Shown here piece by piece: positions 1-50,641 of a DNA stretch of 50,641 bases. The translations under genes were made by a program, and so were the position numbers. Every line of letters begins with the position of its first letter. The first letter of the stretch is position 1. A model generated the notes under the pieces. The model saw nothing but the letters and a program-made list of their open reading frames with translations, was not told the DNA's origin and searched no databases. The DNA comes from Clostridiales bacterium (GTDB taxonomy: Bacteria > Bacillota > Clostridia > Christensenellales > JAISNN01), in assembly GCA_031273825.1 (NCBI GenBank), contig JAISRB010000047.1, forward strand, positions 1 to 50,641, written 5' to 3'.

Positions 1-631
1 GCTTGCCGTCCGACCACTCCTCCTCGACCTTGCCTCCGAATTTGATTTCAAAGGTGTCCTCTACGCGCGGCGACAGCCATACTCCCCCGACCTCGAGCCA
101 TTCGTCCGGCAGCTCAAGCTGCCAGCCGTCGACTATTTTTTGCTTGAATATTCCGTAGTCGTAGCGAATAGAAAAGCCCGTCGCGGCGTAGCCCTGCGAG
201 GTCAGCGCGTCCATATAGGCGGCGGCAAGGCGGCCTAAGCCGCCGTTTCCAAGCCCCGCGTCCTGCTCGACCGCGCAAAGCTCGTCAAGCTTAAAGCCCA
301 TGCCGTCCAAAACGGCGGCTACTCCGTCGACGACGCCGAGATTCATCAGATGATTTTTTAAGGACTTGCCGAGGAGAAACTCCACCGACATATAATAGAC
401 CTGCTTTGAGCCTTGCGCGCGCATTTTCTTTTTGAAAGCCACGCGTTTTGTCGTCAAAATGTCCTTGACTACGGTGCAGAGAGCCTTGTACATTTGCTCG
501 TTTCCGGCCTCGTCGGGCATTATTCCGAACATTTTTTTCATCTGTTTTTCTAAGCTGTCGGCAAAGCGCGACGGGTCAAAGGCCGTCGCGCCGGCGGCCG
601 CGCCGCTTTTACTTTTGATAATTTCTTTCAT
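1..631 (-). CDS. glgP: Glycogen phosphorylase, N-terminal part (runs off window start)
   Basis: Manual translation from ATG at 631: MKEIIKSK...QVYYMSVEFLLGKSL...DAGLGNGGLGRLAAAYMDAL...IRYDYGIFKQKIVDGWQLELPDEWL, which are phosphorylase signature motifs. Lies directly downstream of glgA. Confidence 0.95.
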   Translation of the reverse strand, partial: MKEIIKSKSGAAAGATAFDPSRFADSLEKQMKKMFGIMPDEAGNEQMYKALCTVVKDILTTKRVAFKKKMRAQGSKQVYYMSVEFLLGKSLKNHLMNLGVVDGVAAVLDGMGFKLDELCAVEQDAGLGNGGLGRLAAAYMDALTSQGYAATGFSIRYDYGIFKQKIVDGWQLELPDEWLEVGGVWLSPRVEDTFEIKFGGKVEEEWSDGK

Positions 632-699
632 ACTAATTCCTTCGTCTCCAAATTGTTTTCTGTTTTGTTCTCTATATTTTATAATTTATATAATCACGC

Positions 700-2343
700 T
701 TAACGCGTCAATAGACCTCTATAAAGATTTTCATACTTTCTCGCCGATTCCTCCCACGAAAAGTCGCTCGCCATAGCGTTGGCTATGACCTTTTTCATTT
801 CGTCCTTGTCATAATATACGTCAAAGGCGCGGTTTATCGCGTCGAGCATGTCATAAGGGTCGTAGCTCTTAAAGGTAAAGCCGTTGCCCTTGCCCGTTAT
901 GTGATTGTAGGCCTCGACGGTGTCCTTTAGCCCGCCGGCCTCTCTGACGATCGGCACCGCGCCGTATCTCATGGCTATCATCTGGCTCAAGCCGCACGGC
1001 TCAAACTTGGACGGCATGAGCAAAAAGTCCGCGCTGCCGTATATCTTTGAGGCAACGTCGAGAGAAAAGCCGATTATCGCCTTTAGCTTGTTCGGATAAT
1101 AGCTCTCCAAATCCTTAAGCATATTTTCGTATTTCCAATCGCCCTTGCCGAGAACGACCATGGACATATCCTTGCCGAGAATGTCCTCCGCGACACGCGA
1201 AACTAAATCCATGCCCTTTTGAGAGGTCAGCCGCGTCACCATGCCTATAAGCGGACGGTTTGCGTCATAAGGCAGTCTAAGCATTTCGAGCAGACTCTTT
1301 TTGTTTTCGCGTCTGTCGTCTATGCTGTCAAAGTTATATTGCTTTAACAGAGCCTTGTCGGTTTCGGGGTTGTATTCCTCGACGTCTATGCCGTTGACTA
1401 TGCCCGAGAGCTTATATTTTCTGCTCTTTAGTATTCCCTCTAAGCCATAAGAATAAAACGGGTCCAAAATCTCCTTGGCGTAGGTTTCACTGACCGTCGT
1501 CACGGCGTTCGCGCTCTCTATCGCGCCCTTCATAAAGTTTACGCACTTGTCGTATTCCACGAGCTTTAAGGCGTTTTTGTCTACGCCGATAATGTCGCCG
1601 CCTAAGTCTAAGCCGTACTTGCCCTGAAACTCTATGTTGTGAATAGTAAAGACCGTCTTGATTGCCGTATATTGCCCGAAACGGTAAAACACGTCCAAAA
1701 AGACGGGGGTCAAGGCCGTCTGCCAATCGTTGACGTGCAATATATCGGGATAAAACCCGATGAGCGGCATAATCTCTAATATCGCCTTAGAAAAAAACGC
1801 AAACCGCTCCGCGTCGTCAAAATGGCCATAAATGCCGCTGCGCTTAAAATAGTATTCGTTGTCGACAAAGTAGTAGGTCAAGCCCTCGTGCCGCGCCTCA
1901 AAGACGCCGCAATATTGCCTGCGCCAGCTCAGCGGAACGTAGACCGAGCCGACGTAGCGCAGCTTGGCTCTGAGATTGAAATCTATGTCGAGATAGAGCG
2001 GCAAAACGACGCGTATGTCGTTTCCGTTTTTTCTCAACGCCTTAGGCAGAGACGCGGCCACGTCGCCAAGCCCGCCCGAGCGTATAAACGGACCGGCCTC
2101 CGAGGCGGCAAATAAGATTTTTAGTCCGTCGCTCTTTATCTCGGCAAGCTCCAAGGCTCCTTCGCCGCGCGCGTCGTTGACCTCGGCGGCTTTTTTCATA
2201 GCGTTTTCTATGACCTCCGAGGCCGGCGTCTTTTCTTTTTTTTGCCTTGCTTTGGTTGCGGCGGCCGCGGCCGAAGCTACGGGCGTCTTTTCCTTTTTAG
2301 GCCTTGCTTTTTTTGTCTTTAATTGATTGTTGTCGTTTTCCAC
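700..2343 (-). CDS. glgA: Glycogen synthase (GT5) with a ~70-aa Lys/Ala-rich N-terminal extension
   Basis: ILFAASEAGPFIRSGGLGDV, HVNDWQT, TIHNIEFQG, MPSKFEPCGLSQMIAMRYG motifs. Confidence 0.96.
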   Translation of the reverse strand: MENDNNQLKTKKARPKKEKTPVASAAAAATKARQKKEKTPASEVIENAMKKAAEVNDARGEGALELAEIKSDGLKILFAASEAGPFIRSGGLGDVAASLPKALRKNGNDIRVVLPLYLDIDFNLRAKLRYVGSVYVPLSWRRQYCGVFEARHEGLTYYFVDNEYYFKRSGIYGHFDDAERFAFFSKAILEIMPLIGFYPDILHVNDWQTALTPVFLDVFYRFGQYTAIKTVFTIHNIEFQGKYGLDLGGDIIGVDKNALKLVEYDKCVNFMKGAIESANAVTTVSETYAKEILDPFYSYGLEGILKSRKYKLSGIVNGIDVEEYNPETDKALLKQYNFDSIDDRRENKKSLLEMLRLPYDANRPLIGMVTRLTSQKGMDLVSRVAEDILGKDMSMVVLGKGDWKYENMLKDLESYYPNKLKAIIGFSLDVASKIYGSADFLLMPSKFEPCGLSQMIAMRYGAVPIVREAGGLKDTVEAYNHITGKGNGFTFKSYDPYDMLDAINRAFDVYYDKDEMKKVIANAMASDFSWEESARKYENLYRGLLTR

Positions 2344-2433
2344 CTTAAAAAAATTCCTTTTCCGCTAAAGCCGCGGAGCTATTTTATTTTATGTTTTTGT
2401 TTAACCCTTTTGTTATTATCCTACAAGACAAGT

Positions 2434-3540
2434 CTATACCGTCTTGTCCTTTTCTATGACTACGGGATAGGTCTCAAAGCCCGATATATTTCTGTTTTGT
2501 TGTATGACGACGTTTTTGTCGGTGATTACGTAGCTCATATTTGAGTTGCTCATGACGTGACCGTTTTCCATGATTATGGAGTTTACGACGCGCGCCCCCC
2601 CCTCTATGTTTACGCCTCTGAAGAGTATAGAGTTTTCGACGTAGCCGTTGATTTTGCAGCCGTCGGCGATGAGCGAATTTTTTACGACGGCTCTTTCCTC
2701 ATAGATGGTCGGCGCGCTGTCCTTTACCTTTGTGTATATGTTGCCGTAGGAGTCAAAGAGGTCGTCTCTCGTCTTTTTGTCGAGAAGCTTCATGCTCTCA
2801 TAATAATAGCTTCTTATGTCGCCGATTATGGCGGCGTAGCCCTTTATCTCGTGAGCGAATATTTTTAGCTCGCCGACGCGGGGCAAAAGCACCTCCTTCT
2901 CAAAGTCGCAAAGCCCGTCGTTAAAGGCCTGATTCACCAGCTTTAGCAGCAGGCTTTTTTTCATGAGATAGACGTTCATGACCATGTCCGCGTCTCCCGC
3001 GCTTTGAGAGGTCAAAAACGAAAAGCCCGTGACGCGGTTGTTTTTTCCCGTCACGGCGACGGCCTTTCTCGCGGTCGCGGTAGCCTTGTGAATGAGCATG
3101 GTTATGTCGGCCTTTTTGGCTATATGCTCGTCAAATAGTATTTCAAAGTCAAAGTTATAGGCTATGTTGCCGTCGGTCAAAAGGACGTACTCCTCCTTTG
3201 CCCGGTTTATGTAGTCGGATATTCCGTACAACGCGTCTATCTTGCTCTTGTAGTCGCGCGAATTGTTTGTCACAAACGGAGGAAAGACGGCTATTCCGCT
3301 GTTTTTGCGGTTTAAGTCCCAGTCTCTGCCCATTCTTATGTGATCCATAAGCGAATTATAGTTGCTCTTGATGACAAGGCCTATGGTGGTTATTCCCGAA
3401 TTGACCAGGTTTGACAGCGCAAAATCGATTAGGCGGTATCTGCCGCCGAAAGGCATAGACGCCGTCGTTCTGTGAATGGTCAGCTGATTTAGGTTGCTCT
3501 CGTTTTCGCTCGCAAACAAAACGCTCATTATGTTGCTCAT
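2434..3540 (-). CDS. glgD: Glucose-1-phosphate adenylyltransferase subunit GlgD
   Basis: RTTASMPFGGRYRLIDFALSNLVNSGI, TKVKDSAPT and C-terminal hexapeptide repeats. Lacks the GlgC GGxGxRL motif. Confidence 0.92.
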   Translation of the reverse strand: MSNIMSVLFASENESNLNQLTIHRTTASMPFGGRYRLIDFALSNLVNSGITTIGLVIKSNYNSLMDHIRMGRDWDLNRKNSGIAVFPPFVTNNSRDYKSKIDALYGISDYINRAKEEYVLLTDGNIAYNFDFEILFDEHIAKKADITMLIHKATATARKAVAVTGKNNRVTGFSFLTSQSAGDADMVMNVYLMKKSLLLKLVNQAFNDGLCDFEKEVLLPRVGELKIFAHEIKGYAAIIGDIRSYYYESMKLLDKKTRDDLFDSYGNIYTKVKDSAPTIYEERAVVKNSLIADGCKINGYVENSILFRGVNIEGGARVVNSIIMENGHVMSNSNMSYVITDKNVVIQQNRNISGFETYPVVIEKDKTV

Positions 3541-3768
3541 TCTTTCGCTCCCCCTAACCCCGGTTTATTTTATATATTATATCAAATTTTTGTCAATTTT
3601 AAAAATGTTTTTACGATCATTTTTTTTATAGCCGCGCGTTTAATGACGTTTTTTGCCTGCGAACGCGCTTTTTTCATTTAAAGCAACCAAAAACCGCGCG
3701 TTTGACCGCCCCCTTACAAACGCGTTTCCCTTTGACGTGAGGATTTGCGCGAACGCGTAAGCCCTATT

Positions 3769-5301
3769 TCATGGCTCCGGCGGAACGTAATTGTCTCCGA
3801 ACGCGTCGACCTCGGGAATTTCCCGTTCGTCCGAAAACCCGTTTTGGATATTAAATTCGGCGAAAGCGTTTTCTCCGCCGCCTTGGGCGTTCGCGTCTAT
3901 TTTTTTAGGCCCGCCGCCGTCGTTTCTTTTTTGACGGCTTTGATATGCTGGAGGCCCGCCCGCCTTGTCGAGCTTGGGTCTAAAGCTGACCTCCTCGCCC
4001 ACCCATTCAAAATAGAGCGTGCCGGTCTTTCCGTTTCTGTGCTTGGAGACTATCATTTCGACCTCGTCGCGCTCGGCGTTGGCGTCATAAAGGTCGGGCT
4101 TGTGTATAAATATGACTATGTCCGCGTCCTGCTCGATCGCCCCCGATTCTCTGAGGTCGCTAAGCATAGGTCTGTGGTCGGCGCGCGTCTCGAGAGCGCG
4201 CGACAGCTGCGACAGCAGCAAAATCGGAACGTTTAGCTCCTTGGCTATTATTTTGAGCGAACGCGTCAGCTCGCTTATCTCTTGCTGGCGGTTGTCGCTG
4301 CGCTTGCCGGTTGACATGAGCTGCAAATAGTCGATCATGACGAGATCTAAGCCGCCGCGTTCCTTGATAAATCTGCGGCACTTTGACAGTATGTCGGCCG
4401 GGGTGTTAAGCGACGAATCGTCTACATAGATATCCGCGGCCGTTATATCCTTGTTGGCGGCGTGCAGTCGCGTGAACATTTCGTGTCCGACGTTTCCGCG
4501 GCTTATGTCGCTCATGCCGACGTGTCCCACGCCGCAAAGCAAACGCCTCGCAAGCTGTTCGATAGGCATTTCAAGCGAAAAGACTACGACCTTTTTGCCC
4601 TCCTTTATGGCGACGTTAGAGACTATGTTGAGCGCGAACGCCGTCTTGCCTACGCCCGGACGCGCGGCTATCAAAATGAGGTCGGAGCGGTGCAGACCGT
4701 TAAACAGCAGGTCAAAGTTTTTGAAGCCCGAGCGTATGCCCTTGCCCGAATCCTTGTTGTTAAACAAGTCCTCTATTTCCTTTATCGTCGCGCTTGTCAC
4801 GGTGTTGACGTTGACGAGCGACGAACGGTCGCGCTCTCTCGACAGGTCAAAAATCAGCTTTTCGGCGCGGCTTAGCGTCTCCTCCGAATTGACGCTTTCA
4901 TAAGCGTCGCGCGTTATGGCGTTTGCCGCCGAAATCAAGGCTCTGAGCGTCGCGTCTCTCTTGACTATGCCGATATAAAATCTGTAATTGGCCGCGCTCG
5001 GCAGAGCCTCCGAAAGGCTTATGAGATAATCTATGCCGCCGATTGCCGCGAGTATTCCGTTGCGATCCAAAAGGTCGGTGACGGTGACTACGTCGACGGC
5101 CTTGCCGTCGGCGTAAAGCGTCTCTATCGCCTCAAAAATCTTTTGGTGCGCCGTCAGATAAAAATCTCCAAAGCTCAGCGAGGCCGTCACGTCGGTTACT
5201 ATTTCGCCGTCAATGAGACACGAGCCGAGAACGCACTGCTCGGCTTCGCCGTTATACGGCATGGAACGAATGTTTTTGTTTTTGTCGGAATTTTTGTCCA
5301 T
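3769..5301 (-). CDS. dnaB: Replicative DNA helicase
   Basis: AEQCVLG N-terminus, AARPGVGKT, FSLEM, IDYLQLM, LSQLSR, SDLRESGAIEQDAD, KHRNG. Confidence 0.97.
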   Translation of the reverse strand: MDKNSDKNKNIRSMPYNGEAEQCVLGSCLIDGEIVTDVTASLSFGDFYLTAHQKIFEAIETLYADGKAVDVVTVTDLLDRNGILAAIGGIDYLISLSEALPSAANYRFYIGIVKRDATLRALISAANAITRDAYESVNSEETLSRAEKLIFDLSRERDRSSLVNVNTVTSATIKEIEDLFNNKDSGKGIRSGFKNFDLLFNGLHRSDLILIAARPGVGKTAFALNIVSNVAIKEGKKVVVFSLEMPIEQLARRLLCGVGHVGMSDISRGNVGHEMFTRLHAANKDITAADIYVDDSSLNTPADILSKCRRFIKERGGLDLVMIDYLQLMSTGKRSDNRQQEISELTRSLKIIAKELNVPILLLSQLSRALETRADHRPMLSDLRESGAIEQDADIVIFIHKPDLYDANAERDEVEMIVSKHRNGKTGTLYFEWVGEEVSFRPKLDKAGGPPAYQSRQKRNDGGGPKKIDANAQGGGENAFAEFNIQNGFSDEREIPEVDAFGDNYVPPEP

Positions 5302-5308
5302 CTTATTA

Positions 5309-6085
5309 TTACGCCTTTTTTTTCTTTTTTCCGACGACCAAAACCGCCGCGACGACCGACGCGGCTATTATCATAGCGGCGGCCGTCCACGTTATTTGGT
5401 TGGGAACCGTCCGGTTTAACTCGATTATTTCGCCCTTGGCCGAATAGTCCATCTCGAACACATGGGCGTACAAGCCCGTACTCTCGTCAAACTCCTTTTT
5501 GTCGGCGTTTGAATCTATAGATTTTAAGTAGGTTTCATATCTGTAGACGTAGCCGAAGGCCTCGTAATCGAGGAGCGCGACGTCGTCCTTTACATATGAA
5601 ATAATCTCTCCGAGGTCGTCGGTTATAGCCGCGTCCTTCAAATAAGGGTTTTCGCGGCAGGCTCTTTCGACGGTCTGCTCTACGTCCTTAAAGACGCTTG
5701 CCCGTCTTGTCACATATTTGTCATAAAACAAGCCGCCTACCTTATAAAATTCCGTATCGTCAGAAACCTCTTCCTCTTCGTCTATTCCGTAATAAGCGTC
5801 GTAGGCGGCGCGCGACTCAAAATACATGCCGGCTACAACCTTGCTTCCCTCGGTCACGGTATCGTAGCCGTAAGCCTTAAAGACCTCGGACAATATGATA
5901 GTTATTGTCTGCGCGTCGTATATCGGGTTTGATATGGTCTCCTCCTTTATTTCGACGCTTATGCTATAGGCTATCGCTCCGTCGGAATAATTATAAACGG
6001 CGTACTCCACGTCCGCGTCGGCGCACGCCGACAACGCGGCGGCCGCGCAAATCAGGCATACCGCTAAAAGCAGCTTTCTTTTCAT
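5309..6085 (-). CDS. Hypothetical lipoprotein with C-terminal membrane anchor
   Basis: Signal peptide with lipobox LSAC; C-terminal hydrophobic helix followed by KKKKKA. Confidence 0.7.
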   Translation of the reverse strand: MKRKLLLAVCLICAAAALSACADADVEYAVYNYSDGAIAYSISVEIKEETISNPIYDAQTITIILSEVFKAYGYDTVTEGSKVVAGMYFESRAAYDAYYGIDEEEEVSDDTEFYKVGGLFYDKYVTRRASVFKDVEQTVERACRENPYLKDAAITDDLGEIISYVKDDVALLDYEAFGYVYRYETYLKSIDSNADKKEFDESTGLYAHVFEMDYSAKGEIIELNRTVPNQITWTAAAMIIAASVVAAVLVVGKKKKKA

Positions 6086-6289
6086 GATAAAACCCCTCCG
6101 TCCTTACAAAAAATCTCGGTTACATTAATTATATCTTATTTGGCGGATATTTACAAGCCTTTTTCGGAAAATTTTTAATCCTTTCTTCCGCAAACCCGCC
6201 GTTAAAAAAGCCTTCGGGTTTAATTTAGCGCGTTTTTGGGAATAATCGACGGGTTTTAAAGGGTTTTGATGACCTTTAAGGGGGGTTTT

Positions 6290-7117
6290 ATGTCGAGGCT
6301 GATAGATTTTGTTTTTTTGAGGATTATTATTTTTTTGTGTCTTGTCATCGCCGTCTATTCTCTGACGGGAAGGTTTTTGCTCTCGGTTCTTGCCGCCCTT
6401 GCCGCCGCGCTTATAGGCTCGGCGGCATACGGGAAACTCATATCGTCAAGAATAAAAAAACGGCGCAAGACCGCCGACGCCTTAAACGGCTTTTTTACCG
6501 TCAAGGGCAACGCCTTTGCCGCCGAATATATCGCTAAGCGCATAGACCCGCGCTTTAAGCCGCGACAAGACGGCGACTTCATACTCTCCGAGGACGAAAA
6601 CGGAAACGGCGTAATTATCTTTCCGGTTTTTAAGTTCTCCAAAATTTCTAAGGACGAGTTTTTAAAAATGTTCAGAACCGCCGACGCCCGCGGAATAAAA
6701 AAGCTTTATATAATCTCAAAGACCTTAGACCGCGACATATACCTGACGGCAAACGGGCTTGACGCCGGATTAGTCTTTGTCAGGACGTCCGCGCTGTATA
6801 AATTTTTGAAAGCCAAAGGCGCGCTGCCCGAAATCCCCGCGCCTCCGCCCGCCCCCAAAAAGCGCGTAAGACTAAGGCTGCTGTTAGAGGGCGTATTTTG
6901 CGATAAAAATTCAAAGCGGTTTTTGCTGACGACCGTCGTTTTGCTCGCGTCGTCGTTTTTGACTCCCTTAAAAGCCTATTATTACACGATGTCGGCTATC
7001 TCAACGGCTCTCGCGCTTTTGTGTTTTTTGGTTCCGTCGCGGCCGGGCTATTCGCGGACGGGAATATTCGAGACGGACTCGCGCCGCGGAAATTCAAAAA
7101 ACCGCGTAAAAAAATAG
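6290..7117 (+). CDS. Hypothetical membrane protein (two TM pairs flanking a soluble alpha/beta domain)
   Basis: Long ORF; ATG at 6290 follows a GGGGG SD-like run (ORF track start 6266); N- and C-terminal hydrophobic segments. Confidence 0.7.
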   Translation: MSRLIDFVFLRIIIFLCLVIAVYSLTGRFLLSVLAALAAALIGSAAYGKLISSRIKKRRKTADALNGFFTVKGNAFAAEYIAKRIDPRFKPRQDGDFILSEDENGNGVIIFPVFKFSKISKDEFLKMFRTADARGIKKLYIISKTLDRDIYLTANGLDAGLVFVRTSALYKFLKAKGALPEIPAPPPAPKKRVRLRLLLEGVFCDKNSKRFLLTTVVLLASSFLTPLKAYYYTMSAISTALALLCFLVPSRPGYSRTGIFETDSRRGNSKNRVKK

Positions 7118-7206
7118 GGATTTTTGTATATTTTTGCAAGCGGAGGTAAATATTATATTTGCCCTAACGCGGCTACGCGTTTTTTTTAAGGGCGCGGAGG
7201 TTTCAA

Positions 7207-7977
7207 ATGTCGCACAGAGTGGAAATTTGCGGAGTAAACACAAGCCAACTGCCAAAAATCAATTCGACGGAGAGTCTCGAGTTAATCAAAAAAATTCAGC
7301 AAGGCGACGACGGCGCGCGCGAATACTTTATCATGTGCAATATCAGGCTGGTTCTCAGCCTCGTGCAGAGATTCGGGGCGAAGCTAAACAGCGACGACCT
7401 CTTTCAGGTCGGGTGCGTCGGGCTTATCAAGGCTCTCAACAACTTTGACGTATCGTTAAACGTCAGATTTTCGACCTATGCCGTGCCTATGATTATCGGA
7501 GAAATCAGGCGATTTATCAGAGACTCGTCGTCGCTCAAAATCAGCCGCAACATAAGAGATATCGCCTATAAAGCCATGCAGGCGCGCGAAAAGCTAAAGC
7601 TGTCGGGCAAGGACGACCCCTGCATGATGGAAATCGCCGCCGAAATAGACGTTCCGCTAAACGAAATGTCGGCGGCTCTCGACGCTATTTGCGAGCCGGC
7701 GTCACTGTATGAGCCGGTCTTTAGCGACGGCGACAGCTCGATAATGCTCATGGAACAAATAAGCGACACAAAAAACACCGACGAACGGTGGATAGAGGAA
7801 GCCGCCCTAAGGGAGGCCGTCAAAAAACTGCCCGACCGCGAACGCCGCATAATATATCTGCGGTATTTTTCGGGCAAAACCCAAACCGAAATAGCCGACG
7901 AAATAAACATCTCTCAGGCGCAGGTTTCGCGCCTCGAAAAGAACGCCTTAGAGGAAATCGGACGGCTGATGGAATAG
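7207..7977 (+). CDS. sigG: Sporulation RNA polymerase sigma factor SigG
   Basis: N-terminal RVEICGVNTSQLP typical of SigG; DDLFQVGCVGLIKA, FSTYAVPMIIGEIRRF, ISQAQVSRLEK; GGAGG SD. Confidence 0.9.
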   Translation: MSHRVEICGVNTSQLPKINSTESLELIKKIQQGDDGAREYFIMCNIRLVLSLVQRFGAKLNSDDLFQVGCVGLIKALNNFDVSLNVRFSTYAVPMIIGEIRRFIRDSSSLKISRNIRDIAYKAMQAREKLKLSGKDDPCMMEIAAEIDVPLNEMSAALDAICEPASLYEPVFSDGDSSIMLMEQISDTKNTDERWIEEAALREAVKKLPDRERRIIYLRYFSGKTQTEIADEINISQAQVSRLEKNALEEIGRLME

Positions 7978-7989
7978 CCCTTCGCGCCC

Positions 7990-9006
7990 TTAGTAAACCT
8001 CAAGCGAAAAGGTCTTTATGTCGGGAAAGACCTTTTTTAAGCCCGCAAGCTCCGCGCCGTCAAGCTTAGGCTTGTCAAAAATCAAATTTTGCAGACTCTC
8101 AATCGACAGCTCAAGGTCAAACGCGCCGTTTGGCTGCGACACGGAGACGCGCGTCCCCCGTCCGTCGGCCTTTATCGCGTAAACCGCATCGTTTTTTGGA
8201 TAAAAGCCGTCGTTAAGCTTTATTTTAACGTCAATCGCGCAATCGAATTTTATCAATTCCAGAGTTTTTTTTGCGTTGATTATCCTTATCATCATAGCCG
8301 GAGACGGCGGCGCGGCTTGCGGCAAGTCCGCGCCGCAATATTCCCCGGCTATCCCCGACGCGTCAAAGCAGACGTAGCCCTTAGGGGCTTTCTTTTCGTC
8401 GAGCGCAAGCCTTATAAAGCCGCCGTCCGCACAGACCTCGCGCATTTTTAATTCAAAAAAATCCGCGTCTCCGACTATATAAGAGTCAAAGGCGGCGGTT
8501 TTCTTTGCATAAAGCTCCGACAAAAGCCTATAGGTTTCGGGGCATCTCCGCGCGTCCGACTCCGACAAGGTCACGCCTAAGGCCGCGGCGTTCCCGACCG
8601 TAAGCGCGGACTTATGCAAATAATTGTAGTTGCTGAAGCCGTAGCGCGACGAATAGTATTCGTGCTTAAACGGATAGAGCGACAAAAACGGATAATCGCG
8701 GTATTTGTCAAAGACGTCCGACATGACGCGCCCCATAAGTCCGCGCCCCCTCAATTCCGCAAGCGTCGCCGCCGTCGAAAAAAACGCAAGCTCGATATCG
8801 CGCGAAAAAAATCTCAATTTTTTTTTGAAAACATACGCCGCCGAAACTATCCGTCCGCCCTCCGACAGCGTAAAAACGTCGGCGCGTCTTATTTTTTCTT
8901 CAAAAAAATATCTCACGTACAAATCGCCGTCGTCGGGAAAGCCCGAACGGTATATCTCCTCCAACGGCTCACGATTCCGCATATAATTCATAGAGCATCT
9001 CCGCAA
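7990..9006 (-). CDS. Eis-like GNAT acetyltransferase with SCP2-like C-terminus
   Basis: AATLAELRGRGLM acetyl-CoA motif, LYPF..YY..YGF, MMIRIIN...D.FYP.N; true start may be slightly downstream. Confidence 0.8.
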   Translation of the reverse strand: MRRCSMNYMRNREPLEEIYRSGFPDDGDLYVRYFFEEKIRRADVFTLSEGGRIVSAAYVFKKKLRFFSRDIELAFFSTAATLAELRGRGLMGRVMSDVFDKYRDYPFLSLYPFKHEYYSSRYGFSNYNYLHKSALTVGNAAALGVTLSESDARRCPETYRLLSELYAKKTAAFDSYIVGDADFFELKMREVCADGGFIRLALDEKKAPKGYVCFDASGIAGEYCGADLPQAAPPSPAMMIRIINAKKTLELIKFDCAIDVKIKLNDGFYPKNDAVYAIKADGRGTRVSVSQPNGAFDLELSIESLQNLIFDKPKLDGAELAGLKKVFPDIKTFSLEVY

Positions 9007-10285
9007 ATTCGTAGCCGTCCGACGGAGCGACGACGATATCCTTTTTTAATTTTGACGACAATTCGGCGACGGTCATGCCGTCCAAAAACACGTCGTCAAA
9101 TTGCCTCAGCATGACGCGCGGAAGCATGACCAAATCGCAATCGTCGTCGGGCCTTACCTGCTTTGCTATGTCGTCTCCCGTTATCAGCCCCGCGACGGTG
9201 ACGTTTTCGCCGAAAAATTCGTTTTTGACCAATCTGACCTTGATTTTCAGTCCGCTTAGCCTACTCTCAAAGTATTTTGCCAGAGCGACCATGGTTTCAT
9301 AAAACGATTCGCCCGTCACCGTCTCGATATTGATAGCGCGCGGCCCGACCCCCTCTAACCGACCCTCTGCAGGCTCGTATGCCTTAGCCTCCGTCACGAA
9401 CGCCGCAACAAGCCCCACGCCGTTTTCTATCTGACAAAAGTCGCCGTAATATTCAAAGGACGGGAGCGTCCGCTTAGCCTTTATATACATTTCGTCGCCG
9501 CAAAATACAAACGCCTCGCCTCGCTCCTTTAGGCTCTTTTGGGCAAAGCCCTCGGCAAAGTCTATCGTTTCATTTAGACAGCTTAGGCTTAGCGGCTTTA
9601 TGTCCGTCAGGCCGTCTCTGAATTTTGTAAGCCCCACCGGAACAATCGCCGCGCTCGACACGCACCCGAGGCTATAAAGCTCGTTTACCGTCTCGGCCAA
9701 AACCGCGCCGTCGTTTACGCCCTCGACAAGGACTATCTGCGTATGAAATTTTATTCCGCTTTTGCCTAAGTCTTTGAGCGTGTCAAACAGCCGCCCCGCA
9801 AAGCGGTTGCCGAGCATTTTTTGTCTGACCGCCTTGTCGTAGGCGTGAACCGACACATAGAGCGGAGACAGTCCGAGACGCTTTATTCTGTCGACGTCCG
9901 ACGGCGATAGGTTTGTCAGCGTTATATAGTTTCCGCCGATAAACGACAGCCTATAGTCGTCGTCCTTGACGTAAAGGGTGTCTCTCATTCCCTTTTTCAT
10001 CTGGTCGACAAAGCAAAATATACATTTGTTGCGGCAAACGCGCGGCTCTATATCCCCGTCGTCAAGCTCCGCGCCCATGCTTTGGCCGTCTCTCTTGGAG
10101 ATACGCTTTGTCATGACCTCTCCGTCTCTCAAAAAGGTTATGTCAAATTTTTGTTTGGAATCAAAAAAAAGGTAGTCCAAATAATCGACGTACCCGTATC
10201 CGTCGAAAGCCGTGATTTCATCGCCTACGGCAAAGCCGTTTTTTCTCAAAACGCCGTTTTTTTGAAGGCCGGTTATCCGCGGCAT
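8969..10285 (-). CDS. DUF512-family radical SAM / Fe-S oxidoreductase with N-terminal PDZ-like region
   Basis: CRNKCIFCFVDQ (CxxxCxxC), KDDDYRLSF, QIENGVG, VTVAGLITG. Confidence 0.9.
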   Translation of the reverse strand: MPRITGLQKNGVLRKNGFAVGDEITAFDGYGYVDYLDYLFFDSKQKFDITFLRDGEVMTKRISKRDGQSMGAELDDGDIEPRVCRNKCIFCFVDQMKKGMRDTLYVKDDDYRLSFIGGNYITLTNLSPSDVDRIKRLGLSPLYVSVHAYDKAVRQKMLGNRFAGRLFDTLKDLGKSGIKFHTQIVLVEGVNDGAVLAETVNELYSLGCVSSAAIVPVGLTKFRDGLTDIKPLSLSCLNETIDFAEGFAQKSLKERGEAFVFCGDEMYIKAKRTLPSFEYYGDFCQIENGVGLVAAFVTEAKAYEPAEGRLEGVGPRAINIETVTGESFYETMVALAKYFESRLSGLKIKVRLVKNEFFGENVTVAGLITGDDIAKQVRPDDDCDLVMLPRVMLRQFDDVFLDGMTVAELSSKLKKDIVVAPSDGYEFAEMLYELYAES

Positions 10286-10288
10286 CCG

Positions 10289-10576
10289 TCAATCCTCAAA
10301 ATCCACCGAATGCGAACGCTCGACGACGCCGTGCATATACTTTTTTACCGGTTGATGAACCGGGTGTTCCTTGTATTCGTCAAGCTTTTCTCTCGACTCA
10401 AAACGGCAGACGAGAGCGACGTCAAAGCTTCTCTCCGACGCCAAAAAATCGCAACCCGCCTCGACGCTCAAAAGCGCGGGAATTTTGCCGCGCATAGACA
10501 AAAAATTGTCAACGGCTTTTTGTCTGTTTTCGGCGGTATTATCCTTTAGCTTATATAAGACCACATGCGTTATCAT
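10289..10576 (-). CDS. Dabb family stress-responsive alpha/beta barrel protein
   Basis: MITHVVLYKLK...Y..HP.H...VDFE pattern, 95 aa. Confidence 0.88.
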   Translation of the reverse strand: MITHVVLYKLKDNTAENRQKAVDNFLSMRGKIPALLSVEAGCDFLASERSFDVALVCRFESREKLDEYKEHPVHQPVKKYMHGVVERSHSVDFED

Positions 10577-10588
10577 ATTATATATCTC

Positions 10589-11092
10589 CTATAGTTTTAT
10601 TTTGTCAGAATATTTTGCCGTCAGCACGCCAAGCGGCACCGAAAAGACCGTCTGCAGCAAGCCCGTCAGCACATGCCACACGCCGCCCGCGACTACGAAG
10701 TCGTTCAAAAACAACTCGTAGACAAAATATAAGACCTGCATGACAAGCGAAGCAATCAAAAAAATCACGGCGGTTTTGACGACAGGCTTCAGGTCGTTCA
10801 GCGGCTTTATTCCGCTCTTAAAGAGCAGACAAACGATAAGGGCCATGACCGCCTTGATGATAAGCGTGGCGACGGCGTATTGCGGAGCCAAAATTAGGTC
10901 GGCTATCATCGAGCCTGCGCCCGCCGAAAAGACGGCGTAACCCGTCGGCAAAATCAAACACGCGAGAAAAATAACCGCGTCGCCGAGATGAATATAGCCG
11001 CCCCCCGGCAGTCCTATGCTAAACGTCGTCATGACGGCGGTCATAGCCGTAAGGACTGCGGCGTAAGCTATCTTTTTTGTAGCGGCGTTCAT
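10589..11092 (-). CDS. ECF transporter S component
   Basis: GGYIHLGDAVIF, GAGSMIADL, TLIIKA motifs; hydrophobic 167 aa. Confidence 0.85.
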   Translation of the reverse strand: MNAATKKIAYAAVLTAMTAVMTTFSIGLPGGGYIHLGDAVIFLACLILPTGYAVFSAGAGSMIADLILAPQYAVATLIIKAVMALIVCLLFKSGIKPLNDLKPVVKTAVIFLIASLVMQVLYFVYELFLNDFVVAGGVWHVLTGLLQTVFSVPLGVLTAKYSDKIKL

Positions 11093-11111
11093 GCAAAAAG
11101 ACTCCTTATAA

Positions 11112-14100
11112 TCAAATTTTTATCACAACCGAAAAGCTGTGCTCCTTGAAATGCAATATCTTATAAAGCTTTTTGAGACACGCCATAGCCGGCGTGTCGC
11201 CGCCCACTCCGCGCTGCTTTCCGTCGATATAGACGTGCAGGTTAGGCAATCTCAAAAGCTCGTTCGCGTGCTTTGCGCCCTCTAACATTTCAAGGCTGTA
11301 GGGGTGAACCGACGCCTCGAACGGCGCGCCGCCGTCGGCCTCCACCGTCAACGCTCCGGCGCGGCCCGACAGCGACAGCCACCGCATATCGGTGTGATTT
11401 CCGTTTTCCTGCGGGTGCAGATAGTCGTGAATAAAGTCCTCGGCATTTCCCTCATAGATACCGAGACGCGCCGACGCCTTTCTGTCGGTATAGCATTCGT
11501 GAGGCCCTCCGCCATAAAACCTTACTTCGTCTATGCCGTCCGATAACGCCAGCTTAAAGCCGTAACGAATGAGATTGACAAGAGCCTTGACGCTCATGCT
11601 AAGCTTGATTTCGCCGTTTTTGCAAATTTCATAGCTCGTTTTGAGATAGACCAAATTGGGCATCTTCCACAAAATTTTTACCGTCACCGAATCGCCGTCT
11701 CCGCTCGACGTTACGCTCTTAGGCTTGAGCTTTTTCATGGCCTTTTTGTAGCGGTCAAAGCCGAGCAGCTTTGACAATATAGGCGCTTGCAATACGGTGT
11801 CGTTGTCTATCTGCGCCCTCCAAAAGTTCGGCGTAACCGGCTTGAACAAAAGCTCCGCGCCGTTCTTTTTCAGCGTTACTATACCGCCGGTTTTCTTGTC
11901 TATTCCCACCTCGACCGCATCGTTTTTTACGCTTATCATATCGGCGTTTTCAAAAAGACCGAGAGACATTCTCCCCTCTCCGTGGCTCGGCTTGCGGCGC
12001 GGAAGCTCCTTTGTCAGCATTAGCTGCGCGCTCGCCGCGACGTGTCCCGCGTTAGCGTAAGGCGTATCGTCCGCCGTTATCAGCTCGACCGTCAGATATC
12101 CCTCGCGCCCGTCGGGCACGCTTAGGTCAAAGGGCGCGGCGATACTCTTTTTTTCGTTCGGCGCAATCGACGGCAGCTCGGTTTGACTGCTCTCGACAAG
12201 CTCTCCGTCTATATACTTTGACAAGGCAAGCCCGAACCCGTCGGTAAGGTTGGTAAACATATATTTGTTTTTTATTGAAATTTCGCCGCCCTCTAAGCCG
12301 AATTCTACGCGCGCGTAGCACGCCTTGACCTCATAAAGCGCGGGATTCGGCGACCTATCGGCTCTGACTATTCCGTTAAAGGCAAATACGCCGTCGTTAG
12401 GCTCGTCAAAAAAGTCGCCTCCGTAGCAATATTGCTTGTTGCCGGCCTTGTCAAGGCGCGAAATCGCCTGGTCGGCAAAATCCCATATGTATCCCCCGTG
12501 AAGTCTGTCGTATTTTTCGTATTCCTTTTGATAGTCGTCAAAGTTGCCGAGGCTGTTGCCCATCGCGTGGGCGTATTCGCACTGCAAATACGGCTTATCC
12601 GCATACTTCTTGCCGCTAAAGCGGTAGCCCAGCATCAAATTCCACAAGGCTCTCGAGTGAGTTATGGCCTTGCCCGCGCCTATCCTTTTCATCTTTTCAA
12701 GCGGCGCGTACATTTCGGAAAGCACGTCGGACACCTCCATGGTGTTGTCAGGCTCATAGTGAACGGGGCGCGTAGCGTCGAGCTTTAGCGTCCGCTCCTT
12801 CATGCTCTTAAATACCGAGCCGTTGCCGGCCTCGTTGCCGAGCGACCAAAATATAACGCAGGCGTGGTTTCTAAAGCTGTTTACCATATTTGTCATGCGG
12901 TACAGACAATGCCTTTCCCACTCCGCGCTGTTTCGCGGAATGACGGTCGCGAGACCGTGGGTTTCAAGGTTGCATTCGCTCATGACGAGAATTCCGTATT
13001 TGTCGCACAGCTCATAAAAGAACCGCGCCCCCGGATAATGCGACGTTCTGACCGACGTTATGTTATTCGCCTTTAACAGCTTGATATCGTCCTCCGTCAC
13101 CGAACGCGGAACGGCGTGACCGTAATCGGGGTGAAAGTCGTGGCGGTTTACTCCGCAAACCGCAAGCGGCTTGCCGTTGAGCAAAATAAACGGGCCGCGC
13201 CCGTCTCTCATAGGCGCGATTTCTATACTCCTGAAGCCGAATTTTTGACGTCTGACGTCGACGGGCTTTTCGCCCTCGTAAAGGGCGAAGGTAATGCTGT
13301 ATAGATACGGGTTTTCGTGACTCCAAAGCGTTATGTCCTTTAAGCCGACGACGTCGGCCTTGACGGTTTGCTCCTCGTAGTCGTTTATCACGTCGACGGG
13401 ATAAAAATCCTTATAGATATTTTGACCGTCCGCGTCGTCTATATAAAGCTCTATTCTGCCGCCGTCATAGGCCTTGCGCTTGGCTCTTATCGACGCGTCA
13501 AAGCTGAATTTTGCGACGTCGGCCTCTAATTTGCACCTCAAATACAGGTCGCGTATTTCGACGGCCGGCTTATAGACGAGGTTGACGCTTCTGAATATTC
13601 CGGCGAGCCGCCACATATCCTGATCTTCGAGATAGCTTGCCGCGGTAAATTGATAAACCTTGACGGCAAGCGTATTTTTGCCCTCGGCGACGTAGTCGGT
13701 GACGTCGTATTCGGTCTCCGAAAACGTGTCCGCCGAAAAACCGACAAAGCTGCCGTTGACATAGACCTCGGCCGCGCTGTTTATTCCGCCGAAATTGATA
13801 AAAACGTTTTGACCGACGGGCTTTTTTGCGTCGAATTCTCTGACGTAAAGCCCTACGGGATTTTTTTCGCCGTAGACAAAAGGCGTTTTGGCCTTGTTTT
13901 TTGACTCTAAAGCGTAAGGATATTTTACGTTCGTATAAATCGGCGTTCCGTATCCCTTTATTTGCCATTCAGACGGAACCTCGATATCCTTAAAGCCGCT
14001 CAGGTCGGCGTCCTTTTTATAAAAAAGCGGAGCGTCAAATACGCTCGGGCAGTACAAAAACCTCCAGACGCCGTCGAGACAGACGACGTCCGAGCCGTCG

Positions 14101-14201
14101 TCCGCATAGAGCGGAAAGCCCGCGCCGTTTCTTCTTTCGGTGTTTATATCAAAGACGTTTATGTCGTTCCAAATAGGCTTTTGCGTCAGATTGCTTTTCA
14201 T
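11112..14201 (-). CDS. lacZ: Beta-galactosidase, glycoside hydrolase family 2
   Basis: PIYTN, EDQDMWRLAGIFR, GVNRHD, RTSHYP, WSLGNE, CEYAHAMGNS, GGYIWDFADQ, PQENGN. Confidence 0.93.
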   Translation of the reverse strand: MKSNLTQKPIWNDINVFDINTERRNGAGFPLYADDGSDVVCLDGVWRFLYCPSVFDAPLFYKKDADLSGFKDIEVPSEWQIKGYGTPIYTNVKYPYALESKNKAKTPFVYGEKNPVGLYVREFDAKKPVGQNVFINFGGINSAAEVYVNGSFVGFSADTFSETEYDVTDYVAEGKNTLAVKVYQFTAASYLEDQDMWRLAGIFRSVNLVYKPAVEIRDLYLRCKLEADVAKFSFDASIRAKRKAYDGGRIELYIDDADGQNIYKDFYPVDVINDYEEQTVKADVVGLKDITLWSHENPYLYSITFALYEGEKPVDVRRQKFGFRSIEIAPMRDGRGPFILLNGKPLAVCGVNRHDFHPDYGHAVPRSVTEDDIKLLKANNITSVRTSHYPGARFFYELCDKYGILVMSECNLETHGLATVIPRNSAEWERHCLYRMTNMVNSFRNHACVIFWSLGNEAGNGSVFKSMKERTLKLDATRPVHYEPDNTMEVSDVLSEMYAPLEKMKRIGAGKAITHSRALWNLMLGYRFSGKKYADKPYLQCEYAHAMGNSLGNFDDYQKEYEKYDRLHGGYIWDFADQAISRLDKAGNKQYCYGGDFFDEPNDGVFAFNGIVRADRSPNPALYEVKACYARVEFGLEGGEISIKNKYMFTNLTDGFGLALSKYIDGELVESSQTELPSIAPNEKKSIAAPFDLSVPDGREGYLTVELITADDTPYANAGHVAASAQLMLTKELPRRKPSHGEGRMSLGLFENADMISVKNDAVEVGIDKKTGGIVTLKKNGAELLFKPVTPNFWRAQIDNDTVLQAPILSKLLGFDRYKKAMKKLKPKSVTSSGDGDSVTVKILWKMPNLVYLKTSYEICKNGEIKLSMSVKALVNLIRYGFKLALSDGIDEVRFYGGGPHECYTDRKASARLGIYEGNAEDFIHDYLHPQENGNHTDMRWLSLSGRAGALTVEADGGAPFEASVHPYSLEMLEGAKHANELLRLPNLHVYIDGKQRGVGGDTPAMACLKKLYKILHFKEHSFSVVIKI

Positions 14202-14278
14202 ATTTTATAGTTCTCCCTTGAATAATGAAATTTTTCAATTGTTTTTGCCGCCTTCCCTCTTATTACCCTTGCCTTGTT

Positions 14279-15340
14279 TTACTTTTCAAAAAAATCTCTC
14301 AGCTTTTTTATCCTGTTAGGGTGGCGAAGCTTTCTCAACGCCTTGGCCTCTATCTGTCTTATACGCTCTCTCGTCACGTTAAATTCCTTGCCGACCTCCT
14401 CTAAGGTTCTCGGCTTGCTGTCGTCAAGCCCGTAGCGAAGGCGCAAGACCTTTTCCTCTCTCGGCGTCAGCGTCGTCAAAACGTTGAGAAGCTGCTCCTT
14501 TAGCATGTTGGACTCGGCGTAGTCGGACGGCGCGGCCGCCGAAAAATCCTCGATAAAATCGCCCAGATGGCTGTCGTCCTCCTCTCCGATCGGGGTTTCT
14601 AACGACAGCGGGTCGAGGGCTATTTTTTGAACCTCTATGACCTTTTGCTCCGTCGTATTCAAAAATCTTGCAAGCTCCGACGGATAAGGCTCGCGCCCCA
14701 GCTCCTGAACCAGCTGGCGCGACGCTCTGACCTGACGGTTGATTGTCTCGACCATGTGAACGGGTATTCTTATGGTTCTGGCCTGATCGGCTATCGAGCG
14801 CGTAATAGCCTGACGTATCCACCACGTCGCGTAAGTCGAAAACTTGAAGCCCTTGGTATAATCAAACTTTTCGACGGCCTTCATCAAGCCGAGATTGCCC
14901 TCTTGTATCAAGTCCAAAAACTGCATTCCGCGCCCGACGTACCGCTTTGCGATGCTGACGACAAGCCTTAGGTTGGCCTCGCTAAGCGTCGCTTTCGCCG
15001 TTTCGTCGCCCTCGGACATAGCCTTTGCAAGCTGCATTTCGTCGTCTCCCGACAGCAGGGGAACCTTGCCGATGTCCTTTAAATACATTTTTACCGAATC
15101 GTCTAGGTTGACCTCGTTTAGCATGTCGAGAAGAAGCGCGTCGGTCGTCGTCTGAATAAGCGGCGTTATGGTTATGCCGGCCTCTTCGATAGAATTATGT
15201 ATGTTTTCCATCTCCTCGACGTTCAAGGCAAACCGCTCCATTCTTGTCAGAAGGTCGTCCTCTAACAGCAGCTTGGTCTCTCTGCACTCGGCGATAATGG
15301 CGTCGGTTTCTTGCTTAATCAAAATTTCTCTGTTTTCCAA
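14279..15340 (-). CDS. rpoD: Primary RNA polymerase sigma factor SigA/RpoD
   Basis: [61 protein letters not shown]; follows dnaG. Confidence 0.97.
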
Positions 15341-15402
15341 TCTTTTTCATTCTCCGTTTTTTTATTTTTTTAGGCTTTAGTTAAAAGGCTCTTTCGTGAT
15401 TT

Positions 15403-17337
15403 TTACCTTTTGTATTTGTTTTTTAGTTTGAGCAGCTTTCCTATTTCCGCGGTCAGCAGCGCGCGCTCCTTTATGTCGCTGCGGCCGTCGAGGTCTCTTT
15501 TTAAGGCCTCTATTCCGGCGTTTATTTTTTCTCTCTTAAGCATGGCGACGGAATCGTCAAAATATTTTTTTCCGTCGGCAGCGTTGAGAAAGCCGCCGTT
15601 AAAATTGACTATTTCGCCTACCTCGGGCGTGCTTTCCATCTCGTCATAAAGCGCGGAAACGCGCGGTTCTATGCCGCGCCTTTGACACTCCGCTATATAT
15701 TTCGAAACCGCCGCGTGCGACGCGTCGTCAAAGCAGTCGCCGATTTCGTCAAGGCAAGCCGCATCGGCGTAAGGTTTCTTAAACAAAAACGAATTTAAGA
15801 TAAACCTCGCCGCCTTTTTTGCCGCGGTCGGCTTTTTGACGCTCCCGCGCGCGTCCGCGTCTTGTATTCCTATATCGCCGTAGTCCCCGTCTCCGTAAGC
15901 GTCCGCATAGCCGCCGTTCATATAGCCGTCAAAATTGCCGCCGCCGTCTTGCTCCGCATATTTGCCGCGTCTTTTTGCCGAATCGCGGGCGGGCGCGGGG
16001 TTATTATTATTTTGCTTAAAGCCGCCGTTTATATCCGCGGTTTTGTCAAATTCGCGCTGTATAGCTCCGCGGCTTATTCCGCTAAGCTCGGAGATTAGAC
16101 CGGCATAAGCCTCGGCAAGCACCGCGCTGTCGAGACCGCTCAAAAGCCCGACGGCTTTTTTTGCAAATTTTCCGCGTTCGTCGTTGGAATCGAGGTCAAA
16201 TTCGCGGCTTAGCGCGATGATTTTGTATTCATAAAGCGGCAGAGCCTTTTCCTTCAGCTCCAAAAAATATTCCTTGCCGCGCTTGTTTATTATGTCGTCG
16301 GGGTCGGAGCCGTCGGGCAGAGACATGACCCTCACGTCAAGCCCCTCGGCCGCGAGTATGTCAAGCCCTCTTAGAGCCGCGCTTTGCCCCGCCTTGTCAC
16401 CGTCATAGGCGATATATACCTTGTCGCTATACCGCTTGATTAGGGCGGCCTGATATTTAGTAAAAGCCGTACCCATGCCCGCGACGGCGTTTTTTATGCC
16501 CGCGCCGCTCAACGAAACGAGGTCGATATGCCCCTCGACTAATATGACGTCGTTTATACCGTTTTGCCGCCTCTCCTTTTTGAGCAGATTTACGCCGTAG
16601 AGGTTGCGGCTCTTGTCGAATATCGGGGTCGCGCCCGTATTTTTATATTTTGCCGCGCCTTCCTTGTTTTCCAAAATGCGGCCCGAAAAGCCTATTACGT
16701 CGTCATAAGAGTTGATTATAGGAAAAACCACCCTGAGAGCCATAGCGTCCATAAGCGAGCCGTTTTGCGTGCGCGAAACCGCTCCGCTCTCAATCATCGC
16801 GTCCTCGTCGTAGCCGGCTTTTTTTAAAAAGCCGACAAGCCCGTCAAAGTCGGGAGAATAGCCTATGCCGAAGCGCGTTATGAGATTGTCGTTTATCAGG
16901 CGTTTTTTGAGATAAGCTAAGGCCGCGCCGCCTCTGCTCTTGAGTCGTTCGTGATAATATTGCGCCGTCAGCCTGATTATCGCATAAAGCTTATCCTTTT
17001 TTTGTTTGAGCGCGGCCTGCTTTCCTCCGTCGTCGACAAGCTGCGGCAACGACATATTGGCGTATTTTGCGAGAATCGCGACGGCGTCGGCGTATTCGAC
17101 ATTGTCGATTTCCTCTATAAATCTTATGAGGTCGCCGCTCTTGCCGCAGCCGAAGCAATAATAAAATTGCTCGTACTCGTTTACGGAAAAGGACGGAGTT
17201 TTTTCGTGATGAAAAGGACAGCAAGCAAAGTAGCTTTTGCCCTTTTTAGTCATGCCCGTAACGTAGCGCGATATGACCTCGACAATGTTGAGGCGCGACT
17301 TTAATTCTTCGATAAATTCTTTTGGATATAAGTTCAT
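15403..17337 (-). CDS. dnaG: DNA primase
   Basis: CPFHHEKTPSF / CFGCGKSGD Zn finger, LVEGHID and YDGDKAG TOPRIM motifs, DPDD; ATG at 17337 preferred over the track start 17358. Confidence 0.96.
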   Translation of the reverse strand: MNLYPKEFIEELKSRLNIVEVISRYVTGMTKKGKSYFACCPFHHEKTPSFSVNEYEQFYYCFGCGKSGDLIRFIEEIDNVEYADAVAILAKYANMSLPQLVDDGGKQAALKQKKDKLYAIIRLTAQYYHERLKSRGGAALAYLKKRLINDNLITRFGIGYSPDFDGLVGFLKKAGYDEDAMIESGAVSRTQNGSLMDAMALRVVFPIINSYDDVIGFSGRILENKEGAAKYKNTGATPIFDKSRNLYGVNLLKKERRQNGINDVILVEGHIDLVSLSGAGIKNAVAGMGTAFTKYQAALIKRYSDKVYIAYDGDKAGQSAALRGLDILAAEGLDVRVMSLPDGSDPDDIINKRGKEYFLELKEKALPLYEYKIIALSREFDLDSNDERGKFAKKAVGLLSGLDSAVLAEAYAGLISELSGISRGAIQREFDKTADINGGFKQNNNNPAPARDSAKRRGKYAEQDGGGNFDGYMNGGYADAYGDGDYGDIGIQDADARGSVKKPTAAKKAARFILNSFLFKKPYADAACLDEIGDCFDDASHAAVSKYIAECQRRGIEPRVSALYDEMESTPEVGEIVNFNGGFLNAADGKKYFDDSVAMLKREKINAGIEALKRDLDGRSDIKERALLTAEIGKLLKLKNKYKR

Positions 17338-17463
17338 TTTTATATATAATACGAACAAAAAGGAAAAAGTCCTTTATTTTTATCAAATAAAAAACTAAAA
17401 ACCCAAAATTTAACCGCGTACACATAGAAATCAGACACGTCAATAGCTTTTCTACCGATTTAT

Positions 17464-18015
17464 CTATTCTCTATATCTATTAAAAACCGGTAGCTCCGAA
17501 AGCGGCTTGAAGGCCGTCGCAAAGAGTACTATATTGCAGATTATTTGAGCTGTATAAAAAGGTATGCCGTTTAGATATCTTATGAAAAAAAAGCGGAAGG
17601 TCGGCCGAGAGGTCATAAAAAGCGTATCGATAAAGGACGAGAGTATTCCAAAAAACACCGTCATCAAAACGGCGTAAATCAAAAACGCCCAAAACGCCCT
17701 TGTCCTTTTTGAGATGAGATATGCAAATACGGCGAGGCACGGCCAATATATAAAATAAGTGACGAGATAATATTGAAAGCCCCAAATAAGGCTTTCGACA
17801 GCGCAAAAAATCAGCGTCGCGGGGAGCGCGCGCCTTAGCCCTAAGCGGACGGCATAGAGCGTTATCAGCAGTGTCACCACCTCAACGTTGGGAATGACGG
17901 AAAGAACCGCCTTTCCCCCCGTCAGAGTGGCCGCCAAAAGCCCGATAAGGGCTATATCTCCGGTCGAATATTTCCGCGCGGATTTATTCGCCGATAAAAT
18001 TGTCGGTTTTATCAA
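17464..18015 (-). CDS. ECF S component, probable cobalamin/corrinoid transporter (CbrT-like)
   Basis: K..LS.IPNVEVVTLL motif; hydrophobic; downstream of a cobalamin riboswitch. Confidence 0.75.
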   Translation of the reverse strand: MIKPTILSANKSARKYSTGDIALIGLLAATLTGGKAVLSVIPNVEVVTLLITLYAVRLGLRRALPATLIFCAVESLIWGFQYYLVTYFIYWPCLAVFAYLISKRTRAFWAFLIYAVLMTVFFGILSSFIDTLFMTSRPTFRFFFIRYLNGIPFYTAQIICNIVLFATAFKPLSELPVFNRYRE

Positions 18016-18124
18016 TGTGTTTCCCTCATAAACAAGAACTCTATATGCGGGTTTATATCCCCGGTCGAATATTTACGCAACACCGGCTTTATCAATATGT
18101 TCCCTTTATAAACAAGAGCTCTAT
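17952..18124. repeat. Diverged tandem duplication of the lipoprotein/S-component gene junction, creating a 27-aa mini-ORF at 18012-18095 (-)
   Basis: ggttttatcaatgtgtttccctcataaacaagaactctat (~18005) vs ggctttatcaatatgttccctttataaacaagagctctat (~18085); tatatctccggtcgaatattt (~17953) vs tatatccccggtcgaatattt (~18054). Confidence 0.85.
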
Positions 18125-18631
18125 CCCGTCCGACAGCGGAATGGACGATATGCCTAAGTTTGACGAATAATAGGTCTTGCCGCCGTAGACGACGGGCTTG
18201 CTCCATTCCTTATCCATGAGAACGTCGTTAAACGAATCGTCTGCTAATCTTAGGTATATCGCCACATAGCCGTTTGTTTCCGGGTTGAGCGTCAAGCCTT
18301 GGAGCGTGTCAAAAAATAAGCCGTAAGCCGACACCGTGCCGGTAAAGGAAAGCTTGCCCGCGTCGCTCAGCTCGGAAAGTACGGCATAGCCGTATAACGC
18401 CTCGGTCTCATGCTCAAAGGTCAAAGCGGCCGCGCCTTCCGGGAGCGTGTTTTTTTCCGCATCAAGCCCGACGGCGTAAGCGTCGACGATAAAAACCCTT
18501 ACCGTCTTTGCCCCCTCCTCCGGATCGGGCCTTAAAAACGACTGCAACCATTTGCAGGACGACAGCGAAAACGTCGCTATTATAAGCAGCGCGGCAAATA
18601 AAACCGCCTTTTGAAACGATATTTTTTTCAT
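18092..18631 (-). CDS. Lipoprotein, probable corrinoid-binding partner (DUF4430-like)
   Basis: Lipobox LSSC; SAYGLFFDTLQG and GISSIPLSDG motifs resemble DUF4430/transcobalamin-like domains; first gene after the riboswitch. Confidence 0.6.
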   Translation of the reverse strand: MKKISFQKAVLFAALLIIATFSLSSCKWLQSFLRPDPEEGAKTVRVFIVDAYAVGLDAEKNTLPEGAAALTFEHETEALYGYAVLSELSDAGKLSFTGTVSAYGLFFDTLQGLTLNPETNGYVAIYLRLADDSFNDVLMDKEWSKPVVYGGKTYYSSNLGISSIPLSDGIELLFIKGTY

Positions 18632-18780
18632 GATAAACTCCTTTTTATCCTTGTATTTTTTTATAACAACCGCTAACTCGCGGAATATTAGTTTTAGGCG
18701 GTTCTATACCGCGGTTATCCGGAGTATTTTTGTGTCCGTAAGCGCGGAGACCGCAAGCCGTCGTTCCGCGCCTTGCAATC

Positions 18781-18816
18781 AAAAAAAGACTCCTTTTCAC
18801 AACGAAAAAGAGTCTC
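18781..18816 (-). terminator. Intrinsic terminator/attenuator of the riboswitch leader
   Basis: Minus strand GAGACTCTTTTTCGTTGTGAAAAGGAGTCTTTTTTT: stem-loop plus U tract. Confidence 0.8.
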
Positions 18817-18895
18817 CCAAAAAGACATACGGACAAAAGCCGGATGGCGGCCGCTTTAGAGAAACCCTCCCGTCGAAGGTCAAAGCACAATCAAA

Positions 18896-19105
18896 AATGC
18901 GGCTCGGGTATTCCGGCTTGTGAGACGGCGGCTTACGGGCTATTGACTCGTATATTTATCCGCGGATTCCGCATATACGGCCTTCCCCGGCTTTTTCGCC
19001 CAGTGACCGCGGATTATTAAAAACCCGAACCTATGCAAAATCAAATCTCAACTACGGCAGCGAGGGCTGCGCGGGATTTTGACCCGCTTCCCCGACTCGC
19101 GCATT
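18896..19105 (-). ncRNA. Cobalamin (B12) riboswitch
   Basis: Minus strand GGGAAGCGGGTCAAAATCCCGCGCAGCCCTCGCTGCCGTA ... GTCACTGGG...GGGAAGGCC ... AAGCCGGAATACCCG (B12 box); ends pair (AATGCG/CGCATT). Confidence 0.88.
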
Positions 19106-19129
19106 CGTATTAAGTTTTTATTGTCTTTT

Positions 19130-19158
19130 ATTATATTACTAAATTCAAAAAACGTCAA
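19130..19158 (-). promoter_or_regulatory. SigA-type promoter of the riboswitch leader
   Basis: TTGACG-N17-TATAAT on minus strand. Confidence 0.75.
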
Positions 19159-19252
19159 GCGTTTTAGCGTGTCTCGCCCGCAATTTAGATTTTTTTAGAT
19201 TTTCCACTTTCTTTCCCACTGCCCGCCCCCTAATTTAACCGCAATCGATTGA

Positions 19253-19282
19253 TTGACAATCAAGCGGCGTTTATGTTATTAT
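19253..19282 (+). promoter_or_regulatory. SigA-type promoter of fprA
   Basis: TTGACA-N18-TATTAT with TG extension. Confidence 0.55.
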
Positions 19283-19339
19283 TATGTCCGCTTAGGATAT
19301 ATACGATAATAATAATAAACGACTTTAGGAGGCAGGCTT

Positions 19340-20548
19340 ATGCATTCGGTTAAACGCATCAACGGAGACGTGTTTTGGGTCGGCGGCGACGACAAGAGGA
19401 TATCGCTTTTTGAAAACGTCTTTCCCGTTCCGAACGGTATGGCATATAATTCATATCTCATAAACGACGAAAAGACCCTCCTGCTCGACGCCGTAGACAA
19501 GGCGGTTGGGCGGGTGTTTTTTGAAAACCTTACGCACGCTCTGCAAGGGCGGCCGCTCGATTATGCGGTCATAAACCACATGGAACCCGACCATTGCGCC
19601 GTATTGCCGGAGCTTATTTCGCGCTATCCCGACATGCGGATAGTCGGAAACGCAAAGACGGCGGCTATGATAAGACAGTTTTTTGACTTTGACCCGGACG
19701 AACGGATATTAAAGGTTGCCGACGGAGATATTTTGAATACCGGCCGTCATACCTTCAAATTTATTTTTGCGCCGATGGTGCATTGGCCCGAGGTCATGAC
19801 GACCTATGACCAAACCGATTGCGCGCTCTATTCCGCCGACGCTTTCGGCAGCTTCGGCGCGCACGGCGGCAGTATATTCGCCGACGACGCCGGCTTTAAA
19901 GACAACCCCGCGCTCGTCGCCGAAATGCGCCGCTATTATTGCAACATAGTCGGCAAATACGGCGCGCAGGTTCAGGCTCTGCTAAAAAAGACGCAAGCCC
20001 TCGACATAAAAGCCGTTCTCCCGCTCCACGGGCCGGTATGGCGCGGCGCGGAGGATATCGGCTTTGTCATAGACAAGCACTCAAAGTGGAGCGCGTATAT
20101 TCCCGAGGAAAGGGCGGTGGTAATCGCCTACGGCTCTATATACGGCCACACCGAAAACGCCGTCAATATCCTTGCCGGAATGCTCAACGACGCGGGAATG
20201 AAAAACGTCTCGCTATACGACGTGTCGTCGACGCATTCGTCGGTCATCGTGGCGGAGGCCTTTCGCGCCGACCGCCTCGTCCTCGCCTCGCCTACCTATA
20301 ACGCGGCAATCTTTCCCCCTATGGAATCACTGATTTTGGCTCTCAAAGCGCACAACCTCCAAAACCGAAGCGTCGCCCTCATCGAAAACGGCTCGTGGGC
20401 TCCGACCGCCGGCGGCCTCATGAAAGAATTGCTGTCGCAGATGAAAAACATAAGGCTGTCCGGTGAAGTTCTTTCAATAAAATCCGCGTTGAATAGCGAA
20501 AAGCTTGAGGAGTTGAAAGCGTTGGCGGCAGTGATCGGTGAACAGTAG
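19340..20548 (+). CDS. fprA: Flavodiiron protein (A-type flavoprotein; metallo-beta-lactamase + flavodoxin)
   Basis: YNSYLI, NHMEPDH, PMVHWPE, SADAFG, PLHGPVW, YGSIYGHT, SPTYN. Confidence 0.93.
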   Translation: MHSVKRINGDVFWVGGDDKRISLFENVFPVPNGMAYNSYLINDEKTLLLDAVDKAVGRVFFENLTHALQGRPLDYAVINHMEPDHCAVLPELISRYPDMRIVGNAKTAAMIRQFFDFDPDERILKVADGDILNTGRHTFKFIFAPMVHWPEVMTTYDQTDCALYSADAFGSFGAHGGSIFADDAGFKDNPALVAEMRRYYCNIVGKYGAQVQALLKKTQALDIKAVLPLHGPVWRGAEDIGFVIDKHSKWSAYIPEERAVVIAYGSIYGHTENAVNILAGMLNDAGMKNVSLYDVSSTHSSVIVAEAFRADRLVLASPTYNAAIFPPMESLILALKAHNLQNRSVALIENGSWAPTAGGLMKELLSQMKNIRLSGEVLSIKSALNSEKLEELKALAAVIGEQ

Positions 20549-20593
20549 CGGTCAGTGAACCGTAGTCAGTGGTCAGTGGGGGAGTTTTGCTTT

Positions 20594-20878
20594 TTATTCG
20601 CCGGTGTAACCCCATTCTACTGGACGATTGTCGGGATTCCATGAGCCGGACCAGCCGCTCGGCTTGTCCGCCTCTATCACTTCTGCGTATATCGTTAATG
20701 CACTGCAATTCCTAAACGCATATGAGCCTATGTAAGTCACACTACTCGATATCTCTATCGACGCTAATCTACTGCAGTCCGCGAATGCAAATTCGCCTAT
20801 GCTCTCTACGCTATCCGGTATCTCTATCGACTCTAAACTACTGCAATATGCGAACGCACCATAGCCTATGCTCGTCAC
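20594..20878 (-). pseudogene. 3' remnant of a BspA-type leucine-rich-repeat (LRR_5) gene, interrupted by the island
   Basis: 23-aa repeats VTSIGYGAFAYCSSLESIEIPDS plus a C-terminal cap KPSGWSGSWN...WGY; no SD or signal peptide; begins about 20 bp after the recombinase stop. Confidence 0.8.
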
Positions 20879-20899
20879 GCACGCATAAAGGTATACCTA

Positions 20900-22576
20900 T
20901 CATATATTTGAATTAATAAACCTATAAATAATGTTGATTTTGTGTTCTATTCCGTCGTCATGCCGTTCGGTGGAGATTTCTATACGTTCTATCAGCGCGT
21001 TGAGCATTTCCGCCGTTAAGCTCGGGCTTTCGGAATAAGCGATTGCGAGTTCCTTTAATTTATTCAGCCGCGTTTCGTAATCGTCCGTCTTTTTGAGTTC
21101 GTCGTTTATGGCTTTCAGCTGTTCGTTCAACGTTCTCTGCTCCGCTTGATAGTTTACCAAAAGCAAGCGATAATTCTCCTCGTCCAACACTTTCGCCGCA
21201 TAGTCCTCGTACAGCTTCCGAACAATCGTCTTTAGTCCATCAAAGCGTTTTTCTATTTTAGCTTTCTCCGTTTCCGCTTTTTTGCGATCGTTCCGTTCGG
21301 CGGTTTTCTTTCTAACCGTCTCGAACGCCGCGTCGTCGTTTTTTAACAGCCCTATAACCTTTCCAACGGCGTTAGAGATTTGCACGCAAATATCGTCATA
21401 ATAGATATAGTTGTTGCGCGGGCATTCCTCGGGATTGTCGCCGTAGTGCGTTTTACAACGGTATTGCGGCCTTTTTTCTATAGTTCGACCGCCGCGCTTG
21501 ATGCTCTGATGAGCGATGGTCATACGTTTACCGCAATTAGCGCAAAACACGATTCCGCGAAAAATGTTGTCGGTTTTATGAATTTGCGGTCTGTGCCTTG
21601 CGGCGATGAGTTCGCCTACTCTCGCGAAGTCCTCGCGGCTCACGATCGCCTCGTGCGTATTCGCGACTACAATATGCTTTTCTTTTGGCAAACGCACAAG
21701 CTTTTTCGTCTTGTAATTCAGGACTTCATACTTGCGGTTTACCATATCGCCGACATACGCCCGGTCAAAAAGAATATCGCCGACCGTCGCATATTTCCAC
21801 ACCGTGTCGTATTCCCCGTTCTTGCCCTTACGGAAATGCGCGAAGCCTTTTATACCTTGCGCCGTTTTATACGCCGACGGAATAAGCGTCTTTTTCTCCG
21901 TCAAGGTTTTTGCTATCGCATATCTGCCTTTCCCCTCCAACGCAAGCCTGAATATCTCTTTGACGACCGCCGCGGCTTCCTCGTCCACAATCAGCTTGTT
22001 TTTGTTTTCGGGGTGTTTCTTGTAGCCGTAGGGAGCTTGCGGATTGATGAACATTCCGTTTAAGGCTCTCTGCCGTTTTGCCGCTTTTACTTTCTTCGAT
22101 ATGTCCTTTGAATACATATTGTTAAACATATTCTTAAAGGGCATAAACTCGCTGCCGTCCGGCTTGGCCGTATCCACGTTATCATTTACTGCTATGTACC
22201 TCACGTTATTATCCGCAAAATAGATTTCAATATAGTGTCCCGTTTGAATGTAGTCGCGTCCGAGTCTTGACAGATCCTTCGTGATTACAAGGTTTACCTT
22301 TCCCGCCTCTATGTCTTTGAGTAGCCTTTGAAAGTCGGGTCTGTCGAAATTTAAGCCCGTATAACCGTCGTCAACATAGTAGTCATAAATCTTGTAGCCG
22401 TTGTCCTTGCAATATTTTTTCAGCATTATTTTTTGCGTTTCTATGCTCGAACTGTCGCAAGTCTGACCGTCGTCCTTGGAAAACCTCAAATAAAGCGCGG
22501 CATTATAGCTTCTTGCGTCAAAAAGGTTTAACCCGTCGTAATTAAAGTCGTAATTTTTATATCCTTGTTGTTCCAT
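20900..22576 (-). CDS. Large serine recombinase (resolvase + recombinase + Zn ribbon, TnpX-like), outer element
   Basis: YLRFSKDD catalytic Ser, DDGYTG, KDLSRLGR, APYGY, CANCG Zn ribbon, I.IIYRF terminus. Confidence 0.93.
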   Translation of the reverse strand: MEQQGYKNYDFNYDGLNLFDARSYNAALYLRFSKDDGQTCDSSSIETQKIMLKKYCKDNGYKIYDYYVDDGYTGLNFDRPDFQRLLKDIEAGKVNLVITKDLSRLGRDYIQTGHYIEIYFADNNVRYIAVNDNVDTAKPDGSEFMPFKNMFNNMYSKDISKKVKAAKRQRALNGMFINPQAPYGYKKHPENKNKLIVDEEAAAVVKEIFRLALEGKGRYAIAKTLTEKKTLIPSAYKTAQGIKGFAHFRKGKNGEYDTVWKYATVGDILFDRAYVGDMVNRKYEVLNYKTKKLVRLPKEKHIVVANTHEAIVSREDFARVGELIAARHRPQIHKTDNIFRGIVFCANCGKRMTIAHQSIKRGGRTIEKRPQYRCKTHYGDNPEECPRNNYIYYDDICVQISNAVGKVIGLLKNDDAAFETVRKKTAERNDRKKAETEKAKIEKRFDGLKTIVRKLYEDYAAKVLDEENYRLLLVNYQAEQRTLNEQLKAINDELKKTDDYETRLNKLKELAIAYSESPSLTAEMLNALIERIEISTERHDDGIEHKINIIYRFINSNI

Positions 22577-22662
22577 TTTTACCTCCTATTAGAACAACGA
22601 AATTAAGGATAGTCGCATATATATTATACAATAAACTATCCTCGCGTGTCCAGCGATATTGA

Positions 22663-22824
22663 TTATTTCTCCTCCTTTTTCCGTTCCTCTTTCTTGCAAT
22701 ATTCCGCATACAATAAATCGGCAAATATATCCGATAAATTGCGTTTGCCGCTATATTCCTCCCTAACAACAAAACGCCGCGCCGTTTTATCAGCAGCGCG
22801 TTTTACTTTTTTATTCAATTTCAT
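22663..22824 (-). CDS. Small TnpW-like transposon protein (53 aa, below the ORF-track cut-off)
   Basis: AGGAGAGG SD; MKLNKKVKRAADKTARRFVVREEYSGKRNLSDIFADLLYAEYCKKEERKKEEK; position upstream of the recombinase. Confidence 0.55.
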   Translation of the reverse strand: MKLNKKVKRAADKTARRFVVREEYSGKRNLSDIFADLLYAEYCKKEERKKEEK

Positions 22825-23019
22825 AGCCTCTCCTAATGATTCTCTCTTTGTGCGTTTCTTTGTCTTTCTAACGGCTGAATTATAGCTGACAATGCCTTGT
22901 CGATTAACCCGCCGTCATACAACTGTAGATAATAGACTTGTCATTTAATTCAAGTTTAGATTAACGATTGCGGCGATAAGGTTTGTTCTCAAGTTATGCT
23001 TTTTGCGGTGATTATTCAC

Positions 23020-23484
23020 CTAATCCCTTAACTTTCTAAGCTCTCGTATTTCATAGTCCGAAAGGAAGTCGGGGGCTTCTTGAAAATACCCTTTGCCGAA
23101 TTGCTTGCCTTCTGCCGTTCCTTCAAGCTCAAGCTCCTTTACCTGAAACAAGGAACAGACAATGGATTTGTTTATGTTTTCGTTTATGATTACCTCCCTC
23201 AAAAGTCTGACTATTTTTAAAAAGCTATCCCCGACAATATCGCCACCGCTTTGCTCCGGCTTCGGCGTTTCCTCTTGTTCGGATATTCCGAATTCGGCGG
23301 CATATAGCTTCGGCAAGCCGTACATAAGCGCGTCGTTGACGAGTTTGTTGAAGTTGCTTTTGTATTTATCCAAAGCGGATAATCGGTCTATGACCTCCCA
23401 CATTTTTTCGTTCCTGATACGGATAAACTTAGCCGTTCCTCTATCCGAATTTTTTAGTTTTCTGCCCATTATACTCCCTCCCAT
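23020..23484 (-). CDS. Hypothetical protein, possible RHH relaxosome accessory factor
   Basis: N-terminal beta-helix-helix pattern KFIRIRNEKMWEVIDRLS...FNKLVNDAL; likely start 23469 after GGGAGGGAG; next to oriT-like hairpins. Confidence 0.5.
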   Translation of the reverse strand: MGGSIMGRKLKNSDRGTAKFIRIRNEKMWEVIDRLSALDKYKSNFNKLVNDALMYGLPKLYAAEFGISEQEETPKPEQSGGDIVGDSFLKIVRLLREVIINENINKSIVCSLFQVKELELEGTAEGKQFGKGYFQEAPDFLSDYEIRELRKLRD

Positions 23485-23486
23485 GA

Positions 23487-23548
23487 AAAGCGGGTTTCCC
23501 GCCTTGTTCCAACGTCGGAATAGCCATATTGCTATTCCCTTATCCTCG
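23487..23548. promoter_or_regulatory. oriT-like double hairpin of the outer element (interrupted by the nested element)
   Basis: GCGGG-TTT-CCCGC (23490-23502) and GGAATAGC-N6-GCTATTCC (23517-23538); similar to the hairpin upstream of the relaxase. Confidence 0.45.
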
Positions 23549-23550
23549 TA

Positions 23551-23576
23551 AGATATACAGAAGGATACATTTTGCA
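23551..23576. repeat. Left terminal inverted repeat (att arm) of the nested element
   Basis: agatatacagaaggatacattttgca, reverse complement of 35496-35521 with 2 mismatches. Confidence 0.9.
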
Positions 23577-23613
23577 GACTGGGGTTTAACCCGTCTGCTG
23601 TGTCTTTTTGGGG

Positions 23614-25475
<1,862 letters not shown>

Positions 25476-25661
25476 TTCTCCTCAAATTTACTTTTGTGTG
25501 GATATCATGTTCTCTCTCCTGAATGGATACCGTGTTCCTTCTCCACATACCACAAAACACCTCCTGTAATGTATTTTCGTGTCATGGGGTTCGGCGGTAA
25601 AAGCGGCTTATTCGGTCAGTTTTGCCGTCGACTACAAATCATTGAATGAATGTAGTTGTTT

Positions 25662-25958
25662 TTAGTTTTTATCTGTTTTTTCTTTTGTGGATCTTTCGGA
25701 TTCAAAATCGAAAAAGTCATCGTAGCCGTCCATAATTTTCGCTAAAGATAAATTCTTTTCGGCGGATTGCTCTACTAATGCCTTGTAACCTTCTTCTATA
25801 AGCTGTACCTTTGTAAAGCCGTACCCTTTCAGAAAGGCGTTAATCTCATCGGCTTTTTCTTTGGGTACGCTTGTTCCCCAAACGGCACTTTTGGCTTTTC
25901 GCTCGTTCCTATGCTTATCCTCATAACGCTTATCTTTTATAGCTCTCGTTTTTTTCAT
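25662..25958 (-). CDS. Hypothetical small DNA-binding (RHH-like) protein
   Basis: GGAGG SD; TTGACG-N18-TAAAAT upstream; WGTSVPKEKADEINAFLK..G.TKVQLI pattern. Confidence 0.55.
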   Translation of the reverse strand: MKKTRAIKDKRYEDKHRNERKAKSAVWGTSVPKEKADEINAFLKGYGFTKVQLIEEGYKALVEQSAEKNLSLAKIMDGYDDFFDFESERSTKEKTDKN

Positions 25959-26063
25959 TATATCCTCCGAAAATATTGCGTCGTATAAATACGATTGATT
26001 ATATTTTACACTATATGGGGCAATAGCGTCAAGCGGAATGGGATAGTTAAATAAATTATTCCG

Positions 26064-26258
26064 CTAATCCTTGCCACAATTATAACGGCTGTTGTTTTTC
26101 CGCGGGAGAATTTCTACGGATGCTTCTTTTTTCGGCTGCCGTTGCTCCCGTTCATGCTCGGCTTGCATTTCCTCCTCAATCTCTTTTAGGCGATTGCCGT
26201 AGGCTTTTGTTTCGGATAAAAACCATCTTAGAATACTACCAAACATATCGAATGACAT
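26064..26258 (-). CDS. Short ORF, probably the out-of-frame C-terminal part of the relaxase
   Basis: Overlaps the relaxase 3' end in another frame; no clear SD; coiled-coil-like content. Confidence 0.4.
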   Translation of the reverse strand: MSFDMFGSILRWFLSETKAYGNRLKEIEEEMQAEHEREQRQPKKEASVEILPRKNNSRYNCGKD

Positions 26259-27303
26259 TTCCCAAGCGGCGGCGGTAGTCCCATTCTAAACGGTCTATGG
26301 TTTGAATTTGCTTGACGCCGAATAAATCTGAAGCATCAGCCATATCTGCGTCGTCTTTGAACACGCCGTCCTTTTTCATTCGCTCTTTATAATAATTGCC
26401 CATAATGGACTGTAACGCTTTCTCTTTCTTTTTCAGTTCCTCCCGAAAAGCATTGTCAGCCCAAAAAACATTATCGTCGGTTGCGGCAATAAATTCTACA
26501 ATGTCATCTACCTTGTTGCGGAATGGGATCATGTCCTTGCGTCCATACTGAAATGATGCGTTTCGGGGGATTATTTCCGCTAATTCTTTCATCATTTTGG
26601 TTGCCGCATCCGTGAATTTTGCCTTAGTAAAATCACCGCCACAATGGTGCAAAGCATCAACCGCATCATCACGCTTACGGGCAAGGTCATCGTCAAGGGT
26701 ATAAGCGTTTAACCTTTCCGTCATTTTGTCAATAGCATCCATTGGGATTTTGCCTTTAGCACGGTACTTAATTCCCGCCGCCCGTTCATTTTTTACCTTC
26801 GGCTCTTTCTCCCAAAACTCATAATGAATATGTAAATGCCGAGGTCGGTCTAAGTGAAGGGCGCACATCAAATCCATATTGCTTGGGTCAAAGCCTGCGT
26901 CTCGAAAAAACTCTCCGAATACGCTTTTTACAAGGGCAATGCACTTTTCCGGATGGTCAATCTTTTCCGAATTTTCTTCGTTGAAAGAGATAAATCCATG
27001 CCAAAGATTCTTCTCTCCCGACTGCGCGCTTAGCTTCATTTGCCTTAATTCCTCGTACTCAAGCATACCGCTTTGGTTAAACACTCCGGTCGATTTCTGA
27101 AGGTATTCAAGCATTGTAAATTTTTTTGCTTCTTCTCCAAAAACCTTGCCGTCGGTGGTGATGTATTTGTAATGGTTGTCCGCGCCGGTGAAGTCATAAA
27201 AGCTGCGTTTCTTTTGATGTGCCGATATTTCTGCTGCCGTTGCATTTTTCTTTAGCCGATACGGCGTATAGGCTATATCGAATATAACAGGTTGTGTTCC
27301 TAT
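26236..27303 (-). CDS. MobL/MobP2-type relaxase (ATA start; possibly degraded)
   Basis: LWHGFISF and ALHLDRPRHLHIH HUH motifs; frame stays open 63 codons upstream of the track start 27114, up to ATA at 27303 behind GGAGG, adding a Tyr-containing N-terminus (HYKYITT). Confidence 0.78.
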   Translation of the reverse strand: MGTQPVIFDIAYTPYRLKKNATAAEISAHQKKRSFYDFTGADNHYKYITTDGKVFGEEAKKFTMLEYLQKSTGVFNQSGMLEYEELRQMKLSAQSGEKNLWHGFISFNEENSEKIDHPEKCIALVKSVFGEFFRDAGFDPSNMDLMCALHLDRPRHLHIHYEFWEKEPKVKNERAAGIKYRAKGKIPMDAIDKMTERLNAYTLDDDLARKRDDAVDALHHCGGDFTKAKFTDAATKMMKELAEIIPRNASFQYGRKDMIPFRNKVDDIVEFIAATDDNVFWADNAFREELKKKEKALQSIMGNYYKERMKKDGVFKDDADMADASDLFGVKQIQTIDRLEWDYRRRLGNVIRYVW

Positions 27304-27423
27304 AATCTGTCCTCCAATTTGATTTTTTGTTTCTGCTTTTTGTTATAGGTCTATATGTTGTTAAGTTTTTTTACACAAATAAATACCTCCGTTTGTATGT
27401 TTTTCCGTCCTCTGTGGACATAA

Positions 27424-27504
27424 ATAAAGGTGGGTTTCCCACTTTATCCCGCCGTAAGGCGGTTGGGCATTTTTTAGTCTTGACTGCAAAATCTTAGCCT
27501 GCTT
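27424..27504. promoter_or_regulatory. Candidate oriT of the nested element
   Basis: Adjacent hairpins ATAAAGGTGGG-TTT-CCCACTTTAT and CCGCC-GTAA-GGCGG directly upstream of the relaxase. Confidence 0.5.
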
Positions 27505-28043
27505 CCTTTTTGCTAAATAGCAACACCTTTGCAACAGCTTTGGTTTCCGTTCGGTTCACATTTGGCTCCCGTCTGCTTGACCGTTATTTCGGATTTTGTC
27601 TTTATATGTGCGTTTATTTCATATTTACTATTTCCTTGTAACAATTAAAGTATCTAACAACAGCTCTGTGTACAAACTGTCAAGTGTAGATTGTTTCGTA
27701 TGATTGTTTCGTAATTAATTCCTCCGTGAATTTTGTGATTTTTGTTGTTGGTTTTTATGTGGCTATAATTGTTTTCAAGCGTTCACTTCGCTTTTTCCGT
27801 TATTTTGGTAATGCTCTTATCATTGTTTATCCCTCCCGATTATTTTGTTTATGGACAGAAAAAACGCCCCGTTATTTACTTCTACGAAGTGTTTTTGGTG
27901 TTGATATAGTTGTGGTTTTAGTATTAAAATGCCGCTTATGAAAACTTTCACAAACGGCATGAGTATGATAAAAGGAAGTCGTTAAAACCCCATGATACAT
28001 CAGTTAAATGTACCCGATTGTGCTTTGGTTTCACTTTTCATGT

Positions 28044-31019
28044 CTATTCCTTGTCTAAGCCGCGCCACACGGTTTCGACTGAATAGCGAATGCCCGTATC
28101 GATTGCCTTAAAGTGCGCCGCGCCGCAGCGGTTTTTAAAATTCACAATGCCGGTTAAGCCTTGTTCGTCTTTTATTCCTTTTGTTTCGATAATAAAATAT
28201 AGCTTTTTTTCGCCGTCCGCTGTTTCGTAATAAACCGCCCAATCCGGGCTGTAATTGCCGATAGGGGTGCTAATCTTAAAACGCGTTGGGATTTTAAAGA
28301 ATAATTTAACGTCATTGTCAATGTCTAAAGCCCGTGCAAAATCGCTTTCCACTCCGCTGTCGAAAATAACGTGGTCATAAACCGAATGTTCTACCGCAAT
28401 CGCATTGTGGTCTAAAAATGCGAGGGCTTCCTTTTCGTCTGCAAAATTAAAAACCTCGTACCAAGTGTACTCTTGCCCGTCGAGGCGTGTGTATTTTATG
28501 CCGTCCTCCATCATAACGTCGATTTTTGTGCTGTTTATAATCTTGATTACCGCTTCCGCAAAGGACTGCGGGTTATTTACAAAGTCCGCAAAGCGGTCTG
28601 CCGCAAGCAGAATTTCGCCGACTTCCTTGCGCGGCATTCTACAAGCCGCCGCAACCGTCGCCGTTATATCCGGCAACAAAAATTCTTGCTCCGCATCCGC
28701 AAAGCGTTGCCGCGTTTCTTCAAAACTAACGCCCGCCTTTGCAACATCAAGCCGCGCTTCCTCTTTGCGGATGCGTATAGGCTTTATTTCTTCCATAGCT
28801 TTTATACGTTCCGCACACTTTTCGTGCAGAGCGGTTATGTCCATAGCCATACGAAATATAGTTTTTTGTTTCATTTTGCCCCAAATCTCCGTAAACTGAG
28901 GAGAGAGGAATATGTCGTCCTTACGCTTAACGGAAACCTGTTTTTTATACGGCTTAATCTCGACCTTTTTGTCGGCGGCAAGCAGTATAGGAATTATGCG
29001 CTCCCGCGCCGCCTCAAAGCGGGCGGGCAAGTCAACCGTTCCCGTTTTAAGTGCGTTTTTAAGCGTATCTTTCACCTTTCCGCTTGTATCGATATAGTTT
29101 TTAGCGCGGAAATGTTGCAGAATTTCCGTCGCCTCCGCATGGTTAATCTTTTTATGTTCGGCAGCTTCCGCACCGCTTGAGGTAGCGTCATCTGCCGCGC
29201 CGTTGTTATCATTATAGGAAATGTTTACAAACATTCCGATATCCAAAACGCCGAATTTAACACCCAATTCCTCAATTTCTGTTTGCAACTTTGCCGCAAA
29301 CTCACTAAAGCCCTCGTTGCTTATAACGTGTAGGATATTTATGCTGTCCTCCTCAATCCGTTCACCGTTTTGATTTACGCAAAGCCTAAGCCCGCGCCCG
29401 ATTTTTTGGCGGCAAGTAAACGGCGTTCTATTTTCAATCAACGTGCAGATTTGGAACACGTTGGGGTTGTCCCAACCTTCCCTTAGCGCACTGTGTGAAA
29501 ATATAAAGCGCAGAGGGGATTCAAAACTAAGTAGAACTTCCTTTTGTTGCATGATTAGCGAATAAGTGTCAAAGTCATCCACCGTGTCTCCCCTTGTATC
29601 TTTTAACGCTCCTTTTTTGTCCTTGCTAAAATAACCGTTGTGAACGTCGGTCACGTCCTGCGGAAAGCGTTCACGTATCGGCGCAAACTTTGGCAAAGCG
29701 ATAAGGCGGGCGTATTCTTCCTCAAACATTTTTGCGTAAATGCCTTTTGCGTCGTCGCCGTCCGCGCCGTGAATGCGATATTTTGCCACCTCGTCAATAA
29801 AAAACAGCGACAAAACCTTGATACCACGGCTAATATACCGCAATTCCTTTTCAAGATGAATTAGTATAGTGCTTTTAATTTGTTCGCGCTTCATTACCGT
29901 TTCGTCCACGCCGCCGATAGTCTTTCCTGAGCTAAGGGTTTCGGTATTAGAAAACTCTATTCCTTCAAAGCCCTGCGTGCAGTCGATTCCTTCAATCTCG
30001 TAGCCGTCGTATATGTCGCGCCCCGTAACCTCGGAGAGTTTTGCATTGGACGAAACCGTTACGGTCTTACGCCACACAAGTCCCGTTTTCGGGTTGCGAA
30101 TATCAAGCTCTAATTTAGCGTAGAAACTGCCTTTTTTGCCAACCTCCACAAGCCGAATATAAGGCTTATTAAACCCACCCGCCACGCTGTCGCTTGCAAT
30201 GCAAATCTGCTTGACGATTTTCTTTTCGTATGCGTCCACGGGAGTGAGGCGGTAAATCGTGTTTATTTTTTCTTTATGCGTCGCGCTATAACGCAACTCG
30301 CAAAGAGGGTTGAGATTGTTCTTGATTGCCGTCCGCGCTAATGTCGTAGTGTCTAAGCTCTGCGGTTCGTCAAGTATCACGATAGGACGGCACTCGGTCA
30401 TAAACTCCCGCGCCGTTTTATCCATGCGGTCGCTTTCCTTAACAAAAAGGTTGCTGTCCTTGTTTATTGCGTCGATAGTTACAATCATAACCTCTAAGGT
30501 TGACGAGAGCGCAAAGTCGCGCACCTCGTTTAGCTTTTTAGAGTTGTATATAAAGTAATGCGCCCGCCGTCCGTCGTACTCCTGCGCAAAGTGCGACTCC
30601 ATGATTTTGAAGCTGTGGTATACGCCCTCGCGAATGGCGACGCTCGGAGCTAAAACTACGAACTTGTTAAACCCATATAGCTTGTTAAGCTCAAATATAG
30701 TCTTTATGTACACAAACGTCTTGCCCGTGCCTGTTTCCATTTCAATATTAAAGCGGTATTCGGGTTGTCCGTCCACATCGGGTATTTCCGTAAGAGGAAG
30801 TAGGTTCATTTCTTGCACAGCGTTCATATTCGCTTGTATTTGAGCGCGGTCTATTGTCAGCGCATTACCGTAGCCTTGAAAAACGCCTTGCGCGTGGTCG
30901 TGCAAATCAAGCCGTTCTACTGAAAAAATAGACGGTGCACCCGTCTGCCCTTTGAACAGCTCCGCCGCCGCGTTTACCGCATCTATTTGGAATTGTTGTT
31001 TTTTAAATTTTAGTTTCAT
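28044..31019 (-). CDS. res: Type III restriction enzyme Res subunit
   Basis: METGTGKT, PSVAIREG, DEPQ, RYSATH, LREGWDNPNVFQIC, C-terminal PDW...IIETKG nuclease motif. Confidence 0.95.
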   Translation of the reverse strand: MKLKFKKQQFQIDAVNAAAELFKGQTGAPSIFSVERLDLHDHAQGVFQGYGNALTIDRAQIQANMNAVQEMNLLPLTEIPDVDGQPEYRFNIEMETGTGKTFVYIKTIFELNKLYGFNKFVVLAPSVAIREGVYHSFKIMESHFAQEYDGRRAHYFIYNSKKLNEVRDFALSSTLEVMIVTIDAINKDSNLFVKESDRMDKTAREFMTECRPIVILDEPQSLDTTTLARTAIKNNLNPLCELRYSATHKEKINTIYRLTPVDAYEKKIVKQICIASDSVAGGFNKPYIRLVEVGKKGSFYAKLELDIRNPKTGLVWRKTVTVSSNAKLSEVTGRDIYDGYEIEGIDCTQGFEGIEFSNTETLSSGKTIGGVDETVMKREQIKSTILIHLEKELRYISRGIKVLSLFFIDEVAKYRIHGADGDDAKGIYAKMFEEEYARLIALPKFAPIRERFPQDVTDVHNGYFSKDKKGALKDTRGDTVDDFDTYSLIMQQKEVLLSFESPLRFIFSHSALREGWDNPNVFQICTLIENRTPFTCRQKIGRGLRLCVNQNGERIEEDSINILHVISNEGFSEFAAKLQTEIEELGVKFGVLDIGMFVNISYNDNNGAADDATSSGAEAAEHKKINHAEATEILQHFRAKNYIDTSGKVKDTLKNALKTGTVDLPARFEAARERIIPILLAADKKVEIKPYKKQVSVKRKDDIFLSPQFTEIWGKMKQKTIFRMAMDITALHEKCAERIKAMEEIKPIRIRKEEARLDVAKAGVSFEETRQRFADAEQEFLLPDITATVAAACRMPRKEVGEILLAADRFADFVNNPQSFAEAVIKIINSTKIDVMMEDGIKYTRLDGQEYTWYEVFNFADEKEALAFLDHNAIAVEHSVYDHVIFDSGVESDFARALDIDNDVKLFFKIPTRFKISTPIGNYSPDWAVYYETADGEKKLYFIIETKGIKDEQGLTGIVNFKNRCGAAHFKAIDTGIRYSVETVWRGLDKE

Positions 31020-31654
31020 AATCCTTCATCCTCAAGTACTCTGAATATATCAGGATGCTCTTCACGGTCTATAATATTCGACAACAAACCATCTACAAGA
31101 GCAAATTCAAATAAGATAAGTTCAAAGGAATTCGAACCTTTATTATCATTTTTGTCCGTTAATATCAAAAAATTATTATATATGTTGATTAGCGTTTTTT
31201 TGAATAATATCAAAAGGTCTATTAAATAAATTTTATTGAATCTTTCTGCATCACCGTAAAGCATTTCTAATAAATTATGACCTATTTCATCTCTAATTTT
31301 TTTGAGTTTAAAGTATTCCTTTTTGTCCTCTAAATTCATAAAGTCAAATAAAACCATGATATCAATTATGTCCGCTTTTTTTAGTGTTTTTTTATCGTTA
31401 AACATTTTTTTCAAGCTTGCTTTCATTATGGCTGCATAAACATCTACAGGCTCTTTTGTATCATAAGTTTTTTGCAGATTTCCGCCTATTCTATTACATA
31501 TAGTCAAATTAAATCTTTCAAAAACTGCAATAAAAGCGGCAGAAAAAACTGCGCTTTCAATCTTGTCATTATCTAAAAAACGGTTATCATTAATTTTCTG
31601 CCCTCTTATGGCAGCTAAACCTAACTTGTAGTTTGCAATTTTTTCTTGCTGCAT
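31016..31654 (-). CDS. AT-rich helical protein with HEPN-like Rx4H motif
   Basis: KIRDEIGHN motif; upstream ..VFERF helix; ATGA overlap with res. Confidence 0.6.
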   Translation of the reverse strand: MQQEKIANYKLGLAAIRGQKINDNRFLDNDKIESAVFSAAFIAVFERFNLTICNRIGGNLQKTYDTKEPVDVYAAIMKASLKKMFNDKKTLKKADIIDIMVLFDFMNLEDKKEYFKLKKIRDEIGHNLLEMLYGDAERFNKIYLIDLLILFKKTLINIYNNFLILTDKNDNKGSNSFELILFEFALVDGLLSNIIDREEHPDIFRVLEDEGL

Positions 31655-31655
31655 A

Positions 31656-33788
31656 TCAAAACAACCTCATTTCCTGTCCGGCTTTTTTTAGTATCTCGTC
31701 GCAGTTGGTCATGGCGTTGGTGTCGGTAAAGCACATATCCGCAAAGAAAAGCGTACCCGCGCCGACTGCCGACAAAGCCTCCATTTGCTCGATTGTTAAG
31801 TCGGGTTGCATACAAATCAAAACCTTGTATGCGTCCATGTTCTCGTCGCCCGCGTGCGTGATTATATGCGCCGCGGCGTTCGCCGCCGTAACTTCCTCTA
31901 CGGGTAAAGTTAGCGGTAAGCTGTATTTGAGCATAATCTCGTATACCAAATCAAGAGGCTTGCGGTCGGGCAGTAAATAATCGTAGTACGCAAACACTCT
32001 TTGCGCTAATGCCTCGTAGTCCCGCGTATAGCTGTTGTCCCATTTGCGTAGGTTGGACGCGTCAAGTTTGAATACCTTGAAGCCTGTATCTAAATTTTCA
32101 GACATTTCTTTATTTTTTTCATCATCTCCCCAATAAGCTATCGCCTTTTTGACGGTATGCGTTTTTCCATTTATAATCATATCTCTTCCGTCATCCAACA
32201 GTTTAGCTTTGCCGACCGTAATATCTTGTAACTCGGGCGTTCCGTGTTTTTGATAATATCTATAAATATCGCCATTCTCCAACAAAAAGTTTTTTATCTT
32301 TTCACCCGCACGGCGTATGCGTTCTTTGCCGATTTCGCAAAGGTTTTTATATCCTGCCTTATATGCCTCACTATTCCCGTCAGTTAATTCCGGCATTTGC
32401 ACGCAGATAAATTTGCGTTTGCCGCCGTCCTCCGCGTTTAATTGCATAACTGCGTGCGCCGTCGTGCCGCTCCCACTGAAAAAATCAAGAACTATGTCGT
32501 CGTTTGTCGTGCTAAATGCTATTAAAAATTTTAGCAACGAAATTGGCTTTGCATAATCAAAAGGTGCGACTTCAAAAAGCGAAATGAGATTCTTTTTGGC
32601 GTTATCGTTTGAGTATGCATTTTCAACAAACTCTAACGACAATAGAGGCTTTGTTCTTTCAATATAGCGAATTTCAAAACCGTTCGTGATTCTTTCTATT
32701 GAAGCGTTTTGATATGTTTTAGTATATATTCGGGAATAACCGTCGTATTCTTTTACCACTATAAAGCCATTCTTTAAGCCGAACTCGAACAACTCTTTAC
32801 TCCATCGCCACGCCCAATCTGCGCGGCTGTATTGTCCGCTTTTCCGTGCGTTGTATTTTTCAAGTGAGTTGCCGGGATAAAGGGTTTTGCCGTTAATTTC
32901 AATCGGATAATCCAAGCTTGGACTATATTGCAAACTGTCGTAGTCAAGCGTTTGGTTTAGCTTATATTTTCCCCTTGATTCGACAAATTCATCCTCAAAT
33001 TTAAAACCCTCGTCAGTATGGCTTTGTAAATTAAACCTCACACTTTCCGATTTTGAATATATCAAAATGTAATCATGGTTTGACGCTATTGCGTCTGTTG
33101 TTTTCCCCGCCTTTTTAGTGACTCGCGGTAGTATTCCTAAAAAGTTATACTCGCCGAACACCTCATCGCAAAGTTTCCGCAGGTTCGTAATCTCATTGTC
33201 GTCTATGCTTATAAAAATAACGCCGTCAGGCTTCAAAAGCACCCGTGCCAATTTCAACCTCGGCAACATCATGTTTAGCCAATTTGTGTGATACCGTCCT
33301 GCCGTTTCCGCATTACTTTTTGCCGTTGCGCCGATTATCTTTTTGTAGTTTTCTATGCAGTCGGCAAAGTCGTCTTTATATACAAAATCGTTGCCCGTGT
33401 TATACGGCGGGTCTATGTATATCATTTTAACGCGGTTCATATAGCTTCCCGAAAGGAGCTTGAGAACTTCCAAATTATCGCCCTCAATATAAAGGTTTTC
33501 CGTCGTGTCAAAATCCACGCTTTCCTCTCGGCAAGGGCGGAGCGTTCCCGTGCTGCGTTTTTGTGCAAGGCGTATCGCGTCCAATTTGCCCGCCCATGAA
33601 AAGCTGTACTTTTCGCGTGAGTCCTCGACGTATTCACCTAAACTATTTTGTAGCGCGTCAAAGTCAATTTTCCCGTCCTTAAACACCTCGGGGAAAACCG
33701 CCCTTAACTCCTCAACTCTTGCCGCCGCTAAGTCGGGCGTTTGTCCGTCTATTTTTTCATTTTGCGTTCTCCTTTTCAAGTAAATCAA
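31656..33788 (-). CDS. mod: Type III R-M Mod N6-adenine methyltransferase (start region frameshifted or ambiguous)
   Basis: IEGDNLEVLK, IYIDPPYNTG, FISIDDNE, KPISL, DFFSGSGTTAHA, LDTGFKVF. Confidence 0.93.
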   Translation of the reverse strand: MIYLKRRTQNEKIDGQTPDLAAARVEELRAVFPEVFKDGKIDFDALQNSLGEYVEDSREKYSFSWAGKLDAIRLAQKRSTGTLRPCREESVDFDTTENLYIEGDNLEVLKLLSGSYMNRVKMIYIDPPYNTGNDFVYKDDFADCIENYKKIIGATAKSNAETAGRYHTNWLNMMLPRLKLARVLLKPDGVIFISIDDNEITNLRKLCDEVFGEYNFLGILPRVTKKAGKTTDAIASNHDYILIYSKSESVRFNLQSHTDEGFKFEDEFVESRGKYKLNQTLDYDSLQYSPSLDYPIEINGKTLYPGNSLEKYNARKSGQYSRADWAWRWSKELFEFGLKNGFIVVKEYDGYSRIYTKTYQNASIERITNGFEIRYIERTKPLLSLEFVENAYSNDNAKKNLISLFEVAPFDYAKPISLLKFLIAFSTTNDDIVLDFFSGSGTTAHAVMQLNAEDGGKRKFICVQMPELTDGNSEAYKAGYKNLCEIGKERIRRAGEKIKNFLLENGDIYRYYQKHGTPELQDITVGKAKLLDDGRDMIINGKTHTVKKAIAYWGDDEKNKEMSENLDTGFKVFKLDASNLRKWDNSYTRDYEALAQRVFAYYDYLLPDRKPLDLVYEIMLKYSLPLTLPVEEVTAANAAAHIITHAGDENMDAYKVLICMQPDLTIEQMEALSAVGAGTLFFADMCFTDTNAMTNCDEILKKAGQEMRLF

Positions 33789-34209
33789 TTTTGCCTAAGT
33801 CGGCTTTCTTTTTGCTAATTAAAGTAATTACATATCCAAAAATGACAACGTAATTATTCATAGCGTTAAACATTTTGATGGAAAGCAAATAATCTAACGC
33901 AAACAGTACCACCATACACTTCAAAATGGTATAAATCGCAAACTGGAAGTTCAAACATTCAAGAAAGCCATATTTTTTTGTTTTGAATCGCTTACTTGTT
34001 AGCCATAACACTACAGCAGGCAGCAAGTAAATCAAAAGCCTATAAAGTATCAAAGATATATATTGCAATGCGCTTGTAACATTGCCGTCTTTTTCTAAGC
34101 TTTCCCATAGCGTTCCAGTATCTAATAAAGCGAAACTCAGCGTGATAATTGCAAACACGCCCATAATGATAGGCAACGCTATTAGAAATTTTATAAAAAC
34201 TTTTTTCAT
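33757..34209 (-). CDS. Hypothetical 4-TM membrane protein
   Basis: Four hydrophobic segments; TGATG and ATGA overlaps with its neighbours. Confidence 0.7.
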   Translation of the reverse strand: MKKVFIKFLIALPIIMGVFAIITLSFALLDTGTLWESLEKDGNVTSALQYISLILYRLLIYLLPAVVLWLTSKRFKTKKYGFLECLNFQFAIYTILKCMVVLFALDYLLSIKMFNAMNNYVVIFGYVITLISKKKADLGKIDLLEKENAK

Positions 34210-34583
34210 CAGCTTCCTTTCAATACCTTCAGCACTTTATCCCCAAAATCCTCTTGACAAATCCTTACGATTTCCTCGACAGCCTTTTTGACTTTTTCCT
34301 TAAACGCAGGGGGATAGCCGTTGTTTTTTTTCTTCCCCTCAACATACTCGCTATCGTAGTTATCTAAAAGGTCATTAACAATTTTTCGTGCTTGACTTTG
34401 TTTATTTCCGCTTAGCTTTTGATAAAGAGCTTGTAAAAAATTATTTAATGCTCCGTCACTAACATCTGCTTCATCGTTTAATTGCGAAAGCACCGCCATA
34501 ATTCTATCAAGTTTACTATTATCTTTTATCTTTGAAATTTCGTCGCAAATTCTTTCTCTAATTTCTTTTGATTCGTTACCCAT
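34209..34583 (-). CDS. Hypothetical helical protein (124 aa)
   Basis: GAGG SD; stop overlaps the start of the membrane gene. Confidence 0.7.
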   Translation of the reverse strand: MGNESKEIRERICDEISKIKDNSKLDRIMAVLSQLNDEADVSDGALNNFLQALYQKLSGNKQSQARKIVNDLLDNYDSEYVEGKKKNNGYPPAFKEKVKKAVEEIVRICQEDFGDKVLKVLKGS

Positions 34584-34594
34584 AATTTCCTCTG

Positions 34595-35012
34595 TTAATC
34601 CTTTCCCCTTTTCCCTTTAATTGTCTTTATTTGTTCAGTTTGTAGCTGCAGAATTGATTTTTCTGCTGTCGGTAAATCCTCGGGTATAGTTCCGCCGATT
34701 TCCTCTATTGCACCACGCGCTGCTTTTCCGATTCTGTAATGCACCTATCCCGCTTCCGTTTTGTCGGTCACGATATGTCGCCGCGTACGAACAATAGCTT
34801 GCTATCCTCATCAAGCCGTTCATAAAGCTCTTGAATCTCTTGTTGGCGCGTTTTTAGCGCAAAATAGGTTTGACCTAAGGCTATCACCTCTTTGCGCGGA
34901 TCGCCGTTCATTACGATAAGATAACAAGCTAGCGATTGAGACAATAGTCAGTAATACTGTCTTGTCTGCCCTTTTATTGGCTTCCTAACCTCGGAAAAGC
35001 AATCCCTTTACC
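34595..35012 (-). pseudogene. dinD: DNA-damage-inducible protein D (DinD) remnant
   Basis: Fragments ACYLIVMNGDPRKEVIALGQTYFALKTRQQE and HYRIGKAARGAIEEIGGTIPEDLPTAEKSILQL, separated by a stop/deletion; frameshift before ACY. Confidence 0.8.
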
Positions 35013-35013
35013 A

Positions 35014-35220
35014 TTATTCTTTTGTCCCCTTTTCGTCAAATTTTACTCCGTACTTTTTGCATAACTCGTCAAATCTAACCATTATAAGTTTTGTCGCCTT
35101 ATAATGCCCCATTTCCCATCGATTGACTGTTGTGTAGGCAACGCCAAGCAGCTCTGCAAGTTGCATCTGCGATATTTGTAATTTGACTCTCAATTGTAAT
35201 ACTTTTTCAGCGAAAGTCAT
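35014..35220 (-). CDS. XRE/Cro-family HTH regulator
   Basis: LRVKLQISQMQLAELLGVAYTTVNRWEMG; ATG at 35220 after GGAGAGGTG. Confidence 0.88.
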   Translation of the reverse strand: MTFAEKVLQLRVKLQISQMQLAELLGVAYTTVNRWEMGHYKATKLIMVRFDELCKKYGVKFDEKGTKE

Positions 35221-35251
35221 TGTCACCTCTCCTTTTAGCACTCTATGTTAT

Positions 35252-35280
35252 ATTATAGCAGTTTTCTTTTTCAATGTCAA
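35252..35280 (-). promoter_or_regulatory. Consensus SigA promoter driving the xre-dinD'-orf-orf-mod-HEPN-res unit
   Basis: TTGACA-N17-TATAAT with TG extension on minus strand. Confidence 0.8.
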
Positions 35281-35495
35281 ACTGAGAACATCCGTTTTCT
35301 CCAAAGTTTTATATATAGCTGTTTAAAGTTCGCGTCTTTATAGCTACATTTATTAGGCTAATATTAATCAGTAAGCAGAAGCCTAATTTTTACACCAAAA
35401 AGGTTACACCTAAAATCGCATATAACCTCTTGATGTTTATTTGTTTTTATCACGAACTTGCTGTTTGACCTTACTTTTATATAATTTTTTATTAT

Positions 35496-35521
35496 TGCAA
35501 TTTGTATCCTTCTGTATATCT
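35496..35521. repeat. Right terminal inverted repeat (att arm) of the nested element
   Basis: tgcaatttgtatccttctgtatatct. Confidence 0.9.
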
Positions 35522-35820
35522 AACCCTGCTTGTCTTTTTTAGGTTTTTGCAACGGTTTTGTCAACCTCCAATTCATTCAAATCGGTATTACTTTCGATAG
35601 AATTTTCATTCTTTTCCCTTTTTGCTTGTGGCTGTCTAACCTTGTCCTGTCTTTCCGTTTCGTCGTATTGTTTCCGCCGAATTGCCCTCTTAAAAAAATC
35701 CCTCCACTACTTAGAAAAAAAACGGCCTATCGTCAAGGTGTTTTTAGAAAAGTTTTTTTAGAAACTTTTTAGGTTTTAGACCTTTTGGGCATAACTTCTC
35801 AAAGCGGAAGTAACCGCATA

Positions 35821-35864
35821 AACAAAAAAACGAACTCGCAATCAGCTTGCGGATTCGTTTTTGT
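35821..35864 (-). terminator. Intrinsic (probably bidirectional) terminator downstream of the BREX/AlbA_2 genes
   Basis: AAAAACGAATCCGCAAGCTGATTGCGAGTTCGTTTTTTT on minus strand. Confidence 0.75.
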
Positions 35865-36076
35865 CGTTCATACTTAAAAGAATGCGATATATTAACGTCA
35901 TTCTACATAACGGTTACTCCCCGTCTATCAAGAAATGCTCGTAACGCCGGACTAAGGCGCAAATAGTTCTCTAATCGATAAGACCTTTTGCCATCAATAT
36001 TTTTAGATTTTGTTCGGTATCCCACACAAAAAAGTCCCTCTAAATACATTTTAATATTTAATTAGGTCTTAATACT

Positions 36077-37438
36077 TTAATCGTTAATTATTTCCCAATA
36101 ACCGTCCTTATCCGAACCAATGCGTTTAATTAAGCCTTTTTCTTTTAAGGCTTTTATTGCGCGTTTGATAGTCCCGATGTCCTTTCCCAATCTTATGCAC
36201 ATTGCTTCCGATGTCAATGTTTTATCCTCTTTCAGCATTTCTAAAACGACGTTCTGTGTCTTCGATAATTTTACAGTGGCGTTTACAGTGGCATTTACAG
36301 TGGCGTTTTTGCTTGTTTCGTTAGGGGAAATCCTGAATACTGCAACGATATCCGAGCCGTTGTATCTGTAATCCACATCAGACTTGCCATCGGCGCGAAG
36401 TGCAAGGTTGATTCTTTCAATGCCGCGACCCCACGCCTCAATCATACCTGAGCGGAAAAAGGCGTTGGCAAGCAACGGATTGCGCGGCTTGGATTTGTGC
36501 TGACCTTTTAGGTCGTTGATAGTCCAGTCGTCGGGTAGTCTACCCTCGTTATCAATCTCTACCTTGTCGTCATAAATGCGGATTTGTATCGGATTGTTTG
36601 AATAATAGTCCTTGTGAATGATTGCATTAATAACAGCTTCGCGGAACGCGCTACGCGGAACGGGAAAGATTTCCACCCGTTGAATCCCTTCGTAGGTTAT
36701 CTTCTGCGTAAAATACTTTGAGTAGGTTACGTCCATAATTTTGTCCGGCAATGTAATAAGCGGTCCGCGAAACTCATCATGATACCTGATGTCATCCGTA
36801 ACATTTTGCCTTTCGCTTGTGATATATGCAATCTTAACGTAAGAGCCTAAGACCCAATATTCCGGATTTTCATGAAAAAGCAAGACGGCGGCGCGGTTAA
36901 GCGCACCATTTTTTTGAAGTAGCCCAAGACTCTCCAAAAGTGTTTTATCGCTAATTGCCAAATCGTCCTCAGTCAAGCGGGTGCTCGACAATGCCTTTTT
37001 CCGAAACAGCTTTATTGCATCAATATGCAAATCATCGACAGTTACATTGGGTAAAAGGAAGGAGTCCCATGTCTTTCCCTGAACGCGCAACAGAAAATCA
37101 TCCAAAGTTGCACCCGATAGCTCTTGTGTTGTGCTGCCGGAACGGTAATAATATTTCCCGCGGCAGCTTATCGCCTGACCGTAAGCGTTGACCGAAATAC
37201 GGATATAAGACAGCCCGTCCTCTTCGCGTAGCTCAACATCGGCAACAATTCCCAAAGCCTGCCGTATTTTATTCGGCAAATCCTCCAAGAGCTTTTTGGG
37301 ATTAGAAAGCCCGACAACCTTCCCTTTGTCATCCTTACCGATTTCAAGTGTCCCACCCTTAGTATTTGCAAAGGCGCACAAGGCTTTTAAAAACTCATCG
37401 TCCCACTGACGCTTGTATTCAATCGTTGGGCTTTCCAT
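36077..37438 (-). CDS. AlbA_2 (Schlafen-like) + HATPase_c_4 (RecG-C-like) + wHTH protein
   Basis: ES.TIEYK...AFANTKGGTL.IG..D, REAVINAIIHKDY, PRNPLLANAF...IEAWGRG, RIGSDKDGYW. Confidence 0.88.
   Translation of the reverse strand: MESPTIEYKRQWDDEFLKALCAFANTKGGTLEIGKDDKGKVVGLSNPKKLLEDLPNKIRQALGIVADVELREEDGLSYIRISVNAYGQAISCRGKYYYRSGSTTQELSGATLDDFLLRVQGKTWDSFLLPNVTVDDLHIDAIKLFRKKALSSTRLTEDDLAISDKTLLESLGLLQKNGALNRAAVLLFHENPEYWVLGSYVKIAYITSERQNVTDDIRYHDEFRGPLITLPDKIMDVTYSKYFTQKITYEGIQRVEIFPVPRSAFREAVINAIIHKDYYSNNPIQIRIYDDKVEIDNEGRLPDDWTINDLKGQHKSKPRNPLLANAFFRSGMIEAWGRGIERINLALRADGKSDVDYRYNGSDIVAVFRISPNETSKNATVNATVNATVKLSKTQNVVLEMLKEDKTLTSEAMCIRLGKDIGTIKRAIKALKEKGLIKRIGSDKDGYWEIIND
36270..36308. 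repeat. 12-bp in-frame tandem repeat x3 (NATV linker)
   Basis: tttacagtggcg tttacagtggca tttacagtggcg. Confidence 0.85.
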
Positions 37439-37566
37439 GTTAACCTCGCTTATGTTTTAGTGTATATTTTCATCTTTTCCTTCATGCTTTGGCTGGTTTT
37501 TCAAGTAGAGTTGTCGAAAAAACATTTCTATTTTATAGCCACAAGCAACATTGCCTGGACTCTCAT

Positions 37567-37776
37567 TTATATAAATAACGTACAGCCTTGTGCTTTAAAA
37601 TCTTCTGCTTTTTCAAGCAAAATATCGGTAGTGGTATCAAGATATTCCGCGAGACAATCCATGCAAAAAAAGAATATAATGTTTCGTCCAAGCAGTTTTT
37701 TGTTTAGACCGACTGCAATTTTTGTCAATTCTCTTTTGCACAAATGACATGATATCGGTTTATTTTCTCGCATCAC
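37567..37776 (-). CDS. Small Cys-rich Zn-finger-like protein, last gene of the BREX-4 operon
   Basis: CHLC...CMDC plus C-terminal GCTLF; starts immediately after the brxL stop; AGGAG SD. Confidence 0.75.
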   Translation of the reverse strand: MMRENKPISCHLCKRELTKIAVGLNKKLLGRNIIFFFCMDCLAEYLDTTTDILLEKAEDFKAQGCTLFI

Positions 37777-39276
37777 TCACTCCTCTTTTAATTTATATGT
37801 CGACATGCTGCGTTTGCCAAACTGGGTTGGATCTATTATTTGCATTTGTTTGAACACCGTTTCCCTCATGCGTTTTGCCGGTTGCAAACAATAGGTCATA
37901 AAGTCTTTACGAAAATCCTTATCTTGAATTAATTCACCGTCCGCATGTGGGAAAAATAACTTTAAATATGCAGTGCTCAAGCGCAAAACTGCTTCACTTT
38001 CTCTTTGATCTGCCCCCTGCCTTGTTTGCACTATCCGCTCAATGAGTCCGCGATAACGAAGTGTTTCAGCGGGAGCGCGGAGCAAATGCATTATTTCGGT
38101 AAAATACTCAGTATTAAGTGCCCAATCATTAATTATCATTGATTTAGTCAATGGCGGAATCCTTTGTCCGGGAATAAATCCATGTACGCGTTCTATTAAA
38201 GCTGCATCACGAAAAACCTCCGGCAATTCACGGAACATGTCTTTTGATGCATCCATATCATTTAGGTTTATATTTCCAAGCAAAATAATACCCGCATCAC
38301 CTTCGACTTTAACATTTGCGACATTGACAAATCCAAATTCCATATACCCCTTCAAAATACCTTGCATTTCCGAAGAATCTGGAAAACTAATCGATTTTAT
38401 TTCATCAACTGCAACGAAATCGTTGTACGTTACTATCCCAAATTTCTTAGATGAAATATCATAGAATAGTTTCGCGCGACTTAAGCTGCCGCCGCCCGCA
38501 AGCCAACCATACTTTCCAATATTCCCAAATATGTATGATTTTCCAGTTTGCTGAGGAGCTAGTTCAATAAGGTTAAGTCGCGGTTCGATAAATGGTAGTA
38601 GCCTTGTTAGCATTGTATGCTTTGCTTCCCAAATTTCGTTGGACAAAAGAGGTCTACCGCCAATCTGAGCCAATGCATATCCATCGGCATTATAGTCGAT
38701 AGCACCTAAAACAATATCCATCCATTCTTCCGTATCAAAGTGCTTTCTTGCTTCGCGGAAGGAATCAAGTTTTACAGTATAGGGGCAAAAATTCTTATAC
38801 TCAAGAAGAGTAAAGCGCCCGTTATTCTTATTTTCCTCAGGCGGCATATAACCAAGTTTAACTAATCCCCATCCTCCAGCACCGCCTATAAGTTCTCCCT
38901 TTATTCTTTCCCAGACATAATCTTCAATAATAGTCTGATTGTGCGAAAATCCAAGAACAGGGATTTCAAACGTATAATAATTAGCTCTTGAATTAAACAG
39001 TACATCAATCTTTGCCAAAAATTTTCTCGTTTCTCCATTTGAACGAGCGGCATCTTCGAGTTGTCCCTTTTCTTCACGACGTGGAATAACAATGCTAATA
39101 TATTTGCTCAACGCGTCTATATCACCGATACGACCGTCGCTGTCAGCTTTTTGTTTCAAGATCCAATCGCGTAAAAATGACGGTATCTTTGCGTTCTTAA
39201 ATACCGCAGTTATTGAAGGATCCTTAAAAACTGTCGTCGTTGGGAACAGTTTTCTTAATTTTATTGCATCGTACAT
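37777..39276 (-). CDS. brxL: BREX BrxL-like ATPase (short form without a Lon protease domain)
   Basis: LTRLLPFIE..NLIELAPQQTGKSY, AKLFYD, VAVDEI, LKGYME.G, LIERVHGFIPG. Confidence 0.88.
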   Translation of the reverse strand: MYDAIKLRKLFPTTTVFKDPSITAVFKNAKIPSFLRDWILKQKADSDGRIGDIDALSKYISIVIPRREEKGQLEDAARSNGETRKFLAKIDVLFNSRANYYTFEIPVLGFSHNQTIIEDYVWERIKGELIGGAGGWGLVKLGYMPPEENKNNGRFTLLEYKNFCPYTVKLDSFREARKHFDTEEWMDIVLGAIDYNADGYALAQIGGRPLLSNEIWEAKHTMLTRLLPFIEPRLNLIELAPQQTGKSYIFGNIGKYGWLAGGGSLSRAKLFYDISSKKFGIVTYNDFVAVDEIKSISFPDSSEMQGILKGYMEFGFVNVANVKVEGDAGIILLGNINLNDMDASKDMFRELPEVFRDAALIERVHGFIPGQRIPPLTKSMIINDWALNTEYFTEIMHLLRAPAETLRYRGLIERIVQTRQGADQRESEAVLRLSTAYLKLFFPHADGELIQDKDFRKDFMTYCLQPAKRMRETVFKQMQIIDPTQFGKRSMSTYKLKEE

Positions 39277-39288
39277 TGTTTTGCTCTC

Positions 39289-41376
39289 CTAAAAACTAAA
39301 TTCCACTTCTTCTATCAGTTGTTCACTCGGCTTTGAACGTTTCTTAATAATCGTATCCGTGAAAACCTTAGAGAAAACGATTATTGGGACAAGCCGTTCT
39401 TCAAGAGAAGCCCCACCGTGCAGTTCATTTTTTGGCGCACCCTGTTTAGACAAACGATTATAGCCGCGAATAATCCAATAAACACATTGGCGTTCAAGAT
39501 CGCGTTTTTCCTCAAAACCGTCAGGGCAAACCATCCCTTTTGAAGCTCTCGCGTAACGCCAGTCAAGTGGATTTTTTATCTCTTCATTTATTTTTGCCAA
39601 ATCATTTTCGTATGCGATTATTGCAAGCCTTGACGCCCCGTGATCTGCTGTCAATATTACGCGATCATATTGCATTAACGCCTTGACTACTCGAATAAGC
39701 ACACCTTCTAAAGCATCAAATACAGCAACAATATTCTGTTCGGGAGTGCAATGCTCATGTTTAACAGCACCATCGTGGACAATATCGTCGATCAATTTTG
39801 CCGGAGGAAGCCTATTAATTTTTATTGTTTTATCACCTATTTTATTGAAATCTGTTTCTGTAGGCAGGTTTGCTTCCGCGATATGAATTGATTTGATATT
39901 AATTTCTCTGCGACTAGCCACAGCGAAAATTGCAGGTATATACTCTACGCCCATCCCGTCAACAACAAGTATGGCTGATTTTTCATCTGTAGGCATTTCC
40001 GATAAGAGGACGTCTCTTTTTTGTATCAATGGGGGCAATAAAAAGTCGCCTGCGCTTTTTACAAAATCTTCTGTCACCGTGTTTTTCAGTTTAAATTTTC
40101 TATAATCGTCAAAATAATCATTAAGTTCTTTAATTCCAAAATCATATTCCATAGAGAGATAGTCATCCAACATGGGATATAATCCTTGCCACAAACAAGA
40201 TAACCCTGTTGTCAAATCGCTCATCGATACCCGTCGGACAATTTCTTGTTTTTCCGCCTTTGTTCCGCAGTTAAGCCAACAAGCAACAACATCATTTGTA
40301 TAAGAATTTGCGTTTTCAATAAACTCAACAATAAACGATTCGCCTTGCCCATTTAGTTCTTTTATGGCATCAGCACGTTCTTTGGCATATTTAATAGAAT
40401 TGATATCCCCAAAGACCATTAAGGGATAATCTGAAATATAGACACGTAAAATATTGTCGCAATTTAAATTTTCACTTAAAACTTTTGACATATATGAAGT
40501 GTTGTCTATCTCGTTTTTCAACATCCACACATACGCTATCCATAAATCATCGTTTGGCATTTCTTTTAGTCGTTTTAATGCAAAAATAGAATTAATGTTA
40601 ATTTCTCCAAACTGTTTTTTTAGAAACAGTTTTGGATGTAGTTTTGCACTTTTACTTTTTATTAATAAGCTCTCTATCGTACTTTGTGGCAAATCGGCTT
40701 TGATTTCGTAAAAATGTTCGGCTATACGTTTAACATCAGTATATTGCACGATTCCTTCTGATAGCCCTGCTTGACTTAAAGTAAAATCGCTCAAGGCAAG
40801 CGTAATGTCAATATGCTCGAAATTATCACCAGATTCAAAATTGCCGAGCATATCCAACAACTCAATCCAATTTCTACAATAGCTTTTATTTTCCACCCAT
40901 TTTTGTGACACAAGCCTTACCGTTGGCGGTAAAACAGGCTTGCCGTTTTCGGTAATATTAACTATTTGCAACGAGTTTTCATATTTCGGATTGCTAAATT
41001 GTTTTTTATCAAAGTTGCTTTTGCTAATCATATAAGCAGCATTGAGTTTTTGTTCGTCTATCCTTAACTGTAGTGCAACCATAAATGCATTTCTGCTTTG
41101 CCTACTTACTAATAATAAATATCCGTCAATTCCGATAACGACAACACGTCTATTTAGAGCATGAATCTTTTCATCTATTTCAATTATCAATTCACTAGGC
41201 GTTGGAAGCAAGTATGTATTGTCACTAATGCACTCTGATAAACTTAATATGTAGTCATTATTATTTTTGTGTTGCGCAAGTAATTTTGCTGCCATATCAT
41301 TGTCTGAATAGACTTCAACGCAAGTAGAATCGGTGACAATATATTGTAAATATTCATTAAGAGAATAGTTCATCAC
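39289..41376 (-). CDS. pglZ: BREX-4 PglZ alkaline-phosphatase-fold protein
   Basis: VVDGMGVEY, A.LPTET.FN, LTADHGASRL, HGGASLEERLVP. Confidence 0.9.
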   Translation of the reverse strand: MMNYSLNEYLQYIVTDSTCVEVYSDNDMAAKLLAQHKNNNDYILSLSECISDNTYLLPTPSELIIEIDEKIHALNRRVVVIGIDGYLLLVSRQSRNAFMVALQLRIDEQKLNAAYMISKSNFDKKQFSNPKYENSLQIVNITENGKPVLPPTVRLVSQKWVENKSYCRNWIELLDMLGNFESGDNFEHIDITLALSDFTLSQAGLSEGIVQYTDVKRIAEHFYEIKADLPQSTIESLLIKSKSAKLHPKLFLKKQFGEININSIFALKRLKEMPNDDLWIAYVWMLKNEIDNTSYMSKVLSENLNCDNILRVYISDYPLMVFGDINSIKYAKERADAIKELNGQGESFIVEFIENANSYTNDVVACWLNCGTKAEKQEIVRRVSMSDLTTGLSCLWQGLYPMLDDYLSMEYDFGIKELNDYFDDYRKFKLKNTVTEDFVKSAGDFLLPPLIQKRDVLLSEMPTDEKSAILVVDGMGVEYIPAIFAVASRREINIKSIHIAEANLPTETDFNKIGDKTIKINRLPPAKLIDDIVHDGAVKHEHCTPEQNIVAVFDALEGVLIRVVKALMQYDRVILTADHGASRLAIIAYENDLAKINEEIKNPLDWRYARASKGMVCPDGFEEKRDLERQCVYWIIRGYNRLSKQGAPKNELHGGASLEERLVPIIVFSKVFTDTIIKKRSKPSEQLIEEVEFSF

Positions 41377-44300
41377 TCATCCTCCAAAAATAATAAGCCT
41401 ATCTCGGCATTGTTTTGTACTGCTCTTATTAGTTTTTGTCTTAATTCTTCCACTGGGCACTTTTTAATTATTTCAATTGCTTGAGGAGCAAAGGTCAAGC
41501 CGTATTCGTTATGAATAAAAGCACTTATATCAGGTCTTGGTTGCCAGTTCCTTGGATTTCCATATTTGCCGCTAAGCTCGGTCAAAAGTGATGATAAACT
41601 AATATTAAGTTTAGAATATTTCTTTGGTACTGTTTCTGCAATAAAACTTTTTTGACAATCCGCCACGCTAATTGGAAGTAGGTTCTTTGTTGTTTCAAGC
41701 AACTCGCGAAGTTTAGAAGCTGAAAATTTTTCTGGCACTTCAACTGCATCAATTATATCACCCGATTCAACAATATTCCCTAACGCAAAACGCGCAGGTA
41801 TTTTATTATCTTTTTCCCATTTTAAAGGTGTTGCGGTGTCTGTTAAACGTTCCCATTCACGCTTTATTTCACATACGATAGACTGTTGTGCTTGTGCGTC
41901 GATGTGTTTTTGTATTTCTGCCCAAAATTCCGCCTCTTTCTCGTAATAAAAACTGCCCATGTCGTTGAGTACGCTCAACAATCCTGGTTCATCAATTGTT
42001 TTTTTATCCAGTCGGGAATATAATATCTCTAATGTTTTAGCCCGTTTACTATCAAAAAACAACCCTTTTATTATGTTAGCATTTTGAAACAAGGCATATT
42101 TTATTTCTTCGGTAGCACTGTTGTCGAAAATACTGTCCAAAAAAATGCCTATTGTTGGCAGAGCCGAAACTATTAGTATTTTAGGAAGTTTATTGGTTTG
42201 CGTAATCGCATTACGCAAGTTGTCTATTGTCGATTTGTAAGTTATAAAACCATCCACTCCTAGAATTTTTTGTGCAATTTTAATTACCTCATATTCTTGA
42301 ATAGTGTCATCTATCTCTCGACTAATATCTGCCTTATTCCATAGAAACCCCGCCGTTTCGCTCGATTTTGCCAACAGTATCCTACAGTAGTCATGCGAAA
42401 CATCTCCAACCTCCTCGGCTAGTTTTTTCAAAGGTAAAGCTATTTTATCAACATATGCCCAAAAAGCATCTTGCGAGTTTTCCGGCTTTACATATTTGGC
42501 AACTAGTTGGACAAGTGAATCGTTTTTGCATATTTGCTTTCCGACTTCTTTAATGAAATTTGAACGTTCTTCAACATTGCCCTTTGCACTTGTGCTACCA
42601 GCGCGACAAATTTTATTTAGTACATCGCTAATCTGTATTGCAAATCCTTCTTCCCTATTCTGGACATATTCTGCAAACACCCATAAGGGAACGCGACCAA
42701 AATCTTTTTCAATACGACCCTGTATTCTCAATAAGGTTTTTTCTACTGTGTCATCCCCGCTTGGATTTGCGAAACCAAACATTAGTGAGGCTTTCTCAAT
42801 AAATACCTTTTCGTCATCTGAAAGTCGACAAATTAATTTTTCATGAAAACTTTTGCTTTGCAAATTGTCTTTTATTGCATTTTCAATGATCTCGGCTAAC
42901 TCAGTTTTGGTTAATGGATTTGTCATTTGAAGATTTGTCCACTGATAATTGCTTTCCAACAAATATCTTAGCGTAAAACCCAATGCAAACGCACTAAGCG
43001 CATTAAATTTCAATCCAAACGGCGCACGTTGAAGTTCTCTAAATACTTGTTTAATTGATAGATTAGCACCTTTTTCAACGGTACTTATTATTTTTTTATT
43101 AATTATTGCACGAATCTGCGCAAACGGATGCTCCGGATTTTGTCTGAACCAATCATTGCTCTCATTAATTCCTTGTTCCTTTAATGCTGCCACGACAGCA
43201 CCGTGTTGGGGTGTTTCCGGAATAAAATTAATCCCCGAAAGTGCCCATGATTTAAAACCCCTTGTGTCGAAAGCGGCAATTTGTGATACTATAAAATCGG
43301 GACAATATTTAAGGTTCTTACGGATATAGTTTTCAAGTAAACTTTTAATTAAACCCCACAAAACGCTATCATTGATAACTTTTCCGTCTTTGTAAGAATA
43401 TACTTTTATCAACGTGTCAGGATTTTTGATTCTCTCCAGCCATGATTTTTCTATTTGTTCAAGAGCAACTTTGCGGCGTTTTTTTGCTTCATCGCCGTTT
43501 TCAAGTACCCATTGCGCGTAATAATAAACATATTCGTCCCATTGTTCGGCATTGTTTTCACAAAATGATGTTTCTGGAAATGCGAACATTAGAATACGAT
43601 GATCATGCAATTGAGACAAAATTTTATCTATATTACCAGGTATATGTAATTGCTCGCTTTTATTCTTAGCGATTATGAACCACAGGCATGTAGCCCCGTT
43701 ATCTTTTTCTCGCCCATATCCGTAATTTTCTCTTGTTGCCGCAGGAAAATCACTTAGAGTCGCTTTGCCTATATCGGAAACACGAACATCAAATCTTCCT
43801 TGTGAAAAACTTGAAAATGTTTTTTTCAATTTTTCTTCTATTGTTTTTTTGCACGCATCCGAAAGCAACTCATCAAACTTGTTATTATATTCTTCCGCTT
43901 TTGTCCGTGCGTCCTGTCCTCCAACTGATGATGTAAATAATTCAATATTTTCGTTAATGATATTAAAACAGTGTTTTCTCTCAAGCTCTTTTAGTATGCC
44001 GGCAACATTGACTATCGCGCTATCGCCTTGAAAAGATAATACAATATTTTGAATTGTCGGCCGAAGGCGCTCATGTCCGTTGGGCTGCAGCCTTGAGAGC
44101 AGGCAAAACAATAACGCAGTCTTTAAGACGCGAATTTCCTCATCATCAGAATCTCTATTGCGAAACTCGCGATTTTTTATGCGCTCAAATTCATTCCGGA
44201 TGGATGTAATCTCCTTACTGATTCCCAAATCGTTGCGCTCAATAAAATACTTCCACAAATAATCTACGGTTAAAAACTGCTTGCCCGAGATAGTGGGACC

Positions 44301-45560
44301 ACCGGTCTTGATAAAATCTTGAAACTCGCGACCATTTGCGCTACCCTTAAGATACTCAAATATGCTACGTTGATTAGATTGAGCCGATTCGGCTAAAACT
44401 TTTAGCAAAAAAGCCGCCATCGGATGAATAGGTAAAATATTATAGAATGAGTCCTTGCTTATATCGTCATCACTAAAATTTACTTCAGTAATACCTCTGA
44501 CGTCACTCCACAATAAGTCTTTCTCTTTTTTCCACTCTTCTGCTATTTCAAAATTATCCGTTTGGGGAATTATTGCGGTTGCAGCAAGTTTAAATGCTGT
44601 ATCATTTGGCATTTGCAACTTGCAAAAATAGAACCTCTCATTGGCTTTAAGCGCACTATCTGAGCCTTCGGCCAAATAAGCATCAATATTCATGTGAGTT
44701 ACTGGCACTAAGAAAAATTTATTTGTCTGCGGGGCTTCAGTTACTTCTTCAAAAGTTTTTAAATCTCCGCGATTGCGATCAATAAAGTTAGCAAATTCGT
44801 CAAATACATAAACAATACGTTTCAACTTATTTGCTATTAAAATTGCGTTCACCCATTTACGAAAGGCCGGCACGCGAATGTCTAAATAAATGTTATCTCT
44901 GTGGAGTACCTTTTGCACTTCCATTAACAAATTATTTGGCGTACTCTTTATTTTTTCACTTTGCAATAAGCTAACAAGCTGATCAATGGTCTTTATTACC
45001 GGTTTTAATTCAGATAATTCACTCTGAATACTGTCGCGCATTTTGAAAAAATTTTGTCCTTCACGATGCAAGCGTTTAATAATTTCGTCTAAATTTGCTT
45101 TGGGCGGCACGATCATCTTCCTTGCTTTTAACTCGTCGACAATTCCTTTTTCTAAACGAACAAGAAAATCCGCATCCGAACCCATACCAGAAGCATTGTA
45201 ATCATATACTACTAGCGTTTCGTAGCGCCTGATATTAAGTTGCGTAAAAAGAGTGGAGTTGCAATCCAGAATTCTTTTATATTTTTCAAACCATTTTTTT
45301 ACACGCTCCTCATCGTCAGAAAATAATTTTTGCGTAACGAGAGCAGCGTGACTTTTTCCAGTACCAAGGTTTCCTGTAAGCCATATAGATTTATGCCCAC
45401 CGTTTATCGTCTCAAGAAGCGTTGAAAAAAATTCCACAAACTTTTCGTGGGGATAGAAATCCAGCCACGTGTCAACTGTTTCGTTTATGGTTTCACGAGT
45501 CATGTTGGGTCTATATCTCTCATTTATCTTAAAAAAATCAGAATAATGCCGTTTTTCCAT
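41373..45560 (-). CDS. brxC: BREX BrxC-like large P-loop ATPase
   Basis: Walker A GNLGTGKS, Walker B VYVFDEF, LPIHP and NQRSIF motifs; located between brxP and pglZ. Confidence 0.85.
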   Translation of the reverse strand: MEKRHYSDFFKINERYRPNMTRETINETVDTWLDFYPHEKFVEFFSTLLETINGGHKSIWLTGNLGTGKSHAALVTQKLFSDDEERVKKWFEKYKRILDCNSTLFTQLNIRRYETLVVYDYNASGMGSDADFLVRLEKGIVDELKARKMIVPPKANLDEIIKRLHREGQNFFKMRDSIQSELSELKPVIKTIDQLVSLLQSEKIKSTPNNLLMEVQKVLHRDNIYLDIRVPAFRKWVNAILIANKLKRIVYVFDEFANFIDRNRGDLKTFEEVTEAPQTNKFFLVPVTHMNIDAYLAEGSDSALKANERFYFCKLQMPNDTAFKLAATAIIPQTDNFEIAEEWKKEKDLLWSDVRGITEVNFSDDDISKDSFYNILPIHPMAAFLLKVLAESAQSNQRSIFEYLKGSANGREFQDFIKTGGPTISGKQFLTVDYLWKYFIERNDLGISKEITSIRNEFERIKNREFRNRDSDDEEIRVLKTALLFCLLSRLQPNGHERLRPTIQNIVLSFQGDSAIVNVAGILKELERKHCFNIINENIELFTSSVGGQDARTKAEEYNNKFDELLSDACKKTIEEKLKKTFSSFSQGRFDVRVSDIGKATLSDFPAATRENYGYGREKDNGATCLWFIIAKNKSEQLHIPGNIDKILSQLHDHRILMFAFPETSFCENNAEQWDEYVYYYAQWVLENGDEAKKRRKVALEQIEKSWLERIKNPDTLIKVYSYKDGKVINDSVLWGLIKSLLENYIRKNLKYCPDFIVSQIAAFDTRGFKSWALSGINFIPETPQHGAVVAALKEQGINESNDWFRQNPEHPFAQIRAIINKKIISTVEKGANLSIKQVFRELQRAPFGLKFNALSAFALGFTLRYLLESNYQWTNLQMTNPLTKTELAEIIENAIKDNLQSKSFHEKLICRLSDDEKVFIEKASLMFGFANPSGDDTVEKTLLRIQGRIEKDFGRVPLWVFAEYVQNREEGFAIQISDVLNKICRAGSTSAKGNVEERSNFIKEVGKQICKNDSLVQLVAKYVKPENSQDAFWAYVDKIALPLKKLAEEVGDVSHDYCRILLAKSSETAGFLWNKADISREIDDTIQEYEVIKIAQKILGVDGFITYKSTIDNLRNAITQTNKLPKILIVSALPTIGIFLDSIFDNSATEEIKYALFQNANIIKGLFFDSKRAKTLEILYSRLDKKTIDEPGLLSVLNDMGSFYYEKEAEFWAEIQKHIDAQAQQSIVCEIKREWERLTDTATPLKWEKDNKIPARFALGNIVESGDIIDAVEVPEKFSASKLRELLETTKNLLPISVADCQKSFIAETVPKKYSKLNISLSSLLTELSGKYGNPRNWQPRPDISAFIHNEYGLTFAPQAIEIIKKCPVEELRQKLIRAVQNNAEIGLLFLEDE

Positions 45561-45562
45561 GT

Positions 45563-47941
45563 TTATTTCTCCTCTATTGCAACAGCGATAACATCAATTA
45601 TTGAATATTTGTCGGGAAAGATTGTTAGCTCATCATTTCCATGTGTAAAGACCGTTTCTATCATCTTTGGAAATCGAGTTCTTAATCCTTCGCACTGTTG
45701 CTTGAAAGTTATAGGCGATAGTCCAAATGCCGCAATGGGGGATACATAGAACGAATCAATATCCGCAGTAATCAATTCTCTAATGGTAAAGCTACTTCGC
45801 CCTGTTTGCTCTGCAATTAGATACAATCCATATAATATTGTTAACGGGTCAACCGTTTTAGCTTTACGAGTTATACTTTCAACATTTTTACCTTTCATTT
45901 CGACGCAAGTAACAGCATTTTCTCCGCCAAGAGGTGATTTAGTCAGCATATCTTTTAAAGCTGCAAGACCGCCTTCAATGGTGGATTGCCCTAGGTTAGG
46001 GTTGCTCTCATTCAATAACAAATGTAGTCTTTCTACCGAATTTTCAATGTCCACTGTTGTTGCCGTAATGAACCATTTAACAAGAATTGAACGGTTGACT
46101 ATAGCCATCCAAATAAACTCCCATCCCAACGAATTAAATGTTCCTTTTTGCCTAAATAAATCAACAAGTTGCGTAGGCTTTTTGTCATGCTCATTAATCA
46201 AGCCCGCTTGAATAAACCAATTGCGTGCAGACTCAACCATTTTGTTCCCAAGCGGATGATTGACATGCCAAGGGAAAAATCTATCTCCTAATTCAACAAG
46301 TGCTGACACCCAAAGGTATTTGTCTTTTTCTCGAAGACCAAAATTTTTATAAGTATTTATACTTACCATTGCCGATTTGGATTTTTCAGGCAATCTCATA
46401 GACATATACCTCCAACATGAGTTATCAATATCGTAACATTTATGGCACTTGATGCATTTTTCAGCATCAATTTTTAGTTTTCCATTCTTAATTCCAATGG
46501 CGCCTGCTTTGCATTGCGCCTCACAGCTTCTGCAAGCAATGCATGCTGCCGCTTTTTTCATAAATGCAATTAATATCGACATCATTGCCACTCTTTCAGT
46601 GACGCTGCGAAAATCAAACGACACCTGCCCGCCACCGCCCTCAAGAGAGTTGTAAGAAAAGGGAATTCCGTCATCTAATGTATTTGGTAATTTTAGTCGC
46701 GTTTGTACACTTCCAGCTTCGAATACTACCTCTCCGATTGTTTTTATCCATTCAAAAAACAAATCTTTTGAAAAATATGGACTATGAAATGTTGCCGACA
46801 TGCCGTCATGTGTTATTGTAGGACTAGAAATCGTTTCTTTCAAAACTACTCCGCTTTTTCGCGCTTGCCAATTAAGACTTCCTACATAATCAATTTTATC
46901 TTGAACAGTTTTAAAGTTTTTGTTGCTTGTATTGATAACGACTTTATTGTACGGTGTCAAAAGACCAGGGTAAACACTCTCCACAAACCATTCATATTTT
47001 GCTGATGACTCCGGGCATAGCAAGCATCCAACACGCGTGAATCCTTTTTTGTACGCTTCATTGATTAATAAATTATTTGCAAAAACATACAACCACAACT
47101 CATGTGCGCCCCAATCAAGTAACGGCATACAATTAAATTGCGATGCATTTTTCACTTCATCGGCATTATCCTCATACATAGAGCGGCTATGACTTTCCTC
47201 GCCTCTTACACCAACAAATGCAGTTAATTTTACATAAGGTTTGCGTAGTTTTTCTTTCAAAAGAATAAGTGCAGGCGCACTTTTATGGACGGAACAACAC
47301 CATCTTATTGTCCTTGAAGGCGGACCGAAATCCTTCCAATTTTCAAGAGCCGGTGCTTTAGCCATAGCCTTATAAAACACTCTATCGGAATAACGTTCTT
47401 GGATTTCTTCCCAAACACTATAGGTGTCCGGTAGCTCCATGTCCGTATCGCTAAAAACAACAGGCGCAGATAACGGCAAAACCTTATGACATATATCAAG
47501 TAGCACTACCGAATCCTTGCCGCCTGAAAAAGCGATATATGCCAAATCGCTTTGCCCGATTCGGCTATCGAATAGTTCTTTTACTCGGCGTTTTGTATCG
47601 ATAATAAGAAGGCTCATAATATCGGCATTATTCTCTATCATTGCAGCAATATCAATTGACTCAAGCTTGCGCTTTCCTTTAAAATAGAATTCTGGCGATA
47701 ATGGTTTGCCATATTGCGTGTTATTAATTTGTGCGACTTTTTCACCATCCACAAAATACATATTTTTTTGCGCCCAAAGTAGAGGGCGTTTTTCGTTATG
47801 ATCGAACTCAAAACGCTTGTGCAAACCAGTAATCAACAATTCCTGTGCGAAAACAGGGCGCACTTCATTTGCAATAAACCGTGCCGATTGAGTTGTCAAC
47901 ACGTAACCGTGTGTTGTTTTATCCCAAACATATGAATACAT
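45563..47941 (-). CDS. brxP: BrxP: PAPS-reductase-family + 4Fe-4S ferredoxin + DUF4007-like domains
   Basis: FSGGKDS PP-loop, RWCCSVHK, GVRGEES, RVGCLLCP, CIACRSCEAQC/CIKCHKC, LGNKMVES..NWF..AGL. Confidence 0.9.
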   Translation of the reverse strand: MYSYVWDKTTHGYVLTTQSARFIANEVRPVFAQELLITGLHKRFEFDHNEKRPLLWAQKNMYFVDGEKVAQINNTQYGKPLSPEFYFKGKRKLESIDIAAMIENNADIMSLLIIDTKRRVKELFDSRIGQSDLAYIAFSGGKDSVVLLDICHKVLPLSAPVVFSDTDMELPDTYSVWEEIQERYSDRVFYKAMAKAPALENWKDFGPPSRTIRWCCSVHKSAPALILLKEKLRKPYVKLTAFVGVRGEESHSRSMYEDNADEVKNASQFNCMPLLDWGAHELWLYVFANNLLINEAYKKGFTRVGCLLCPESSAKYEWFVESVYPGLLTPYNKVVINTSNKNFKTVQDKIDYVGSLNWQARKSGVVLKETISSPTITHDGMSATFHSPYFSKDLFFEWIKTIGEVVFEAGSVQTRLKLPNTLDDGIPFSYNSLEGGGGQVSFDFRSVTERVAMMSILIAFMKKAAACIACRSCEAQCKAGAIGIKNGKLKIDAEKCIKCHKCYDIDNSCWRYMSMRLPEKSKSAMVSINTYKNFGLREKDKYLWVSALVELGDRFFPWHVNHPLGNKMVESARNWFIQAGLINEHDKKPTQLVDLFRQKGTFNSLGWEFIWMAIVNRSILVKWFITATTVDIENSVERLHLLLNESNPNLGQSTIEGGLAALKDMLTKSPLGGENAVTCVEMKGKNVESITRKAKTVDPLTILYGLYLIAEQTGRSSFTIRELITADIDSFYVSPIAAFGLSPITFKQQCEGLRTRFPKMIETVFTHGNDELTIFPDKYSIIDVIAVAIEEK

Positions 47942-47942
47942 A

Positions 47943-50192
47943 CTAACTTGATACCTCCGTATAAATTCCGCCCTTCCATTCGCGTTTAGAAGTATCTTTG
48001 TAATATAATACTATCAATTGTCTAAAAGTTTTGTTATCTGGAATACCATACTCTTTTTTAAAATTATTCCCCATTTCGGAGCTAAGTAAAGTATGCAAAA
48101 TATCTTCTGTCGGCACTAGTTCAAGATATGTAATGCGGTTAAGCACTCGAGAAAGAACCTCAGAAAAATCATTTGGTATGTTCAGCGCCGCCAATGTTAC
48201 ATAGCAAGGAATATTACCTATTTCGGTTCTAATAATATCGTTGGCGTAATCCTTAATAACACCTTCAATTAATTCAGACGAAAAAGCGTTTAGTTGTTCA
48301 CAGATATCCCATTCACTCGCATATCCACCGGATTTAGCGATTATTTCATATGTCTTTTTGATAACTTTGCTAAACACTTCATCTGATTTTACATTTTGTG
48401 ATCGAGCCAGTCTTTTGCCGCTCTTTCCTAAAAAGCGAACCTTTTCTCTATTAATAAAATCATAAAACGATTCAAAGTCATCAACGTTTCTGATAATTTT
48501 TTTATTTAAACAACTCTCAAACAAAGTTAATAATACTTGAAGTTCAAAGGCATCGTATTCGGCAAGAAAATTATCCGCCTTACTTACAATTTTTTCTCTT
48601 GTTTGGGGCGTAGCTATTGAATCAAGCAAAAAATATAAATCATCCTTGCGGCGATATAATACACTTTTCATGGTTTTTTGCATAGCAGAATCAATTGTAA
48701 TTCCAGATTTGTCTATGAGCAACCTGATAGCTGTAGCATCGAATTTAAATCCGTTATAGTAATTCTGTTTTAGTGCTTCGGTTATCGACTCTGGCAAGGA
48801 TAATTGAGCATTATTAGAATCATTTTCTTTTGTTTGTGGCTCTAATTTTTTTTGGAACATTATCTCAATGTCGGACAAATTTTCGCCGCAGAAAGCAAGC
48901 ACTCGCTTGCATTTTGCCATGATTTGCTTCGTGCTACATTGAGTTTCTATAAACAGTCCATTGGTTAGCTTGCAAGGACTATATAATCCTTCCTGACTAT
49001 TTTTTTGTCCGATAACATTCGCCTTCGGGTAATTTTTGTTAGCATACTCGTATATATATCTTAAAACATCTTTCCATGATTTGACCAAAACTTCTCCGCT
49101 TAGTTTCGTTTTAATTACTGTGGGTTTCGTGTCGGTAAAATCATTTTCTCCATTCCATTTCCATACACTTTCCACTGTGTCGGCATTGTCGGCAACTTGC
49201 CTTTTCTGCACGTTATTTAGATTATCTTTGCTTAAAAATAAATAAAATTCTTTAATCGATTCGATGTATGCGTTGTGCATAACCTTATTTGATGCAATAA
49301 AGTTTCCATTGCCCTTGATTAAGCTATAAAAATATTGCAGTCCCAATATCGCATTTGCCTGATTCTTTGCCGCTGCCCAATCTTTTGAGAAGTTTTTAAC
49401 GATGAAATTCATCGCGTCACGATAACTTCTTGCCGTAGCCTCAGCTTTACCTTGCTGAATTATCCAAGTCTGGAAATTAATCGCTATTCTGTCATTCCAA
49501 TCAAGCAAAACAGCATTTTCTGTTTTGGATGCTTTTTCGTTTAAAGAGGATTCAAAATCCGAAAGGGCAAACTTGTTTTTACCGTCAACAATTACTACCT
49601 TAAACTTTTTATTAGAGTGTTTATCGTCACATTCGATAAGGCAATTACTCTTAATCGTATTATAAACAACACTTAATGGCTGAACCGCGCCAAACTGATA
49701 AAGTCCCTTATCAATAATTTCATGGTATATTTCTCGCGTGAAAAGAGGTTGCTTATTTTTAAGCACTTCCACGATTGCATCCGCTATCGTTCTTTTTTTA
49801 GGTAACGTTTGAATCATCGTGCTTTTCTTTGCAGTATTTTCGCTCATATCTGATAATTCTGGCAATTTTAACAAATCCTCACCAAGACCCAACTTGGATA
49901 AACGTTCGCCCTGCTCTTTTAAAAAACGAAAGTATAGCTTTCCGCATTTTTTAAAAACAGTATACGTTTTACCACCAAGATGATGGCGAAAAATGTTGTC
50001 GCTTAAAAGTCTTGAACAAATTTTATTAAACGCGAAATGATCGGTTATTTCAAAAAAATAAACTTTGGCTATTTTTTTTGACAAAGCATATTCCGATACT
50101 TCCTCTAAATTTGCAATGCAAGCGGCAGGACTATACTTTTTCGTATTCCCCACATTAAGCCATGTCAAAAATTGAAGCTTTGTATCTGTCAT
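47943..50192 (-). CDS. Multidomain putative DNA-binding protein (HARE-HTH-like, SeqA-like and repeated helical modules); first gene of the BREX-4 operon
   Basis: TIADAIVEVLK...TREIY.EI...GLY.F....P...V (HARE-HTH pattern); FTDTKP...GE..VKSWKDVL...LTNGLFIET pattern; 1-nt gap to brxP. Confidence 0.7.
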   Translation of the reverse strand: MTDTKLQFLTWLNVGNTKKYSPAACIANLEEVSEYALSKKIAKVYFFEITDHFAFNKICSRLLSDNIFRHHLGGKTYTVFKKCGKLYFRFLKEQGERLSKLGLGEDLLKLPELSDMSENTAKKSTMIQTLPKKRTIADAIVEVLKNKQPLFTREIYHEIIDKGLYQFGAVQPLSVVYNTIKSNCLIECDDKHSNKKFKVVIVDGKNKFALSDFESSLNEKASKTENAVLLDWNDRIAINFQTWIIQQGKAEATARSYRDAMNFIVKNFSKDWAAAKNQANAILGLQYFYSLIKGNGNFIASNKVMHNAYIESIKEFYLFLSKDNLNNVQKRQVADNADTVESVWKWNGENDFTDTKPTVIKTKLSGEVLVKSWKDVLRYIYEYANKNYPKANVIGQKNSQEGLYSPCKLTNGLFIETQCSTKQIMAKCKRVLAFCGENLSDIEIMFQKKLEPQTKENDSNNAQLSLPESITEALKQNYYNGFKFDATAIRLLIDKSGITIDSAMQKTMKSVLYRRKDDLYFLLDSIATPQTREKIVSKADNFLAEYDAFELQVLLTLFESCLNKKIIRNVDDFESFYDFINREKVRFLGKSGKRLARSQNVKSDEVFSKVIKKTYEIIAKSGGYASEWDICEQLNAFSSELIEGVIKDYANDIIRTEIGNIPCYVTLAALNIPNDFSEVLSRVLNRITYLELVPTEDILHTLLSSEMGNNFKKEYGIPDNKTFRQLIVLYYKDTSKREWKGGIYTEVSS

Positions 50193-50208
50193 TTGTTGTT
50201 TCTTTCCT

Positions 50209-50399
50209 CTATCTGTTTACGTTGTCGTGGTTTTGCTCTTTTACCAAATAGTCTACTTCATGGATATAAAACGCCATTTTTTGCCTGCCAGATGTCCCGG
50301 GAAGCCTTTATTTTTTATGACCCTTGTGAGCGTATCGCGTCTAACGTCAAGATGCTCGGCGATTTCGTCCATTGTATGTCATTTTATTGCTTTGCCCAT
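50209..50399 (-). pseudogene. Excisionase-like HTH_17 regulator remnant
   Basis: MGKAIK*HTMDEIAEHLDVRRDTLTRVIKNKGFPGHLAGKKWRF, then a frameshift into IHEVDYLVK; TGA at codon 7. Confidence 0.72.
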
Positions 50400-50431
50400 T
50401 TCAAAGTCATCCTATTAGAGTATGATAATTA

Positions 50432-50461
50432 ATTATACACTATTGCGACGGTTTTTGTCAA
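50432..50461 (-). promoter_or_regulatory. SigA-type promoter of the BREX-4 operon
   Basis: TTGACA-N18-TATAAT on minus strand. Confidence 0.7.
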
Positions 50462-50499
50462 ATGAATGTTTTATAAATTATTTTATTTTGCGGGGTATA

Positions 50500-50641
50500 T
50501 AGATTGTAAATTAAATTGTCGTACCTTTTCAAATAATCTTATAGTTCATTTTATTAGGTTATTTTCTCATACAGGTCGTTAGGCGAGTATCCGTCTAACA
50601 GCTTGCGGGGGTAGTTGTTCATATAGCGTTCTATTCGCGCT
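50500..50641 (-). mobile_element. IS30-family element end: transposase C-terminus (50554-50640) and probable terminal IR near 50503-50525
   Basis: ARIERYMNNYPRKLLDGYSPNDLYEKIT* matches the IS30 N..PRK.L...P C-terminal motif; ...AATTTAATTTACAAT IS30-like end. Confidence 0.75.

Follow-up and report, generated by a model that had tools for sequence, protein, structure and literature searches.

Mobilizable transposons of the Tn4451/Tn4453 type, found in clostridia, carry a terminal large serine recombinase, small accessory open reading frames (ORFs) and a Mob gene with an upstream origin, a composition that the element analyzed here shares, with a predicted origin. In both, target sites resemble the joined ends of the element. 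Those of the Tn4451/Tn4453 type encode a Mob/Pre-type protein and chloramphenicol resistance. Serine recombinases exchange strands with a two-base stagger. To our knowledge, elements of this type do not choose the origin of another element as their target. Such a choice has been described for the IME_oriTs of streptococci and Staphylococcus, which integrate in the transfer origin (oriT) of another element (Libante et al. 2020, PMC7563843). Guest and host ICE transfer separately in that system, and host transfer is not reduced (PMC7563843). Statements on this and the other published systems, here and below, refer to the accessible parts of the cited texts.

Two further systems bear on the locus described here. 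In plasmid pLS20, oriT has its place upstream of both the auxiliary genes and the relaxase gene; the relaxase RelLS20, with its catalytic Y26 and His triad, introduces a nick in the template strand next to an inverted repeat and upstream of the auxiliary genes (PMC5313138). For MOBP relaxases, the nick consensus is 5'-(C/T)ATCCTG(C/T)-3', and an inverted repeat is found immediately 5' of it in RP4 and in the tfs4 island of H. pylori (PMC3772185). The gene order of pLS20 and the integration of streptococcal IMEs in ICE oriTs had both been taken as premises in an initial annotation of the locus, and both agree with the sources (PMC5313138, PMC7563843). Here, a nested element in a defense island of a gut clostridial genome was analyzed. 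We consider it likely that the outer site is the oriT-like region of this host island, in the core of which the nested element integrated.

Host island and nested element

The window, the whole stretch of 50,641 nucleotides that was analyzed, is an entire contig (C24) of an assembly of 132 contigs and 1.74 Mb. Housekeeping genes (glycogen genes, dnaB, dnaG, rpoD and a lacZ-like gene) extend up to approximately 20.9 kb at approximately 50% G+C; from approximately 22 kb on, G+C is approximately 34–48%. The remainder of a BspA-type LRR gene (20594–20878) adjoins the outer recombinase gene, and the LRR frame resumes after the recombinase stop codon. This boundary marks the left end of the outer island, which extends past the right contig end. 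Coordinates of all features are listed in Table 1.

The BREX type 4-like set of the outer island consists of BrxL, PglZ-4, a 1395-aa protein, a PAPS-reductase protein and a 749-aa protein. The NCBIfam model BREX_PglZ_4 (NF033445) matched at 192.6 bits against a cut-off of 140, and Pfam BrxL_ATPase, BrxL_N and PAPS_reduct were matched as well, which identifies the set as BREX type 4. For the 1395-aa and 749-aa proteins, no family match was obtained in Pfam or NCBIfam.

The length of 149 aa given for the outer auxiliary protein places its start at the second ATG after GGGAGGGAG. Homologues were located by tblastn directly upstream of MobL in seven loci, with identities of 36–41% (L087 and L104–L108) and 30% (L092). 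By this homology, the outer island carries an auxiliary gene of the MobL-module type, in line with the guess that the initial annotation had drawn from its position. No Pfam or NCBIfam family was found for the protein. Its AlphaFold2 model had a mean pLDDT of 60.6 and contained no strand, and a Foldseek search against PDB returned no match at E 0.001 or better. These results gave no support to the RHH-like nature suggested in the initial annotation; the role of the protein is assigned from the position upstream of MobL only. Among the G000 relatives (61 genomes) no closer copy was present, the best reaching 31%. No MobL remnant was detected between the auxiliary gene and the outer recombinase gene (22400–23100), and the window contains no relaxase gene of the outer island. 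As the right part of this island lies past the contig end, a relaxase gene may be present there. The idea that the outer island is merely a decayed MobL element was discarded, since an auxiliary gene without MobL recurs in the guests of genomes G489, G787, G807 and G810 and in the host of G810.

Both recombinases of the window matched PF00239, PF07508, PF13408 and PF14287 in Pfam, the domains of a large serine recombinase, and are 38% identical. The three small ORFs between MobL and the nested recombinase have homologues in the same order in ten loci (L094–L103); no Pfam family was found for any of them, and the name 'TnpW-like' for the 67-aa ORF was dropped, being unsupported by the family search. 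The nested element also encodes an XRE regulator on the − strand, and its res gene codes for a helicase-endonuclease. No close copy of the inner unit or of the outer island was found elsewhere in the collections searched.

The ATA start of the nested MobL follows GGAGG, and the open frame upstream of Met63 is without ATG, GTG or TTG. The match to PF18555 (46.2 bits, cut-off 28.5, E 4e-12) spans profile positions 58–312 of 383 and leaves the N-terminal 52 residues uncovered. Residues Y46, H149, D151, H157 and H159 are invariant in 17 homologues and H155 is nearly so, giving the pattern H-x-D...H-x-H-x-H. Matches to NCBIfam MobP2 and MobP3 were partial, at 43–46 bits with cut-offs of 150–200. 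The nested MobL is a distant member of the pLS20 relaxase family.

Table 1. Features of the outer island and the nested element, with positions counted from the first nucleotide of the window
Feature	Position	Strand	Basis or remark
Outer-island large serine recombinase, 558 aa	20900..22576	-	Pfam Resolvase, Recombinase, Zn_ribbon_recom, DUF4368
Outer-island auxiliary gene, 149 aa	23020..23469	-	tblastn homology to genes directly upstream of MobL
Gene-proximal hairpin GCGGGTTTCCCGC of the outer oriT-like region	23490..23502	.	Conserved in 33 distinct copies
Inverted repeat GGAATAGC-N6-GCTATTCC, abutting the core	23517..23538	.	Fold; element-specific, variable
Split core, repeat-proximal part CTTATCCT	23539..23546	+	Crossover dinucleotide CT at 23545-23546
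Nested element of 11,981 bp, with every gene on the - strand	23547..35527	-	Comparison with G489 and G807 (both junctions) and uninterrupted homologues
Nested large serine recombinase, 554 aa	23614..25278	-	Pfam, tree, junction survey
Three small ORFs: 67 aa (25272-25475), 98 aa (25662-25958), 64 aa (26064-26258)	25272..26258	-	Between MobL and recombinase
MobL-family relaxase gene, 355 codons if ATA start at 27301-27303	26236..27303	-	PF18555
Intact oriT-like region of the nested element	27424..27504	-	Core, two imperfect repeats, hairpin 27430-27442
Nested cargo, type III restriction-modification: res (28044-31019), 212-aa ORF, N6/N4 methylase (31656-33788)	28044..33788	-	Pfam ResIII, RE_endonuc, N6_N4_Mtase
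Split core, distal part GCTTGTC...	35528..35539	+	Predicted nick G35528/C35529, by MOBP analogy (PMC3772185, accessible text)
Outer-island cargo: AlbA_2/Schlafen-HATPase_c_4 protein and BREX type 4-like set	36077..50192	-	Pfam, NCBIfam

Borders of the nested element and point of exchange

The ends of the nested element are inverted repeats, composed of a perfect 19-mer (23551–23569 and 35503–35521) and a mismatched extension to the ends. In gene orientation, the recombinase-proximal junction reads ...GTATATCTTACGAGG followed by ATAAGGGAATAGC..., and the distal junction ...GACAAGCAGG followed by GTTAGATATAC.... As TTA and AGG are common to both junctions, the exchange point is not placeable from the window alone.

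The recombinase of G489 is 69% identical to the inner one and belongs to an element of 13,555 bp, with junctions ...ATATCTTACGAGG|CTAAGAG... and ...GAAAGGAAGCAGG|GTTAGATATTC.... An uninterrupted homologue of the G489 host (L098), matching its left flank at 73 of 80 positions, reads GGAAGCAGGCTAAGG. Similarly, the junctions in G807 are ...CATCTTACGAGG|TAAAGAA... and ...TTTGCAAGCAGG|GTTAGATATTC..., and intact relatives read GCAAGCAGGTAAAGAA. The distal junctions in the window, G489 and G807 all have the form AAGCAGG|GTTAGATAT..., and each junction pair restores the canonical core. From the junctions in G489 and G807 and the uninterrupted homologues, the exchange was located within AGG (CCT on the + strand, 23544–23546 and 35525–35527). 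These three elements with both junctions share only AGG at the exchange point and have no target duplication beyond the overlap. Read from the sequence, the joined ends have AG (gene strand) as their symmetry center, corresponding to CT at 23545–23546 and 35526–35527.

The nested element proposed in the initial annotation is real; the borders given there, 23552–35520, had to be replaced by those in Table 1. TAACC (35521–35525) and CGTAA (23547–23551) are parts of the ends of the nested element. With the corrected borders, TAACCCTGCTT, found at 35521, includes five bases of such an end. The joined ends imitate the core, 8 of 11 central positions being identical, which partly accounts for the likeness of TAACCCTGCTT to TTAGCCTGCTT.

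With CT as crossover, the empty outer site reads ...GCTATTCC-CTTATCCT-GCTTGTC... on the + strand and AAGCAGGATAAGG on the gene strand, a canonical core of 12–13 nt at 47 nt from the hairpin; this reconstruction draws on homologues with approximately 40% protein identity and on two parallel cases.

Conservation of the region and its use as a target

GGGTTTCCC occurs twice in the window (23492 and 27432), with a chance expectation of 0.24 and two occurrences reached by 2 of 100 shuffles. Each copy is part of a longer palindrome of 13 nt, GCGGGTTTCCCGC in the outer site and GTGGGTTTCCCAC (27430–27442) in the nested one. Across the 1.74-Mb assembly, G-N-GGGA(A/T)ACCC-N-C has only three occurrences, two of which are these sites. 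The second hairpin of the outer site (23517–23538) folds with a z-score of −3.8 and the hairpins at 27424–27504 with −2.8, both better than all 200 shuffles. The core of the nested element, AAGCAGGCTAAG, is located at 27493–27504 on the gene strand. A local alignment of the reconstructed outer site with 27330–27640 gave a score of 22, which is not significant, since 110 of 300 shuffles and also 58 of 370 random windows scored as high; the resemblance of the two sites within the window alone is thus a weak lead. No terminator- or promoter-like site scored above chance at 22900–23700, and no Rfam RNA family was matched at 22500–36200.

MobL homologues were present in 41 of 401 genomes sampled in the window's own order, versus 6 of 399 in a class-wide sample. 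Twenty MobL modules were examined. Thirteen are ordered as the inner unit (MobL, 64-aa, 98-aa and 67-aa ORFs), with MobL identities of 40–71%; seven have a homologue of the 149-aa gene directly upstream of MobL. In 18 of the 20, the same layout is found upstream of the first mobilization gene, in this order: a core (A/G)GCAGG-N-TAA(A)G, an abutting inverted repeat, sometimes a further repeat, and a hairpin a short way ahead of the ribosome-binding site. The two exceptions are a module with its core split by an insertion and one without the motif. The conserved hairpin, G/T-N-GGGA(A/T)ACCC-N-C/A, shows paired stem changes (G-C/T-A and T-A/C-G), and the core-abutting repeats vary in sequence among loci and keep their position. 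The distance between core and hairpin is 46–50 nt in five of the seven modules with the auxiliary gene first, and 72 and 121 nt in the remaining two.

The loci fetched yielded 33 distinct copies of the motif. Thirteen contain YATCCTGY exactly; the other 20 retain CCTGC and differ at one or two positions among the first three, and the octamer of the nested element itself is the variant TAGCCTGC. Since the regular expression used for the core fixes GCAGG, the count of 33 is no proof of invariance, and an alignment of 25 copies is the fairer measure: invariance in it is limited to GCAGG, the AA of TAAG and GGA.ACC, at a mean column identity of 50%. The motif is conserved and is placed in front of mobilization genes. 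The target is a conserved cis-site of MobL-type mobilization modules, as had been suggested, and both hairpins are where the initial annotation had seen them. Its statement that the outer and nested sites are alike holds for the layout, which recurs in the 33 copies, and does not hold for direct pairwise alignment, which stays at chance level.

Ends of 102 homologous recombinase genes were located in class, order and family samples and in a species collection, 99 of them followed by a flank of 150 nt or more. Of these 99, exactly six abut the core, as ...TTA(C/T)GAGG followed by N-TAA(A)G and the hairpin, and none of the other 93 does so. The six are those of the window (the inner recombinase itself, 100%), G489 (69% identity to it), G810 and G787 (57% each), and G807 and G422 (56% each). 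As the host flanks all differ, they represent separate insertions, and all six guests have the same orientation relative to the host module. The recombinases of G787, G807 and G810 are nearly identical and from one genus, so that these count as three insertions of one element type and not as independent lineages.

All six fall in one clade of seven members (SH-aLRT 98) in a maximum likelihood tree of 41 recombinases, obtained by a quick search with SH-aLRT as the only support value. The seventh member, G853, has a similar end, located beside a convergent Y-family polymerase gene, without the motif. Homologues at 54% identity or less have different ends and targets. Target choice is thus specific in lineage and in orientation, and targeting of the oriT-like core by this lineage is well supported: the insertion sites of recombinase homologues, which the initial annotation had proposed to compare with this motif, fall in it for six of seven clade members.

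The targeted copy precedes MobL in one of the six cases (G489). It is followed by only the auxiliary gene in the window and G810 and by only the 98-aa gene in G422; no mobilization gene was found after the targets in G787 and G807 with the queries used. In the guests of G489, G787, G807 and G810, no MobL was found; an auxiliary gene and an intact origin-like region of their own are present.

A large protein collection contained 56 protein clusters at 59–71% identity to the nested recombinase, so the lineage is not rare. The 19-nt end repeat gave no match in viral contigs and 16 in metagenome contigs, all in unrelated coding or other sequence, with similarity of at most 22 nt; none was listed among sequencing runs. 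The plasmid search returned recombinase fragments at 60–80% identity only, and a protein search of viral contigs returned no relatives. Scanning of genome contigs with the recombinase yielded 39 loci, the best 51% identical and with other ends and targets. Nothing above 50% came from the class-level sample, and a search in the family of G422 (28 genomes) added nothing further.

Transfer-origin reading and comparison with known systems

The motif was interpreted as a transfer origin from its gene company, its pLS20-like position, its MOBP-like template core and the features of MobL. The core reads CTTATCCTGCTT on the template strand and contains TATCCTGC, which equals the published MOBP nick consensus (consensus from PMC3772185, accessible text); in the outer site, read with CT as crossover, the inverted repeat with 8-bp arms is directly 5' of TATCCTGC. 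Across copies, the template strand shows either (C/T)ATCCTG(C/T) or a version altered at one or two bases, and the repeat precedes it on the 5' side. The MOBP analogy would put the nick after the G, at 35528/35529 in the outer site and at 27501/27502 (+ strand) in the nested one. The exchange point would then precede the predicted nick by 1–3 nt on the 5' side and fall within the presumed nick octamer. In the occupied host site, the repeat and TATCCT are found at the left junction and G^C, the predicted nick, at the right; the octamer reads TATCCTCG at the left junction and AACCCTGC at the right, the latter without a repeat before it. Provided that the analogy with MOBP is valid, the occupied host copy is probably without activity until precise excision restores it.

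The following course of events is proposed. The outer island, itself integrated by a serine recombinase, carries the BREX-4-like system and an auxiliary gene, without a relaxase gene in the window, and a region with, on the gene strand, the core AAGCAGG-N-TAAG, an abutting variable repeat and the hairpin G-N-GGGA(A/T)ACCC-N-C before the first mobilization gene. The 11,981-bp element, with its type III restriction-modification system, MobL, intact copy of the region and large serine recombinase, entered this core at CT/AG. Insertion would silence the host copy of the origin until excision, and the composite could then be mobile from the guest's intact copy by means of the guest's MobL. As the attB of the recombinase lineage is the core of sibling elements, islands stack inside one another. 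Defense cargo was seen in all units (BREX-4, type III and type I restriction-modification, SIR2 and SNF2-type proteins), which makes site-specific stacking at the core a plausible route to composite defense islands. More speculatively, the lineage may have adopted the nick octamer as its attB, so that the host origin would be switched off when the guest integrates and on when it excises, and the guest origin, here with its relaxase, would control movement of the stack; repeated rounds would give rise to nested or tandem arrays of defense islands (BREX, type I/III restriction-modification, SIR2) in gut Clostridia. This extension is tentative.

The guest brings the only relaxase seen in the window, so it may enable movement of the stack and not disable it, and may be a complement of a relaxase-less host rather than a parasite. 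A cooperative arrangement of this kind, in which the guest supplies relaxase and intact origin, the host recombinase excises the now mobilizable composite, and insertion in the core both joins forces and offers a harmless landing site, is possible, with the balance somewhat against it. It would suit the absence of MobL from the outer island in the window, the invariant catalytic residues of the guest MobL and its intact origin-like region, and the orientation of all six guests as the host module; in addition, the streptococcal guest did not reduce host transfer (PMC7563843, accessible text). However, the guests of G489, G787, G807 and G810 have an auxiliary gene and no relaxase, the unseen right part of the outer island could hold a relaxase gene, and the arrangement presumes that the composite excises as a single unit.

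According to a second alternative, core, repeat and hairpin form another cis-element of the backbone (an operator, the leader of the mobilization operon or a docking site) that is used as attB, the nesting being real and unrelated to nicking. We regard this as rather unlikely. In its favor, no relaxase gene comes after five of the six targeted copies; in modules with the auxiliary gene first, a short T run and a ribosome-binding site come after the hairpin, as would suit a leader or attenuator; and the nick region of pLS20 is unlike this core in sequence (PMC5313138, accessible text). Against this, the motif accompanies mobilization genes and not a given recombinase, and is also found in elements with recombinases at most 52% identical and with other ends and targets. 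On the template strand, its invariant part matches the nick hexamer region of MOBP and the repeat is on the side expected for it (PMC3772185), no terminator-like site was found at 22900–23700 and no RNA family by Rfam, and islands with an origin only are a described class (bioRxiv 10.64898/2026.01.13.699239, accessible text).

A crossover at TAA, as assumed in the initial annotation, would give an empty site ...CTCG-TAA-CCCTGCTT that resembles TTAGCCTGCTT through common descent of two origins, and would predict CTCGTAACCCTGCTT as the uninterrupted site; TAA does occur at both junctions (23549–23551 and 35521–35523) and the joined ends would make a near-perfect palindrome, but this reading is highly improbable, as its nine extra core bases are absent from all intact copies, the same end ...TCTTACGAGG meets CTAAG or TAAAG in G489 and G807, in uninterrupted homologues CTAAG or TAAAG comes straight after AAGCAGG, and an odd-centered palindrome is ill-suited to a two-base staggered exchange. 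The exchange is placed in CCT/AGG instead.

If the oriT reading is correct, two unrelated recombinase and relaxase families would follow the same strategy, which would make origin-hunting general for small islands; an origin would be a safe landing site that is guaranteed within travelling DNA. The region would provide a candidate for the origin and nick site in a branch of MobL that has received little study and is frequent in one order of gut Clostridia, a defined attB/attP pair with a new specificity of large serine recombinases, and a mechanism for stacking defense cargo. Use of the octamer as attB, if true, would constitute a site-specific route to defense islands and to origin replacement between mobile elements.

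Among relaxase-less systems, the outer island and several of the hosts and guests resemble iOriT, integrative elements with oriT only, in having an origin-like region with or without an auxiliary gene (bioRxiv 10.64898/2026.01.13.699239). In the iOriT survey, serine recombinases occur in less than 1% of islands, and integration into origins is not described in its accessible text (bioRxiv 10.64898/2026.01.13.699239). As in the MOBP nick regions of RP4 TraI, VirD2 and H. pylori Tfs4 VirD2, an octamer with a 5' inverted repeat is found upstream of the gene for the relaxase (PMC3772185); unlike there, the relaxase belongs to Pfam MobL and not to a curated MOBP family, and most copies are one- or two-base variants. 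The order of origin, auxiliary gene and MobL-family relaxase gene is that of pLS20 (oriT_LS20, aux1, aux2, relLS20; PMC5313138, PMC5675868), as is the nick, predicted here, beside an inverted repeat on the template strand (PMC5313138). Whereas the plasmid pLS20 is conjugative, encodes two RHH auxiliary proteins and has a nick region that is GC-rich and of unrelated sequence (PMC5313138, PMC5675868), the modules described here have one or no auxiliary gene and a core resembling the MOBP consensus.

The accessible literature on MOBL, serine recombinases and oriT yielded no description of such a case. Integration of one element in the oriT of another is known, and in these sources it has been shown for IME_oriTs only; the recombinase and relaxase families involved here are unrelated to theirs. 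Like the nested element, IME_oriTs, the closest known parallel, are small integrative mobilizable elements with a relaxase of their own. They insert site-specifically in the oriT of a second integrated element, immediately upstream of the latter's relaxase gene, a position comparable to that of the nested element in its presumed oriT, and in both groups a minority occupies other chromosomal sites (8 of 64 IME_oriTs; one of seven here) (PMC7563843). IME_oriTs have int/xis and a Rep_trans (MobT) relaxase; the ICEs that serve as their hosts are conjugative and of the MobT type, such as ICESt3, Tn916 and ICE6013 (PMC7563843, accessible text). In contrast, the elements described here have a DUF4368-tailed large serine recombinase whose exchange point falls within the presumed nick octamer, a relaxase of the MobL family together with a MOBP-like core, and hosts that are small non-conjugative islands, often without a relaxase. 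With its MobL and serine recombinase, the nested element is an analogue of the IME_oriTs and not a member of that group.

Relaxase start codons and relaxase-less elements

An ATA start codon, located 5-9 nt downstream of GGAGG, was found in the MobL relaxase genes of the window and of the comparison loci L088, L094-L098, L102-L104 and L106-L109, amounting to 14 to 15 of the 19 genes examined, the other starts being ATG (three genes) and TTG (one gene). At L106-L108, a stop codon lies 1-2 codons upstream of the ATA and, therefore, no alternative start is possible. Beginning the MobL gene of the window at its first ATG would cost it 62 residues, among them the invariant Y46. Conservation of this rare start codon across these MobL genes suggests translational throttling of the relaxase.

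A layout lacking the relaxase, consisting of the origin-like region, the auxiliary gene, the 98-aa and 67-aa ORFs and the recombinase, recurred in guests of four genomes (G489, G787, G807 and G810) and in the host element of G810 (L164, L150, L166 and L165). The outer island of the window is likewise without a relaxase within the contig, carrying the auxiliary gene alone. Such elements would depend on MobL provided in trans.

Gene content of the outer island and the nested element

The outer island carries a BREX type 4-like system and runs past the contig end. The set also includes a 1395-aa protein that matches no family, and is preceded by an AlbA_2/Schlafen-HATPase_c_4-wHTH gene. In the nested element, the interval separating the 124-aa gene from the XRE gene holds two overlapping short ORFs (58 and 62 aa) that look like fragments of a broken gene.

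Positions of features in the window and, where a locus is named, in related guests
Feature	Position	Strand	Remark
ATA start of nested-element MobL	27301-27303	-	GGAGG upstream
3' part of BspA-type leucine-rich-repeat gene, up to the outer recombinase gene	20594-20899		Abuts the outer island
Auxiliary gene	23020-23469	-	Outer island, no relaxase within the contig
Overlapping 58-aa and 62-aa ORFs	34635-34944		Nested element
AlbA_2/Schlafen-HATPase_c_4-wHTH gene and BREX type 4-like system	36077-50192		Outer island
BrxL	37777-39276		BREX type 4-like set
PglZ-4	39289-41376		BREX type 4-like set
PAPS-reductase/4Fe-4S protein	45563-47941		BREX type 4-like set
749-aa HARE-HTH protein	within 36077-50192		BREX type 4-like set
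Guest direct-repeat run	L150 18300-18700 (G489:C1)		Also L173, L175, L166

Possible targets of other recombinase lineages

The outer-island recombinase gene terminates immediately beside the 3' portion of a BspA-type leucine-rich-repeat (LRR) gene, and LRR-type coding sequence also adjoins two further recombinase homologues (L142 and L160). Together, these three junctions suggest a recombinase lineage aimed at LRR-type genes. Two recombinases that make up a separate clade, 54% identical to the nested one, were found on G489:C2 (L154/L170) and G837:C3 (L167). Both end beside the 5' end of a putative IS200/IS605-type transposase gene, its translation being judged by eye, and may represent another lineage targeting a mobile-element gene.

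Repeats in related guests and a second origin-like region

On G787:C7 (L165/L176, about 4.7-5.0 kb), an intact second origin-like region immediately follows the occupied core remnant in inverted orientation, placing the two head to head, with restriction-modification genes located beyond it. Just upstream of the guests' own origin-like region in G489, G810, G787 and G807, direct repeats of ~90 bp occur in a run, each containing AAGTGTGCTTGGTTAAGTAGAG-like words. These repeats look like iterons or protein-binding arrays.

Follow-up and report, generated by a model that had tools for sequence, protein, structure and literature searches.

The gene that leads into a type 4 BREX operon encodes a 749-aa protein that appears to be an additional, so far undescribed component of this system; in this protein a conserved, acidic string of four winged-helix units is preceded by exchangeable basic heads. 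Its gene (P0001) lies on the minus strand at 47943..50192 of the window, i.e., the whole stretch of 50,641 nucleotides that was analysed, where it is the single ORF and the operon's first large gene. The TAG stop codon (47945-47943) is one base away from the ATG of brxP at 47941, and because of this stop-start gap the protein is likely made together with BrxP. The four genes that follow are contiguous on the same minus strand and form a complete BREX type 4 operon (37777-47941), as identified by PADLOC: brxP (45563..47941; BrxP 1.4e-217), the brxC/pglY ATPase gene (41373..45560; BrxC 2e-249), pglZ (39289..41376; PglZ 9.8e-81) and brxL (37777..39276; BrxL 2.2e-178, with Pfam BrxL domains). BrxP is of the PAPS-reductase type, with PAPS-reductase and 4Fe-4S parts recognised by Pfam and a DUF4007-like tail (PDLC02511 on residues 529-682). 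A preliminary description of this DNA, made from the letters alone, had given the coordinates and length of the 749-aa chain correctly while leaving its strand (minus) unstated, and its claim that the chain heads BREX-4 is borne out by the identity of the next four genes. Upstream of the gene, a sigma-70-type promoter-like site (50432..50461, minus strand; TTGACA, 18 nt, TATAAT, 12/12 consensus match) is the candidate operon promoter, and between this site and the gene there is a 39-aa excisionase-like ORF (50253..50372, minus strand), which we take to be HTH_17-like. A stretch related to this small ORF is present in one other locus (L070). The BREX island is located on an integrative element that contains two serine recombinases and a MobL relaxase, with core genes alongside.

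At the thresholds used, the protein belongs to no PADLOC, NCBIfam or PHROGs family and matches no model of any BREX component listed in these collections, and its sole Pfam match, to HARE-HTH, is sub-threshold. Searches of PDB sequences by phmmer and by profile, with the whole protein, the C-terminal domain or module M (see below), gave nothing below E 0.03; 60 related genomes contained no homologue, and a word-indexed homologue search gave one match (P0002). Scanned in full with HMMER, 1.84 billion representatives gave 398 relatives at E<=1e-3, 102 of them at E<=1e-30, and the protein is not an orphan. Mapping of the best 150 of the 398 relatives on the query revealed a modular family. The C-terminal ~285 residues are the part that the relatives have in common, the profile of which matches 131 of the 151 collected proteins, and residues 1-460 split into segments that are gained or lost among relatives.

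The common part, here referred to as the C-domain or tail (aa 462-749; 47946..48809, minus strand), is the ~280-aa C-terminus that had previously been left unassigned. Its extent was well placed, and AlphaFold2 now assigns to it four tandem winged-helix units. The model of aa 455-749, obtained with a 49-sequence alignment (pLDDT 94.9, pTM 0.86), begins with an HTH-like unit, after which come three units of helix plus hairpin. Foldseek matches of this model at E<=1e-3 are tandem winged-helix arrays only, namely two chains of a UFL1/DDRGK1 chimera (8b9x; 2.7e-5 and 2.9e-5) and the WH1-4 array of SelB (1lva; 6.5e-5), with ESCRT-II (3cuq) following at 1.1e-3. These best whole-domain matches are winged-helix strings that largely function as docking scaffolds for protein or RNA, but their TM-scores to the tail are only 0.25-0.31 with 10-13% identity, the units are arranged differently, and the match does not imply a functional link. 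The tail is also set apart from the rest of the protein by its charge: its pI is 5.8 in the window and, among 49 family sequences, spans 4.4-7.1 around a median of 5.03, whereas the four N-terminal heads (A, HARE-HTH, A' and M) are all basic, with pI values of 9.4, 8.9, 8.9 and 9.0, respectively. Basic heads on an acidic tail fit an arrangement in which the heads would bind DNA and the tail would dock to protein.

The position of the tail gene directly before brxP is conserved. In a phylum sample of 401 genomes, the C-domain profile matched only the genome of the window and one other (G115), in which a 463-aa tail-bearing protein overlaps the start of brxP-brxC. When species-representative genomes were scanned with a conserved stretch taken from a 9-sequence alignment, the gene stood directly before brxP-brxC(-pglZ) in 6/6 loci, which derive from MAGs of Bacillota, Treponema, Planctomycetaceae, Deltaproteobacteria and Oscillospiraceae and from Heliophilum fasciatum (the G115 contig). 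Metagenomes searched with a degenerate DNA version of the conserved motif gave 49 matches, 35 of which encode the tail and 14 of which occur by chance. Thirty of these 35 loci have at least 400 bp downstream and are thus evaluable (the other five reach the contig edge), and in 29 of them brxP is the next gene, typically 0-7 bases away; the sole exception (L074) is a truncated remnant. On viral contigs, 53 pattern matches included no relative. Altogether, the gene is found directly before brxP in 36 of 37 evaluable loci from several phyla, a count that reflects mainly the window's own subfamily, which these motif-based scans sample in preference to the distant homologues among the 398 relatives. 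The proposal that the gene is unrelated cargo of a mobile element that merely adjoins BREX-4 could draw on the integrative element that carries the island, with its recombinases and relaxase, and on the absence of the gene from the 60 related genomes; it is contradicted by the synteny counts and must be considered extremely unlikely.

While this position is kept, the part of the gene that precedes the tail changes rapidly. Tail genes across the loci encode 295-826 aa and have the architectures C alone, M-C, A-C, A-M-C, A-HARE-C, M-HARE-C and M-M-M-C, so the heads range from none, in genes that are nonetheless complete, to three copies of M, the most frequent head in the family. Loci with nearly the same tail can differ in their heads, as exemplified by L059 (A-M-C) and L095 (A-A-M-C), with C-domains that are 91.8% identical, and by the pairs L068/L102 and L092/L093, in which C-domain identity is 88.9% and 81.6%, respectively. 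It is the tail, not the heads, that links the protein to BREX-4. Pfam scans of 69 relatives revealed other heads on the tail, namely the McrB N-terminal domain (P0023) and sigma-70 regions 2 and 4 (P0140), and structural neighbours in the ESM Atlas belong to clusters labelled Sigma70_r4 or RNA_pol_A_CTD. Fusions of the tail to sigma-70 regions 2/4 (P0140, and the proteins of G075 and G283 described below) or to the RNA polymerase alpha CTD would also fit a role in transcription.

The C-type tail marks one branch of BREX-4. The BrxP model matched at 16 near-full-length places, spread over 15 genomes of the 401-genome sample, 14 of which are BREX-4 loci with readable upstream sequence (window and G115 included; G322, at a contig edge, and G187 left out). 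Two of the 14, the window and G115, are C-type, and seven have an upstream gene of 702-987 aa with a tail of ~450 aa, termed C2; this gene adjoins brxP in 6/7 cases, a 238-aa ORF lying between the two in G283:C52. In the remaining loci the slot before brxP is occupied by a full sigma-70 paralogue (G355), by a fragment of such a paralogue beside a decayed brxP (G407) or by a 120-aa LuxR-type HTH protein (G446), or there is no large gene upstream of brxP (G331 and G283:C38; 2/14). The C/C2 component is not universal in BREX-4, and its slot can hold transcription-type proteins. Homology between C2 and C extends over the first three units (hhalign probability 96.7%, E 4.5e-10, 210 columns), and the C2 HMM matches C-type proteins directly, down to 3.9e-14. 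Moreover, three C2 proteins have the module A of the window protein, one of them together with HARE-HTH, and two others (G075 and G283) contain sigma-70 region 4. BrxP shares 59-65% identity with that of the window in C-type loci and 28-33% in the other loci, which indicates that the type of tail follows the branch of the operon. Because these two related domains have no Pfam, NCBIfam or PADLOC models, current defence-system finders miss this recurrent BREX-4 gene.

It is the occurrence of sigma-type proteins in this slot that keeps alive the main rival of a subunit role, in which the protein is a dedicated transcription regulator of the operon, with a function like that of BrxR in type 1 systems. 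Its HTH and winged-helix modules would bind to control sequences of the operon itself, and its tail would sense a signal or contact RNA polymerase. Such a role would suit the first large gene of an operon, located behind a consensus promoter-like site and encoding a protein composed wholly of HTH and winged-helix modules, and it would account for the sigma-70 paralogue, the LuxR-type HTH protein and the region 4-bearing C2 proteins found in the slot elsewhere, for the joining of sigma regions 2 and 4 to the C-domain in P0140, and for the Sigma70_r4 and RNA_pol_A_CTD labels among the ESM Atlas neighbours. Synteny cannot tell a subunit from a dedicated regulator, since neighbours in one operon are co-inherited whatever their role. 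However, proteins of 295-826 aa would be very large repressors, and heads that are swapped or absent in close relatives while the neighbouring operon is unchanged are hard to square with a single conserved operator. The conserved tail is acidic, the tight junction with brxP suggests synthesis in step with an enzyme subunit, and a separate small HTH ORF is already present upstream in the window. Moreover, Pfam scans at E<=10 detected no WYL family. On balance a dedicated regulator seems unlikely, although it deserves to be taken seriously.

The heads themselves were modelled with AlphaFold2 as a single chain of aa 1-465 (pLDDT 85.6, pTM 0.42), which upholds the module borders of the preliminary description and places them at 4-107 (A), 136-210 (winged helix), 223-338 (A') and 339-449 (M), ahead of the C-terminal domain at 468-749. 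As modelled, this chain resembles well-folded beads on a flexible string, with a disordered linker at residues 109-129, and the 465-aa model as a whole had no Foldseek match at E<=1e-3. Module A (aa 1-105; 49878..50192, minus strand) is a basic helical domain, the helices of which span residues 4-107 of the model with a pLDDT of about 95, and it is present in 40 related sequences. Module A' (aa 224-338; 49179..49523, minus strand) is likewise helical and may resemble the N-terminal SAM-like (core-binding) domain of integrases. The earlier view of A' as a second A-like module holds in part: pairwise BLAST of A against A' is not significant, the iterated profiles of both fall on the same regions, and hhalign gives an end-to-end alignment that is weak (probability 37%, E 3.5e-4, 87 columns). 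Both are probably one fold and would, according to the models, be integrase-SAM-like helical domains.

Between these two modules lies a winged helix of probable HARE-HTH type (aa 132-216; 49545..49799, minus strand). The segment had been proposed to be HARE-HTH-like (about 133-212), and a winged helix-turn-helix fold is indeed present. The match of the window protein to HARE-HTH (PF05066) is weak (19.3 bits, E 0.0015, aa 134-184) and lies below the 25.9-bit gathering cut-off, but 8 of 69 scanned relatives exceed the cut-off at the equivalent position with 27.6-93.2 bits. Aravind and Iyer are said to have predicted in 2012 that HARE-HTH domains bind modified DNA. The winged helix at aa 134-210 is similar to that of HARE-HTH proteins, but in this family it is one optional head among several. 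The last head, the alpha/beta module M (aa 339-455; 48828..49178, minus strand), belongs to no Pfam family. It had been likened to SeqA-like domains, a comparison for which a structural match to SeqA is the one supporting result, whereas every sequence-profile test was negative: none of 20 M modules matches the SeqA C-terminal domain (PF03925) at E<=10, the M profile search of PDB sequences did not retrieve SeqA, and hhalign of M against E. coli SeqA gave a probability of 0.2%. The SeqA homologues recovered for a profile were all at least 82% identical.

None of these modules seems to be an enzyme. The protein has no Walker A motif, and Foldseek searches gave no enzyme fold. Two loose nuclease-like regex matches fall on non-conserved residues within helical or winged-helix regions. 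A nuclease reading of one string resembling PD...ExK, at aa 718-740, was rejected, since the family consensus does not keep the Glu and the string falls in the wing of a winged helix. Regex and fold searches thus agree with the earlier statement that PD-(D/E)xK, HNH and Walker motifs are missing, and the protein is predicted to be non-enzymatic, being neither nuclease nor NTPase.

We favour a role that takes over part of the original suggestion of a sensor or adaptor, which would discriminate modified from unmodified DNA. In that suggestion a non-catalytic BREX-4 component with predicted DNA binding still stands, while what is conserved turned out to be the tail it had left unassigned. The protein would add a fifth, non-enzymatic member to one branch of type 4 BREX, the phosphorothioate type. 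Its acidic four-winged-helix array would couple it to the BrxP-BrxC-PglZ-BrxL machinery, and the optional, rapidly exchanged basic heads in front of the tail, predicted to bind DNA and comprising in the window two putative integrase-SAM-like modules, a winged helix of HARE-HTH type and a single M, may tether or aim this machinery on DNA. Such a fifth subunit or adaptor is, in our judgement, evenly poised between being right and being wrong. When BrxP residues 1-718 and C-domain residues 468-749 were modelled as a complex, the score was 0.00, which counts neither way. A more specific and more speculative form of the subunit role, which we think rather improbable, is that the C/C2 tail is the docking hub of a swappable-sensor subunit. 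The heads (HARE-HTH, SAM-like, M, McrB-N, sigma region 4 or RNA polymerase alpha-CTD) would then read the state of the DNA or of the transcription machinery, be it unmodified DNA, phage-modified DNA or polymerase-bound promoter DNA, and thereby license restriction by PglZ/BrxL. If this were true, the subunit would be where type 4 BREX decides between self and non-self, and it would evolve by head exchange, comparable to the specificity subunits of type I restriction systems.

Such a component would be of interest because much of type 4 BREX has been described only lately. Phosphorothioation of DNA by this system was first shown in 2026 (PMC12914056; PMC12839542), and the available text of both reports presents self/foreign discrimination and the mechanism of restriction as open questions. 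As far as the text of PMC12839542 goes, type 4 comprises five known components, together with a cysteine desulfurase and a small protein of the zinc-finger kind, and occurs in 457 taxa; this text does not mention a gene of the 749-aa type, which its figures or supplements may show. A 'brxR regulator' of type 4 is called non-essential in the available text of PMC12914056, where it is not described further. A conserved, unlisted and non-enzymatic gene that abuts brxP is therefore an obvious candidate to supply whichever step of targeting, sensing or control is missing.

Among known systems, BrxA (DUF1819) of type 1 BREX and DUF4007/SspB of type 4 BREX and Ssp systems would share with the 749-aa protein the character of a small-to-medium, non-enzymatic component with an HTH-like unit and winged helices, encoded by the first gene of the operon. 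In type 1 BREX this first gene is brxA. The likeness raises the possibility that the tail is a DNA-scanning unit of this kind, helping to select or display the sites of phosphorothioation by BrxP-BrxC. The order of units would agree, as BrxA is a three-module HTH-wHTH-wHTH protein with which DUF4007 is equated (PMC12839542, available text), and SspB (6juf_A) does appear far down the Foldseek list of the tail (rank 50, E 0.13, probability 0.15), although BrxA and DUF4007 structures are absent from the fold-search lists. However, the tail has four units instead of three and is acidic across the family, and the 749-aa protein has swappable N-terminal heads. The BrxP of the window already has its own DUF4007-like module, to which the tail is additional, and hhalign of C and C2 against BrxP, this module included, gave a probability of 0.3% each, i.e., no detectable similarity, so that at profile level the tail would not qualify as a detectable paralogue of the DUF4007/BrxA-like module. 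Furthermore, a brxP-mcrA-brxC clone (genes 02791-02793) produced the native phosphorothioate pattern in the heterologous host Bacteroides thetaiotaomicron (PMC12914056, available text), which may count against such a role. A DNA-scanning unit of the BrxA type thus appears very unlikely.

The other obvious comparison is with BrxR, which likewise contains an HTH and is encoded where a BREX locus begins. Known BrxR proteins, regulators that adjoin type 1 BREX, are marked by a WYL domain. Judged by the Pfam scans, the 749-aa protein is not a BrxR of this WYL type: in place of the WYL domain it combines a much larger size and variable heads with a tight junction to brxP.

The boundary between core genes (dnaG-sigA, lacZ, dnaB and glgA) and defence genes is formed in the window by two large serine recombinases and a MobL relaxase (20900-27114, minus strand); the recombinase domains comprise Resolvase, Recombinase, Zn ribbon and DUF4368. 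The entire defence block is probably the cargo of an integrative mobilisable element. Besides the BREX type 4 operon, this block contains a type III restriction-modification pair (28044-33788, minus strand; PADLOC: Mod 3e-181, Res 7.7e-267), with an unassigned 212-aa ORF wedged between mod and res (31016-31654). The type III system and brxL flank the gene of a 453-aa protein (36077-37438, minus strand) that combines Schlafen AlbA_2 and HATPase_c_4 domains with a C-terminal MarR-type winged helix, and after it lie two small unassigned ORFs (33757-34583).

Upstream of the 749-aa gene, a 39-aa ORF (50253-50372, minus strand) is found between this gene and a promoter-like site with a perfect consensus. 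Its sequence appears to be excisionase/HTH_17-like. The string KKWRF immediately precedes its stop codon, and beyond it a different frame is open to about position 50209, encoding a typical continuation of excisionase/HTH_17-like proteins. Such an ending suggests either a frameshift or a mistake in the assembly. The contig end cuts off an ORF within its 3' end (50555-50641, minus strand), whose final residues resemble a transposase or integrase tail.

In other loci the slot directly before brxP can hold different genes. In two genomes of the same genus it is occupied by a full sigma-70 paralogue of 493 aa with regions 1.1 to 4 (L041:10627-12108, minus strand) or by a fragment of such a paralogue that adjoins a decayed brxP (L046:10390-11031, minus strand), and no primase gene adjoins the paralogue. 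One locus with C2, the homologous tail of the other BREX-4 branch, contains a 238-aa ORF between the C2 gene and brxP that overlaps the brxP start (L037:6162-6878, plus strand) and in which no Pfam family was detected. Decay is also seen in a frameshifted tail gene (L096), a solitary truncated tail (L074) and a locus with a truncated brxP and without brxC (L061).

The acidic winged-helix tail of the 749-aa protein carries unusual heads in some of its relatives. Three tandem copies of the alpha/beta module M precede it in a single protein (L086:1316-3553, plus strand); the same tail is headed in P0140 by an ECF-like sigma factor (regions 2 and 4) and in P0023 by the McrB N-terminal DNA-binding domain (1.1e-52).
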